Shown here: piece by piece, positions 1-64,000 of the stretch
How the letters are laid out: each line of letters begins with the position of its first letter
Numbering within the stretch: the first letter of the stretch is position 1
Assembly: GCA_047967505.1 (NCBI GenBank)
Contig: CM106538.1
DNA from: Dipteris shenzhenensis
Taxonomy: Eukaryota
Direction: 5' to 3' (one strand)
Length of the DNA stretch: 64,000 bases
Program-made: the position numbers and the translations under genes
The notes under the pieces: generated by a model
Told to the model about the DNA's origin: nothing
The model's database searches: none
What the model saw: the letters and a program-made list of their open reading frames with translations, nothing else

Positions 1-1074
1 GAACAGCCTGCAAGGGCTGGTTCCCACAGCACCATTGTGGATAGCTGTTTGTTTGTATCTGATTTTTTCCTAAACTTAATATAGTGGCTCTTTTTTCTTG
101 CAAAAAGTGACAACTGTCCCATGCATTAGATAAAAATGGGTATCCATCCATGATGGTTGTATTGGTTCATTTATTTTATTGACTAGCAAGGTATTACTTT
201 GCAGATCTCAAATTTCTGAATTTGTAAGCACCATATGGAGCGGTGCAAGTCGTTACATTGCTAAGAAAATTCAAACAACTGCAAACCTTTTAGTCAATGC
301 ACTCTGAATTTTGGGCTAATATTTTTGAAGAAACCAGTACCACCGTAGATAACTGGCTTAAAATAGCCTCATAGGTTTTTGACCTTGTCAAGGATAGTTC
401 TGTTCACCTTATCATCCATAATAGTTAACACTTGTTTCCCATCTTCTAGGAGGATTACGGAGGTGTGCACCACATTTTGGAATTATGATGAGTTATTTAA
501 CTGTGCATTCACTTGGTTTGAAGGTTTAGAAAGTTCAGCTATAGTTTCGTTTGAGTCGGTATCCCAGCATGATAAGACGAGAGGTTCGATTTAATTTGGT
601 ATGAAGGTTTAGAACGTTCAGCTATAGTTTTGTTTGAGTCCATACCCTAGCATGATAAAACATTAGGTACCTCTTACATTAGGTACCTGCATGTACGTAC
701 CCAATGGTGCCTGTGGCATGCTAGGAGTACGTTCTTATCATGTAGGGCAGATGACTACAGGAGAGTTTGTTTTCTGATGCCACTACACACAAAACTGTAC
801 AAAAGTAGAACCTTACAATAGGTCTGCGATGCATATTGCTACGACCAAGTGGGTGATTTTTAAAATTATTTAATGAGCTTGCATAAGGCTTCTGCTGAGA
901 TACTGTGACAGGGCTTGCCTAATAGCTTATCTGGATTCCAAATGGTATAACCATATTTCATTTTATGTGTTTCTCATGCATCATGTGTAAGCCACATTTT
1001 GTCTTTTCATATCTCTTGAAGCTTGGTCAGAGAGACTTATAACATTATCGCCAATGATGGTATACATGCTGCAG

Positions 1075-1630
1075 GATGGTCGTGTCAATGCGTTTTATTC
1101 AACACCATCCATATACACGGATGCAAAATTTGCAGCAAACGAAACATGGCCTTTGAAGCTTGATGATTTTTTCCCGTAAGTTCACAAAAATAATTTGTGA
1201 TGTGTTGCAGATTTTCCATTTTCGTTATCCTGGTATGTGTCCTTACGCCTACAGAGCAAAATGTCATTCTTCAGGTATGCAGACTGTCCACATTGTTATT
1301 GGACAGGATACTTCACCAGTCGGCCAGCTCTAAAGGGTTATGTGCGAATGATGAGCAGCTATTATCTAGTGAGTTCTCCTACTTATTTTTGCGAGACTCA
1401 AATCACTGTTATCAAGGGCCCAAATAATTCTTCATGTTGAAAATCTGTCTCTTCTTGGGTAGACTGCAAGACAGCTAGAAGTTCTGGTGGGCAGAAAAGC
1501 CTCTGGGCTAAATACAGATTCTCTGGGGGAAGCGATTGCTATAGCTCAACATCATGATGCTGTCAGTGGGACAGAGAAACAGCACACAGCCAATGATTAT
1601 GCAAAACGTCTTGCTATTGGGGCTGCCGAG
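1075..1630 (+). CDS. Alpha-mannosidase exons 1075-1175, 1275-1368, 1463-1630
   Basis: [18 protein letters not shown]...[10 protein letters not shown] / [31 protein letters not shown] / TARQLE...[29 protein letters not shown]; canonical GT-AG introns. Confidence 0.95.
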
Positions 1631-4600
1631 GTAAAATATTTTATTTGATCTTATAGTCCTTCAGAATTAAAAATCTTGAATTGAAATTTAACAAAAGAAG
1701 TATTTCTAAGTAAAGCTTTTTCTTCAATGTCCCCAAAAATTTCTTAAAATGCCTTGCTGACAGTGTTTCTAGGAAGACTATTTCCATCCTGGAAACACAC
1801 TGCCAAAGTAACCGGCCTGCTTGAAATTAAACAAACATTTTCTGGAATATAGTTAAGGGGATGTTTAACATGCAGTGTTTTCAGAAAACATCCTTCAGAA
1901 TGCAAGACTTCTTTAATAGATCAAATTGTTATTTTTTCATGAAGAAGACCTTTATTAAGTAGTATAGACTTTTATTCTTTCGAATGCATGTTGCTATATA
2001 TGGAATTTAATGAAGTGCTAGCTACCTTATGAGTAGACTTCCTGTGTTGCGCCGGGAGGTAGTCGCAATCCAGCTGAAACTGGAAGTACCTATAATACCT
2101 GCAAGGAAAATCTCTTCTAGACCAGTGCCCTCTATCCCTCTGATCCGCTCGGCCCCTGTGTCACCTATAGTCCCTACTCCCTCGCCAACTGAGCAGGTAC
2201 TGCTTCCCCTTGGCTGTTATGCTCTAGCCGAGATAGCATGACCTCGGAAAGATCGGTGGGCATTTTCCCTTAGAGGACCGACTTCAGTAATATTTCATGT
2301 GCGTAAATTAAATGGTCAAGGGAAGTAACTACCAAGGTCCTAGGTGAGGGTGTATTGGCATCGACTAGGTGGTTCTGAGTGCTCAGGCCTAGGTGCACCT
2401 AAATGTGTAAGAATGCCAAGGGGCAAATATTTTAATTGTGCCCCAAGAGGGGTAAATGGTGTACCAAGCTAAAGGTCTAAAATGATGACATGTGGCAGGA
2501 GGAAACCATCTAGGGATTTGTGGGCTTGTGGATAGGCATGAAGAATAAGAATTACGTATCTTGTGTGCATGCAATCCATGAGATAGGCTGGGAGGAAAAT
2601 CGGATGCTATCGCCTGTGATTCGATGGAAAGAACGAGAGATTTGTATTGAGCGTTTCATTTGGTATCAGAGCACGGAATGTTTGGGATGTGTGACAACAG
2701 ATAGTACGGAGGTGATGGCGCAGCTTGATAGTCACGGATGTCATCACAGGCGCGGGATTTCTTGGAGGGAGGACCTGGCTTCTTGGAGAATCCATATATT
2801 GTTCGTGGGCTCAACAAAGTTGGTCGGGACTCTGCTACCATACCTGGCTTAATTCGCAGAATCAAGGGAGCTTTTTACAAGGCTGTAATCGAGAGGCACA
2901 CGACGGGAAGTCCGACCGATAAGCGGACGTCGTTACAGCTGTACCACGTGGTGTTTTCAGAACTCCTTGGCGTCGTGGGTGTGCAAGCTGTGTAATAGTT
3001 GGGTAGATTGATGAGCAGCGCCGAAGATGCATGGAAGAGTTGCGCATCTGGGATGTGGTCACGCAAATAGCCCGTGAGTGAGGTGATCGTCTGAGCATGG
3101 GTACGGTTACGTGCGCAGTGCCTTGGTTGGTGGCGGCGAATCCTGAAGCTACTGTATGGTCACGGGACTTGCTTCGTGATATTCCGTCAACTGCATGGGA
3201 ATGGGTTCAAATAACATCTAAGAAGTTTGAGAGACGGAGGAGTGGCGCAGATTTTTGAGGCTTGCAAAGGCTTTGGCAGAAGAAATAAGTTTGGGACATC
3301 TGCGTTACGTGGAGCTTCCAGGGGGCTTTTTTTTTCCCTTCTATACAAATTTTCAGTTTTCAGTTTGCAGTCTATTATTCCTGTACAGCAAAGGGGAATT
3401 TGAAGTGTAATATACTTTTGGAGTTTTGGCGTACGGGGAAAAATAAAATAAAATAAAATCTAATTTCCCTTTTGAAAGAATGGAGGCAGAGGGACAAGAT
3501 TCCAGGGTAAATCCTGGTGAATCTAGAGCGCGATCTACGCAACAAGTGTCCCATCACACAACACCTACTCTGGTGGGTAGGATTTCTGTACTAGAAGATG
3601 CCTTACAACACATCATGAACCAGCAGCTTCAAGTGAACGCTGGTCAAAATGAAATTAGAGAGATGGTGCAAGCCTTGTCGGCTAGACCATCTAGAAATGA
3701 AAAGGGCAAAGCTCCAGCAGAGCCAGAGCCCAGTATACACTCGTCAGAACGTGCGAAGGTCAAGATACCTAATATTGCCAATTATAGACCGGAAAAGTAT
3801 GCTGGTCGGATGACCGAGCGCAGTTCTGATGTGATCGAGGTTTGGTTACACAAGTGGGAAGAAGCCTTCGCCATTTGTGAAATCAGATTTGATCTAAAGA
3901 AAATCCGCGAGGCCACTCACCTGTTTATTGAGGTAGCAGATAGGTGGTGGATAAAACAACAGAAAGATCAGGTCGCCCCTACCACCTGGGAAGGGTTTAA
4001 GGCTGAATTTAAGAAACACTTTCTTCCACCTGACAAAGAGTCCCGAGCTTGGGATGCTTACAGAAACCTTCGCTAGAGGAATTTGTCCGTGGCAGAGTAC
4101 ACTGACAAGTTCAGGGAATGTGTTATGAAAATAACAGACCCTCTCCCTATGTCGGTTCAGTTGAAAGACTATATCTATGGACTGAACGACAGGATTAAAA
4201 TGGAAGTTCGGGCTAAATATGTAACTACATTAGATGAATCTATTGCAGTAGCCCTGAACTATGAGGATGCCAGAGGCAGACCTAGTGGGTTTGTGCAGGC
4301 AGGGACTCAGCATGAGTACCTGAGAAAAGGGGGATTTCAGAGGAAATGGACGTCAAAGGCAAGTGTCTCGCAGCCAAGTGGCCAAACCAAGCAGGTGAAG
4401 CCGGTTGAGGGACAAGCAAAGACAATTACCACCGTTGGGGTGAAAAGAAAAGTAACTCCAATGGCAGCCCGGGCTTGGTCAAAGTCCTCGTTGACCCCTG
4501 AGCAAAAAGAAAAAGCTAGAAAAGAAGGATTGTGCTTCGGCTGCCTTCAGCAACATCAATGGAAAGATTGTCCACTAAACAAAGACCGTCGCACGGCCAA

Positions 4601-7600
4601 TATGATAATATCTGAATGCGACGCGGAAATGCAGGAGAGTCCCAATGCGGAACATATGCAGATGCAATTGGCGGGACCTTCTCAGAGGTTAGTACCTGTG
4701 TTGTTAAGTGTGTCTGTTACTAAGTTAGTAAGCGGTGCACCCGATAACATCCTTTCAAAGCCCGCAACAACAGGGTATACGGTTTTCGATGAGCCCGAGT
4801 TGATTAAAATGAAAGGGCAAGTAGCCAATCATGATGTGATTGTATTGTTTGACTCAGCGTCAATGCACAATGTAATTAACTCGAAGCTTATTAAGAGGCT
4901 CGAGTTGAAAACTAGTCGGTCTGACTATGCTTATACGGTCAGGATGGCGGACGGAAGTTCAACTGAAGTATGGGACCAGAGGGTTACCCAGTTGGAACTT
5001 CGAATTCAGGACTATGTTGAGAAGCTGGACTTTGAGTTGACCAGGCTTGCTCACGCAGATATAGCCCTAGGCATGGCTTGGCATTTTTGGAAAAATCCAG
5101 CCATTGATTGGAAAAAGCATATCAACCAGTTCAAGATGAACGGGGTAGAATATGTTTTGCGAGGTGAAAAGGATTTACGTCAAGGACCATTGATTTCAGC
5201 CATGGAAATTCGGAAGACTCCGAAAGAGTTTCTGTGTCTGTGTATAGCATCGGTAGAGTCGATTGATGCTGCATCAGCTAGCACTGAGGCTACCCAAGAT
5301 GGGAAAATGGCCGAGTTGGCTAAAGAGATATCGGAGAAGTACTCTGATTGTTTTAGGGATGAGTTACCTTATGGGTTACCTCCAGAGCGGATTGTTCAGC
5401 ATAAAATTGAGCTTATCGTCGTAGGGGCAGAACCTGTAAATAGACCTCCCTATAGATTAAGCTTTATAGAAGAAGCCGAGGTGCGAAGACAACTGGAAGA
5501 ATACCTCAAGCTGGGGCAGATTCAACCCAGTTTTTCACCTTTTGCTTCGCCAGTGATATTAAAGAAGAAGAAAGATGATACTTTTCGTCTCTGTATAGAT
5601 TACAGAGCATTGAATAATATCACTATTAAGCACAGGTATCCGATGGCTCGGATTGATGACTTGCTAGATGCATTGTATGGGGCCAAGGTATTTAGTAAGA
5701 TTGATCTTAAGAGTGGCTACCATCAAATCCGGATAAGAGCCGAGGATGTTCAAAAGACTGCTTTCAAAAGTCGTTTTGGGCATTATGAGTTTTTAGTGAT
5801 GCCATTTGGGCTTACTAATGCTCCAGCTACATTCGTCATGCTTATGAATGATTTACTACATCCATTTATTGGGAAGTTTGTAGTACATTTTATTGACGAT
5901 ATTTTGGTATACAGCAAAAGTATTGCTGAGCATCGTGAACATTTAAAAGAAGTGTTTACAGTTTTAAGAGAAGCCATTCTGTTTGCGAATAAAAAGAAAA
6001 CTGAATTATGTTTAAGAAAATTGGTATATCTTGGATTCGTTATTATTCCTGATGGTGTTGAGATGGATCCGAAGAAAGTTACCACTATTTTGGAATTACG
6101 ATCATTCTTAGGATTTGTACAGTTCTATCGAAGACATATCAAAGGATATTCTGAGATAGTATCGCCTTTGACTGAGTTGACCTCAGACAAGGTACCTTTT
6201 ATTTGGGGAAAGAATCAGCAGGAAAGTTTCAGTGCTGTAAAGAAAGTAGTGGTCACAGGACCAATGCTAAAAATTATTGATCCCGAGAAACTGTTTTTCC
6301 TTGAGATCGATTCAAGTGGCATTGCGGTAGGAGCGGCTCTTCTCCAAGAGGGAAGGCCAGTCGCCTTTGAAAGCAAGAAGCTTTCTCCCTCTCAGCGTAA
6401 TTGGCCAACTCATGAGAAAGAGTTGTACGTTGTTGTGCATGCTCTAAAGGCATGGAGGCACTATTTGTATGGTGCAGAATTTTACGTGAATGTTGACCAC
6501 GATACTTTAAAGTATTTTTGCGAACAACCTGATTTGAGTGGCCGCCAAGCTAGGTGGGCAAAACTCATGCAGGAGGTTGATATGAAGATTCGGTACCGAA
6601 GAGGGAAGGATAATAAAGTTGCTGATGCGTTGTCACGCATTGTGCATAACATGAGTTTCACGGTGTTAGAGAGTGCTCTAATGGCCGAGATTAGAGAAAC
6701 TCAAAAGGTGGACGAGTTTGTCCAGAGCCTATGGCCTAAGGCTCATATGTTAAAACCCGGGGAAAAGGATGACCTGGCATCCAGAAAAGGCCAAACTTAT
6801 GCAAGATATGCCATAAGGGATGGTATGCTGAAAAGGAATGGCAAGGTAGTAGTACCTAATCAGAATGATCTGAGGCAGAGAGTCATTCAACAATGCCATG
6901 ATAGCCCATGTGCGGGACATCGAGGAGTCGAGAAGACATATGATCTCGTGAGACGAGATTTCTTTTGGCCAAAGATGAAAAAGCATATTCATGAATATGT
7001 GACACGTTGTTTTTCGTGTCAGGTAAGTAAGGCAGAGCGGGTGAAGCCACCCGGACTTTTACAGCCCTTGGAGATACCACTAAGCAAGTGGGAGAGCATT
7101 TCCATGGACTTTATTGTAGGACTGCCTACGACACAAGGTGGATATGATTCTATCCTTATGGTGGTTGATCATCTTACCAAGATGGCTCACTTCATTCCAA
7201 CTAGAGAGTCTGTTAGTGCCCCACAAGTACCGGATTTGTTTATTAGACATATATTTCGTCTGCATGGATTACCCAAATCCATAGTGTCAGACAGAGATGG
7301 CAAATTTACCAGTTATTTTTGGACTGCGGTATTTGAGACACTAAGGACTGAGTTGGGAATGAGTAGTGGGTATCATCCAGAAACGGATGGTCAGACGGAA
7401 AGAATCAACCAAATTTTAGAGGATATGCTTAGAGCATATGTGTCATTGAGGCAACATACATGGGACAATTGGTTTGGAGTTTGCCTACAATGATAGAAAA
7501 CATTCCTCTACAGGGTTCAGTCTGTTTGAACTGAAATATGGTTATAGGCCATCGAATCTAACTATAGTTGGAATACCTCAGAAAGTGCCTAGTGCCGCAA

Positions 7601-10600
7601 ACTTTGTGGTTCAGATGCGGGAGATGCTAGCACTTGCGAGAGCTAACATTCGCCAAGCTATGGATAGAGCTAAGGCGTATGTGGATGAAAACCGATCCGC
7701 TAGAGAACTGAAGGAAGGAGAAAAAGTTTTTCTCAAAGTTCCTTCGCACTCTAAGTCTTTGACTGCAGGAGAGTGTGCTAAGTTATCACCTCAATATTGT
7801 GGGCCATGGTTAATTCTAAAAAGAATAGGCAAGGTAGCCTATAAATTAGAATTGCCACAGGGGTATAAGGTGCACCCAGTGTTTCATGTTTCTCGTTTAA
7901 AGAAATTTTTGCATACAGGTGACTCACTAATTGAAGGTGTTGTTTTGTTTTAGGAGATAGAGGATAATGCAAGACGCAAACCAACAGGAATCCTGGACCG
8001 AGGAACAATGCAAGTGCGAAATCGGAAGATACCCACGGTGTTGGTTGCATGGCACGGTCTACCTCTATCAGAAGCTACCTGGGAATCCGTATACGAGTTA
8101 CGGAGAGTGTTTCCAGATTTCATCATCGAGGACGCTGATGCTTGAAGAGGGAAGGAATGTTATGCTCTAGCCGAGATAGCATGACCTCGGAAAGATCGGT
8201 GGGCATTTTCCCTTAGAGGACCGACTTCGGTAATATTTCATGTGCATAAATTAAATGGTAAAGGGAAGTAACTGCCAAGGAACTAGGTGAGGGTGTATTG
8301 GCATCGATTAGGTGGTTCTGAGTGCTCAGGCCTAGGTGCACCTAAATGTGTAAGAATGCCAAGGGGCAAATGTTTTAATTGTGCCCCAAGAGAGGGGTAA
8401 ATGGTGTACCAAGCTAAAGGTCTAAAATGATGACATGTGGCAGGAGGGAACCATCTAGGGATTTGTGGGCTTGTGGATAGGCATGAAGAATAAGAATTAC
8501 GTATCTTGTGTGCATGCAATCCATGAGATAGGCTGGGAGAAAAATCGGATGCTATCGCCTGTGATTTTGCCTGTGATTCGACGGAAAGAATGAGAGATTT
8601 GTATTGAGCGTTTCATTGGCTCTGCTGCAGTACCCCCACGGCTTGTCTCTATTGAAGCCCCTGCTCCGATTCCATCTGGCCTCAGAAGCAGCAGGATCCT
8701 CACACGTTTTAAGTGCCATGTGGTCATTGATGATGCCTCTATGATTGAGCCCTCCAAACGGCAGAAAACTGAGTCGGAGGTGTAGTCTGCGCTGGCTCTC
8801 ATTGTCCCCCAAGAGTGGCCCATCGACCTCTAGCTTGATGCTCTATAAGTGCGACTGCAGGTTGCCCAGTGGTGCACTCAATATTTGTCCAAGTTCCTCC
8901 GAGCGAGAATATCAACCAGCTCCAACAAGAAGTGGACCAGCTGTGTGCCAACCGGGCTAGTATCACGGAGAAGGCAGCCATAGAAGGGGGAACAGCTCGA
9001 ACATTGGGTCTATCTACTTTCCCAAGAAGTCGCAATGCTCTAGGCGCAGACAGCGAGATGCCTGCCAGTCTTCGTCAACAGCACACCAACACCAGTGCCT
9101 AGGCCCTGCTTCTTGATTCATAGCTCCAAACCCTCCACAACCCGACATCATGAATGGTCTCTATGGATACAATTTAGCGTCGCTCTCTCTAAGCTTATTC
9201 TGTCAGAGTTGGCCCAGCAATAGCAGCAGCATATCGATTGGCTAGAGCAAATCCTCGTGCCCGGCTGCAAGCGCATAATAGCGATCCTTCACCGAGACAC
9301 AAGCACGAGCCGGATGTAGATGCAGTGAGTGCATCAAGGGCGCCCTCCAAGCAACCATTGCAAATCACTGGCCCCAACAACCATGCGGCGTGCGGTGATG
9401 GCGCCCCGGCCAGACAGACCCCACCGGCGGACACATAGATTGCAGCCCGTAGTCTCGATTAGGGCAAAGCGCCCTTGATAGTCGAGCCACCCCTTGCCAA
9501 TTCTCTTCTCCTTCTCACCGACCTCGCTCAAAGGTCAAATTTTCTTAATTTGTGCAATAGGTTATATGCACCCCCAACCTATTGCATGTGCAATAGGTTG
9601 GGGGTACACTCAACCTACTGCACAACCAACAAGTTGGGGGTGCACACAACATGTTGCACAAATCAATATATTTAATAAGACATGCAACAGGTTGGGGTAC
9701 ACTCAACCTACCGCACAACCAACAAGTTGGGGGTGCACACAACATGTTGCACAAATCAATATATTTAATAAGAGTCCCCGTAGACAATGCTCTTTAACTA
9801 GACGATTCAGGTGGCCCTTCAGCACAATTAAGATGTGACCAAGGCAAACCAAGAGGTGGCCAAATTCCACTTCGACCTGGATAGTAAATCTTGGAGGAAG
9901 CAAGAGAAAGAGCTGGACTAAGAGATCATCTCCCTCAAACAGGTCTAACATGTGCTCTAGCATTGGCTACAATTACTGAAGGCCTCAGGGAAACTCGATC
10001 CCAACCCCAAGCTAGCTTCGACCACCCCACCTCTAACCATTTCGATGCCTCTGTTGTGCCCATCCATGCCGCAGACTTGTGGTTGGAAGAATAACACGGA
10101 GTGGCAACAAATCGTCTAGCTCACCCACAAGAAGGCCAAGCTCAACGAGGAGGTGATCAACTTATGCAGGGGCACACATGACCTCTACCGTGAGTGGCAA
10201 AATTTGCAAGGAGAACTGGCGATAGCCCAACAATGCCTCATCTTTTAGAACCAGGTGGTAAAACATGCATGCCTTGGCATCTAGCGCCTCGCACAACTGG
10301 CCGCATAGGCGAACATACGTATCCGGCCTTGTCCTATCTCCTCCAGGCCCAGTCCTCCAGGCCACGCTCGGAACTAGGTTGCGTCGCCTCCACTTGTAGC
10401 TCCACCTCCGCCTCTGCCCTCTTGAGTCGCAGCACGCCTGATAGTTGTCACCCCTCCTACGATGATACTGAGGAAGTCATAGACGAATGATCCTTCGTCT
10501 GATGGAGGGTATTGTAGAAGGTTTAGGACCCTGTTTTTTTCCGAGAACACTCCTCCCCTCCCCCCAAGGCCCTATCATAGAGACGATATGGGGCAACACA

Positions 10601-13600
10601 TACTAGGTGAGCTTCTCAGCCTAGATGTCAATACTAAGGAGCTACAAAATTTCAGCATTGGAGTTTTCGGTGCATATTGCTTCCCAAGCAATATGTGGAG
10701 AACACCTTCCTAACCTCGAGCATACAAAGCTGTTTTAAAGCATTATTCGAGTCAGTTCTGACATCGGGAAAGCATTGTTCGAGTCCTTTGGGGCAGTATG
10801 GGGAAAACACCTTCCCAACCTCGAGCATACAAAACTATTTTAAAGCATTATTTGAGTCATTTCGATTTCGAGAAAGCATTGTTCAAGTCGTTTGGGTTCT
10901 CAGCCCTAGTATTGCCTAAATTGAATTATGTATTTCTTTAGGTCCTTGATAGGCATCTGACTTCACTCAGGCCTTGTGACTGTTCGGCGGGTTTTTTATC
11001 CATCCCTTGCATGTGCTGAAGCGTTACCAGTCTAGCTAGCGTGACTCCATAGGTATGTCTAACAGTGCAGTCTCCGACCCCCTTAGCCAGAGCCATCTAA
11101 CTTTTGGTCGAAACCTCATCTATCAAACCTTTAAGGCCAAGTGGCATCTGTTAGGGCCTTTATGTCTATGTTGCATAATCAAGTCGACCGCCACCATAGG
11201 GCACTCTCGCATTGCGCAATCGTCAGTCCAAAATGTCTTTGAAAGCACATGAAGAGGGAGAGAGAAGATAATACTCAAATCGAAACATAATGAAAGTGAA
11301 AGGAATTGGAAATGAGCAATAGACCAAATGGAAAGACTCACATTGAGGTGAATTGAAAGGCCAAATACCGAAGGCAAGGGCTCGAGCGCTGCTCCTTTCC
11401 GGCTCTCCTCCTTGCTGCACCCTCCTTCGGCCAGCTCCTCCCCTCGTTCAGCTCCTCTCTCCCCTCGGCCTATTCATTCCCTTCCCCTGGCCAACTCCTC
11501 CTCACCCCCTGGGCTGCCTCGGCCTGCTTCCCTATCCCTCCTCTTCCCTCCTGGCCTCGGCCTGTTGCCAAGCCCTCCCTCCCGGCTCCTCCTCGACCCT
11601 CCTCCTCCCCCCTGCTCCCCCGCCCATCGTCTTCCCTCTCGGCTTGCTCCTTCACTCCCTCGGGCTTCTCCTCCTTCCCAGCCTGCTGCCCCGCTCCCTG
11701 TACTTCCCTCCCGGCCTGCCCACTGGGCCAACTCCTCCTTCCCTCCTCCTCCTTCTCCCCCTTGACCTGCCTCCCCGCCTCCGCCTTCTCCTACCTCCTT
11801 CTCCTTCCCTTCCTCTCCCTTCAAGCCCCATCTCCTCCTCCTCCTACTTCCTCTTCCTTATCCTAATCCTCTCCCTTCAAGCCCCATTCCTTCCTTATCC
11901 CAATCCTCTCTCCTTGCAGCAGGTTTTTTGTCGGACGGACCTTTCATTTGTGTTTGAATTGGCCTTCTCACCTCGATCGGCGATGGATTTCCAATCAGTC
12001 AATCCTACTCCGCTTCCACCAGTCGCGAAAACAGTTACATTTTCAGAAGACTAGTTGCAGCAACTCAAGAAGGATGTAGAGCTTGAATGCTCTACCATGT
12101 TGATTGCACGCATCTATGGGTCTCACCCTTCCAGGTCACAAGCCAAAGACTGGATGCTTGTGGTGCTACCTCCAGACCTCATACTCCACTTGAAACATGT
12201 TCACATATTGGGACGAGTTTTCTTCCAGGTTGTTTTTGATTCACGGGAGGTTGCGAGTATTGTGCTCAAAGCTGGTTTCTATCTGATGGGACATAGGAAG
12301 ATGTTCTTTCATTCTTTTTCACTAGGTTTTGACCTTGTGGAGGAGGCCAAGCAGGGCGTTTCTCTTTTCATCATGTTTCCTAGTCTTCCACAGGTTTACC
12401 ATCGCTTACTCCCTGTGATTGGGGAGTACTTTGGTATTGTCACTGAGATCCCCCCCCTTCCTGGCTTGCCCTTGACAGCTGCAAAGGCGATCAAGTCTGA
12501 CAGGCTTCCTAGAGTTAGGATCCTTACAATTTATATGATGATCATATCATGCTCCAGCGTCAAGATGGCTCTTTCTTTCGACAGAGAGTGGAGATTGCGG
12601 GCAGACAGGACTAGTGTAGGATCTGCAGGACCTTTGGCCATTTCGCCAAGGATTGCTCAAGAAAGAAGAAGAGGCCTAAAAGGACTACTGGTACATCAGC
12701 TCCTCCTCGACCTTGACAGGGGGGTGGTACAGTTCTAGTACCTCCCACTTGATCTCGACAGGGGGGTGGTACAGTTCGAATACCCCCTCCTCGACGACCT
12801 CGACAGGATGGTGATACAGCTCCTCCACGTCAGAGCGCTTCTTGATCGAGTGCTCCTTTAGGACCGCCACCACCCGCACTTGTTGCCCCTTGATGGGTTC
12901 CGATTCACGTGCGGCCTCCGTCCGGCACAAGGGCTTCGGATATTTCCGCTCTGGTTGCTACATATGCTTTTCCTCACTCAGTCCAGGACGTTGTTGCTCC
13001 AGTTGCAGCCCAAGTTGATGCTTCTTCCCCTGACCTTGTGGTAGCCCCTCTCCTCGATGATGTTTCTACTGTTGGAGGGGCCTCAGCAATTTCGTAGGAT
13101 CAAGGAGTTTCGAAGCAGCACCTTTCTTCATCTCCACTCTTGGAGATAGGGAAAGGAGTTATGCACCCTGTTGATCCGCTTCTTTTGCAGGGATCCTTCG
13201 TACCTATTGATAAGAAAAAAAAAGAGACAACCAGGAATTATGTACTTCACCACGTCAGATAGCTGAGACTTCATAGGGATCAGCTGCAATGTGGGCTCGT
13301 AGATGATGAGCTTATGAACCAGATTCCAGAGTATGTGTCTTTGTAATAGGCATCGAGACAAACCCCCACAAAAAAAACTGACTGAACATGGATCACACAG
13401 ACTCAAAGAGAGACAAAAGACTACACAGCCCGAAACAGACTGAACTTAGAACTGAACTTCCCCCCAAAACTCAGAAACCCACAGCCCACATGAAGGCTAT
13501 CTTCGTGACTCTTCAAGATATCAACCCACAAGCTAACCTTATCATATCTTTCCCAAGATCATCATCGAGCACTAGCAATGATGCAGCCCGCCATCTCTGG

Positions 13601-16600
13601 AGATTCTATCAGTTGAGGTCTCTGCAGCAACACCCGGCACCCGCCTGTGGCCAAAGGCCTCACTATTTCCAGCTTTGAAGCAACTGAGTGCTCACACCAC
13701 AACTAGCCAACCCGTGCGCGCATTGCAGCACCCTTACTCACACACAACCTCCGTCCAAGGACCTCCAGCCAGCAGAAATGACGCCACAGCCATATAGCTC
13801 CTTCCAAAGCAAACTGCCTGCATAGTCATCCTCCTCAAATCCAGCAGCTCCCAATAAGAGCAATAGCCAGTGCTCTCCACGCTAGTCTGCTACAGCTCGT
13901 CGCTCATCTCCACCTTCACGAATTCTCTCACGCTCATAGAGCTCATGGAGCTCACGCCTCTTCAAGGTCCTTCAGCCTGTATAGTAGCGACGCCTTCCCC
14001 ATGAAACCAAGAAGCGCATGGTGCATACTCTCTATCGCTCACAGGCCTCTGCGTCGCTTTGAACCTCCAGCCAATAGAAGCACCTCAAGCAACTACCATA
14101 GAGTTTGCTACAAGACTCCAGCCAGAGCCAATTGTGCCATAAAGTTTGTCAACATGAAGTACCTGGAGCCCATCTACTCCAAGCTCCTCCAGTTGAAATC
14201 CCAGACCTGTCACATACACAGTCACCACCACAACTTCCCTAGCTCACAAAGCTCTCTTTGTCAACACACATGATGTCTTCATGCACAGGTTTCAGCTTCC
14301 TGCTCTTGCACGACCTCCCATCAACAACTGCGAGCCTCTCCAACCTCTCTGATCGTTCCACCTTTATTTCTCAGAGCCCCTACCTACGTAGATTCTTCCA
14401 GCGTAAAACCGAATCTGCTCCCAGCCGCCATCTCCACGTAGCTCCAGCTCACAGCCTAGAAGCTCCCCTTCATCCATCATGTAGCCACCTTGCATGTGCA
14501 GGATGCCTTCCCAATCAGTCCAGCCACCTCAGCCTAATTTGCCACCTCATCATTGATAGTTTACCACTCTCAAGACATTTTTCCCAAATCACATTAAATG
14601 CACATTTTGGACCTTTAGTCACACAATTCCCACACACATTAGCATGCACATTAAAGCTTGTATTCAACCCCGTACACACACATGAAAAGCCCTTTGACAT
14701 GGACACCATAACATATCAAATTCCTGTAACATGCAAGTGCACATTGACTCAGGAAAATATAAAAAAACCCTTCATGACTTGACTTTACATGACCCCAAAA
14801 ACATTTCGCTTGATCACACACTAGACACCCTTGCTCTAGAAGTCTGGTACAACCACATTGTATTTCATCATTTCCCATGAAGTCCCTGCAAAACATACTT
14901 TATTATCTCAAAAAACTATACATTAGTCCATCATGCTTGTGAAAGAAAAATCCACAAATGCCAAAAGCCCATACCTACCCTAGATGTGTACAACTATGTG
15001 CCTACCCACAGCTATTTACAGTGCTCAAAAACTTGATACAAATTTTGTCCTATCACTTTGCCCATTCCCAAGTCTGCAGACATTCATGTCTTGCAGATAG
15101 GGGTATATAAGATTTGCATTTCTTCAGAGATATCCTCATCCATGAGGTCTTTCGGCTTGTCTGGTTTCATCACAGTAGGTCCACAGCCGCCCACACTCAT
15201 GATCCTATGAAAGTATTTCTTTAGTCTGAAGCCATTGACTCTATTCTTATGGTGCTGAACATCCAAATCCTCAGGTTGATATGATCCATTTTTGAATTTC
15301 TTCATCACACGAAAAGGTCCATCCCATTTGGTCACAAATTTCTTCTTGAAGGTAGAATCCAGACTACTGTTGTATCTCAAAACTAGATCACCCTCTCCGA
15401 TTTTCTTATCCCTGAACTTCCTGTTTGCTCTCTTTTGATTCTCCTCTTGAATTAAAGCATAATGTTCCACCGCCTTTTGTCTGTCTAGTTGTGCTTCCTG
15501 CAAATCCAATAACCGGTTTTGGAAAGTAGAATTTGAATCCTCGTTTATCTTCATTAACATCTGTAATGCAGGAATTTCTACTTCCAAGGGTAATACAGCT
15601 TGGTGAAAACTGGGTGCCTTCTTTTACTGCAACTCTGTAAGCCCATAAAGCCCAGTGCAAAGCAAGATCCCACTCCTTCTCATGTGTTCTCATGATCTTT
15701 CCCATGATATTAGTACACACACCATTAAATTTTTCATTCATCCCATTACATTGGGGATAATAGGGACTTACATATCTGTGTTTAATCTTCAGCTTTCCAC
15801 ATAATAAATCCATCAGTTTACTCCTGAAACCTGGACCTCTATCAAAAAGCAACTCCAGTGGTACACCAAATCTATAGCAAATATCCTCATACACAAATTT
15901 ACATACAGATTTCGCATTGACAGCCCGTCCTGCTCGTGCTTCAGCCCATCTCGTCAAATAATCCACAACTGTCAGCATATAACAATTTCCCCTAGCTGTC
16001 ATGGGTAGAGGACCGATGGCATCTGTTCCCCATTTCTCGAAAATATTATAAGCAAGCATGATATTTCTGAGTTCTGGATGTAAGATCCTCTTACTCATTT
16101 GCTGACACTGTAGGCATGACCTGCACCAATGTCTTATGTCTCTCTGGAGGGATGGCCACACATATCCTTCTGTAAGTATTTTCCTCAGCATGATTTTGAA
16201 AGCAAAATGTCCTCCACATACTCCCTCATGATTAGCTTGTAGGATATGAAAAACTTCCTCATGCCAGGGAATTCTTCTGAGCACCAGATCAGCCCCTTTC
16301 ATGTAAAGAACATCATCTATTAGACAATAAGAAGTACAGCTTTTAATAAATCTGTATTTTCTTTGTTTCAGAACTTCTTCAGGCACTTTACCAGTTAACA
16401 GGAAGCTTCCTCACAAGCTAATGTCTCCCTTCCTTTGTATAAGGGTTCCTGCACTCCTATTGCATCAACACAGGCTGCTGTAATTTCCTGCGCAGCATCA
16501 TGTGCATTTACATTCTCACCTCTTTCAATATGCTGGAGTGTCGAGGCATCCAATTGATTTAACAGTTTCTTCACCGCCCCTATCCATCTCTTCAAATGAA

Positions 16601-19600
16601 CATGCTTAACCTTCCAGACACCTAAAATTTGCTTCACAACCAACAGAGCATCTCCCTGAATCATGAGTCTCTTAATACCCACACTAATGCATACTTTTAA
16701 ACCTTCGAAGAGGGCTGCATATTCAGCTTCATTATTACTGCTGGCTTCAAGCTGAATTCCCATTTTTCGAATCTCATTTCCTCCAAGATCATAAATGACA
16801 ATTCCTCTTGTACTTTTATTTAAACTTTTTTTGTAAGCCATCAAAGTGTAAAACAAATGCATCCTCTAGTACTTTTTCTTCATTCATGTCAGTGTTCTTC
16901 TCCACATCTTCAACTAAAATAGGTCCTTCCTTATAGGTGAGGAGATCAGCCAAGGAAGCTCTGGTAGAGTTCTCAACCAAGAAGGTAAAAGAGTACTCCT
17001 GTAACTCTACTATCCATTTAATCATGCTCCTGGAGATGTTTGTACTGTTCAACATATGAGGCAGTAGTGAATATGAGGTGAGAACCACAAAAGGCCTGGA
17101 CAATAGATAAGACCGAAATCTCCTACAGGCATACAAGAGGCTAGCCAGGATCAATTCAGCCGCTGAATACTTCCTCTCTACTTCACTCTTCACCCTACTG
17201 GCATAGTAGATTGGCCTCATATATCTGGAACCCTCTCGCTATTGCAAAAGAATAGCACCAATAGCATCTGGTCCCACAGACGGATTCACATAAAAAGTCA
17301 TGGAATAATCTGGTGGCTTTACACTTGAAATATGAGTCAAGGATTGCTTAACTGCCTCAAACACCTCTTCACTCTCTGTCGTCCATTTCAGAGGCTCAGA
17401 TTTTACCACTTGCTGAAGAGGATACAAAATCTGAGATAACATATGAATAAATCTCGATAGATACTTCACCTTCTGGAGAAAGGTATGCAACTGCTTGGTA
17501 TTCTCAGGAGAGGACAGTAGAACTAAAGCTTTTACTTTACATGGATCCGGCTCAATCCCATTCTCAGATACAATATGCCCCAATATTTTAATGCTGGTCC
17601 GAACTAACTGAGTCTTCTTAGGATTTAATTGACTACCATTATTATCAATCTCATAGAATACCTAATCCAGCTTTCCACAGTGCTCCCTTCTTCCACTGTA
17701 GACACAGATGTCATCAATAAACACTTTACAAAATTTATCCAGGAAGGGTGATAAAATCAGATCTGAATTCTCTTGATAGTGCAAGGGGCCGTTGGTAACT
17801 CCAAAAGGCATTTTCTTGTAACAAAAACAGCCCCAGGGGGTAATGAAGGTAGTCTTGATTTGATCTTCCTTAGCTATGGCTATCTGGAAGTACCGTGAAT
17901 ATCCGTCACACAAGCTATACATTTCATGACCCGCCACTTTATCAAGAATATCATCCAGAAAAGGCAGAGGATAGTGGTTTCTCTTTGTCACTGCATTCAG
18001 AGGTTTGTAATCAACACAGACTCTCCATTTGTCTACTCCTTTTGGCACTATGACCACAGGACTTATCCAATCAGAGTGAACTACACGATAAATTATTCCT
18101 GCCTTGAGAAGCTTATCTACCTCTTTCTTCAGCACATCTCTCTGTTCCAGGCTTAATCTCCTTATTTTCTGAAAAACAGGTTTGGCACCTTCCTTCAGCT
18201 TAATCCTCAGAGGCTTCCCTTTAAATCCCCTGATCTCCTCATAAGAGGTGATAAACAAATTGGGGTATTTCTGCAACATCTTCAAATATTCTTCTTTCTC
18301 CTCAACATTGAGATCAGGATTCAATGATTGCTCAATCAGCACCTGGGTTGATTCTTGAGAACATTTGGGCTGCATTCAATCCTCGATAACCTCAAACCTA
18401 TCCATCTCTTCCTCACTGAACCCTGCTGCTCCCACAAAATCCACCTGTGGATCCTCATCTATCAAATCCACCAATGCTATTGTTCCTTCATCACTGTCGC
18501 TCACAGGCCTCTGCGTCGCTCTGAACCTCCAGCCAGCAGAAGCACCTTAAGCAACTACCATAGAGTTTGCTACAAGACTCCAGCCAGAGCCAATTGTGCC
18601 ATAAAGTTCGTCAACATGAAGTACCTGGAGCCCATCTACTCCAAGCTCCTCCAGTCGAAATCCCAGACCTGTCACATACACAGTCACCACCACAACTTTT
18701 CTAGTGCACAAAGCTCTCTTTGTCAACACACACAATGTCTTCATGCACAGGTTTCAGCTTCCTGCTCACGCACAACCTCCCATCAACAACTGCGAGCCTC
18801 TCCAACCTCTCTGATCATTCCACCTTTATTTCTCAGAGCCCCTACCTACGTAGATTCATCCAGCGTAAAACCGAATCTGCTTCCAGCCGCCATCTCCACG
18901 TAGCTCCAGCTCACAGCCTAGAAGCTCCCCTTCATCCATCACGTAGCCACCTTACATGTGCAGGATGCCTTCCCAATCAGTCCAGGTACCTCAGCCTAAT
19001 TTGCCATCTCATCAGTGACAGTTTACCACTCTCAAGACATTTCCCCCAAATCACATTAAATGGATATTTTGGACCTTTAGTCACACAATTACCACACACA
19101 TTAGCATGCACATTAAAGCTTGTATGCAACCCCGTACACACACATGAAAAGCCCTTTGACATGGACACCATAACATATCAAATTCCTGTAACATGCAAGT
19201 GCACATTGACTCAGGAAAATATAAAAAAACCTTCATGACTTGACTTTACATGGCCCCAAAAACATTTCGCTTGATCACACACTAGACACCCTTGCTCTGG
19301 AAGTCTGGTACAACCACATTGTATTTCATCATTTCCCATGAAGTCCCTGGAAAACATACTTTATTATCTCAAAAAACTATACATCAGTCCATCATGCTTG
19401 TGAAAGAAAAATCCACAAATGCGAAAAGCCCACACCTACCCTAGATGTGTACAACTATATGCCTACCCACAGCTATTTACCGTGCTCAAAAACTTGATAC
19501 AAATTTTGTCCTATCATCGTGTGTTAGGATTGATTCATAGGAACTCTTTCTCATCCATGGGCAGATGCCTCAGATTTCCTGGAGGAGGACTTTGTGTCTT

Positions 19601-22600
19601 CTACTTTTGGTGAGGCAATGATTGGGATTCCTGTTGACAGGGTATCTTCTTCTTTAGGTGGATGAGTACTTGCCCCAGTGGATTTTCCGCCACCTGGCTT
19701 GCTTGTCGAGCAGGAGATCTTCCACCATTGAAGGGTTTGTTTCTGCCACTAGGTCGGTAAGATGTTCCATGCTACATCTTCCCATTGATGAGGATTGTCA
19801 ATTGGAACATACAAGGCCTTGGTGGCGTCCCTCATCACCACCGGAGACACCTGATCCGGAATCAACTTCATCCTGGTGTTATTGGGGGCTCCATTAATAA
19901 CTTATTCATTGAGGAGCACAAAGTGGATGCTAGAGATTGTGCAAAGTAGGCAAGTTACTTTTAGGTCATACTTTTTGGTCAATTGCTTTGGTATGTCTCT
20001 ATTCTTATTCAACATTTCCTCACACGCCCACCAGAGATGATGCCAGATATAGGATATTCCAACATTGGTGAAGCTAGACGTGAGAGTCTCACTTGATGTA
20101 CCTTTCACCAATTAGTAATTTAGGACTACACTTCTTGCCCTCCACAAGGGCAAGTGCCTGGGCTCAGATGAGTCAACACCAGGCTTTTTCATTGTTTTTT
20201 GGGACATGATCGGGGACTCTGTTGCCTCAGCCCTGCAGGGCGTTTGGGACTCTCATAATATGCTTGATTCACTTACAGAGGGTCTCATTCATCTTATTCA
20301 AAGGGGGGGTTGCATAAATTTGGTTTCTTAATGGAGCCCTTTTATAAGATTTGGCCAAAGCTATCAATTTGAATTTGCAGCCCATTCTTCTAGATTCACT
20401 CATGCTACACAGATGAGCCTTGTGCATGGCCAAAGCATTTTTTATAATTATTTTTTATTTTGGGAGGCTTTGGATTGGGCTATGTAGACAAGAGACTAGC
20501 CATACTACTCTTGGGTTTTAAGAAAGCTTATGACAGAGAGATTGAGGTTTTTTTAACGGTACCCTTATACATTTTGGATTTTCAAATGCTTAGATCAAAG
20601 GGGTCTCTTCTTTATACACATTAACCTAGAGCTAGGTGCTTATCGGAGGGACATGGAAGATATAGAGGCAGTCAATAGAGCGAGCGAGAAAAAGCGAGCA
20701 AGCCCAAAAAAGCGAGTGACAATTAGTTGAAGTGATTGGAAAATCAAGCAAGCAAAGAAAGAATCTAAGTTTTTTATAAAATAATTGCTTGAAGTATAAA
20801 GTATTCAAAAGAGTGGTTATGTGTTACATTTCTTGAAATTGAGTAGTCTAAAGTTAAGGACTATTGTAACATGACTCCATTTGGGTTTGGCAATTATCCT
20901 GGGGGGTCACTCATAAACATGTAACATACCACTTTTGTGCATTGAGGGGTATTTTTTAGTGGGGGGACTTACATGTTGTTTGTGTGCATGAGGGGATTTA
21001 TAAAATAGCAACTTTGTAGATATTTTAAAATGTAAACACATACATGGGTTCAACCATTATGTAAATTGCAAGAATAGGGGTAATTTTTAATACATGCTTG
21101 CTTGCACATGCTTTATGGGTTTATGAAGAGTGATCCCGAGAGTGTAATTAAAAGGTAGAGGATGTTAAATTTTGGTTTTTTTTTCCCAAAATAGACAGTG
21201 TCTTCTCGCTTCCCATTATGGGAAATCTTGCTTTAAACTTGGTGCAAAAAATTGGACAGAATCTCACAAAATTCATATTCTGATGCACACAATTTTTTTA
21301 GATGGTGCAAAAAGGCATGATATTGATCTAAATCATGCCTTGTCATTTGATTTAATATGTAACATTATGCCATTTTATATTTGACAATAAAAAGATGTAG
21401 GGATGTTAAAAACTCATCTTTTGGGCCAAAAAAATCATATGTTGACATCTTGCAAAAATACAAGAATGTGAAAATGCCCTCTTTTAGGCCAAAACAGGGA
21501 GCGCGTTAATGCCCTCTTTTAGGCCAAAACAGGGAGCGCGTTAGCAAAAATACAAGAATGTGAAAATGCCCTCTTTTAGGCCAAAACAGGGAGCGTGTTA
21601 ATGCCCTCTTTTAGGCCAAAACAGGGAGCGCGTTAATGCGCTCTCTGTTTTGGCCCAAAAGAGGGCATTTTCACATCCTTGTATCTTTTGATTTACAAGT
21701 CCAAACAGGGTCATGTTACATATCAAATCAAATGGCAAGGCGTCCTTTAGATGATTATCATGTCTTTGTGCACCACCTAGTAAAATTTAATGCACCAAAA
21801 TATGAATTTGTGGTTAATTTGTTGCATTGGTTAGATTAGTGGGAGCTAAGAATAAATCATTAGGGAAGGATATTTTTCCAGTAACAAAGAAACATGGGTT
21901 TCATTCCAAGAGTGAACAGAGTTTAAAAAGCTAAGCATTTACATATGCATGGAATCTAGACTAATCCATGTAAGGAGTCCTTGGAAACACCCCACCTATG
22001 TGGAAGGTTGCATTGATGATCTCAATTACTCTAGTGGAAAGAGAGAACTTGATTGCAGTTACAGTAGGTTTTGTCTTCAATACAAACAATGAATTGGAAA
22101 TTGAACATACAAACTATCTCATGGATGATGTGAAATTAGTGTTAGTGGCTCAGAAAGTTATATGCATATTTAACCTTCTAGCATTGAGGAAACATATGGA
22201 CTTTTGAATAAGTTATTATTTTTTGCTACTGAAATGGGGGATTTATAAATCTTTTATTATTTTTTATTGCTCGCTTTTTTTGGCTCGCTCGCTTTTTGTC
22301 GCTCGCCTTTTGGTAATCCTCGAGGATATATTTTGGATTTTAAGATCAGTTCTACGGGAATGCTCTTTTTCCCCTTTCTTGTATTTTTTTGTGGCTGAAG
22401 CAATGAGCAGTTTTTTGAGATCTTGAGCTGACATTTTTGGCCCAATAGGATGAGGAGATTTTGGATAGTAAGCTTCATGATGACACTGTTGTTCTTTTGG
22501 ATGCTACTCCGCAAGCTCAGGCATCTGTTAGGGCAGCCTTGGAATTAGTTTGTTTCGCATCTGAGACACATACCCATCCAATGGCTTTTGGATTGGTTAC

Positions 22601-25600
22601 GAGGACACTCCCAGATTGAAGGACTGATTTTGGTTTTACTTGGATTCAGAGGAGTGTCTTTGCCAAGTACTTCAGCTCTGAGGTTGCCCTAGTTATCTCT
22701 CCTTCACAGTAATTCGCTCGTGGTGGAGAGTGATAGGGGAACACTCCTCTTTTGGAGTTCAACCAAACTTGACCTCGCTTCTTCCAGGGTGGTTGTTGTC
22801 ACCTAGGTAATGCTAGCATGGTTTATTTGCTTGTGGGTGACACTCTAGGGATTGCATCACTCATCTCAAAAGCCATTTAAGGGACTTTCTATGGAGTGGA
22901 TCTGGTAGACACCAAAGCCAGGGTGGCTTGTGAGAAATTGATCCTCCCCACGTGGAAAGGGGGCCTCAACGTCATTGACCTGGACTTGCAATGCAAGGCC
23001 TTGAAGGTGATGGTTAGGGGGATTTTGTTAGAACAAGAACCTTTTTTCATTTGATGCATACAGTTCCATTCTCCTTCCATGGGTTGGGGATTGGACAGAA
23101 AGCACTAGGAGGGTTTTTACTTCAGTTCCATTTGAGGGTTTCTTCCTCCCCTCTTGTGGCTACCTAGAAGAGATTGATAAGCAGCCTGTCATGTGGATTG
23201 TTGACATATACTCGATGATCATGCCGGACCACTTGGTACTTCCCATTATATGGAGCGGTCTAGATGGGAGAACTTCCACTTCCTTTGTGGGCTCTTGGAA
23301 GGAGTTCCTAAAACCTTCTAGATGGTCGTAAATTCCAATCAGTAAGTCACCTCAAAGGAAGTACAAGAAGAATTCAGCATATTGATGTAGCCCTTGGATT
23401 GGGTCGATACATGTGAGAGGCCTCACTATTTCTCTACTTGGCTCAGGGTATTTGAGGTTCATACGGGGATGCCTTAGTTTTTTATGTTCACTCTGGGGCA
23501 AGTTGTCCAATTCTACAGATGAGGATATCCTTGTGGACGTTGTTTTTGAGCTTGCTAGGTCTTTAGGCCATGTGGAGTAGTGTTTCTTGGCTTTAGGATG
23601 GTATCTCTACCCTAACTGGATCACATTCCCTTAGGTTCGTGGAGGATTTGGCTGTATGGAGGTGTCTCCATAAAGTATTAACAGTGGGATCTCGGGGAGT
23701 GGGAGTCCATTGATGCTTGGCACTGAGAGAAGAGCCTCTCCTTCTTTCACTACACGGTCAATGATGCCAGGACATTTTAGCTTAGCCTTAGATGTTGGAA
23801 GTCCACCAAAGCTCCTCATTGGGAGAATTTTTACATTTCTGCTGACCTCCAAAAATCCTTTGGGAAGAGACTCGGGAAATCCCTCAACAATAGGAAAATC
23901 ATTCTTTTCTTTTTGGCTTTCTATTCATGGAGGGATTGTAGCAAGTGAACTAGAGGAGGTTCTTGTTCAGAGCAGTCTTTACTTACCTCGTTGCCTTTGT
24001 GTTGAGGAGTCTATTCATCATTGTCTATGGGGTTGCAGATCATCTAGAAGGGGATTGCTAGTCATTGGAGCACATTTGTTCCTTCTCCCTTGTTCATGAC
24101 CTAGGGTTAGGTGGCTTAGCTCTCTCTTTCGAGGTCTCAGGTCTTCTATGAGAGGCATGATTCTTCTTGGTCATTCCATTGTAATAGCCTTTAATTCCCT
24201 TTCAATGGAATAATTGAAGTACTAAGAGAAAAGTTCGTCAGAGTACCTAGGGTACCTGAAGTACATTGTTGCACATGTTCATCCACAAGGTGGATATAGC
24301 AACCTATTATAGCTACAAAGCAAGAACATCAGCTTACTGCCCTCTTGAGATTTTGCCACGTTCCCTCACTCCTAAGACTTTACCAAAGATGATAAATTTT
24401 TTCCTTGCAAAGACTCTTAGTAAAGACATTTGCCCTGTTGCATATTTATACTACAATACCTTGTTCCATGGAATCCATCAAATGGATGTAAGGCTGCATT
24501 TTATAGTGAGGATCTCCAAGAAGAAGTATACATTTAGTAACCCTAAGGGTTTGAAGTTCATACAAAGGCCCATTCTGGATTATGGAATCATATTAATTTT
24601 GCATGGCTTGCTGCCACTCAGCATTTCCCTTTGCATTACTTGTAGGACAAAGGTTCTATCATATACACTGTTCATTCAGCCTGGAGCTGAGCTGCCTAGT
24701 AGCTTGCCTTGTTCTACCTAATTGGGTCTGTTACATCTTGGCACCCTCTTTCCTTTCTGCTGTCCCATAGATGGAGTAATTAGAGTCATCTTCTGGAGCA
24801 TCTCAGGGAACCAAATGGAATCTCAGCCTATGCATCTGCATATGGCTGAATATTTGGCCATCATCAAGCTCTATGTCAAGTGGAGTGCATGCTCATGCAA
24901 TCGGCGGGATGCATGCTCTAACAAGGCATCTTGGCTGATCATATGTTTTTCAGCTGTGGGATTTTTAAGCCAGCCCTTGCTTTATTTTTCCCTAAAGAAA
25001 AGACTTCTATCAAGTATGAAAGGAGCCCCAAGAGCGAAGCTCATGGGAGAATACATCATGCAAGGCATGGGAAAAACCAAACACCCTCATTGGGCAAAAA
25101 GCGTGCTTATCAAAGAGAGATTGAAAGCACAAGGTTGAGGCTGAAAGTGCCACTTCAACCCTTGGTGGACTTTGAGAAAATGGGGAGCCACTCTACTCCC
25201 TGAGGAAAACTGTCCTCCTGGCAGAAGCCACCTCGGAAGACCCTTGCATGCTCACCCAAGTGGCCATCAAAGTTTATACAACATCTGTCCAAATACTAGC
25301 CATGTGTGTGAAGGGTGGATTTGAGAGCCATCCAAAACCTCTGTGCATTTGGATCTCGAGATATGCCACGCTGAAATGCTCGCCAGAATTTCTAAAATAG
25401 TATCCACTGTGGCATGTGCAGGTGTACAAGAAAGTCTGAGAACATCATCTAGAGAGCATGACTTAACTAAATGTCGTCAAACCAAAAGATCCCAATCTAA
25501 TGGGACGGCTTTCACATTTCTGCAGATGTGCAGAAAAGATTCTGGAGGAGACTCTGGAAATCCCTTGGAAATAGAAAAATCACTTTATCCTTTTGGCTTT

Positions 25601-28600
25601 CTATTCACAGAGGGATTGCAATGAACTTGTGGAGGTTCAAGCTACATGTCCTCGTTGCCATTTTGCAGTTGAGACAGCTCAGCAATGCTTTCGGGGGTGT
25701 AGACATGCAAGGACGAAATCTGGAAGGGGCTTGCTAGGATCTTATGGACTTTCCATATATCACCCTTCTTCATGACTTAAGGCTCAGCTGCTTGGCTATC
25801 TCTTACGGGGCCTTAGGTCTCTTAAAGGGACATGATTCAGAAGTGGTTTTTTGTGTTCGTCGTCACGTAGTAGAGTCATGTTCTCTCCAAGATATCTCAT
25901 TCACTCCTTTCGAAGCTGCACATGATTCTGTAGACACTTCTTGGGAGATTCTGGCTAGTATTTCAGCATGGCATATTTAATGTGCAGAGGCATTGGATGG
26001 ATCCCAGGTTCATCCCTCTCAAACACTGGCCAGTATTTGGACTGATACTATACATACCTTGATGGCCATTTGGGTGAGCATGTAGGGGTCATCGAGAGCA
26101 GCCTCTCTAGGAGGAACACTTATTTCAAAGTATGGAGGGGATCTCCTGTATTCTCAGATCTTGCTTCAAGGTTGACATGGCATTTTCAGCCTCAACCCTG
26201 GTTATTTGCTATCTCTTTTTGAGCTTTGATTTCTTTCATGCATTTATTGCCATAATGTACTTCCGCATTAAGGTTGCTCCTGCGGTTTTCTTTCATACTT
26301 AATAGAAGTACTTTTTTTGCAAAAATACGCTCAACTTGACCAAATACAAGCGAATTGTAGGATCTTGTAGGTTTGGACAACATTGGTTCACTTCAGGTTT
26401 TTGGGGTGCCACATCACCCAAAACTGTGGGTGAGGGAAGGGGGCATTGTGTGTAAGCTCACACTTTTACTTTCATTTGTAATTCAGTTGAGCTGCTCATT
26501 GTGAACATCTTGCAAGATTGGACTTCAGCTGGTACCTTTCCTCTGTATCTTTATGGATTAGTGCCAAAATTCTGTGTTTTGGTTTATGCTCACTCAATGA
26601 TCTGGATGAATTGCTTGCTAGCCTTGAAGCTGGAGATCTCTACCTCATAAAGTGGATTGTGGTTTTCAAGAGCCCCTAAGAATGTCGAATTTATAAGTTA
26701 AGGATGAAGTTTGGTTCAAAATATCCCCTGTTCAGAGGACATTATTACATGAATCGCAATGACTTTCGTTTCCTTAACAGTACAAGGATATCGTTGGTAC
26801 GGACTACCTCTTTTTGACTACGCTTTCAAATGAATTTAATCACTTCATCTTGTTTATCTTGCTGAAGTCAAAATTTCACCCCAATTGCAATGGCCTAGGG
26901 ACTAACTTATCTTGTAGCTTCAAAATGTCATAATGTAGCTTGTATCTCTTGTGGCTGTTTGCCAGATCTCCAGATTTTTTAGACTCACGTAGCGAAACAA
27001 GTTTTTTTGAGTGTTTTATTTGAATCTGATTTGTTCTGCTTTATCTCTGATATAATAAAAAATTTGTAGGATTTAATGAGATTTTTATATTGTTTTCGAT
27101 AGATTGGTTGCTTTTCTAATGCATACTTTTTGGACGTTTTAGGCAGAGACTGTGGTGAATTTTGCTTTCGGCTGTTTGGTTGAAAGTACCAAACACAGCA
27201 GATGTGAAAATACAAACACAGTTTTTGAGCAGGTATGTGTAACAGGCATGCTGCCTTCTATGAGACTAGGCATATGTTTCCTTTGGACCTTATGTGAAGT
27301 GGCTGTGATGGAGCCTGCTGTGCTGTATGACAGGGAAAAAAAGTGTGCATGTTTCTTCAGAAAAGCATATAATCCTCCTTCCATCTCCCTCCTCATTCCC
27401 TCCTTCACGTGCTATGTCTGGAATCTCCCCGGCCTCAACCTCATCCTTCTGCGTCTGGCATCTCCTTCATTTGGATCATGGTGGCTCGTTTCTGATGGGA
27501 CGGGTTGTTTGCAGGGCTACTTGTTCGTCCTTTCAGCTCCACTCTTTTGTTTGAAGAAGGAAGCTGGATGATAGTTTAGATTCTGATGCATTAGATGCAA
27601 ACAAGGATCTTCAGAAAACTAATCGGATGAAGATTGATCCTTCTAGGCCAACAGATATGACGCTAGGTATGATGCCAACCATGAGATTACCTCACGTAGA
27701 GTGAGTGATCACGCAGAGTGAGTGATTCTTGAGCTGTAGTCTAGTATTTTGACAGTGGTGCTCCTAGACATATCACTTGTAGAAAGAATTTATTTGCTGA
27801 TTTACAGCCTGCTCTAGTGGGCAAGAGAGTGTCTTGCACCAACAATTATTCATATGTTCTGAAGGGAGTTGTTGGGGCCAATTTATGCATTCCAAAATAG
27901 GTTTTGGTTGGAAATGGCCAGATGCATGATTAAGGGGAAAAGACTGCCACATATTCTGCTTAATGTGTGCAACACAGACTTTGAACAAATGCCCAACCAA
28001 GGCTGAAAGTGCCACCTCAGTCCTGCTATAAACTTTGAGAAGAAGGCAGAGCCTCTCCATTCCCTAAGAAAAATATCCCTCCTAGAAGAGGCTGCTCGGG
28101 AGGAACCATGCACGGTCGCCCAATTGGCCATCAAAGTATGTATGGTATCAGTCCAGATACTAGCCATGGTGTGAGAGGTATGGACTTGAGATCTATCCAA
28201 TGCCATTGTGCATCTGGCTCTCTAGATATGCCATGCTGCAATACTCGCGAGTCTCCCGAGAGGTTAAAGGGAACATCATCTAGATAGCAATACTCAACTA
28301 AGTGTCATTGAACCGAGATAGCCCAATAAGAGTACTACCTCTCAAAGAAGACTTAGGGCCCCGAAAGAGAAAGCCAAGCCATTGAACCCCAGGTCATATA
28401 GCAATGGGAAGAATCAAATGTACTGAAGATCCTAGCAATCTCCTTCCAAAGAACTCTCATTTGTGTCAAAGGAGTCCATCAGAGGCAAATCTTTCTCTCA
28501 ACTTAGAGGGGTATTTTCGGCTAGTATTAATCCTATATGAGGATGACCTCATCATTACAAGGGATCATACGGCAATGATAAATTGACTCCTCAATAGATC

Positions 28601-31600
28601 TACAACGAGGACGAGTAGAGTCCGCCCCAAACTTGGACCTCCACAGATTCACTGGAATACCTCGAGGAATAGACAACCAAAAGAATAGAGATATTACATT
28701 CCTGAGGGATTTCTAGGGTCTTCTCCAAAAGTCTATCTGCAAGTCAACAGAATTATGAAAGTTCTCCCAATGAGGGGATTTGGAGGCTCTAGAACTCATC
28801 TGAAACTTCCTAGCATTACTTATAGTATAACAAAAGAAGGGGAGGCTCCTCTCTTGGTGCCCTGCATCAATCCCCTCCTGGATCCCATTGCAGGATCCCA
28901 CTGCAAGAACTTGATATAGCCAAATCCTCTAAGAATCCAAGAGATAAAGATGTGGGTTTGGATTTAGGTGCCACTCTAATCGTTGCCGTGCTCCATAAAC
29001 CCTATGATCGTGACATGCTAGAATGGAATGCCCAAGAGAATATCATCTGTCACCAAGGATCCTCTTGTGCTCCTCGAAAGGCTATGACCTGAAGTGGAAT
29101 GCCTGTCCTTGAGAAAGACCCCATCCAAGTAGAACAAAAACCGGCTTTCATCCCTATCCGCCCATCCTCGGGTAAGGCCACATCTATCTGTTGGATCCTC
29201 CCTACACTTCGTCTTAGTGGCTTACCATTTGCTGTTTACAGTCCTTTGGAAGCTTTTTGAAAGCCTTTTGGGATCCTACAGAGGAGGCAACATCAAATCT
29301 TTTTTTGCATCACTCCAGTTCTCTCCATCCCCAATCTTCCTACCATTTCTCATATGAATTGTAAATAGGGTCTTTGGATGCTAGGAAAGAGGATTTGTTT
29401 AGAAATGCTTTTCCAAGCACACGGTTGTGGATGGACTGGGAATGCAGAGCATCCCCACCCCTGTAAAACCTCCATCTAACAAATGTTAGACATCCTTCGC
29501 TCCATGAGATCTGATTTCCTATAGCAAAATGGTCTTTACCTTCCTTATCAAAATCTTACCATTGTTCAAATGTTCTGGTTCTCCAAATGGATAGGAGAGA
29601 ATTTGCTAAAACATCTCTTTATCATTCCTGAGATTTGCATGTGCCGTTCACTAAAGTATCTCTACCTCAATAGCATCACCGCATAGTACCTCTATCTCAT
29701 ACGTCTATGCATTATCTCTAACATCCTAGCATTGTGTACCCCTACTCAACAAAAAGTCAAAATTCCTATTTGTGTTAGTGTATATGGGTGGGGGAGTGGT
29801 GAAAAGGGGGGAGAGGTCAAGTTTTTTGCATTATTGAACGAAGGAGGTGGAATAAAGGGGCATGGAAAGGATTGGGACATGATCATTAAGTGAAAAGAAG
29901 AAAGGGGGCGGGAAGGCTATTTGTCAGCATCTGTGCCATGGTGCCATGCAAGAGTGGTAGGGGAAGGTCACCTTTATGGTACACAAACTCATACATGGGG
30001 CGTGGTTGGTGTGCTTGTGCATGGGTATGGTGGCCCTAGGCAGGCATGTATGGTTGTCTACTTTGTAATGCTTTGGATGCGTGGTGAAAGTGGCGATGAA
30101 GTCCACGATCGATGGCTCCCAATGCAGCATCACTAAGAAAAAAGCTGGAACAGAAATGCATTACAAATTAAATTAAGGACATACATGAAGCCTTACGAAG
30201 GGTTAACTGAGGAAGATGTGTGAACTAAAATGAAAACAAATAGGCTGGAACTATAGAAAAGCCATTATGCCTATGCTATTTGCAAACCCTCCGTATATTT
30301 GATCTATGTTGATGCTGTTACGTGATCTATTTCTTTGTAATAGCACTATGTGCTATCTGTACCTTTGTTTTTGGATTTCATGAGATAATGTTTATACTAC
30401 TCCCTCACTATGCTTAAGGTGAGCTTAACACTCCCTTTACCAAGATCTTTATCCTTAAGGCAATGACCCATTGAAACCTCACCATCCTATGTGTAGATGT
30501 TGAAATATATGATAGAGAAGCCTTAGCTCCTTAAGAAAGTACATTTGGAAGGCGATCACACAAAAACTTTTTGCAACTTGCATTGTTAATGTCAGTTGTT
30601 CTATTTCTATATGCTAGTTTTTTCCTTTTGTTTTTTTCGTTAAATTTAAAATTCACTTCGTTGGTGTCTTTGTGTTGGGGGGGTACAGTGTCCTCTACTA
30701 AATGTGAGCTATTGCCCACCCTCAGAAGCTAACAAAGAAGCAAACCAAAGCCTGGTGAGAGTTTTTGCCTCAGTTTCTTGTTTTGATTACAGCATTGTCC
30801 TTTACCCTTGTACATATTGAAGCTCTATGATCATGTTAACGACTTAACTATGCATATTTTAGTAGTCTTGATGCCAAAAATGAGTATAGTATTTTTGCCA
30901 AAAATGAGAATCATATTTTAGTAGTCTTGATGCCAAAAATAAGTATAATTATCTTATCTCAGGTGGTGCTTGCATACAATGCCCTAGGATGGAATCGCAC
31001 TGAATACATCCGCATTCCAGTAAGCTTTACTTAAAGCCTTTTTCTCATTTTGGAGAAGTCATACTAATCCACTTTATCAATCTGAAGAAATGGATTGTTT
31101 TGCCCTTGCACATTTTGGATGTTTGTTAGTGAGTTGGATCTAAAGAAGTGATATTGTAATTTCCTCGCCTGAAACAAGAAATACAAGTGGAGCATGATGT
31201 AGGGGAAGAAGGATGACTATGCAAGACATAACATTGCATGTCATGCCTTGAGTTGGTGGGAGGCGAGAGGCTTACCTCTGTTATAGAGCTTATTTATTGG
31301 AAATTGCAGACCAGCTGTCTCATGCAAGTACATGACTTTTGCATGCCATGGCGAGTTGGTGGAAGGCTACATGCTTTGCTCTGTTATAGAGCCTATGCAA
31401 ACAGTTTGAGTTAGCCAGTGGACTCGGGAGCTTATACATATCGGAGACACTTTTAAGCACATAATTGCTAATATTGTAAGTTCAATAATCAGGTCAAGCA
31501 AGTTTATGCTTAGATATGTCGGTAGTATTACATGTGGTTGTTTTCTGAGGCTGCACTCAAATGGGGCTATGTTGTATATTTATCCAAGGACTAGACCTTT

Positions 31601-34600
31601 GTGGTTTGGGAGCAAATCTAGGCGGGTGACAGCATTGTGAAAACGTGTATTGTACAAGCTCCATGCATATCAAGTGATGCTTCCTTACAGGAAACAGCTC
31701 TTCTTCAAAACCTGAGGTTGAGGTTTTGCTCTGCATCAAACTGTATCTTGGAAATCAAAATAATGTACAAATGGCTGGGTGAGAGCTTTGAAAGGGTGTT
31801 GAGAGTGAGCGTTCTATGGCATATCAACTTGGCATGCAATGGGTAAAATGCAAAAACAGAGGCCTTGAAGTGCATGGAGAATCTCATGGCTTACAAAATG
31901 CCTGCAGCATAAGTGGGGACGTATGGAGCTGGAGAGCCTGGGCAGTGAGGTGTGGGACTCCTTTCACGTGTCCAGTGGCATGAGTATTTTGTGTTTACCC
32001 GTGACATGGACACATAGCACCTCTCTAGGGGGAGCAGATTGGTGGATGAAATTTTGTGGAAGTCAAACAAAGGGTTCATGTGTTGGTGTAGGAAGAGTCA
32101 CTAATCAGTGGACTCTTTGGAAAACGAAAAAGAACCACAATTTTGAGTGTAAGTCAAAACATCGAGCGACCGCGTTCGAGCGAGTCTAGAGTTCGAGCGA
32201 TGCTTGTGATGAAAAAGGAGAGGAGTCATGAGGTGGGACTACGAACAGTGGTTTGATGAGCGAATTGTATGAGGGAAAGTTAAAGGATTTTAGAAAGGAA
32301 GCATAAAAATGGAATTTTGCTTTGTTTAAAACCATGGTTCCAATTCATTCTTTTAACACATTGATCATATGGAAACAGATTGCATTCTTGAAGTTTATTT
32401 TATTGAGAGGTGGACATGATTGAGAGGTGGACATGATTCCAGCAAGAAATCTCAATGATACCACATAGCATGACAAGTGGTTATTTCCATGCACTCAAAT
32501 GGCTTAATATGCATTTGAAGTTTATAACTCCATGGTGTTCTATAGTGCGGGTTTCCCAATGGAGTCCAAAACAGCAACATACTCTTTAACACAAAATGAA
32601 GAGTACCTTTTAATACAATATAAATCCATTCTTTCATTCAATCCATGTCATTTTACATTATGCAATGCTAATATGGCTTTGGGGCCTACAATATACTCAA
32701 TACTCCAAAAGGCACAAAGATTCACAAAACACTTTAACCACTATCTTCACACTCATCATCTACAAAAGGGCTACAAATGCGTGAACATTGTGTTCCAAGT
32801 TGATCAAACCGCTTGTCCTTCGCCATGGCTCTAGCCATTCCTTCAGCATATGTAGGCAAAGCACTACAGGGACAAAATTAATAGAGAGTAAGTTGAAACT
32901 GCATAACATTGACCACAGAGTAACAAGATAACGAAGACAAGTCAACCATTCCACCATGACAACGAAAATCAAACGTCTAACTTCAAGGATGACAATCTTC
33001 TCTGAAAATGTAATTTTCAAGCACAAAATATAAAAAGTGTACCACTAGCCAATGTAAAGCATGACAATAGGAAAGCAAAGTGTCTCACTAGTCATCAAAG
33101 GGATTATAAGTGGGATTTGAAGAATATTCATCCTCCCCCATATCCTTGTCATCCCTATGAGGTGTCTTTGCTAGGGATGCATGCACTAGTGGCAGCACAT
33201 ATGTATCCACCATGATTGTATCCACATCAAATGAATAACAACATCTTCCACTAGCCTGGCATGCCCTCATGAGAGGGCATGTGCCACATCCCATCTCCAG
33301 AACCAGACCTCGTGGCACACATATCAAAGCCAAAATCATAGAGACAAATCCTAAGGAGCGCTCAAGAGCACCCCTAGCACCCTCAAGCTGCGAGCTGGAA
33401 GATGAGGCACCACGAGTCCGCTCTGTCTCAGGCATGTAGTGGGTCCACATGTCATCGCTCACTCGCACCCCATGCATATCAAACAGAGAACGGCTCTCGG
33501 TCTTGAAAATGGGTGTGGAGGCTCCATTACGACATGCAAATACCAGCATGGAAGTACGAATCTACATAAAAATATTGAAATCAGCTTCATTGTTCACTTT
33601 TTCAATTGCGAAAGACTTTCAAAAAAGTAGATGAAGCATATACCGGCATGTCCTGCCCTGATTGTTTTACGAAGCCGCACTCATTCTTGTCCAACACCAT
33701 TACTCTTCTTGCTATCTGAAGGTCTTCGACTTTAACATACCTCTCCATCCATGTCAAGCAAGGGCCTGAAAATTCGTTGCATTAGTTCAAATCATGGTGG
33801 AAAGCTTAACAAATGCACATATACATATCAAGAATCCTACTAACATCTCACACCACCTGCAATGGGACAAAGCATGGCAAGCCATCCATTGTCTCCTATG
33901 GTGGCTGCTGCTGTGGCCAAACCATACTTCACATGGTCCTCAGAAAGAATATTCCAAGAAGGTAATGGATTACTGACACCCAAGTTCTGTCCTGTGGGAA
34001 AGTCTAGGAAAATAAAATCTGCTGCCCATTTAACTTTTCTCCCCTTTTTCTTGTATTCCATAGAAGGGTCACGTGCGGACAAAAAGAACTCATGGATCTT
34101 AGCATACATATCATTTTTTCTAGCGCATGCAAAGTCCTGGCCCATCAAAATGTAGTCTCCCACAGAGCATTCATACGTAGCCAACCCTCCATAACGCATA
34201 GCATGTTCTAGCGATAGTGGTGGACAGAAGATAAATGGAGTGACAACTTTCACTATCTTTTTTCCTGTTGACAAAAACAATCCATTGCTGAACATATGCA
34301 AGAAGCTCATCCCAAGTCTTATCCACTTCAAATAAAAAAACTCAAAGATTAATGGAATTGAAATAATACCATTTATCCCATCACCAACATCAATAGAAGG
34401 CTCCGCAGGCGGTGGAGATGGTGTTCTCTCCACATCCTTGTCTGTCAAGAAAAAAAGGACAAACGAGCTCAAAATACTTTTGGTTTACAACTAGTTTGAC
34501 TGACCCTACCTTCCTTGTAGCATGTTTCAAACACACCAAATAAACCAACCTTCCTTGCAGTCTTTCTTCTCTATTTTTCGTGTTGTTCTTCTTGGATTAT

Positions 34601-37600
34601 CCTGATCCTTGCTTATTTCTATGGTCTTTTTTGTTGTAGAATATTGCTTGTACAAATCAAGCTCTCGTGTAAGCACATTACCACCTGAAAAATCTAACCA
34701 CCAAGGGCAATTGACAAGCTCCCACTGTGAGTGTCCATGCATGGACTTAGGATACATACAAGTAGTTGGATTGGCCATCTCTGTCCAACCCTTGCAATGT
34801 CTTGGAAGCTCATCGATCTTGCCCTCATTCTTCAAACATGAGAGATATCTGAGCAATTCCCAATGGTAACAGTGGTTAGAATTATGAGGCAAACAATGAA
34901 TGGAAAAGAATACATGTTGGAAGAATCGACAAGGTGTTCACCTAAAGACGACTCGATGAGCTGCCTGATCCAGTTCTGTCATCTTGGTAGCTACCTTCCC
35001 CTTCCCAACACCACTGAGTTCACTAAACTCTCTAATTTTCAAAGAGGTAAACATACACTTCCTTCCCTCCAATTTGATGTCATCAAAATACTGACCAAGA
35101 CTGTACTCAGAAGGTAGGGCAAACAACCGCCCAATGCTTTTAAGCTCCTCAAGCACACCAATGGCATGAGTTTCAATCTTCTCCAAGAAAATTTCTCGGG
35201 CCAGCCACCTGTAATAGCAATATGCCATCGCATTGGAATAACAAAGCACAAGAAGTAATATTATGATTGCCGAAATAATAGCACAAAAAAAGAAGACTCA
35301 ATTGGCTTATGCTCGGTATGGAATATCTGAAGGAGGCATGTGATACATATTCCGCATGATTGTGCTAGCCTCCAACAAAGACAGGTACTGAATTTTCCTC
35401 TCCAATTTCAATGGTGCAAGGGCAATGCACTTAATCTTTTCAAGAGTGATAACCTTCTCCGCCGCATCAAAGTTCAAAGAAAATAGCTTGGCTTTCCAAA
35501 CATCCCCTAGTTGGGGTTCAAGACAATTGAGCACCTACAAAACATTACTGGGCATGATTTCTCAAACTTTTTAAATTGACCAATGTACTTGAACCATAAA
35601 CCAAGAGTGAAGTTACCCGTCCCATCCGATCGGATATTTTTCTTTGCACTGCATCTATCTCCTTCTTCTCTGCCGCTGCTCTCTCCTCTACTGGAACTAC
35701 AGATTTTATCCTCTCTAGAGCTCTCTTGACATCAGTGTTATATTCAACCTGCAAGACATAATGAAAGCAACCAAAATGCACCTTTTAGCATTGACAGACA
35801 ATCAATGAGGCTTTTCATAACAATAAAATCTTAGGGTGAATAGAAATATTAGTATCACCTGGAATACAAGACGTGCCAAATACCCTCTGCTCAAAGGGTA
35901 CCAACCAGCATTCCCCTTAACCTCCTTGGTTCTGGCATTGTTAATTGCCTTGCGCTCTTGTGAGGACAAGGAGTTCATGAAAGCTTGGGCATCGCACTCA
36001 CAAATGTTGTTGGCATTTATGAGCACATTCCTCAAGCTAGGCTTGATCACAGCATGCTCATTCAATCTACAAAGAAAAAATTTATGAGTTCTTCTTCCCA
36101 AAATAGAACGCAGAGTAGAAAAAAACAGTACTTTTAAACAAATCTTACGAGTTCATGCGCTGCAAACTTGCCAAAAGAGAAATTTCAGTTGTCTTTCGTG
36201 GATCAATCAAGGTGCACATCACCCTAATATGCCGTGCTTTGGTCTCTCTATATGATTCCTCAATCACAGCCATCCAAGCCATGGTTCTATGGTTTCCTTC
36301 CCACACATAGAACATCTTGTTAGATAGGTATAGCAAATCGGGCTTTAATGCAAGTTCCTTCTCAAATACTTCTTCAACTTCTCGCCACATTGGTGACCAA
36401 GTCTGTCTGATCTCTGATGTAACCTCTGTCTCCTCTCCACTCCCAGTGCAAACAGAAACTATAAATGCACCCTTCTCAGGGAGATATCCCTCATACTGGA
36501 AAGCACTTTTAAGTGCAGCCACATCACTTCTCAAACCCCTAACCCTGGCATATGTAAGAAGTCTACACAAGGGCAACCTAGGACACTCATCTGAACTGAG
36601 AATCCTGCATCTTGAAATAACATCACCCCCACTAACAAGATCCAAGGAAATATCTTCCACCACTGAGTCCATCTCATCATCCACAACATCTGCCATGTCT
36701 TCTGTGCTAGCAGGAACATCCATCTCTGATTTATCCCCACCTTGATCTCCCGCCTCGAGTTCCTCTTGAACCTTTCTGGTCCTCTTTCCTCCCTTTTTTT
36801 TAGGTGGTGTCCGGGATTTCTCTTTGCCCCTCCTTCTCATCTTGGTAGGGCTCACACTTTCTCCTGTTTCCATCTGCACACACGAAGCTCAGTTATGTTA
36901 GTCACATAGTATAATAACTCGGGTATACCAGTAACATCTCATAGTAACATCCATGTTAATTCGTAAGTATACTAACTATATGTGAGTAAAGTAAGTAGAC
37001 TACTGGCTAGTCACTATTTTGTCATTGTGGATTTGTTAGTATTGTGACATCTAACACTAGTCTGATATATCATAACTACATATGTAAGTATAACTAGTTA
37101 TAGTCCACTAACATATACGTAACCACTAGAATATACTTACCTCCAAGAAATATACAAACATACAACTAACATATACACAGCTCAGACTAGTTAATAGACT
37201 AGTAAAAGTTTACTAACATATAACTAGTTGTAGCTAAAATGTACTAAGTTTACCAAAAAACAGCAAACAAAAGAGATTTTGAAGTGGCTTCTAGCTCCCC
37301 ATTTCATGGGCTGCCCCATTTCATGGCCTGCTCCCAGGGGGCAAAGCATGCTGGGCTGCTGGGCTGCCTCATTTCATGGGTCCATGGGCTGCTCATGAGA
37401 GCCCCATGAAATGGGGCAAACCATGCTCCCAGGGGGCCGCAAAATCGCGGTCCTCTGGGAGCATGCTTTGCCCCATTTCATGGGGCTCTCATGAGCAGCC
37501 CATAGTCCACTAACATATACGTAACCACTAGTTATAGTCCACTAACATATACATAACCACTAACATATACGTACTATAGATATATCATAACTAGTTATAG

Positions 37601-40041
37601 TCCACTAACATATACGTAACCACTAGAATATACTTACCTCCAAGAAATATACAAACATACAACTAACATATACACAGCTCACACTAGTTAATAGACTAGT
37701 AAAAGTTTACTAACATATAAATAGTTGTAGCTAAAATGTACTAAGTTTACCAAAAAACAGCAAACAAAAGAGATTTTGAAGTGGCTTCTAGCTCCCCATT
37801 TCATGGGCTGCCCCATTTCATGGCCTGGGAGGGCCTGCTCCCAGGGGGCAAAGCATGCTGGGCTGCTGGGCTGCCTCATTTCATGGGCCCAAGGGCTGCT
37901 CATGAGAGCCCCATGAAATGGGGCAAAGCATGCTCCCAGGGGGCTGCGATATCGCGGCCCCCTGGGAGCATGCTTTGCCCCATTTCATGGGGCTCTCATG
38001 AGCAGCCCATAGTCCACTAACATATACGTAACCACTAGTTATAGTCCACTAACATATACATAACCACTAACATATACGTACTATAGATATATCATAACTA
38101 GTTATAGTCCACTAACATATACGTAACCACTAGAATATACTTACCTCCAAGAAATATACAAACATACAACTAACATATACACAGCTCACACTAGTTAATA
38201 GACTAGTAAAAGTTTACTAACATATAAATAGTTGTAGCTAAAATGTACTAAGTTTACCAAAAAACAGCAAACAAAAGAGATTTTGAAGTGGCTTCTAGCT
38301 CCCCATTTCATGGGCTGCCCCATTTCATGGCCTGGGAGGGCCTGCTCCCAGGGGGCAAAGCATGCTGGGCTGCTGGGCTGCCTCATTTCATGGGCCCAAG
38401 GGCTGCTCATGAGAGCCCCATGAAATGGGGCAAAGCATGCTCCCAGGGGGCCGCGATATCGCGGCCCCCTGGGAGCATGCTTTGCCCCATTTCATGGGGC
38501 TCTCATGAGCAGCCCATAGGGCTCTCAAGAGCATGCTTTGCCCCATATTATGGGCTGCTAGGATGCTCATGAGAGCCCCATGAAATGGGGCAGAGCATGC
38601 TCCCTAGGGGCCGCGATATCGTGGCCCCTTGGGAGCTTGCTCTGCCCCATTTCATGGGGCTCTCATGAGCAGGGGGCAGCATGTTGGGATGCTCTTGAGA
38701 GCCCCATGAAATAGGGCAAAGCATGCCCCTTGGGAGCATGCTTTGCCCCATTTCATGGGGCTCTCATGAGCAGCCCATAGGGCTCTCAAGAGCATGCTTT
38801 GCCCCATATTATGGGCTGCTAGGATGCTCTTGAGAGCCCCATGAAATGGGGCAGAGCATGCTCCCAAGGAGCCGCGATATCGCGGCCCCTTGGGAGCATG
38901 CTCTGCCCCATTTCATGGGGCTCTCATGAGCAGGGGGCTGCATGCTGGGATGCTCTTGAGAGCCCCATGAAATAGGGCAGAGCATGCTCCCAGGGGGCCG
39001 CGATATCGCGGCCCCCTGGGAGCATGCTTTGCCCCATTTCATAGGGCTCTCATGACCAGTCCCATGCCCCATTTCTGGGGCTCTCATGAGCAGTCCCATG
39101 CCCCATTTCTGGGGCATGGGACTGCTCATGAGAGCCCCATGAAATGGGGCAAAGCATGCTCCCAGGGGGCCGCATATCGCGGCCCCCTGGGAGCATGCTT
39201 TGCCCCATTTCATGGGCTGCTGGGCTACTCATGATGGCCCCATGAAATGGGCTGCTGGGCTGCTCATGATAGCCATAGCCGGGGTTCTGAGAGAAAATTC
39301 TCAGTCCCGAGAAAATTCTCTCTATGAGGACGTGGTGATGCCAAGCCGATCAAAATGGCCTTCTGGACCTCAGAAACAGGGGAGCATTATTAGCAGACAG
39401 ATTTGATGGGCTATATATATATAACAGGCTACAGCTATTTAAAAAGGGCTCCAAGCTGAGCTGGAATTGGAGCTGGTTGATGTAGAGATGACAACTGCCA
39501 CTGCCACCTTCCAACTTTACTTCTATCTCTCTCTCTCACAGCAAATTTTATTAGCAAGCCCTCTTCACTATCCATCCCCGTACTAGTTTTCATGGCTACA
39601 AATAGCTCAAAGCTCGGTTGTTACAAAGTTCAAACAGTTCAAAGCTCGGCTGTTGGGCACTTGATGTGTAGCTGTCTGCCCGTTTTCTTCACTAACCTTA
39701 ACCTACTTTTGCAGCCAGTTTTTATCGTCTACAAACAGTCGATAGGGTAGGTCAGCTTAGTGCAAACTTTTAGCGAGGCCTCTTCACCAACCTGCCAAAA
39801 CCGTCATTCTCACCTGTTGGGCACTTTGATGTAGCGTCCACTCTCTCTGCTTAGCAGATTTGAGCAAGTCCTCTTAATTAACCCAAACCCACTTTTGCAG
39901 CCAGGTTTGATGGGCGAGAGTCACTGAAAAGCTTGAAGCTCTTCAGCTCCAGCAGCAACTTTTACTATAACCTGCAAGGCTAGAATCACTTAAAAACTTC
40001 AAGCTCACCTGTTGGGCACTTGATGTGGAGGTGGGAACTGC

Positions 40042-40083
<42 letters not shown>

Positions 40084-43000
40084 AAAACACACACACACAC
40101 ATTCACAGCCTGGGTACGTTATTAGTTAGCATACGCAACCTTTGGTGTCTCGACTCTGCTTCCTTTGCTGCCCCTCCTTCCCCTGTTTCTCCTTGCATGA
40201 AGAGGACGGCTAGCGATCCTGGATACTTCTCTAGTGGCCATGCTTTGAGCTTCTCCTCTGCAAAATTGGATTGATTCAGAGCAAAAGATTGGTTGAGATG
40301 CCATACCTCTGCCCTCGAGCTCTCCAACAGCATCATCAGCAGCAGAAGGCTGCAGAAGATGATGATGATCGTCTTCCTCCTGTAATCCTTCCTAGCCATA
40401 GCCCTTTGAGTTGATATTCTTGCAAGAATGAATAGAGTTGGCTCAGCCTGAGAGAAAATCGGGAGAAAATCGTATAGAACCTTATTGTGGAGCCTGAGAC
40501 TGCAGTATCATTTTGAAAAAGCAACAAGTTACGGGTACACAAGGGGAGCTATGCATCCAATTGAAGGAAGGAAGGGAGACCACAAGCGAGGTTGGCAGGG
40601 ATGGCAAAGAAGCAGAGGCGACACTCAAGCGAGGTTGGCAGGGATGGCAAAGAAGCAGAGGCGACACTCAGCTTTTTCGATTCAAATTTTCCGCCTTGGA
40701 GACCGAAATGGAGAAGCAAACTGCAATTTTACTGCAAAGCTTTGAAGACTTACGCCTGCTCGAAAATTTTGCCTCGAAGAACGGAACGAAGCTCCCAGCA
40801 GTTCCCAGTGCGAGAAATCATACCATCCGGTCTCTTTACCCCTCCGGCCTCTTCCTCCTTGCTTAGGTTACAGAGGTTTTTTACATCTACCCTGCTACTC
40901 ATGATAGCCCCATGAAATGGGGCAAAGCATGCTCCCAGGGGGCCGCGATATCGCGGCCCCCTGGGAGCATGCTTTGCCCCATTTCATGGGGCTGCTGGGC
41001 TACTCTCCCCAACCCTATGCAACTCACACCCCCAGCCCTATGCATCTCACCCTCTGCCTCTCCCCCTCATCCTGCTGTTGCTCTCTCCTTTGCAACTACT
41101 CTACCTCACAGCTCTTCCCTCTTGCATCTGCTCTCGCCCCCTTCATGCTGTACCCATAGTTGCTTTCCTTCTTGGGCCTCATCGAGAGATGATGAGCTAC
41201 AACATCAGAGAACCGGATTGGTGGACACTCTCCCCTTCACTTTATCTTTCCGATTTGGACCCTTCCACATGCCCTGAGAAGCGAAAAAACATACAAGGGA
41301 AAAACAAAACCCAAAGACAAGAAGGACAAGGAGACATGAAAGGGTACTGACAGTAAAACCAACTGAACATGAGAAAGCCCAGCAGCCCCATGAAATGGGG
41401 CAAAGCATGCTCCCAGGGGGCCGCGATATCGCGGCCCCCTGGGAGCATGCTTTGCCCCATTTCATGGGGCTCTCATGAGCAGTTGGGGGATCTGTTTGCA
41501 AGAACTTGTCCTCAGGTTTAGGCAGATATTGACATAAGTTTACCTTCCTCATACGCGAGTGCAAGCAAAACGAAAAGAACAGAGAATTTGAAAGCAAACG
41601 ACCTAAGTTTACCTTCCTCATAGGCGAACTTGAGTACACTCTAGCATAACTTGGGGGATCTGTTTGCAAGAACTTGTCCTCAGGTTTAGGCAGAGATTTG
41701 ACATAAGTTTACCTTCCTCATACGCGAGTGCAAGCAAAACGAAAAGAACAGAGAATTTGAAAGCAAACGACCTAAGTTTACCTTCCTCATACGCGAACTT
41801 GAGTGCACTCTAGCATGACCTCTTCAATGTTTTCTTGCTCTGCCCAAGCTTCTGCTCATCTTTTCTTACGTGCGTTGACAAAGGAATGCAGAGAACAAAA
41901 GGAAGCTATGAGAATATAAACTTTGTAAATGTAGAATCTGTAGCAACTACTGGGGGATACAAGATCAAGCTACTTACACACCGCAAGCAATGTATCATAT
42001 ATAGTTGCTGTAACTCCGCTGATCTTCGGCAAACGTGTAGTCGAGAATTACATGCAGAGTCTCCCCTAAAGGATCGGTCTTTCTACTCTTCAATATCTTT
42101 CTACTCTCGAGTCTCAAATGTGCTGTTGAACTTGAATCGAGAGGCAAGCCGACCGCCCAAAACAAGAATCCGAAAGATTACAATTGGAATCAACAATTTT
42201 GCCAGTCCAAACGAAGCAACGAAGCAACGAAGGTCGGCCAGAATTGAGACGGGGAAGGGAAGCGGAGTGAGAATCCGTGGGCGGCTTTAATCTGTCACAA
42301 CAATTTACGAGCAAAGAGACAACTTTATTTGGGCTTGGAGGAAGTTGTTGGATGCGAGAGATGATGAGATAAGGCCCGTGAACACATGCAAAGCAAAGGA
42401 AAGTGTGTGGGATGCCCATAAATGCAAGTATTAACATACAACAAAGAGTCATCACCTCTGCCAAGATTGTCCTTGGTGATATTGGTAAATTGTCCTTGGT
42501 GTCGATTGGTGATGTAGGAGGTGATGGCGAAGGAGATGGTTAGGAGGAGGGGAAGGAGGTGTAGGAGAGGAGAGAGGAGAGAGGAGGGGAAGGAGGTGTA
42601 GGAGAGGAGAGAGGTGTAGGATTGGGTTTAGGGAACTAACACTATCACTTGTTGACACCTCACTTGTCATCATTAAGGGATTGGTTTAGTTTTGAATGGC
42701 TGAATTTGTTGACACCTCACTTGCCGTCATTTAGGCTACTGCCATCATTTGTGAGCATCAACGACTTGCCATCATTTAGGGTAATGCCTCCTTGTGAGCA
42801 TTTATACGTGATCTTCGCACATCCCATGTAATGATAAGATGTCCTGTTCAAAGATTTATTGGATGGCGGCTATGTGGTGTCCTGTTCAAAGATTTATTGG
42901 ATGGCGGCCACCAAACCTTGGATACTCTGCTGCGTCATTGATTTGGATACTCTATTGAAACTCCTTCTTGGATGCTCAGCTGAGTGTCCTTCTTTCCCGT

Positions 43001-46000
43001 CATTTGGGTCTCCTTCATGGATACTCAGCTGAATCTCCTTCTAGCTAGTCATTCGTGTCTCCTTCTTTGATACTCTGTTGAATCTCCTTCCTGCCAGTCA
43101 TCCTAGCTCTTAGACCACTTGGATTTCTTTTCGCTTGCTATCCATACTCGTATCTAACTATGCCATCTTTCCTTGTGATCAAGCATGGAGCTCAAACTTT
43201 GGATATTAGATATGACACAAGTATCTGCGAGGTTTCTCTTTTGGAGCTGAGAGATTTCTTTCAACTGCAAAACAACAACATTCTTCTCCAAGAGGAGATT
43301 GGAATAGAGGATGTTGGTGTCATTCATCGACCCATTGAGCTTGAAGAAGGAGAGCTTGGGTTCAAGATAGAAGCAAAGTCGGAATGTGTTTTTTCTATCA
43401 TCACAGAGCAAAGGCATGCACCTGTTTTGACATGTAAGGAGACTGTAAGTGTCATAACCTTGCTCAAACAGCTCCCACTTAGTAGTGCTTTGCATGTTGC
43501 CTTTGCCTCTGCTCAAACTATAGAGCAAGTATCAGAGTTGCCACAAAACTATAATGGTTATGTTTTGTTTGAGCTCCCACCTTGTCTTGAAGGGTCTGCT
43601 ATGTTTGGAATGGACCAAAAGAATGATGGTCATGCTTGGACATTGTACTCTACTAGCTCGCAAGAGTCATTCAACGGGATGGTTAGAATAAGTAGGTGTA
43701 CAGGCTACTTGAGGTGTTGCAATTTGGATTGTCCATATATGGAACGGACTGGTCTCTACAATGAGACACAATGGAGGGGAAAACTAAGAAAAATATGTCC
43801 TGTGGGTCCAGTTGAAAGGGAATGTGGTTCCTTGCTTTGCATTCATTGTTGTCAGATTCCTATCTGTGTTTCGCAATGTAAAGCTTATATATACTACTGC
43901 ATTCCACATGATCGTGAACATACTACAAGATGTGCCATTCATGTGGGAGTACATGAGCATCCAATTGCTGAGGGAAGTAGTCGAGGTAAATGGAGAAAAG
44001 TGGATGAAATGGTATCTGACCGTGCTAGAAAGAACCCTGCACTCTCTTGCAAAAATATCGAGGTGGATGTTGCCAAAGATATTGTTATGGAAATGATGCT
44101 TGGTGGCAAAGAGGAAGCCATTGAGGAGATGGATGAAGCTGGCTTCCATGCAGTTCTTGACACAATAACACCATTGTCACAAAGGAGGAGGCTTCAAAGA
44201 GCTGTGCAATCATCTAGACATGGATCAGAACGATTCGATTGTGGCCTGGATTCACTGTTGGAGTTGAAACGTCGATGTAGATACTCTTTTTTGCAAAGTG
44301 TCCTTTTCCCAGGACAACTATCAGCTAATCAACAACCTCATGTCTTTAAGATGTCAACTATTGGTCCAGGTTCTGGGCTTGACTTGGTGAATAGGATGAG
44401 GCCAAGTGGTAACTTGGGTTTTCAATGGTTGCACTTTGACCATGTTCATCGGGTGAAAGGATGGTCCACCATGGGTGCCCATGTGTATGACCCTTTCATC
44501 AGGGAGCTTCTCACCATTGCATTATGTGAATTTAAGCTTGAAGATGCTGGTGCACAAGTAAAGTTCTGGCAACTGATGAATGAGCAAATGTTGAAGAATG
44601 GATTCCCTTTGCCTGAATTCAGAGGGTTCATGGCAGATGGTGCGGGAGCGAATTGGCTTGGAGTTAGAACAGTATATAATGGTGGACCGGACAATGTCAT
44701 GGAAGGTAAAGAGAGAACATGTGGTTTTCACTGGGAGATGAGCATGGTAGAGCATACTAGAAGATGCATCAGGGATCCATTTCAGGAAGAGCATAAGCAT
44801 CTGTGTAGGAATTGGAGAAGAGCAACATCAGACAGTAGTGCAAGAATTTGTAAGGAGGCAATAAAGGAATTTTGGACACCTACTCATGTTAAGGAGGATG
44901 AGTTGTCTGCCCTTGAGACATGGTTGGCATGGTGGGATGTGCGGGTTTCCCAGTGGGGAGGTTCATTCATGCAACAACATAAGGACACTGGATTTGTGCC
45001 GTCTGTGAATTTAGCTGAGACCAAGCACTCTAGCATGAGGGCTGCTCATGGGTATGCTAAATACATAAGCCTATATGAGGCCACCGCAACAGATTTGGCA
45101 ATGTCTGTGCTTCAAAGTGCACACTACAAAGCTTACATGGAAGGCAAACACTTGGGAACAGGACCTGCATTGGAGAAGCTGAGGGAGAGGATTTTGATTT
45201 GGGATTCTGGCAATGTGTCAACAAAGAGACTTGTTGATGTTGCCCATGGTGTTATGGAAGAGGCTGGCCTTCACACACCTGAAATGAAAAGGCCCACAAT
45301 GGAGAAAACTCAAATTAGAAGGAGAAGAGGTTCTGCCACTCCAACTACAATTAAGGAACATGACAGTCATAGGCCAGAGTATATTTATGTCTCTACTAAG
45401 CAACCAATGGGAGGGAGGAGACCTCCCAATAGAATTGTAAATGGATATGATATTAGCTGCAAGGAGAGTGTTGTGCATGAGACAAATTGGGTTATCAGAA
45501 GAACAGAGCCAAGAAGTGTGGTGACATGCTTTGGATTCATTTCTGAATCTAAGTCTCGTTGTGGAGCACTCATAAATACATTGGGTCGAAGTGCAACTGA
45601 GGGTGTACCTGCACCTTGCTTCAAGGGGAGAAGACAACATCCTAATGGTATCAAAGAACAGTTTGTGTGGTTTTGCAATACCTCTGTTGCCCATACGTGG
45701 TGTGTTGATCAGTCTATACTTGGTGTGCCTGGCCACTCCCCAGGGGTGTGGAAGGTGACCGTCGGGACTTCCATAAAGCAACATGAAAAGGATCAATTGA
45801 AGGAGGCAGGTTTTGTGCTTGAGGAGGATGAGAGTTTTCATGTGCAAGGACCTAACTTACAGAGGACTACAACACCATTGAGTCACGATCGGGCCAGTAG
45901 AAGGGATAACAGGATAGTGAGATGGAGATCCAAGCTAAGTAAGGAGTTTCAAGACAGGATTCAAAAAGCTCAATGTTTGATTGCAGAAGTGGTGCAAGAG

Positions 46001-49000
46001 AAAATTATCTGTCCTAATGAAATGCATCTGTTCCATGTGCGAACAGAAAGTTCTATTGCAAAGGGCCTTACTTACACCGTGACAATATCAAAGTTTCCAC
46101 GGTGTTCTTGCAAGGACTTCATTCAACGAGATGCAAAGAAAGGGATGTATATTCCATGCAAACATATGTACTTTGTCTTCATTGGTGTTTTGCAATTGAG
46201 TGACAAAGTGCATCAGTTTATGCACCAGGCAGCTCTTACAAAAGTTGAATTGTTTCAAGCTCTTAGTTCTCGCAGAAACCAGCCAAGTGTGTCACATCCA
46301 CTTGGTTGAACTTTGGGACTATTTTGTATAAGCTTACCTTTGTAGTTGTTAAGGAAACCAAGCAACTGTTTGCCACATGCTTGGTTGATTTTTGAGATTG
46401 GGTTTATCTTTGAAAAACCATTTTGTACACTTGGCATATCTATTGTGTCAATTTGGGACATATACAAGTATATTAAGCTCTCAAGCGGCTTCGGAATGTA
46501 TTTGGGGAAGCTTTGGATTATCTTTGGGAACTTATGGAAGCATATTGTATGCTCAAGCTATTTTGGATAATGCTACTTAATTAATGTTATTTGGCCGATG
46601 CTGTTAGACTTGTTAGAAATTTATGCTTGTAGTATTAGTTAGATGCTTAAAGGTTTCCTGTTTCCTATCTTTAAGAAAGTATTGAATATATCATAAATTG
46701 AATTGCTCTATTGAGGACATTGCTACCTTTCTTTTTTTTTGAATGCTAAGAAATAATTTTTTCATTTTCCAAATTATAAGGGTGCCGTTTTATTTCTATG
46801 TAAGAACATATTTTATTCAAAGTCAAATGACACTTTTGCAACATAAATATTTGCATTGAAATGTGGAAATAAATAGCCATGTTCGCTCGAACCTTCACCT
46901 CGCTCGAACGCAGTTGCTCGAACTTTGGTAATCCTCCAATTTTGAGTGCCTTGTCCAAGTAAGTAGGTGGTTGACCAAGTTAATAGTTTCAGCCTTGGCT
47001 TACCAGATAAAAGGGCAACCATGAAGAACGATGGGTTGGGAGCCAAAGGTGATTTCATGGGAGGAGGGAAGTCTTTGCACCTGATGTGTCAAGTTCAGAT
47101 ATCCTTTACACATTGGTTAAATGAGAGTGCCCTAAATACGTACTTATCACCAACTCCTGTCAATTACCCCTACTATGGGATGGTTTCGGCCTTGGCTCAC
47201 CAGATAAAAGGGCAAGATGAAGAACAATGGGTTGGGAACTGCAGGCGATTTCATAGGAGGGAAGGCTTTTGCACCTGATGTGTCAGATTACGATATCCCT
47301 TACACATTGGTTAAATGTGAGTGCCCTAAATATGTACTACTATCACCAACCCCTGTCTTCTCGACCTAGGAGAGCACCTATCATGAGGGCGTGGGGCCGT
47401 GGAGGATTCCTCTTTTCACACACACCCACATACCCCTCATTGCATTTTAAGACTCCTAATTGGGATTTTCTCATTTTCACCGTATGGAATGTTGTTGTTC
47501 ACAGGAGATACTCCTTGTTTTTTTTGTATTTACCTTATGCTTAACCTTTCTTTCACAAAAGTGTTTTGTTTTTTTTGAGGGGGGGGGGGGGTTGTGGCGG
47601 CATTTACCTGTACTGTCCCTTGTGTTCAAGCCCCCAAATCAGTGTGTCCACATCACTGACCCAAAATCCTGTGGTTTGTGCCAGTTAATAGATGCTCCTA
47701 CAACCAGACAGATGGTCTCGTGAGCTGCCCTGAAAGATGCAGGTTCCCGACAGAAGTCTCAAGAGATACAGTTGTATCATCCGCAAGCACTGTCAAGAAT
47801 CATTTCATGTGGGTGCACTTCTGATGCTCCTAGGAGCTTTGTGGAAGCAAGTCACTGACAAGCTTGCAATGATCATACAACTTCTTGTTGGCCTCAAAAA
47901 GGCATTGCACCCGTATTTGCCCTCTTGTCTGGAATGGTGACTTTTCCATTTGATTGTTCACTTCTCTTTTCTTTTGGTGTTTAACCTTTTTGGCATGCTT
48001 GTGCTCCATCTGTAATACTCCATGCCTGTGATTTCTTAATGTTGACAGCATTGCAAGCTTGCATCTGCGTTTTTTATTGTGATTGCCTGATCCTTGTTTG
48101 AGTCTTTCACAGACTTTCAAGAATTATTGATAATTGGTGTCTCAACGAAAGGGTTGCATCTTCATTTGGAGACCCTCCCACTTTCAGTCCCATCACCCTC
48201 ATGCTGAGTACTGTGAATGGGTTTCAACCTTCTCTGATGGTTGCTGAGATGGCTGTTTGCTCCCTTGTGAAACAAATCCCACACAGGATGAGTTTTCCTT
48301 GGCTTGGTTTCCAACTTCGTGTTGCACCTCCTCAACATTCTTGGTTGGGCACAGTACCACCTCTTAATAGTTTTCCAGGTCTCTGATCCTAATAAGGTAA
48401 GCTCCTTATTGAGCTTCTCATTTTCCAAAAGATAACTTGAGATCAATACTTGCCTCTATCGCCCTGTTCTGTTTCGTCTTTGCATCGTAAATTTCAAAAA
48501 TATAACTTGTCGTCCCTCACTTGAGAGCATCAACCTTCTAAGTTACTCTTCAATGCTACACGAGATTCTTGTTTTTTGCCGCAGAAGCTCTATGACTTGT
48601 CCATAAATTGCCTAGCAGTACCTATGTGCAGGGATAGTCTTTGCCACCGCTCTCTAGAGTATCTTAAGGAGAGGATTGGGGACAGCCATGATCTCAACAG
48701 GAAGGTGGCTGGGTTTGCAGAAACTTGTGGATGAAAGAGAGTTGCTTAGCTATGGGTGAAGAGGGAGTCGAGGTAGAAAGGGAGGTGGATCAAGGGAGAA
48801 GAGCAAATGGGGAGTAAGAGAGGTGGTTCCAGGACTACATAGTCACATGCCATGCATTTCGAAAAATAATCATCATATTGGTCAGATGGTTCTGTTCTGG
48901 GAGTCAGTAGCTATGAAGTATGCATCTTAACATGTAGCCCTTAATCAAGTAGACAGAGTTGTTGAGCTTGTTGATTTGTGTTATAAGATTTCTAGATACT

Positions 49001-52000
49001 TTATAAAGTTTTCTTTATTATCTTTCAGGTTAGCAGCAAGTCTATTCAAGTGACTGACTCTGGTGGCAAGGTTGTTCCTTCTCAACTTCTGCCAGTGAGC
49101 AGTGTAACAAAACAACTGCGAAGCTACTATGTGCAGGCATATCTGGGGGTATCACCAGGACAAACACCACTTTATTCGCTTGTATTTCCAGCCACGGTTC
49201 CTGCCTTTGGATACAATTCTTATGTTGTGTCAGCTTCAGGTGGACCAGGTTCGTTTCCAATTCAGTACTGTAAATGTTATAGGGTCATATACATTTTCAT
49301 GTATTCAAAACCCTACAAAAGGAGCATCTTGTGTACAAAAGTTCTGATAGTCTATCATTTCAATTTGGTCCATGATAAAGGAAGCATATTTTATTCTTTT
49401 TGCTTCCCTGTTAAGGCAAACAAACGCATCTTCTGGCTATTATGCTCGGAAATTGTTATATTATATACGAGTGTTTGCCTATCTGAGTCCCAACAAATGA
49501 TACTGTCAGTTCAGAAGATTATAGAAACTTCTATGACATTCTTGTTTCATGGCACCTTGCGATCTTGCTATGCAAGCACTTAATGCTTATTCTCTGGCTT
49601 TGTTTCTCTACTGGAACCAGGTTCAGCAACACTCTCAGTTGTTGAAGAAGTTTCCAAGAGTCATATGATAACTGCTGTCTCTGACAGTTTACAGCTGGTA
49701 TTCTCTGGTGAAACTGGCCATTTGACTGAAATGATGAACATCCAAACTGGAGTAAGTGACAGATATACTACAGCATTTTAATCCTGAAACATGATGTGGA
49801 CAAGGAATATAGTTTTATTCAGATCTTCTAAACGTTGTCTCTGTTCTTCGTATCATTTTCTTGCCACCAAAAAACAGGCTTATCTTCATCTGCAATCCTC
49901 ATACCTTTTCTATGGAGCAAATACTGGCGCAGATGGACAGGTACATGTGATGAGTCTTTCAATGGTTTCTTGAAACCAGTTACTCCTCTTAGGTACTGAC
50001 TCCTCTATCTTATCTTCTTCAAGGGTACTGATGGTGCCTATCTATTTCGTCCAAATCCCGGCTCTCCAACCTCAGTGAATAGCTCTGTGAGTTTAAATCA
50101 TGCCTTGTACAAGATTCAATGTAAGCTATTTTGTAAGCTTTGGGTGCTGTTATTTGTGAGTCAAATAAAGTTAATGCAACTATTGTTTTGTAAAATTTTG
50201 ATTAAAAAGGTACCCATTACTGTTATAAAAGGTGCCTTAGTACAGGAAGTTTGGCAAGAGTTCAGCCCCTGGATCCACCAGGTATGAAGGTCTCCATCTC
50301 TACAGAAAGCGAAAGTTGAGTTGCTGTTTGATAATTCCTTCATGAATATATTCGATGAAATGCCCCCTTTGATCCTTACGAGCAATATTTCTGTCTGTGA
50401 GCTCCATCTCTATATTTGCAGCTATAAGGGATAAGCCCTATAATAGCTCTCTCCTTATCTTGTTAAGTTGTTTGAGGCCAGTTCAATTCCATACAACCAG
50501 AATCAGGTTCATGTTTTATGAGGGTACAGCAGCAGTGCTCTGCAAAAGTACTGGTCAAAACAGAGAGGCACAAGAACAGACCATCAAAATTTCACTCCTA
50601 CAACTGAATGTTCCTGAATGATTACAAGAAGAGCGCTCCACAAACATCCCTGAGGAATGTGCTGTGACAGTCAATGCATGGATGGTGCTATTACTGGTTG
50701 ACAGACTCCAAAGTAGCAACTTTGGCCAGGTTGCCAAAGCTTATACCCATTTCTTAACTTGTCTCCATAAGGGAGGGGAGAGAGAATGCCTAGAACCACC
50801 ATCTGGCCTCTCAGACTTGCAAAATAGGCTATTGTGGGCAAGAATGTTGCAATCCCTGGGTCCTATAAGCTAGCATTGGATGCCTGCTCCCACGGATACA
50901 TTCCCTGACTATCCTCTTCTTCCACCCTCGACTGAAGTCCTCCTTGTCTATGCGATCCTACCTGGTGTTCCAAGCTAGAAACCCAACCTTTGCGCCTCCA
51001 CCCCCACTCAGCCAACAAAGATTACTCCTCTTGCTGCTTCTCTAGCTCCTCTCTTGTTTGCTTCTAATTTTCTCCCCCTAGCTTGTTTGCTTCCGCAGTT
51101 TGTACGACAGCGATGAGCAGATTTTAACTGTCTTTGCAGACTTGTATGGAAGGAGTTGATTCAGGGCAGATGCAAGCTAACGAGGACTGTATGACAATGT
51201 TGTACAGATGTTAGGCTGAGGCTGATACCAATGATGGCGTTGTGGGCAGCACTTTTTTTTTTTTTCAAGAAAAGTACTTCATTAAGTATGAATAAAAACC
51301 GTATAGCAAGCTCAAGTGTGGGAGTACATCATGTCAAGCATGAGAAAAAACAGCTCAGAATGAGCAAACAAAAATCCCTGGTGACGGCTGAAAATGCCAC
51401 CTCATCCCTGAAGGAGAGTCAGAGAAGAAAGGACAATCCTTCTAGACTCTGAGAAAAGCAACCCTCCTAGCAGTAGCAGTCCTGGAGGTTCCTTGTAAGT
51501 TTGCCCAAATGGCCATCAAAGTGTGTATAGTATCTGCCCAGATACTGGCCATAGTCTGAGAAGGGTGAACCTGGGAGTCCTCCAAAGCCTTTGTACATCT
51601 GGCTCTCCAAATATGCCATGCTGTGATACTAGCCAGAATCTCCCAAGATGTGTCTGCAGAAGCGTGGGGAGCTTTGAATGGAGTAAACGGAACATCCCGG
51701 AGGGAGCATGACATGCCATCGAACAAAGAAAGCTGTGTCCGTGTCATGTCCCTCAAAGAAAGCCTGTGGACCAGTGAGTGACAACCAAGCAACTGATTCC
51801 CAAGTCATGAAGAAGGGTGCTCTATGAAAAGTGCAAAGTATCCTAGCAATACCCTTCCAAATCGTCCTCGCCTGAGTCCACTCCCAAAGGCAGTGCTATA
51901 CTGACTCAACTGCTGAGTGGCATTGAGGACATGTAGGGTCAGCCCCAAACCTGGATCTCCATAGGTTCACTATAATCCCTCCATGAATAGTAAGCCAGAT

Positions 52001-55000
52001 GAATAACATGATTTTCCTATTCGTGAGGGATTTCCAAAGCCTCCTCCAAAAGTTTTTCTGCATCTCTGCAGAAATCTGAAAAGTATCCCAATGAGGAGCT
52101 CTAGAGGGCCTCCAGCCCCTACAACTGAGCTGGAATCTCTTGGCATTTCTGACCGTGTAACAAAAGAAAGGGATGCTCTTCTCTCGGTGCCCTACAACTA
52201 TCCACTCCCATTCCCCTGGATCCCACTGCAAGCATCTAATAGGGGAACCTCCATACAGCCAAAGCCTCCAAGATCCAATAGCCAGGAGAATGGGGTCTGG
52301 ATCAAGATACCACTGTGAGTCTCTACCCATCTCCATGTATCCTGTAATCCTGACAGGCTGAAAAGGAGCCTCCAAAAGAATGTCCTCAGAAGATCTGTGG
52401 AGTCTGCCTCCTGCATGAACCTAAAAGACAAGGGTATCCTCATGTGCATCCCGTAAGGCTATAACCTGCAAAGGGATACCTGTCCTCGAGAAAGCCCCCA
52501 ACTAGGTGGACTCAGAAATAGGCAAATGGTATGTATCCATCCACTCCACTGCTATGGCTGCATCTATCTGCTACATCCTAGGTGCACTTCCTCTAAGGCG
52601 ACTAACTGAACGAGCTCTCTGATCCTATGGAAGCATCTTGAAAGCTTTCCAAGCACCCACCGTGGATGTAGGTCCCAACTCCCATCTAGACCACTGCATA
52701 TAATGTGACATACCTAGTGATCTACCATGCTCATCTAGTATGCAATCATTCCACATGATGGGCTGCCTGTCAATTTCTTCATGAGAGGAGGGTGAAACTC
52801 TCCTAAGAGTACTTTTGAAGCTGCTGTCCCAAGCTTTCAGAATGGTAGCCATGAGAGGGGAAGTAGGAGATCTAAGACAGGCTGACATAAATATCCATCT
52901 AGTGCTGTCCATCCAATCTCCTCCTTGAGAAGGTGTGCATGTTTGTATACTGCGTAAGAAAAAATCCTTCCAAGGCTCCTGATCAGGCATCAAACCTGTG
53001 ACCACCATCTTGCAGAGCAAGGCTCTACACTACAAGTCTGGATCAATAACATTGAGGCCCCCTTCCTCAGTGGGTAGAATAAGAGTCTCCCAAGCCACCC
53101 TGGCTATCACATCTGAAGTGCCGTCTAATCCACTCCACAAAAAATTTCTGATAGGTCTCTTGAGCTGAGTGATACTGCTTGTAGATCGGCACCACCAAGA
53201 GCAAACAAACTAGGCTGTAGCCAACAGTACCTGGTTTACAACCACCACTCTGGATGCAAGGTCAAGTCTGACCAAACTCCAAAATAGGAGTTTCCTCCTG
53301 ATGCTCTCTAACACGGGAGCGAACTGCTGTGCTGGAGAAATGCCCACCCCAACCTGGCATCCAAGATACCTGATGGAGACACCCCTTTGAATCCAAGTAA
53401 ATCCAATATTAGCACCTCAATCTGGAGTGTCCTCATCACTAATCCAGAAACCATTGGATTTGTTCCAATTAGTGTGAGCCCCTGCTGCAATGCAAAATAA
53501 ATCCAATGAAAGAGGTGAGTGTCTTTGGAGTAGCATCCAAAAAAATAGCTGTGTCATCAGCCAGCTCACTGTCCAGCAACTCCTCTTCCTGTCTCAACGG
53601 AAGTCTCAGCCCAAAAATATCAGCTTGAGCTCTAATATAGAGGCTTATAGCTTCAGCCACAAATATGAATAGAAAGGGGGCTAGAGGGCATCCCTGTCAG
53701 ACTAATCTGGATATCTGAAACCTGTCTCCCCTGACTCCACCAATGAGTACCTGGCTATGGGCTGACCTGTAAGAGCAGAAACCCCTCTAATCCACAAATC
53801 TGAAAGTCCAAAGCGAAGAATGGTTCCCTCTAGAAAACCCCAATCTACCCTGTCATATGCTTTTTCAAAATCCAGGAGTAGAATTGCCAGTCTATGGCCC
53901 TCATGCATAGCCCACTTAGAAGCCTCCCAAAATGAGAATATGTTATAAAAAATGCTTCTGCCGCCAAGGACAAAGCCTGTCTGTGTGTTATGTATAAGAT
54001 CTGGCAGAATGGGCCGCCAAGATCTTATACAAAGTGCCCAGTAAGGTGATCGATCTCCACTGAGACATTGAATTTCTGCAACCTCCGTTTGGGATAAGAT
54101 GAATGAGACCCTTCGAGAGGGAGTCCGTCATCTCACCCGAGTCCTATCAAGTAAGGCTCTCATACCTCTATCCACCAACATAGGAATATGCTGCCAAATA
54201 ACCTGTCTAGCATCCTCTCTGGCTTGTGAATCAGGAATCTGCAGTCAGAAGGGAGGCATAGTGATTTGCGGCAATCTGCATATGACGGCATCTAGATGTG
54301 TCTGAAGTATCCTGTCTGAGTCAACAAGCTATGAAACACTCTATGTACTATGTCTAGGGCCGAGAGTAGAGAAGAACTGCTTGCTGACTCTACCTCCGAT
54401 CTGCGTCCAGAAAGACTCTTTGGCGTGAAAGGCTACTCTGCTCTCTGATCTAAAAGTGTACGTTGATAAGCCCTTACTGTAGCAAGGCGCTCTTGAATCC
54501 AAGCATCAGTAGGCCGTTTTTGCTCTTCTCTCTGAAGAGCTACGAGTTGCTGTCGAATGGCAATCTCTCTCTTGTGAATCTCATCTCTCCTAATACTAAC
54601 AACATAATGATCAAAGCTGCTAATATTAGTGAGGGCTACAGCCACATCTGACGTGGAGGGTTGCCCACCTTGCAAGTGAGAATCCCAAGTCTGTAGCACT
54701 GCCTCTGTGAGGCCCTCCTCTGTGTAAAGGGCATCTGGAATCCTGATACTGGCAGAGTGGCCTATCGCCTGAGGCTCTGAAACCACCAAAACAATCGAAA
54801 AATGATCTGAAGTGGACACCCCTGCGCTGATGCATACTGTCCCATCTCTGTCCAGTGCCCAATCATCCACATAAAATTTGTCAATCCGTGCATGGATAGG
54901 CATCCTTACTTTCCTGTTCGACCAAGTAAACTAAAGAGAATGTGGCTGAGTGTGAAAAGCATCGTCATACCAAATATCTCTGCCACTGAACTGAAAAGGA

Positions 55001-58000
55001 AGGCATCCCATGCTGCTCTCTCCAGGGAGTGAATGCCACCTTCCCTACTCCCTCTTTTGTCTGAAGGCATTTCAACCATGTTGAAATCATCCCCAATAAT
55101 CCAAAAATCTGCAATATGTGACCAAGAGAGCAACTCCTTCCAAAGGTGGACATGATCCCCTCTCAAGTTGGGTGCATAAAGGTTAAGGAAGCCAACCTTA
55201 CGCCCACCAATCATCAAAATAACCCACTGTGCTCTAGAGGGGACTATGACTCCGTGTCCAATGAGGGAGCATCGAAGAAGAGATAGAAATGCAAATACCT
55301 CCCCTGATACCCAAGGTAGGTGACCAAAAAGTATGGCCATAAGAATCTTACCTGACTTGGCACAATCTCTACCATCCAGCTTATGCTCTTGGAGCATAAG
55401 GATATCAATGGAGCCACCTGAAACACCTGGATGGAGTTGGTTATGAATCATCTGCCTACGGCGGCGATGAGGTATACCACCGAGGCCCTGAACGTTCCAA
55501 CTAACAATCCTCATCGACGGGAGGCTGTCGAGTGAAAGGTCCTACCTGACCTGGTGGTGGAGAAAATCCTCTCCTGTGAAAGAGTCCTCCTGTCAAGTGG
55601 AGGAAAAGCAACTGGTGAAAGAAAACCCACTCCAGCAGAGGTGGAAACCCTGTCCAGCGAAATCCCAATAACTGGCTCCCCCAGGGTAGAGGGTACAAAC
55701 TTCTCCTCAGTCTCAAACTCTGCCAAATTTGCCAGTATTGCAAAAGAGTTCTTGTAGGCGGGAACTGGCATAGGAGTGCGAAGAATCCCTGCACCCGAGG
55801 AAGAAGGAGAAAAAACCCCCTTACCTCTATCAATTGGTGAAGTGTGACTAACAGAGGGAGGGGGTTGATCAGTCACATTAGTGATAGGGCGTGAAGAAAT
55901 GGGTTGCCCCTCCCGATGAGCACGTGGGCGGACTGGGGCAACCACATCTACGCCTGCAGTAATATCACATGCCTGTAACTGAGAATAATCCAAAGTGCCT
56001 CGTAGAGGTGGCGGAGTGTTAGCAACCCTCACAGGCATCCAATGGGGTACTGATCATACTGTGCGTGCTGAAGAAGAGGGTCGAGGTCTAGGGGCTGGTC
56101 CCAAAGGTCATGGGGGAGAAGGGGGGGCTTTGGTAGTGCGTATAGAAAAAGTAGGACGAGAAGGCGGAATAAACCGTTTGAGCCTTTTCTTCTTCCTTGG
56201 GCAATCCCTGGCGAAGTGCCCAAGGGTCCTGCAAATCCGGCACTGATCCTGTCTCCCAGCAACCTCGACTCTCTGTCGAAAAAAGGAAGCATCTGGTCGC
56301 TGAAGCATAATGCGATCATCTGTAATATCAGGGTCAGCAATGATGACCCTGACTCGTGGCACCCCATCCGATCTGATAGCCTATGCCGCTGAAAAGGGCA
56401 TGCGAGGAAGGGGGGGGATCTCTGTGACCAACCCAAAAGTAGCTCCTATGGACGGTAAGAGTCGATGGTAGACTTGAGGAAGGCCGGGGAACCTAATGAA
56501 AAGTGAGGTAACCGTGCTATCTTCCTCTAGTGGATCGAAAGTGAAGGGTGTCAAAAAGATCCTCTTGGAGCTCAATGCCAAAGGACTAGCCCTGAGTACT
56601 GAACCTGCTGACTCTGGAGAATCAAATACCACCTGGAAGAACCCTCGTTCAAGCAGACAAACATCGGTGAGGTGCCCTGCGAGGTCTCCAAGTAAAGCCG
56701 AAAGCATCCAATCCCTAGCTTGTAGCTTGGAGGGGTGGGAACCGTGGATGCGAGCAAAGAGTGAGGTGGCATACTCCTGCTTCGACTCTGTTGTCTTGAG
56801 CTGCTGAAGCTTGTCTTTAGAAAAGGTATGTCCTAGTGGTCTGCCATGCTCATTGAGTATGTTGTCATTCCACAGGATTGGCTGCCTATCAATCTCTTCC
56901 AATGAGATTGGGGGAATTCTCCGAAGAGTACTTTTGAAACTTCTCCAAGCTTTTAGAATGGCTGCCATAAGAGGAAAGGAAGGAGGTATGAGGGGGGCTG
57001 AAGTGAAAATCCATTTGGTGCTACCCATCGAGTCTCCATTTGAAGAGGGAGTACATGCTTGTATGATTTGAATAAAGAAATCCTTCCAAGGCTCTCGCCG
57101 AAGCAAAAGTCCCCTTATCACAAACTTGCAAACTGCATTGCAAGTCCAGATCTATGATATTGAGACCTCCTTCTTTTGTAGGTCTCCCAAGACACCCTAG
57201 CCATAGTATTTGTAGTGCCATCTAGCCCATTCCACAAGAAATTCCTTATAGGCCTCTTGAGCTAATTGATGCAATCCTTTGAGCTGCACCAACAAGAGCA
57301 AACATACCATGCCGTGGCCAGAGAAACTTGGTTAACAACCACCACTCTGGAAGCCAAGTTTAATTTGGCTGAACTCCAAAAGAGGAGTTTCCTCCTGATG
57401 CTCTCCAACACAGGAACAAACTGTGTAAAGAAGAGATACCCATACCGGCCTGGTATCCAAGATATTTGATAGGAAACCCCTCTGAATCCAAGTAAAACCC
57501 AAGTCGACCCCTCAATCAGGAGTGGCCTCATCACTGATCAAAAAACCATTGGATTTGTTCCAATTGATGTGTGCACCAGCTGCAATACAAGGTTGCCTTG
57601 AAAGAAATGAGCGTCTGAGGAGAGGCATCCCAAAAAACAGCATTGCCATCTACCAATTCATAATCTATGAGTTTCTCATTATTCCTCAGGGGAAGCTTGA
57701 GCCCAAAAATATCAGCTTGCGATCTGAGACAGATGCTCATAGCTTCAGCCACAAAGAGGAAGAGAAAAGGGGTGAGAGGGCATCCCTGATGGACTGATAT
57801 GGAAATCTGAAATCTCTCTCCTCTGAATCCTCTGATTAGAACCTGGTTGTGGGCTGATCTGTACAAGAAGGAAACCCCTCTAATGCAAGCATTAGGAAAT
57901 CCAAAATGGTGAAGGGCGCCCTGTAGGAAATCCCAATTCACTCTGTCATAAGCTTTCTCAAAATCCAGATGTAGAATGGATAATTTTTGTCCGCTTTGTG

Positions 58001-61000
58001 TAGCCCAATCCGAAGCCTTCCAAAAAGAGAAGATATTATAAAAAATGCTCCTTCCATGCACAAAACCTTCCTGCATGTCATGGATGAGGTCCGGAAGATA
58101 TTGCTACAATCGCAAGCTGATTGCCTTTGCAAGAATTTTATACAAGGTGCCCAAAAGAGTAATAGGTCCCCATTTGTGACACCAAATTTCGGCAACCCCC
58201 TTTTGGAATGAGATGATTGCCTTTGCAAGAATTTTATACAAGGTGCCCAAAAGAGTAATAGGTCCCCATTTGTGACACCAAATTTCGGCAACCCCCTTTT
58301 GGAATGAGATGAATGAGACCCACTGTAAGTGATCCAGGCATAGTACCAGAGTCCCAAACCACGTGCAAGGTTGAGGTAATACGATCCCCAATCTCATCCC
58401 AATGGACAATGAAGAATACTGGGGCAGCCCATCTGAACCCGGGCACGTGCCCTTATGAAGCAAAAGTATATTGATGAAAGGTGCATCCAACGAGATCTTT
58501 ATATTCTCTTTCACCAATAATGGAATGTGCTGCCATATCTACTCCCTGGCCTCATCTCTGACCAGCATGTCAGGATCTGCTGCAACAAGAAGTGAGGCAT
58601 AAAAATCTGTGGCTATGCGCATGACGACATCAAGATCAGTCTGCAAAACCCGATTAAGTCAACAAGCTGAGTGACACACTCTCTGCTATGTCTCGAGCCT
58701 TGAGCTATGAAAAAGTGATTGTTGACTCTACCACCCATCTGAATCCAAAAGAAATCGTACATGAAAGGCATACTCTGCTCTCTGATCTAGCGATGAATAT
58801 TGAAGAGCCCTTGTTGCAGCAAGGGGCCTGAATCCAAGCATTTGTAGGCTGTTTCTGCTCTTTCCTTTGAAGGGCTGCCAACTGTCGGCAAAGGCCAAGT
58901 TCCTGTCTGAGTATCCCTTGCTTTCTAGCATTAACGACGGAATGATAGAAGTCACTAATGTCAGATAGGGCTGCTACCAAGGCATCTAGAATCCTAAGAC
59001 TAGCAGAGCGATGTCTCCTATAGGGCTCGAAAATCATCAACACAACTAGAAAGTGGTATGAAGTAGAAATCGCGAGAGCAATGTAAATAGAACCACCTCT
59101 ATCCAAAGCCCAATAGTCAACAGAAAATCTGTCAATGCGTGCATGAATGGGCATCTAAGGTTTCCTGTTCGACCATGAAAAATGGAGAGGTTGTGACAAA
59201 GTGTGAAAAGCATCATCTAACTAAACATCTCTGCCACGGAAGTGAAATAAGAAGACATCTCAAGCGGCTCTCGCCCAGGAATGAATACCTCCTTCTCTAC
59301 CCCCTTTCTTAACAGAGGGAAACTCCACCACGTTGAAGTCACCCCCTATGACCCAAGAATCTGCAATGGAGGTCCAAGAAAGAAGTTCCTTCCATAGAGG
59401 GGCATGGTCCTAGTCCCCTAGGCCCTCGGATGTTAGGGGCGTGAAGGTTAAGAAAATCAATCTTCTGTCCCCCAATCAAAAGAACGATCCACTGAGCTCT
59501 GGAAGGAAGAACGAAATATGGAATGGAAATGCATGTCCCCCCTTTAGGGTAGGTGACACAAAATGTGTGACTTGAAAGCAATTTACCTGACTTGGAACAA
59601 TCTCTAACATCCAGCTTGTGTTTCTGAAGAAAAGAATATCAATGGAGCCCTCTGTAACACCTGGATGGAACTGGGTATGGATAAGCTACTTGCGGCGGTG
59701 ATGAGGTATACCACCAAGGCCCTATATGTTTCACCTATTAATCCTCATCGGTGAGAGGAAGTAGCCTGGAATGCCGTACCCGACCTAGTGGCAAAAAGAG
59801 TCCCCTCAATGGGGGGAGACCTCTTGCTCGAGGAGTGAGGGAGAGAAGAAAGTGGAGGAAAATCCACGGGTGAAACAACCATTCCACCTGAAGGAGTCAC
59901 CCTGAGATCAAAAGGGATGGCAAGCATTGCGTTACCAAAGATGGAGGGGATGAAGTCTTCATCTGGAATGTCCGCAAGATAATGTCCGCAAGATCTGCTA
60001 AGGTCGAAAAGAAATTCTTGAAGTTTAGGCCTGGCGATGGGGTGCGTAAGATGCCTGTAGTCGAAACTGGAGAGAAAGTAGGTGCCACCCCCTTCCCTTT
60101 ATCCAGATGGGAAGAAGCGGATGAGGGATGAGCTTACTCGAAAGAACCTTGACCCCTATCTGAGTGACCACCCCGAATCGCTCACCAACGAGGCCAAGGA
60201 GCCGATGATAAACCTGAGGTAGTCCGAGGAATCTTTTGAAGAGGGATGTGCCAAGCTTACCCGCTTCAACTGGGTCAAAGCTCAAAGTGAAGGGAGCCAA
60301 AAAGATCTTTCTGTGGCCCAATTGAAAATATCCATTTCTGAGCAATGTGCTCACAATCTCTAGGATGTCGAAGACTACCTGGAAAAAACCTCTCTCTAAC
60401 AAGCAAACATCTTTGAGTCAAGGGGTGAGGCTTGAAGGTAAAGATGCAAGCATCCAATCTCTGGCCTGTAACTTGCAGGGGTGAGATCCATAGATGCGTG
60501 CAAAAAGAGTGGTTTTTATTGAGCTGCTGCAACTCATCTTTTGAGAAGGCGACTGTTCTCGCACCGGTGGGAGCGGGTGAGGATTGGCTGAATGGTGATC
60601 CATTCACCAATCAAGGATGGAAAGGACGATTCAAACACTTAAAAGCTCTGAGAGATCCTTGCTACACGGGAAGACTAAAGGAGGGGAAATTTTTCTTTTT
60701 TTTCTTTTTTTAGCAGGATGAGTGACAAGGATTGGAGGAGGAGGAGAGGAGGAGAAGGAGAAAGGAGGAGAGGTGGAGGAGAAGAGGAGGAGAGGAGGAG
60801 GAGAAGAGGAGGAGAGGAGGAGAAGGTGGAGGAGAGGAGAAGGAGCGGTAGAGGAGGGGGTGGGAATGGCAGAGTAAGAGGAGGGGGTGGGAATGGCAGA
60901 GTAAGAGGAGGGGGTGGGGCTGCCCCAAAGGGAGGAGCAGGAGATGAGGGATGGCTGCGCGAGAAGAGGCAGTGAGGGATGAGAGCAGCGGGGGGAGGAG

Positions 61001-62621
61001 AGCAGCAGGAGGAGGCAACAGGGGAGGAGAGCTTGCCGGGGTGGGCAGGCAGGCCCACGGGTGGGCAGGAGAAGCCCATGGGGAGAGGCAGTAGCCACGA
61101 CTGGGCTGCAGTAGCCCACAGAGTGGGAGAGGGGCAGATGGGGGGAGAGGGAGGCAACGCGGGGGACCTTAGTCTCTTTCAAAGACTTTTAATAAACTCT
61201 CTCTCTCTCTCTCTCGGGTTAGTCATAATGATCCTAACTCTAGGAACCCCATCGGACTTGATAGCCTCTGTTGTGGAAGAGGGTGAATTGGGGGGGGATC
61301 TCTGTGACCAATCAAAAAGAAGCTCTAATTGTGGCGACGAATCGGTGGTAAACTTGAGGCACGACCAGGGAACTCGATGGGTGAAAGAAAGATATCCTTG
61401 AGCACAATACTTGTGGCTCCAAGAGAATTAAAAACCACATGAAAGGAACCTCACCCCAATAAATGAATATCTAAAAGGCAGGGGGTGAGGTTCGAATGTA
61501 TGGCAGTAAGCAGCTAGTCCTAGCTTGGGTCTTGGAGGGGTGGGACCCAGAGATGTGAGCAAAGGGGGGGGTGGAGCTCTCGAATTCCACATCTTTTTGA
61601 ACCTGCAGCAACTCATCTTTAGAGAATATGCATTGTATCACGGCCCTCAGAATGGACGAGGATTGGTCAAATGGGTAGCCATTTGTCAAAAGGACCATTC
61701 AAACAACATTAAGTTCCGTCTGTCAATTGAGAAAGAAGATTAGGAAAGGAGGAAGGGGAAAGGAAGCAGTGAGGGAAGGAGGCAGAAAGGGAAGGGTTGA
61801 GAAGGAGAGAGGCTGAGAGGGAGGGGCTGAGAGAGGAGAGGGGCTGAGGGGGAGGGGTAGGGAGAGGATAGGAGAGAGATGCTGAGAGGGGGAGAGAGGC
61901 TGAGGGGTAGGGGTAGGGATAGAAAATGGGCTGAGGTGGAGGGGTAGGGAGAGGAGAGGGGGGAGAGGCTGAGAGGGAAGGGTAGGGCGAGGAGAGGGGA
62001 GAGGAGGGGAGGGGAGGCTGTGGGGGCAGAAAACAAAAGCAGGGGGAATGTCTCTAGGCTTGGATACACACTTGAGCATAGATTTTAGGGGACATTGATA
62101 CCATGGTAGAGAAAGTGGGATATGGTGGTGGATAAGGTAACCCTATTTTTTGGATGCTCAATGTTTGAAGCTATACTAGTTACGTGAATGACAGGTTGAT
62201 AGCACATATTTTGGTATGTGCATACTTTAATGCTTGGTTAATTTGTTCCCAATATTGATTGCTATTTTTTGTGTACTGGATTTTTTTTAAAACAGATTTT
62301 TTTGTGTGTATTGGAATTAGGTGACTAGGTTGTACAAGGAGAAAGAACATGCAGAGATGGAATTTGTGGTAAAGACAATTTTATAATTCCATTTTTGTAT
62401 CTTAGTTGTGTTTTGAAAGAACTAGGTTGATAGAATGCAATAAGTGTTGCATCCCTCCATTCCTTAGTATCTTTCATGGTTTGAAAGTATACAAAATACA
62501 GGTTGGTGCAGTTCCTATAGAAGATGCTATTGGAAAAGATGTGATTGTCCGCTTGGTCACTGATGTCAACAGCAAGAATGTGTTCTACACAGACTCAAAT
62601 GGTCGGGATTTCATCAAAAGA
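1075..62621 (+). CDS. Alpha-mannosidase (glycoside hydrolase family 38, vacuolar/lysosomal type), partial; 13 exons in window
   Basis: Manually spliced exons 1075-1175, 1275-1368, 1463-1630, 27143-27232, 30689-30754, 30963-31019, 49029-49248, 49621-49751, 49878-49940, 50024-50086, 50210-50281, 62321-62368, 62502-62621. All have AG/GT boundaries and consistent phases; total 1293 nt = 431 codons. GH38 motifs [40 protein letters not shown]. The gene extends beyond both window ends. Confidence 0.95.
2215..2658 (+). repeat. 5' LTR (444 bp)
   Basis: TGTTATGC...GTTTCA, near-identical to 8158-8615. Confidence 0.95.
2661..2672 (+). promoter_or_regulatory. Primer binding site (tRNA-iMet)
   Basis: TGGTATCAGAGC two bases after the 5' LTR. 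Confidence 0.92.
3480..8145 (+). pseudogene. gag-pol polyprotein (gag, CCHC-like knuckle, protease, RT, RNase H, integrase, chromodomain), disrupted
   Basis: ORFs 3480-4076, 4083-7493, 7474-7953 plus read-through to a TGA at 8143-8145. Motifs [28 protein letters not shown] integrase Zn finger, SDRDGKF, YCGPW. In-frame TAG at 4074 and 7951 and a frameshift near 7470. Confidence 0.92.
8158..8615 (+). repeat. 3' LTR (458 bp)
   Basis: Copy of the 5' LTR with a 2-bp and a 12-bp insertion; preceded by the polypurine tract GAAGAGGGAAGGAA. Confidence 0.95.
9548..9772. repeat. Hairpin-rich tandem repeat, possible MITE
   Basis: TGCAATAGGTT...AACCTATTGCA stems; an ~90-bp unit duplicated; ATTTGTGCAA / TTGCACAAAT inverted ends. 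Confidence 0.55.
13208..19516 (-). mobile_element. Ty3/Gypsy Tat-like LTR retrotransposon with additional RNase H, internally deleted
   Basis: ~1.02-kb direct repeats 14035-15055 and 18497-19516, both starting TGATAGG on the - strand; PPT TGGGAATGGGCAAAG at 15056-15070; RT (FIDD), RH, second RH and integrase ORF fragments. Left boundary inferred from the LINE breakpoint; no TSD found. Confidence 0.85.
15084..18490 (-). pseudogene. pol remnant: RT, RNase H, archaeal-type RNase H, integrase
   Basis: 17662-18375 [11 protein letters not shown]...[10 protein letters not shown]; 16816-17583 RH/tether; 16395-16862 (FDG)...[10 protein letters not shown]...[11 protein letters not shown]; 15084-16386 HEGVCGGH...CLQC, YPQCNG, KWDGPF; frameshifts and stops. 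Confidence 0.88.
20665..22321. mobile_element. Non-autonomous Mutator-like element (foldback type)
   Basis: Imperfect ~55-bp TIRs with GCGAGC repeats; 9-bp TSD GAAGATATA (20656-20664) / GAGGATATA (22322-22330); interrupts LINE RT sequence; right end TTTGGTAATCCTC identical to that of the element at 32147-46936. Confidence 0.85.
21262..21812. repeat. Internal long inverted repeat with tandem GCCCTCTTTTAGGCCAAAACAGGGAGCGCGTTA units
   Basis: 21265-21375 is an imperfect reverse complement of 21710-21812; four tandem units and a palindromic centre GCGCGTTAATGCGC at ~21628-21641. Confidence 0.8.
24390..24560. mobile_element. Ty1/Copia fragments
   Basis: + strand IHQMDV...EDLQEEVYI...PKGFEV (RT, frameshifted); - strand [13 protein letters not shown] (RNase H end). 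Confidence 0.55.
25130..26325. mobile_element. LINE 3' fragments (25130-25480 on -, 25500-26325 on +)
   Basis: [12 protein letters not shown] and [12 protein letters not shown] homologous to 51442-52375; + copy ends TTCATACTTAATAGAAGTACTTTT..AAAAA, matching the family 3' end at 51253-51292. Confidence 0.8.
27143..27232 (+). CDS. Alpha-mannosidase exon
   Basis: ttttag|[30 protein letters not shown]|gtatgt; phase 0/0, fits between the ...AIGAAE and CPLLNVSYC exons. Confidence 0.88.
27990..29200 (-). mobile_element. LINE 3' fragment containing a short + strand Copia RT piece (~28460-28586)
   Basis: [15 protein letters not shown] (LINE family); RSPSEANL...[11 protein letters not shown] resembles the Copia LYVDDLIITG motif. 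Confidence 0.7.
30689..31019 (+). CDS. Alpha-mannosidase exons 30689-30754 and 30963-31019
   Basis: [22 protein letters not shown] and [19 protein letters not shown] with AG/GT ends. Confidence 0.93.
33088..36873 (-). CDS. ParB/Srx-like domain + N6-adenine/N4-cytosine DNA methyltransferase-like protein, ~976 aa, 10 exons (one donor mutated GT>AT)
   Basis: Exons 36873-36149, 36066-35859, 35748-35617, 35534-35311, 35208-34942, 34848-34550, 34441-34370, 34264-33857, 33765-33644, 33561-33088 sum to 2931 nt in one frame. [13 protein letters not shown] (ParB-like GxHR); [11 protein letters not shown] (motif IV-like); [30 protein letters not shown] (motif I-II-like). Confidence 0.8.
37091..39270. 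repeat. Tandem ~500-bp units plus an array of 116-bp GATATC-centred palindromes
   Basis: Units start at 37091, 37588, 38095 (periods 497 and 507); perfect palindrome 38400-38515; other copies centred near 37443, 37950, 38617, 38878, 39005, 39175. Confidence 0.92.
40046..40101. repeat. (CT)n(CA)n microsatellite
   Basis: Directly visible dinucleotide runs. Confidence 0.9.
40900..41480. repeat. Two isolated copies of the GATATC-centred palindrome
   Basis: GCCCCATGAAATGGGGCAAAGCATGCTCCCAGGGGGCCGCGATATCGCGGCCCCCTGGGAGCATGCTTTGCCCCATTTCATGGGGC at ~40907-40992 and ~41385-41470. Confidence 0.9.
41483..41818. repeat. ~168-bp tandem duplication
   Basis: TTGGGGGATCTGTTTGCAAGAACTTG at 41483 and 41651. 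Confidence 0.85.
43160..46309 (+). CDS. Mutator-like (MULE) DDE transposase with N-terminal Cys/His cluster and C-terminal SWIM zinc finger
   Basis: Intact intronless 1049-aa ORF; candidate triad HFDHVH / FMADGAGA / NLAETKH; CxxH motif CGFHW after the second D; SWIM CSCKDF...PCKH; lies inside a TIR element with a 9-bp TSD. Confidence 0.85.
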   Translation: MPSFLVIKHGAQTLDIRYDTSICEVSLLELRDFFQLQNNNILLQEEIGIEDVGVIHRPIELEEGELGFKIEAKSECVFSIITEQRHAPVLTCKETVSVITLLKQLPLSSALHVAFASAQTIEQVSELPQNYNGYVLFELPPCLEGSAMFGMDQKNDGHAWTLYSTSSQESFNGMVRISRCTGYLRCCNLDCPYMERTGLYNETQWRGKLRKICPVGPVERECGSLLCIHCCQIPICVSQCKAYIYYCIPHDREHTTRCAIHVGVHEHPIAEGSSRGKWRKVDEMVSDRARKNPALSCKNIEVDVAKDIVMEMMLGGKEEAIEEMDEAGFHAVLDTITPLSQRRRLQRAVQSSRHGSERFDCGLDSLLELKRRCRYSFLQSVLFPGQLSANQQPHVFKMSTIGPGSGLDLVNRMRPSGNLGFQWLHFDHVHRVKGWSTMGAHVYDPFIRELLTIALCEFKLEDAGAQVKFWQLMNEQMLKNGFPLPEFRGFMADGAGANWLGVRTVYNGGPDNVMEGKERTCGFHWEMSMVEHTRRCIRDPFQEEHKHLCRNWRRATSDSSARICKEAIKEFWTPTHVKEDELSALETWLAWWDVRVSQWGGSFMQQHKDTGFVPSVNLAETKHSSMRAAHGYAKYISLYEATATDLAMSVLQSAHYKAYMEGKHLGTGPALEKLRERILIWDSGNVSTKRLVDVAHGVMEEAGLHTPEMKRPTMEKTQIRRRRGSATPTTIKEHDSHRPEYIYVSTKQPMGGRRPPNRIVNGYDISCKESVVHETNWVIRRTEPRSVVTCFGFISESKSRCGALINTLGRSATEGVPAPCFKGRRQHPNGIKEQFVWFCNTSVAHTWCVDQSILGVPGHSPGVWKVTVGTSIKQHEKDQLKEAGFVLEEDESFHVQGPNLQRTTTPLSHDRASRRDNRIVRWRSKLSKEFQDRIQKAQCLIAEVVQEKIICPNEMHLFHVRTESSIAKGLTYTVTISKFPRCSCKDFIQRDAKKGMYIPCKHMYFVFIGVLQLSDKVHQFMHQAALTKVELFQALSSRRNQPSVSHPLG
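46990..47352. repeat. Diverged ~198-bp tandem duplication
   Basis: GCCTTGGCT(T/C)ACCAGATAAAAGGGCAA...TTTGCACCTGATGTGTCA...ACACATTGGTTAAATG occurs twice. Confidence 0.7.
49029..50281 (+). CDS. Alpha-mannosidase exons 49029-49248, 49621-49751, 49878-49940, 50024-50086, 50210-50281
   Basis: [13 protein letters not shown]...[64 protein letters not shown]; phases consistent. Confidence 0.92.
51253..56825 (-). mobile_element. Near-full-length degenerate L1-like LINE with poly(A) tail
   Basis: T-run 51253-51265; ORF1 ([25 protein letters not shown]); endonuclease [54 protein letters not shown]; zf-RVT-like CPQC. Confidence 0.9.
56826..61210 (-). mobile_element. Second degenerate L1-like LINE (3'-truncated) with CT-rich 5' end
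   Basis: ORF1 FARIYGSHP...FFQVVFD (60025-60610); [27 protein letters not shown]; 96-bp internal duplication 58119-58310; polypyrimidine leader 60720-61210. Confidence 0.87.
61220..62080 (-). mobile_element. Third LINE copy, 5' fragment
   Basis: [16 protein letters not shown] and [12 protein letters not shown]1 start; CT-rich leader 61740-62040. Confidence 0.75.
62321..62621 (+). CDS. Alpha-mannosidase exons 62321-62368 and 62502-62621
   Basis: [16 protein letters not shown] and [40 protein letters not shown] with AG/GT ends. Confidence 0.93.
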
Positions 62622-62879
62622 GTAAGTCTATATCCTATGTTCAGGTCCAAGTTTTGCTCTCATAATATATTTCTATTTAAGTATACATATTTTATATTTT
62701 GCTGTTGCTACTTTGAGCGACCAACTCACCTATCCTTGCTTTTTCTGTGTTCCATTCTCTCCTTTACTTTAGATTGTTTTCAATGAAAAGACTCTTCTTA
62801 AATACCCAAGAGCAATGTTCATGGTGGAAATACATAATTTAGAGCATGAGAAACAAAACACCTAGAGTGGGCAAATAGC

Positions 62880-63240
62880 TGCTCATCAAAGAGAGCTAGA
62901 AAAGCACCAAGGTTGAGGCTGAAAGGGCCACCTCAACCCTGTTGTGCACTCTGAGAAAAAAGGGGAGCCACCCCAATTCTTGAGGAAGACAGTCCTCTTG
63001 CAAGAAGCCGCCAAGGAAGAGCCTTGCATGCTCACCCAAGTGATCATCAAATTGTGTGCAAGATCTGTCCAAATACTAGACAAAGTGGACGAAGGGGGGA
63101 TCTGCGAGCCATCCAAGGCCTCTGCTCATCTGGATCCAAATATGCCGTGCTGTAATGCTCAACAGAATCTCCCAAAAAGTATTCACCAAGGCACATGTAG
63201 GATTGTAAGGAAAGCGGGGAATTGGGAAGAATCATACTTG
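62880..63240 (-). mobile_element. LINE 3' fragment
   Basis: TLSSIWTDLAHNLMITW...GLRWPFQPQPW homologous to the other family copies. Confidence 0.75.
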
Positions 63241-64000
63241 TGAGAATGCAAATGGGTGCAATGCATGCATAATTTTGACGACGTTGATGGATGCAATGCA
63301 TGCAAATTGGCGCTTCAATAGGGAAAAGCTCCCTGAGTACTTGTTTTTGTTTGATCTATATGCAAGTGAGAGATTGCGGATGAATGCAAGGTGCTAGAGA
63401 GAATGCTACGTGAGATTCACAACAACGAAGGGGGATAGTCCTTCATTAATCTCCCTCGAGATCATTCAAGTTCCATCTTCCCATTTAGACCTACCCTTAG
63501 CCTATGACCCATGCACCTGCCATTCAATGCACTCTAATGCACCCTGCAATTTCCTATTGTCTCTAGGACCTAAACACCTGGGAGCACATCCTTATTAATA
63601 AAATAAGTGTTACATGTCCAAATTTGGTGCTGTCTAAAGCAGTGGCTCTAGCTAAACAGGCCCTATCTACTTAGACGATCCACCGCATTAAGAACAACAG
63701 CAGTTGGTGTCCATCATAACTGCAAACACATGTCACCTTTAAATTGATGTATAATGTAATAATGTTCTAATGTCTATTAATGATAAAATTTCTCTTATCA
63801 TGACAGGAACATCATCCAGAGAGCATGCCTTAACTATATTGCGTCAAACCAAAAAATCCCCAAGAAGAGAGTCATGCCTCTCATAAAGGGCTTGAGGCCC
63901 TGAAAGAGAGAGCTAAGCCACTGAACACAGATCATGAAGGAGGAAGGAACAAGATGTTGGAAAGGTCACCTCCCCATCTGTAAGCCCCCAAATGAGGAGA

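Follow-up and report, generated by a model that had tools for sequence, protein, structure and literature searches.

The 64,000-nucleotide stretch of contig CM106538.1 analysed here (the window; Dipteris shenzhenensis, assembly GCA_047967505.1) holds an intron-rich gene lying head-to-head with a transposase, and raises the question of what kind of protein this gene encodes and what it may do for the DNA around it. A first-pass annotation had read the N-terminus of the protein as a ParB/sulfiredoxin (Srx)-like domain. From the gene model, the predicted folds and the surrounding repeats, we conclude that this 976-codon, 10-exon gene very probably codes for an accessory protein of a 14.8-kb Mutator-like transposon of the MULE/SWIM type, in which a ParB/Srx fold is combined with a permuted beta-class methylase fold.

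Gene model and the surrounding element

The gene runs on the minus strand from 36873 to 33088, with nine introns between its exons and no internal stop (Table 1). The protein strings quoted in the first-pass annotation were all found on this strand, the last of them crossing intron 1, and the span 35859-36873 given there corresponds exactly to exon 1, intron 1 and exon 2. The nine introns that it had counted are also those of the present model, and six of them are supported by contig joints from two public runs, whose type is unrecorded and for which RNA is a guess: the match was exact for introns 1, 3, 4, 7 and 9, and off by at most 1 nt for intron 6. Intron 1 (82 nt, GT..AG) is spanned by the joint 36066->36149 of run X2. 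The reading frame of exon 8 was set by tblastn with homologs. GT-AG borders were found in 8/9 introns, the exception being intron 4; because the window copy presents an AT donor at this intron, the full-length protein may not be made from it. A cryptic GT donor at 35388 would lead to an in-frame product of 950 residues.

Table 1 Features of the accessory gene and of the element that carries it, in window coordinates.
Feature	Position	Strand	Basis
Target-site duplication, left copy of the 12-bp direct repeat CAATTTTGAGTG	32138..32149	+	flank comparison
Left terminus, GTTCGAGCGA repeats	32150..32200	+	repeat search
Exon 10 with stop codon, end of methyltransferase-like domain	33088..33561	-	tblastn, alignment, contig joints
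LEMGCGTC, SAM-binding motif-I-like loop, downstream of motif IV	33277..33300	-	alignment; exon 10
Exon 9	33644..33765	-	tblastn and contig joints
Exon 8, first half of methyltransferase-like domain	33857..34264	-	tblastn, alignment; intron 7 joint
DFPTG at the catalytic motif IV position	33990..34004	-	alignment; exon 8
Exon 7	34370..34441	-	contig joints and gene model
Exon 6, with conserved CPWW motif	34550..34848	-	tblastn with homologs
Exon 5	34942..35208	-	tblastn; contig loose end at 34942 runs into exon 6 sequence
Intron 4, non-canonical AT donor (ATAAGC..AG) in the window copy	35209..35310	-	sequence and contig joint
Exon 4	35311..35534	-	homologs run on to ...DIPYRA; joint 35208->35311 in run X2
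Exon 3	35617..35748	-	tblastn with homologs; intron 3 joint in run X1
Exon 2	35859..36066	-	tblastn with two homologs
Predicted ParB/Srx-fold domain, 155 residues (query)	36148..36612	-	AF2, Foldseek, homologs
Exon 1: start codon, basic/acidic N-terminus, ParB/Srx-like domain	36149..36873	-	ORF; ends at GTAAGA donor
EGNHR motif, ParB box-II / Srx GCHR-like position	36286..36300	-	homolog alignment and model
Basic NLS-like stretch (RRRGKEK...), then acidic tract to about 36610	36770..36873	-	residue composition
Palindromic units of ~100-130 nt with CCGCGATATCGCGG at their centre, in an intergenic array	37376..41487		between divergent genes
SWIM/MULE-like transposase ORF, intronless, 1049 residues, divergent from the ParB-like gene	43160..46309	+	Pfam, ESM Atlas
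Right terminus, same GTTCGAGCGA repeats inverted	46883..46936	-	repeat search
Target-site duplication, right copy of the 12-bp direct repeat	46937..46948	+	flank comparison

Both genes are held by an element of 14.8 kb (32150-46936). Each end carries three copies of GTTCGAGCGA, inverted relative to the other end (6 matches versus 0.81 expected), with a poor alignment between the two ends over their outermost ~12-16 nt, and a flanking word shared over as many as 12 bp was obtained in 1/2000 shuffles. Mutator-like elements make target-site duplications of about 9-11 bp. The transposon setting proposed at first pass is in agreement with these borders, the gene lying within an element bounded by the inverted GTTCGAGCGA repeats and the 12-bp duplication; with this duplication intact, the element is apparently young. 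The transposase matched the Pfam SWIM family at E 3.2e-5, above the cut-off, and the Pfam scan gave no PF10551 (MULE) match on it; in its ESM Atlas neighbour clusters MULE occurs in 44-86% and SWIM also appears, which is a lead only. A D..D..CxxH..E pattern was read by eye, and three homologs were found at 47-49% identity. The intergenic array contains 8 CCGCGATATCGCGG sites at up to 2 mismatches. The second gene of the Mutator-type element MuDR, mudrB, is an example of a divergent helper gene, and the gene described here has in common with such second genes its position inside the element and its divergence from the transposase, no relation in sequence or fold being expected.

The N-terminal leader and ParB/Srx-like domain

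The basic and then acidic N-terminus described at first pass was recovered (14 K+R among residues 1-35, 18 D+E among residues 36-90), and we infer that the basic leader directs nuclear import. The domain that follows (the final base of the query, 36148, falls in the donor codon of intron 1) gave an AlphaFold model with a pLDDT of 93.4. In a Foldseek search of this model against the PDB, 26 matches listed in ranks 1-43 were Noc, Srx, ParB, KorB, PadC, pNOB8 ParB, SbnI or Atu1540, with a probability up to 0.99 and TM-scores of 0.43-0.45. In the same way, 21 of the 50 matches listed from BFVD bear names of the ParB/Spo0J/Sulfiredoxin type (probability up to 1.00, TM up to 0.49), rank 3 being a phage protein named DNA methylase. 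The E-values in both libraries were weak, from 0.008 to 0.1, and no TM-score reached 0.5, the values for the top ranks of the two libraries spanning 0.40-0.49.

The EGNHR motif is placed in the model between strand 101-105 and helix 107-120. The sequence alignment of the homologs showed that it is kept as [DE]GNHR, as the first-pass reading required: counted over the rows that span a given column, G stands in 127/136, N in 134/136, H in 126/135 and R in 111/135, and the residue before them is D in 93/135 and E in 34/135. A helical insertion of ~45 residues (residues 55-98) with conserved W72, W76 and F83 is present in the domain, which is closed by a conserved LQRxN. A search of 1.84 billion representatives brought up 307 homologs at E<=1e-3; of these, 142 lie at <=1e-10 and 13 at <=1e-30, and by this count the conservation of the domain at the sequence level is more than chance. 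A ParB/Srx-like fold is supported by the predicted structure and the fold search, together with the fact that [DE]GNHR, placed where the strand meets the helix, is conserved.

At the profile level, PF02195 matched neither the exons of the window nor any of 144 family members (49 scanned at E<=1 and 95 more at E<=0.1). The ParB/Srx assignment made at first pass is thus partly supported: it is backed by the structural matches in the PDB and BFVD and finds no counterpart in the ParB profile. One of the 49 scanned members matched DndB at E 0.066. A sequence-profile search of the PDB with the domain returned no ParB and only a spurious eL24 match, and no match came from comparing the family profile with phage P1 ParB, a single sequence, in hhalign; PF02195 was also silent on this P1 record, and the search for a canonical ParB on an E. 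coli chromosome gave one sub-threshold match. One ESM Atlas neighbour cluster of the domain contains PF02195 in 11% of its members. A likeness to DUF3723 came from one ESM Atlas neighbour cluster alone, and PF12520 gave no match among the family members scanned with Pfam; fungal DUF3723 proteins are an unexplained conserved cargo of the Starship giant transposons.

With the ParB/Noc/KorB CTPase clamps, the domain shares the N-terminal fold and a G-x-x-R at the strand-helix junction. The ParB clamp motif is GERRxR, whereas GNHR stands here, and the helical insertion is additional; in the clamps an HTH and a C-terminal dimerisation domain follow the N-domain; the middle region here (exons 2-7) gave no Pfam match. 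The fold (TM normalised to target 0.45-0.54) and a G-x-H-R motif are common to sulfiredoxin, but the domain is much larger and is fused to other parts. In sulfiredoxin the GCHR motif carries the catalytic Cys, and because Asn replaces it (134/136 rows) the identity of the domain as a sulfiredoxin was ruled out.

The methyltransferase-like C-terminus

Behind a middle region of roughly 450 residues that matches no known family, the protein carries a C-terminal methyltransferase-like domain that was missing from the first-pass annotation and that recasts it as a fusion of the ParB-methylase type. The fold of this part was modelled on the fern homolog P0151, which is 20-32% identical to the exons of the window and whose whole-chain model had a pLDDT of 65.6; exons 8-10 align to its methylase-like domain. 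The P0151 model gave 182 fold matches at E<=1e-3, with CcrM on top (E 3.2e-11), followed by M1.HpyAVI (TM normalised to target 0.68-0.75), M.BceJIV, M.MboIIA, M.PvuII, M.RsrI and rotifer N4CMT. With these enzymes it has in common the permuted Rossmann fold and, in the alignment, a motif IV placed before motif I. The motif-I-like loop, which is followed by an acidic residue, gave weak Methyltransf_23/25 matches (E 0.059 and 0.24). A circularly permuted beta-class N6/N4 DNA-methyltransferase fold is well supported by this modelling.

Compared with the beta-class amino-methyltransferases, however, degeneration is seen in the catalytic tetrapeptide as well as in the glycine loop. The motif IV site reads D-x-P-[TSIF]-[GR] in 15/15 aligned rows (ferns, liverwort and window), and the (D/N/S)PP(Y/F/W) tetrapeptide was found in 0/15; the aromatic residue of position 4 is missing in 13/15, two rows reading DVPF. 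The glycine loop varies between GCGTC, GAGTG, GARTR and AGGWG, and more distant relatives carry DCPVG and DIPEN at motif IV. PF01555 matched the C-end of 3/5 scanned proteins, liverwort homologs only, at E 5e-5 to 9e-6 and with scores of 23.7-26.2 bits, under the curated cut-off of 26.7; the Pfam scan gave no PF01555 match in the window exons, the fern proteins or 10 long homologs, and the C-domain profile gave only motif-I-level matches in the PDB (E 0.12). Since D-x-P-T-G stands instead of DPPY, we put methyl transfer by the accessory protein at somewhat less than an even prospect, and a non-catalytic role, as reader or regulator, is at least as likely.

The domain order and both folds are those of the phage and plasmid fusions of ParB_N (PF02195) with N6_N4_Mtase (PF01555). 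Beyond these fusions, the protein has its long middle region, the NLS-like leader and the introns of its gene; unlike them, it is without DPPY, and no significant sequence similarity to them was found.

Relatives, competing explanations and meaning

The named relatives are hypothetical proteins from ferns and liverworts, with many paralogs in each of these genomes, and when longer relatives were sought with a profile, only 5 proteins were obtained, from ferns and liverworts. Metagenome loci (80) were obtained by a scan with a smaller family alignment, the scan with a single protein as query giving none. Among the 11 of them with at least 8 kb upstream, a divergent upstream transposase homolog was found in 4, with no match in the other 7. 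Across the 80 loci, no more than 7 ORFs showed the methylase part in a search with the motif IV block HMM, the motif I block HMM matched no ORF, and a regular-expression search for methylase motifs gave almost no matches. Close-spaced palindromes of at least 30 nt between both genes were absent in 4 related loci, and a looser search found repeat arrays with short palindromic cores in 2/2 related loci examined.

Accessory proteins with ParB-like and N4C/N6A DNA-methyltransferase modules are reported for algal DNA transposons, such as the 1104-residue protein of Sola1-1_Ec32 from Ectocarpus, and in green and red algae too (PMC12477816); these cases have received only brief mention in print. They have in common with the protein described here that they are borne by transposons, lie on the strand opposite to the transposase, measure ~1000 residues and join ParB-like and amino-methylase modules, with the domains in the same order. 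In contrast, a land plant is here the host, with a MULE/SWIM-like transposase in place of Sola1 or EnSpm; set beside the published description of the algal proteins, both domains fall below the Pfam threshold and motif IV is D-x-P-T-G. Because of this report, the accessory gene is rated as a divergent land-plant version of ParB-plus-methylase transposon genes already known from algae. Our literature search gave no description of the family in ferns, liverworts or Mutator elements.

The strongest competitor makes the protein a fully active DNA amino-methyltransferase, writing N6-methyladenine or N4-methylcytosine on the element in the way proposed for the algal proteins and in that of the phage and plasmid fusions, with D-x-P-T-G as a tolerated variant of motif IV. 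It has in its favour the beta-class fold, the D and P of motif IV in all 15 rows with an aromatic residue in the two DVPF rows, the motif-I-like loop with the next acidic residue, and the active role proposed for the algal proteins (PMC12477816); however, no row carries the canonical tetrapeptide, most are without the aromatic residue, some copies have a degenerate glycine loop and the more distant relatives diverge further at motif IV, so that we hold this reading possible but clearly on the weaker side. The ParB/Srx domain might instead be the working part, a CTP/ATP-gated clamp or nuclease, as proposed at first pass, aiding transposition or the segregation of excised DNA, with the methylase-like part as a DNA-binding scaffold only. 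CDP/CTP-bound ParB and ATP-bound Srx are among the nearest solved folds, and GNHR with the terminal LQRxN resembles ParB boxes II and III; the motif is nevertheless GNHR and not GERR, and we consider this alternative unlikely.

It is very improbable that the ParB/Srx likeness is a matter of chance for a small alpha/beta domain, the N-domain being then a lineage-specific fold of other origin. The silence of the Pfam and PDB sequence profiles, the empty hhalign comparison with phage P1 ParB and the weak Foldseek E-values and TM-scores would fit such a view, but almost all top ranks in two independent libraries (PDB and BFVD) go to one and the same superfamily, GNHR occupies the homologous structural position, the fusion partner is one typical of ParB-methylase proteins, and PF02195 does occur in one ESM Atlas neighbour cluster. 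Hardly credible at all is a host or domesticated gene merely adjoining the transposase and foreign to the transposon cargo: its richness in introns, where the transposase is intronless, would speak for it, but the gene lies inside an element bounded by TIRs and a TSD, has many paralogs in each fern and liverwort genome, and recurs in the same divergent pairing at 4 unrelated metagenome loci.

As a ParB/Srx- and methylase-fold accessory of its transposon, the protein would enter the nucleus and bind the DNA of its own element, either at the arrays of repeats that separate the divergent genes or at the subterminal copies of GTTCGAGCGA, both being candidate sites. In this scheme the ParB/Srx module would be a switch operated by nucleotide binding, and the methylase-like module would bind SAM and DNA and mark or shield the element. 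A broader proposal, which we regard as quite doubtful, is that seed-free land plants harbour on Mutator-like transposons a large Pfam-invisible family of the ParB-methylase type, which would bind palindromic arrays in the bidirectional control region and place or read 6mA or 4mC or protect the element against silencing by the host in some other way, and whose ParB-like module may relate remotely to the N-terminal part of fungal DUF3723. Were this to hold, with the DUF3723 kinship included, modules of the ParB type would recur as accessories of DNA transposons in different eukaryotic kingdoms.

Little is understood of the accessory genes that DNA transposons of eukaryotes carry. The family described here, of more than 300 sequences defined by [DE]GNHR and D-x-P-T-G, goes under hypothetical proteins in standard annotation, and it extends the theme of ParB-plus-methylase accessories to land plants and to Mutator-like elements. 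The apparently young element, its candidate binding repeats and point mutants provide objects for tests. A ParB-type switch joined to an amino-methylase fold on a transposon suggests that the element may mark or guard its own DNA by other means than cytosine-5 methylation, and this bears on the question whether plants carry element-directed 6mA or 4mC.

Gene model and splicing

The ParB-like gene was modelled by hand reading, a frame check and tblastn searches of the window with fern homologs as queries, and comprises ten exons and 976 codons with no internal stop. The nine introns expected from the first-pass annotation were all recovered, eight of the nine being GT-AG. The span 35859-36873 (minus strand) described there corresponds to exons 1 and 2 of this larger gene together with the GT-AG intron of 82 nt between them. 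The peptide strings that it quoted were all found on the minus strand of the window, with LQRMNSLNE spanning intron 1, and its basic and then acidic N-terminus was confirmed, with 14 Lys and Arg within residues 1-35 and 18 Asp and Glu within residues 36-90.

Features of the ParB-like gene and of the adjoining intergenic region
Feature	Position	Strand	Remark
Exon 1	36873-36149	-	gene model
Exon 2	36066-35859	-	gene model
Exon 3	35748-35617	-	gene model
Exon 4	35534-35311	-	gene model
Exon 5	35208-34942	-	gene model
Exon 6	34848-34550	-	gene model
Exon 7	34441-34370	-	gene model
Exon 8	34264-33857	-	gene model
Exon 9	33765-33644	-	gene model
Exon 10	33561-33091, then stop codon	-	gene model
Palindromic units, ~100-130 nt	37376-41487		between the two divergent genes; centred on CCGCGATATCGCGG (GCCGCGATATCGCGGC)

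Splice evidence came from contigs of two public sequencing runs, 88-99% like the window, whose kind is unrecorded and which we guessed to be RNA. These contigs showed exact joints at introns 1, 3, 4, 7 and 9 and a joint within one base at intron 6; the exon 5/6 junction fits the loose end of a contig, and no exact joint was found in them for intron 2. Intron 4 (35209-35310) starts with ATAAGC in the window copy, AT replacing GT, and its exact joint was present in a contig of run X2. Because run contigs join there, spliced close relatives exist at the predicted junctions, the AT-donor one included. Either the AT start marks a rare AT-AG intron or the donor has freshly mutated; the window copy may undergo this rare splicing, may use a cryptic GT at 35388, which in the frame check led to an in-frame product of 950 residues, or may be freshly disabled. 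In one contig of run X1, exon 9 adjoins exon 7 (33766-34369) and exon 8 (408 nt, in frame, with the motif IV site) is skipped, with intervening letters possible.

The N-terminal domain

The N-domain (155 residues) was assigned to the ParB/Srx type in the first-pass annotation, and a ParB profile match did not materialise: PF02195 was found in 0/49 members at E<=1 and in 0/95 further members at E<=0.1, the Pfam scan of the window's exons returned no family matching this domain, and the family profile found no ParB among PDB sequences. With 307 homologs at E<=1e-3, it is a real and widespread family, though sequence methods are silent on its ParB/Srx likeness. P14, L15, F83 and N107 are invariant in 49 sequences, with C16, V24, R25, W72, W76, G106, H108 and W113 kept in at least 90% of them. 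The EGNHR motif is conserved among homologs as [DE]GNHR (G 127/136, N 134/136, H 126/135, R 111/135 in the phmmer alignment).

The AlphaFold model built from the 49 sequences (pLDDT 93.4, pTM 0.88) predicts the order strand, helix, strand, helical insertion (~residues 55-98), strand, GNHR helix, strand, helix. In the PDB, Foldseek found nothing at E<=0.001; the 26 matches listed for ranks 1-43 were Noc, sulfiredoxin, ParB (CDP-/CTP-bound), KorB, PadC, pNOB8 ParB, SbnI and Atu1540, with probability up to 0.99 and TM 0.43-0.45. SbnI and Atu1540 we take to be members of the ParB/Srx superfamily. Against viral models, 21 of the 50 matches listed carried ParB/Spo0J/Sulfiredoxin-type names, 2 were named methylases and 18 nameless (probability up to 1.00, TM up to 0.49), and the rank-14 ESM Atlas neighbour cluster has PF02195 in 11% of its members. 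The ParB/Srx-like assignment thus stands on predicted fold; the N-domain very probably folds as ParB/Srx proteins do and carries a motif homologous to theirs. The protein is not a sulfiredoxin, since Asn replaces the Cys, and its likeness to a CTPase clamp lies in predicted fold and motif.

The nearest ESM Atlas cluster of the N-domain (36148-36612; score 0.95, 169 shared features) has PF12520 DUF3723 in 31% of its members; a second neighbour cluster is from Cnidaria. DUF3723 is carried as conserved cargo by the Starship transposons of fungi, and PMC9156397 lists this cargo family's predicted function as unknown. Pfam scans gave no support for the link, which we treat as a lead.

The methylase-like C-terminus

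The first-pass annotation recognised the N-terminal domain and missed the methylase-like half encoded by exons 8-10, where our reading placed a motif-IV-like site followed downstream by a motif-I-like site, an order shared with permuted beta-class amino-methylases. The window's exons gave weak Methyltransf_23/25 matches (E 0.059 and 0.24). PF01555 N6_N4_Mtase was detected at the C-terminal end of three of the five scanned proteins, all liverwort homologs (E 5e-5 to 9e-6), at 23.7-26.2 bits, below the 26.7 cut-off. The fold was modelled on the fern homolog P0151 with 19 alignment rows including the window's exons (pLDDT 65.6 overall, mostly 76-95 in the core at ~residues 125-400). The model had 182 structure matches at E<=1e-3, among them CcrM (3.2e-11), M1.HpyAVI, M.BceJIV, M.MboIIA, M.PvuII, M.RsrI and a rotifer N4 methylase.

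At the motif IV tetrapeptide position, D-x-P-[TSIF]-[GR] was present in 15/15 rows and DPPY/F/W in none; distant metagenome relatives have DLPTG, DCPVG and DIPEN, and the glycine loop varies among the aligned rows. The fold is constrained, and so is the D..P core; canonical catalysis is doubtful. We rate real methyl transfer at somewhat under an even chance and give a non-catalytic role at least as much weight.

Within the middle region, exon 6 encodes a conserved Cys/Trp-rich stretch (HCKGW...CMYP...W.L..CPWW.D) common to fern and liverwort homologs; this stretch matched no family and may form a zinc module or bind DNA.

The transposon, its relatives and known systems

The ParB-like gene runs divergently from an intronless ORF of 1049 residues (43160-46309). 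Pfam detects a SWIM finger in this ORF (E 3.2e-5), MULE and SWIM abound among its ESM Atlas neighbours, and its database homologs number only three (47-49% identity). The terminal repeat GTTCGAGCGA occurs three times at 32160-32200 and three times inverted at 46883-46923; its matches number 6 against 0.81 expected, one within exon 8. On either side of 32150-46936 lies a copy of the 12-bp direct repeat CAATTTTGAGTG, and an equally long shared word arose in only 1 of 2000 shuffles. The whole forms an element of 14.8 kb, probably Mutator-like, whose target duplication is intact. Elsewhere in the window, long ORFs at 3447-7953 (+) and 15084-18375 (-, split into several frames) were read by eye as Ty3/Gypsy-type gag-pol with protease, RT, RNase H and integrase, and LINE-like endonuclease/reverse-transcriptase ORF fragments lie in several copies at 51896-59154 (-) and in similar stretches at 20000-29000. 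These non-LTR copies explain why the two flanks share long matches, both inverted and direct.

The intergenic palindromes are candidate protein-binding sites, their centre CCGCGATATCGCGG having 8 sites at <=2 mismatches against 0.01 expected. Eight or more near-perfect palindromes are centred on GCCGCGATATCGCGGC, and the sub-motif CCCCATTTCATGG recurs many times. A pattern scan of metagenome contigs gave 140 relatives, and 80 loci were kept. Upstream of the match, 11 of them extend for 8 kb or more (two pairs near-duplicates); four of these (L035, L039, L071, L074) have a homolog of the window's transposase there on the opposite strand, and the other seven had none at E<=1e-4. Tandem arrays lie between transposase and ParB-like gene at L039:7400-8650 and L074:7880-9720 (136-nt and ~250-nt units). 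In a loose search of these two loci, they contained short palindromic cores unrelated in sequence to the window, e.g. CATATGCATCGATGCATATG; a strict search of four related loci for close-spaced palindromes found none. The repeat-array architecture is common to related elements, its sequence is not.

Twenty homologs were looked up and 13 were named, all hypothetical proteins, from the ferns Adiantum capillus-veneris and A. nelumboides and the liverwort Riccia sorocarpa. Some liverwort fragments carry the UniRef label 'Trimethylguanosine synthase', regarded as automatic naming. Two fern homologs are fused, P0064 through its ParB-like region to a NIF/FCP1-type phosphatase (PF03031, E 2.4e-12) and P0021 to a retrotransposon gag, both probably merged gene models.

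The analysis establishes the gene structure, the conserved motifs and an element with defined termini, and predicts both folds. As the inferred mechanism, the basic leader would direct nuclear import, the protein would bind the element's own repeats, and its ParB/Srx and methylase-like modules would bind nucleotide and SAM plus DNA, respectively. By the families' own thresholds it belongs to neither PF02195 nor PF01555. Ectocarpus Sola1-1_Ec32 is described with a 1104-residue ParB-like and N4C/N6A-methylase protein encoded opposite the transposase (PMC12477816), and ParB-linked methylases of phage origin are reported in algae and chytrids (PMC4738411). Our literature search, with supplements outside its scope that may hold more, found no such gene described for land plants or Mutator-type elements. 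Because of the algal precedent, and with none found for these, we place the ParB-like protein as a divergent form of the ParB-methylase proteins already described.
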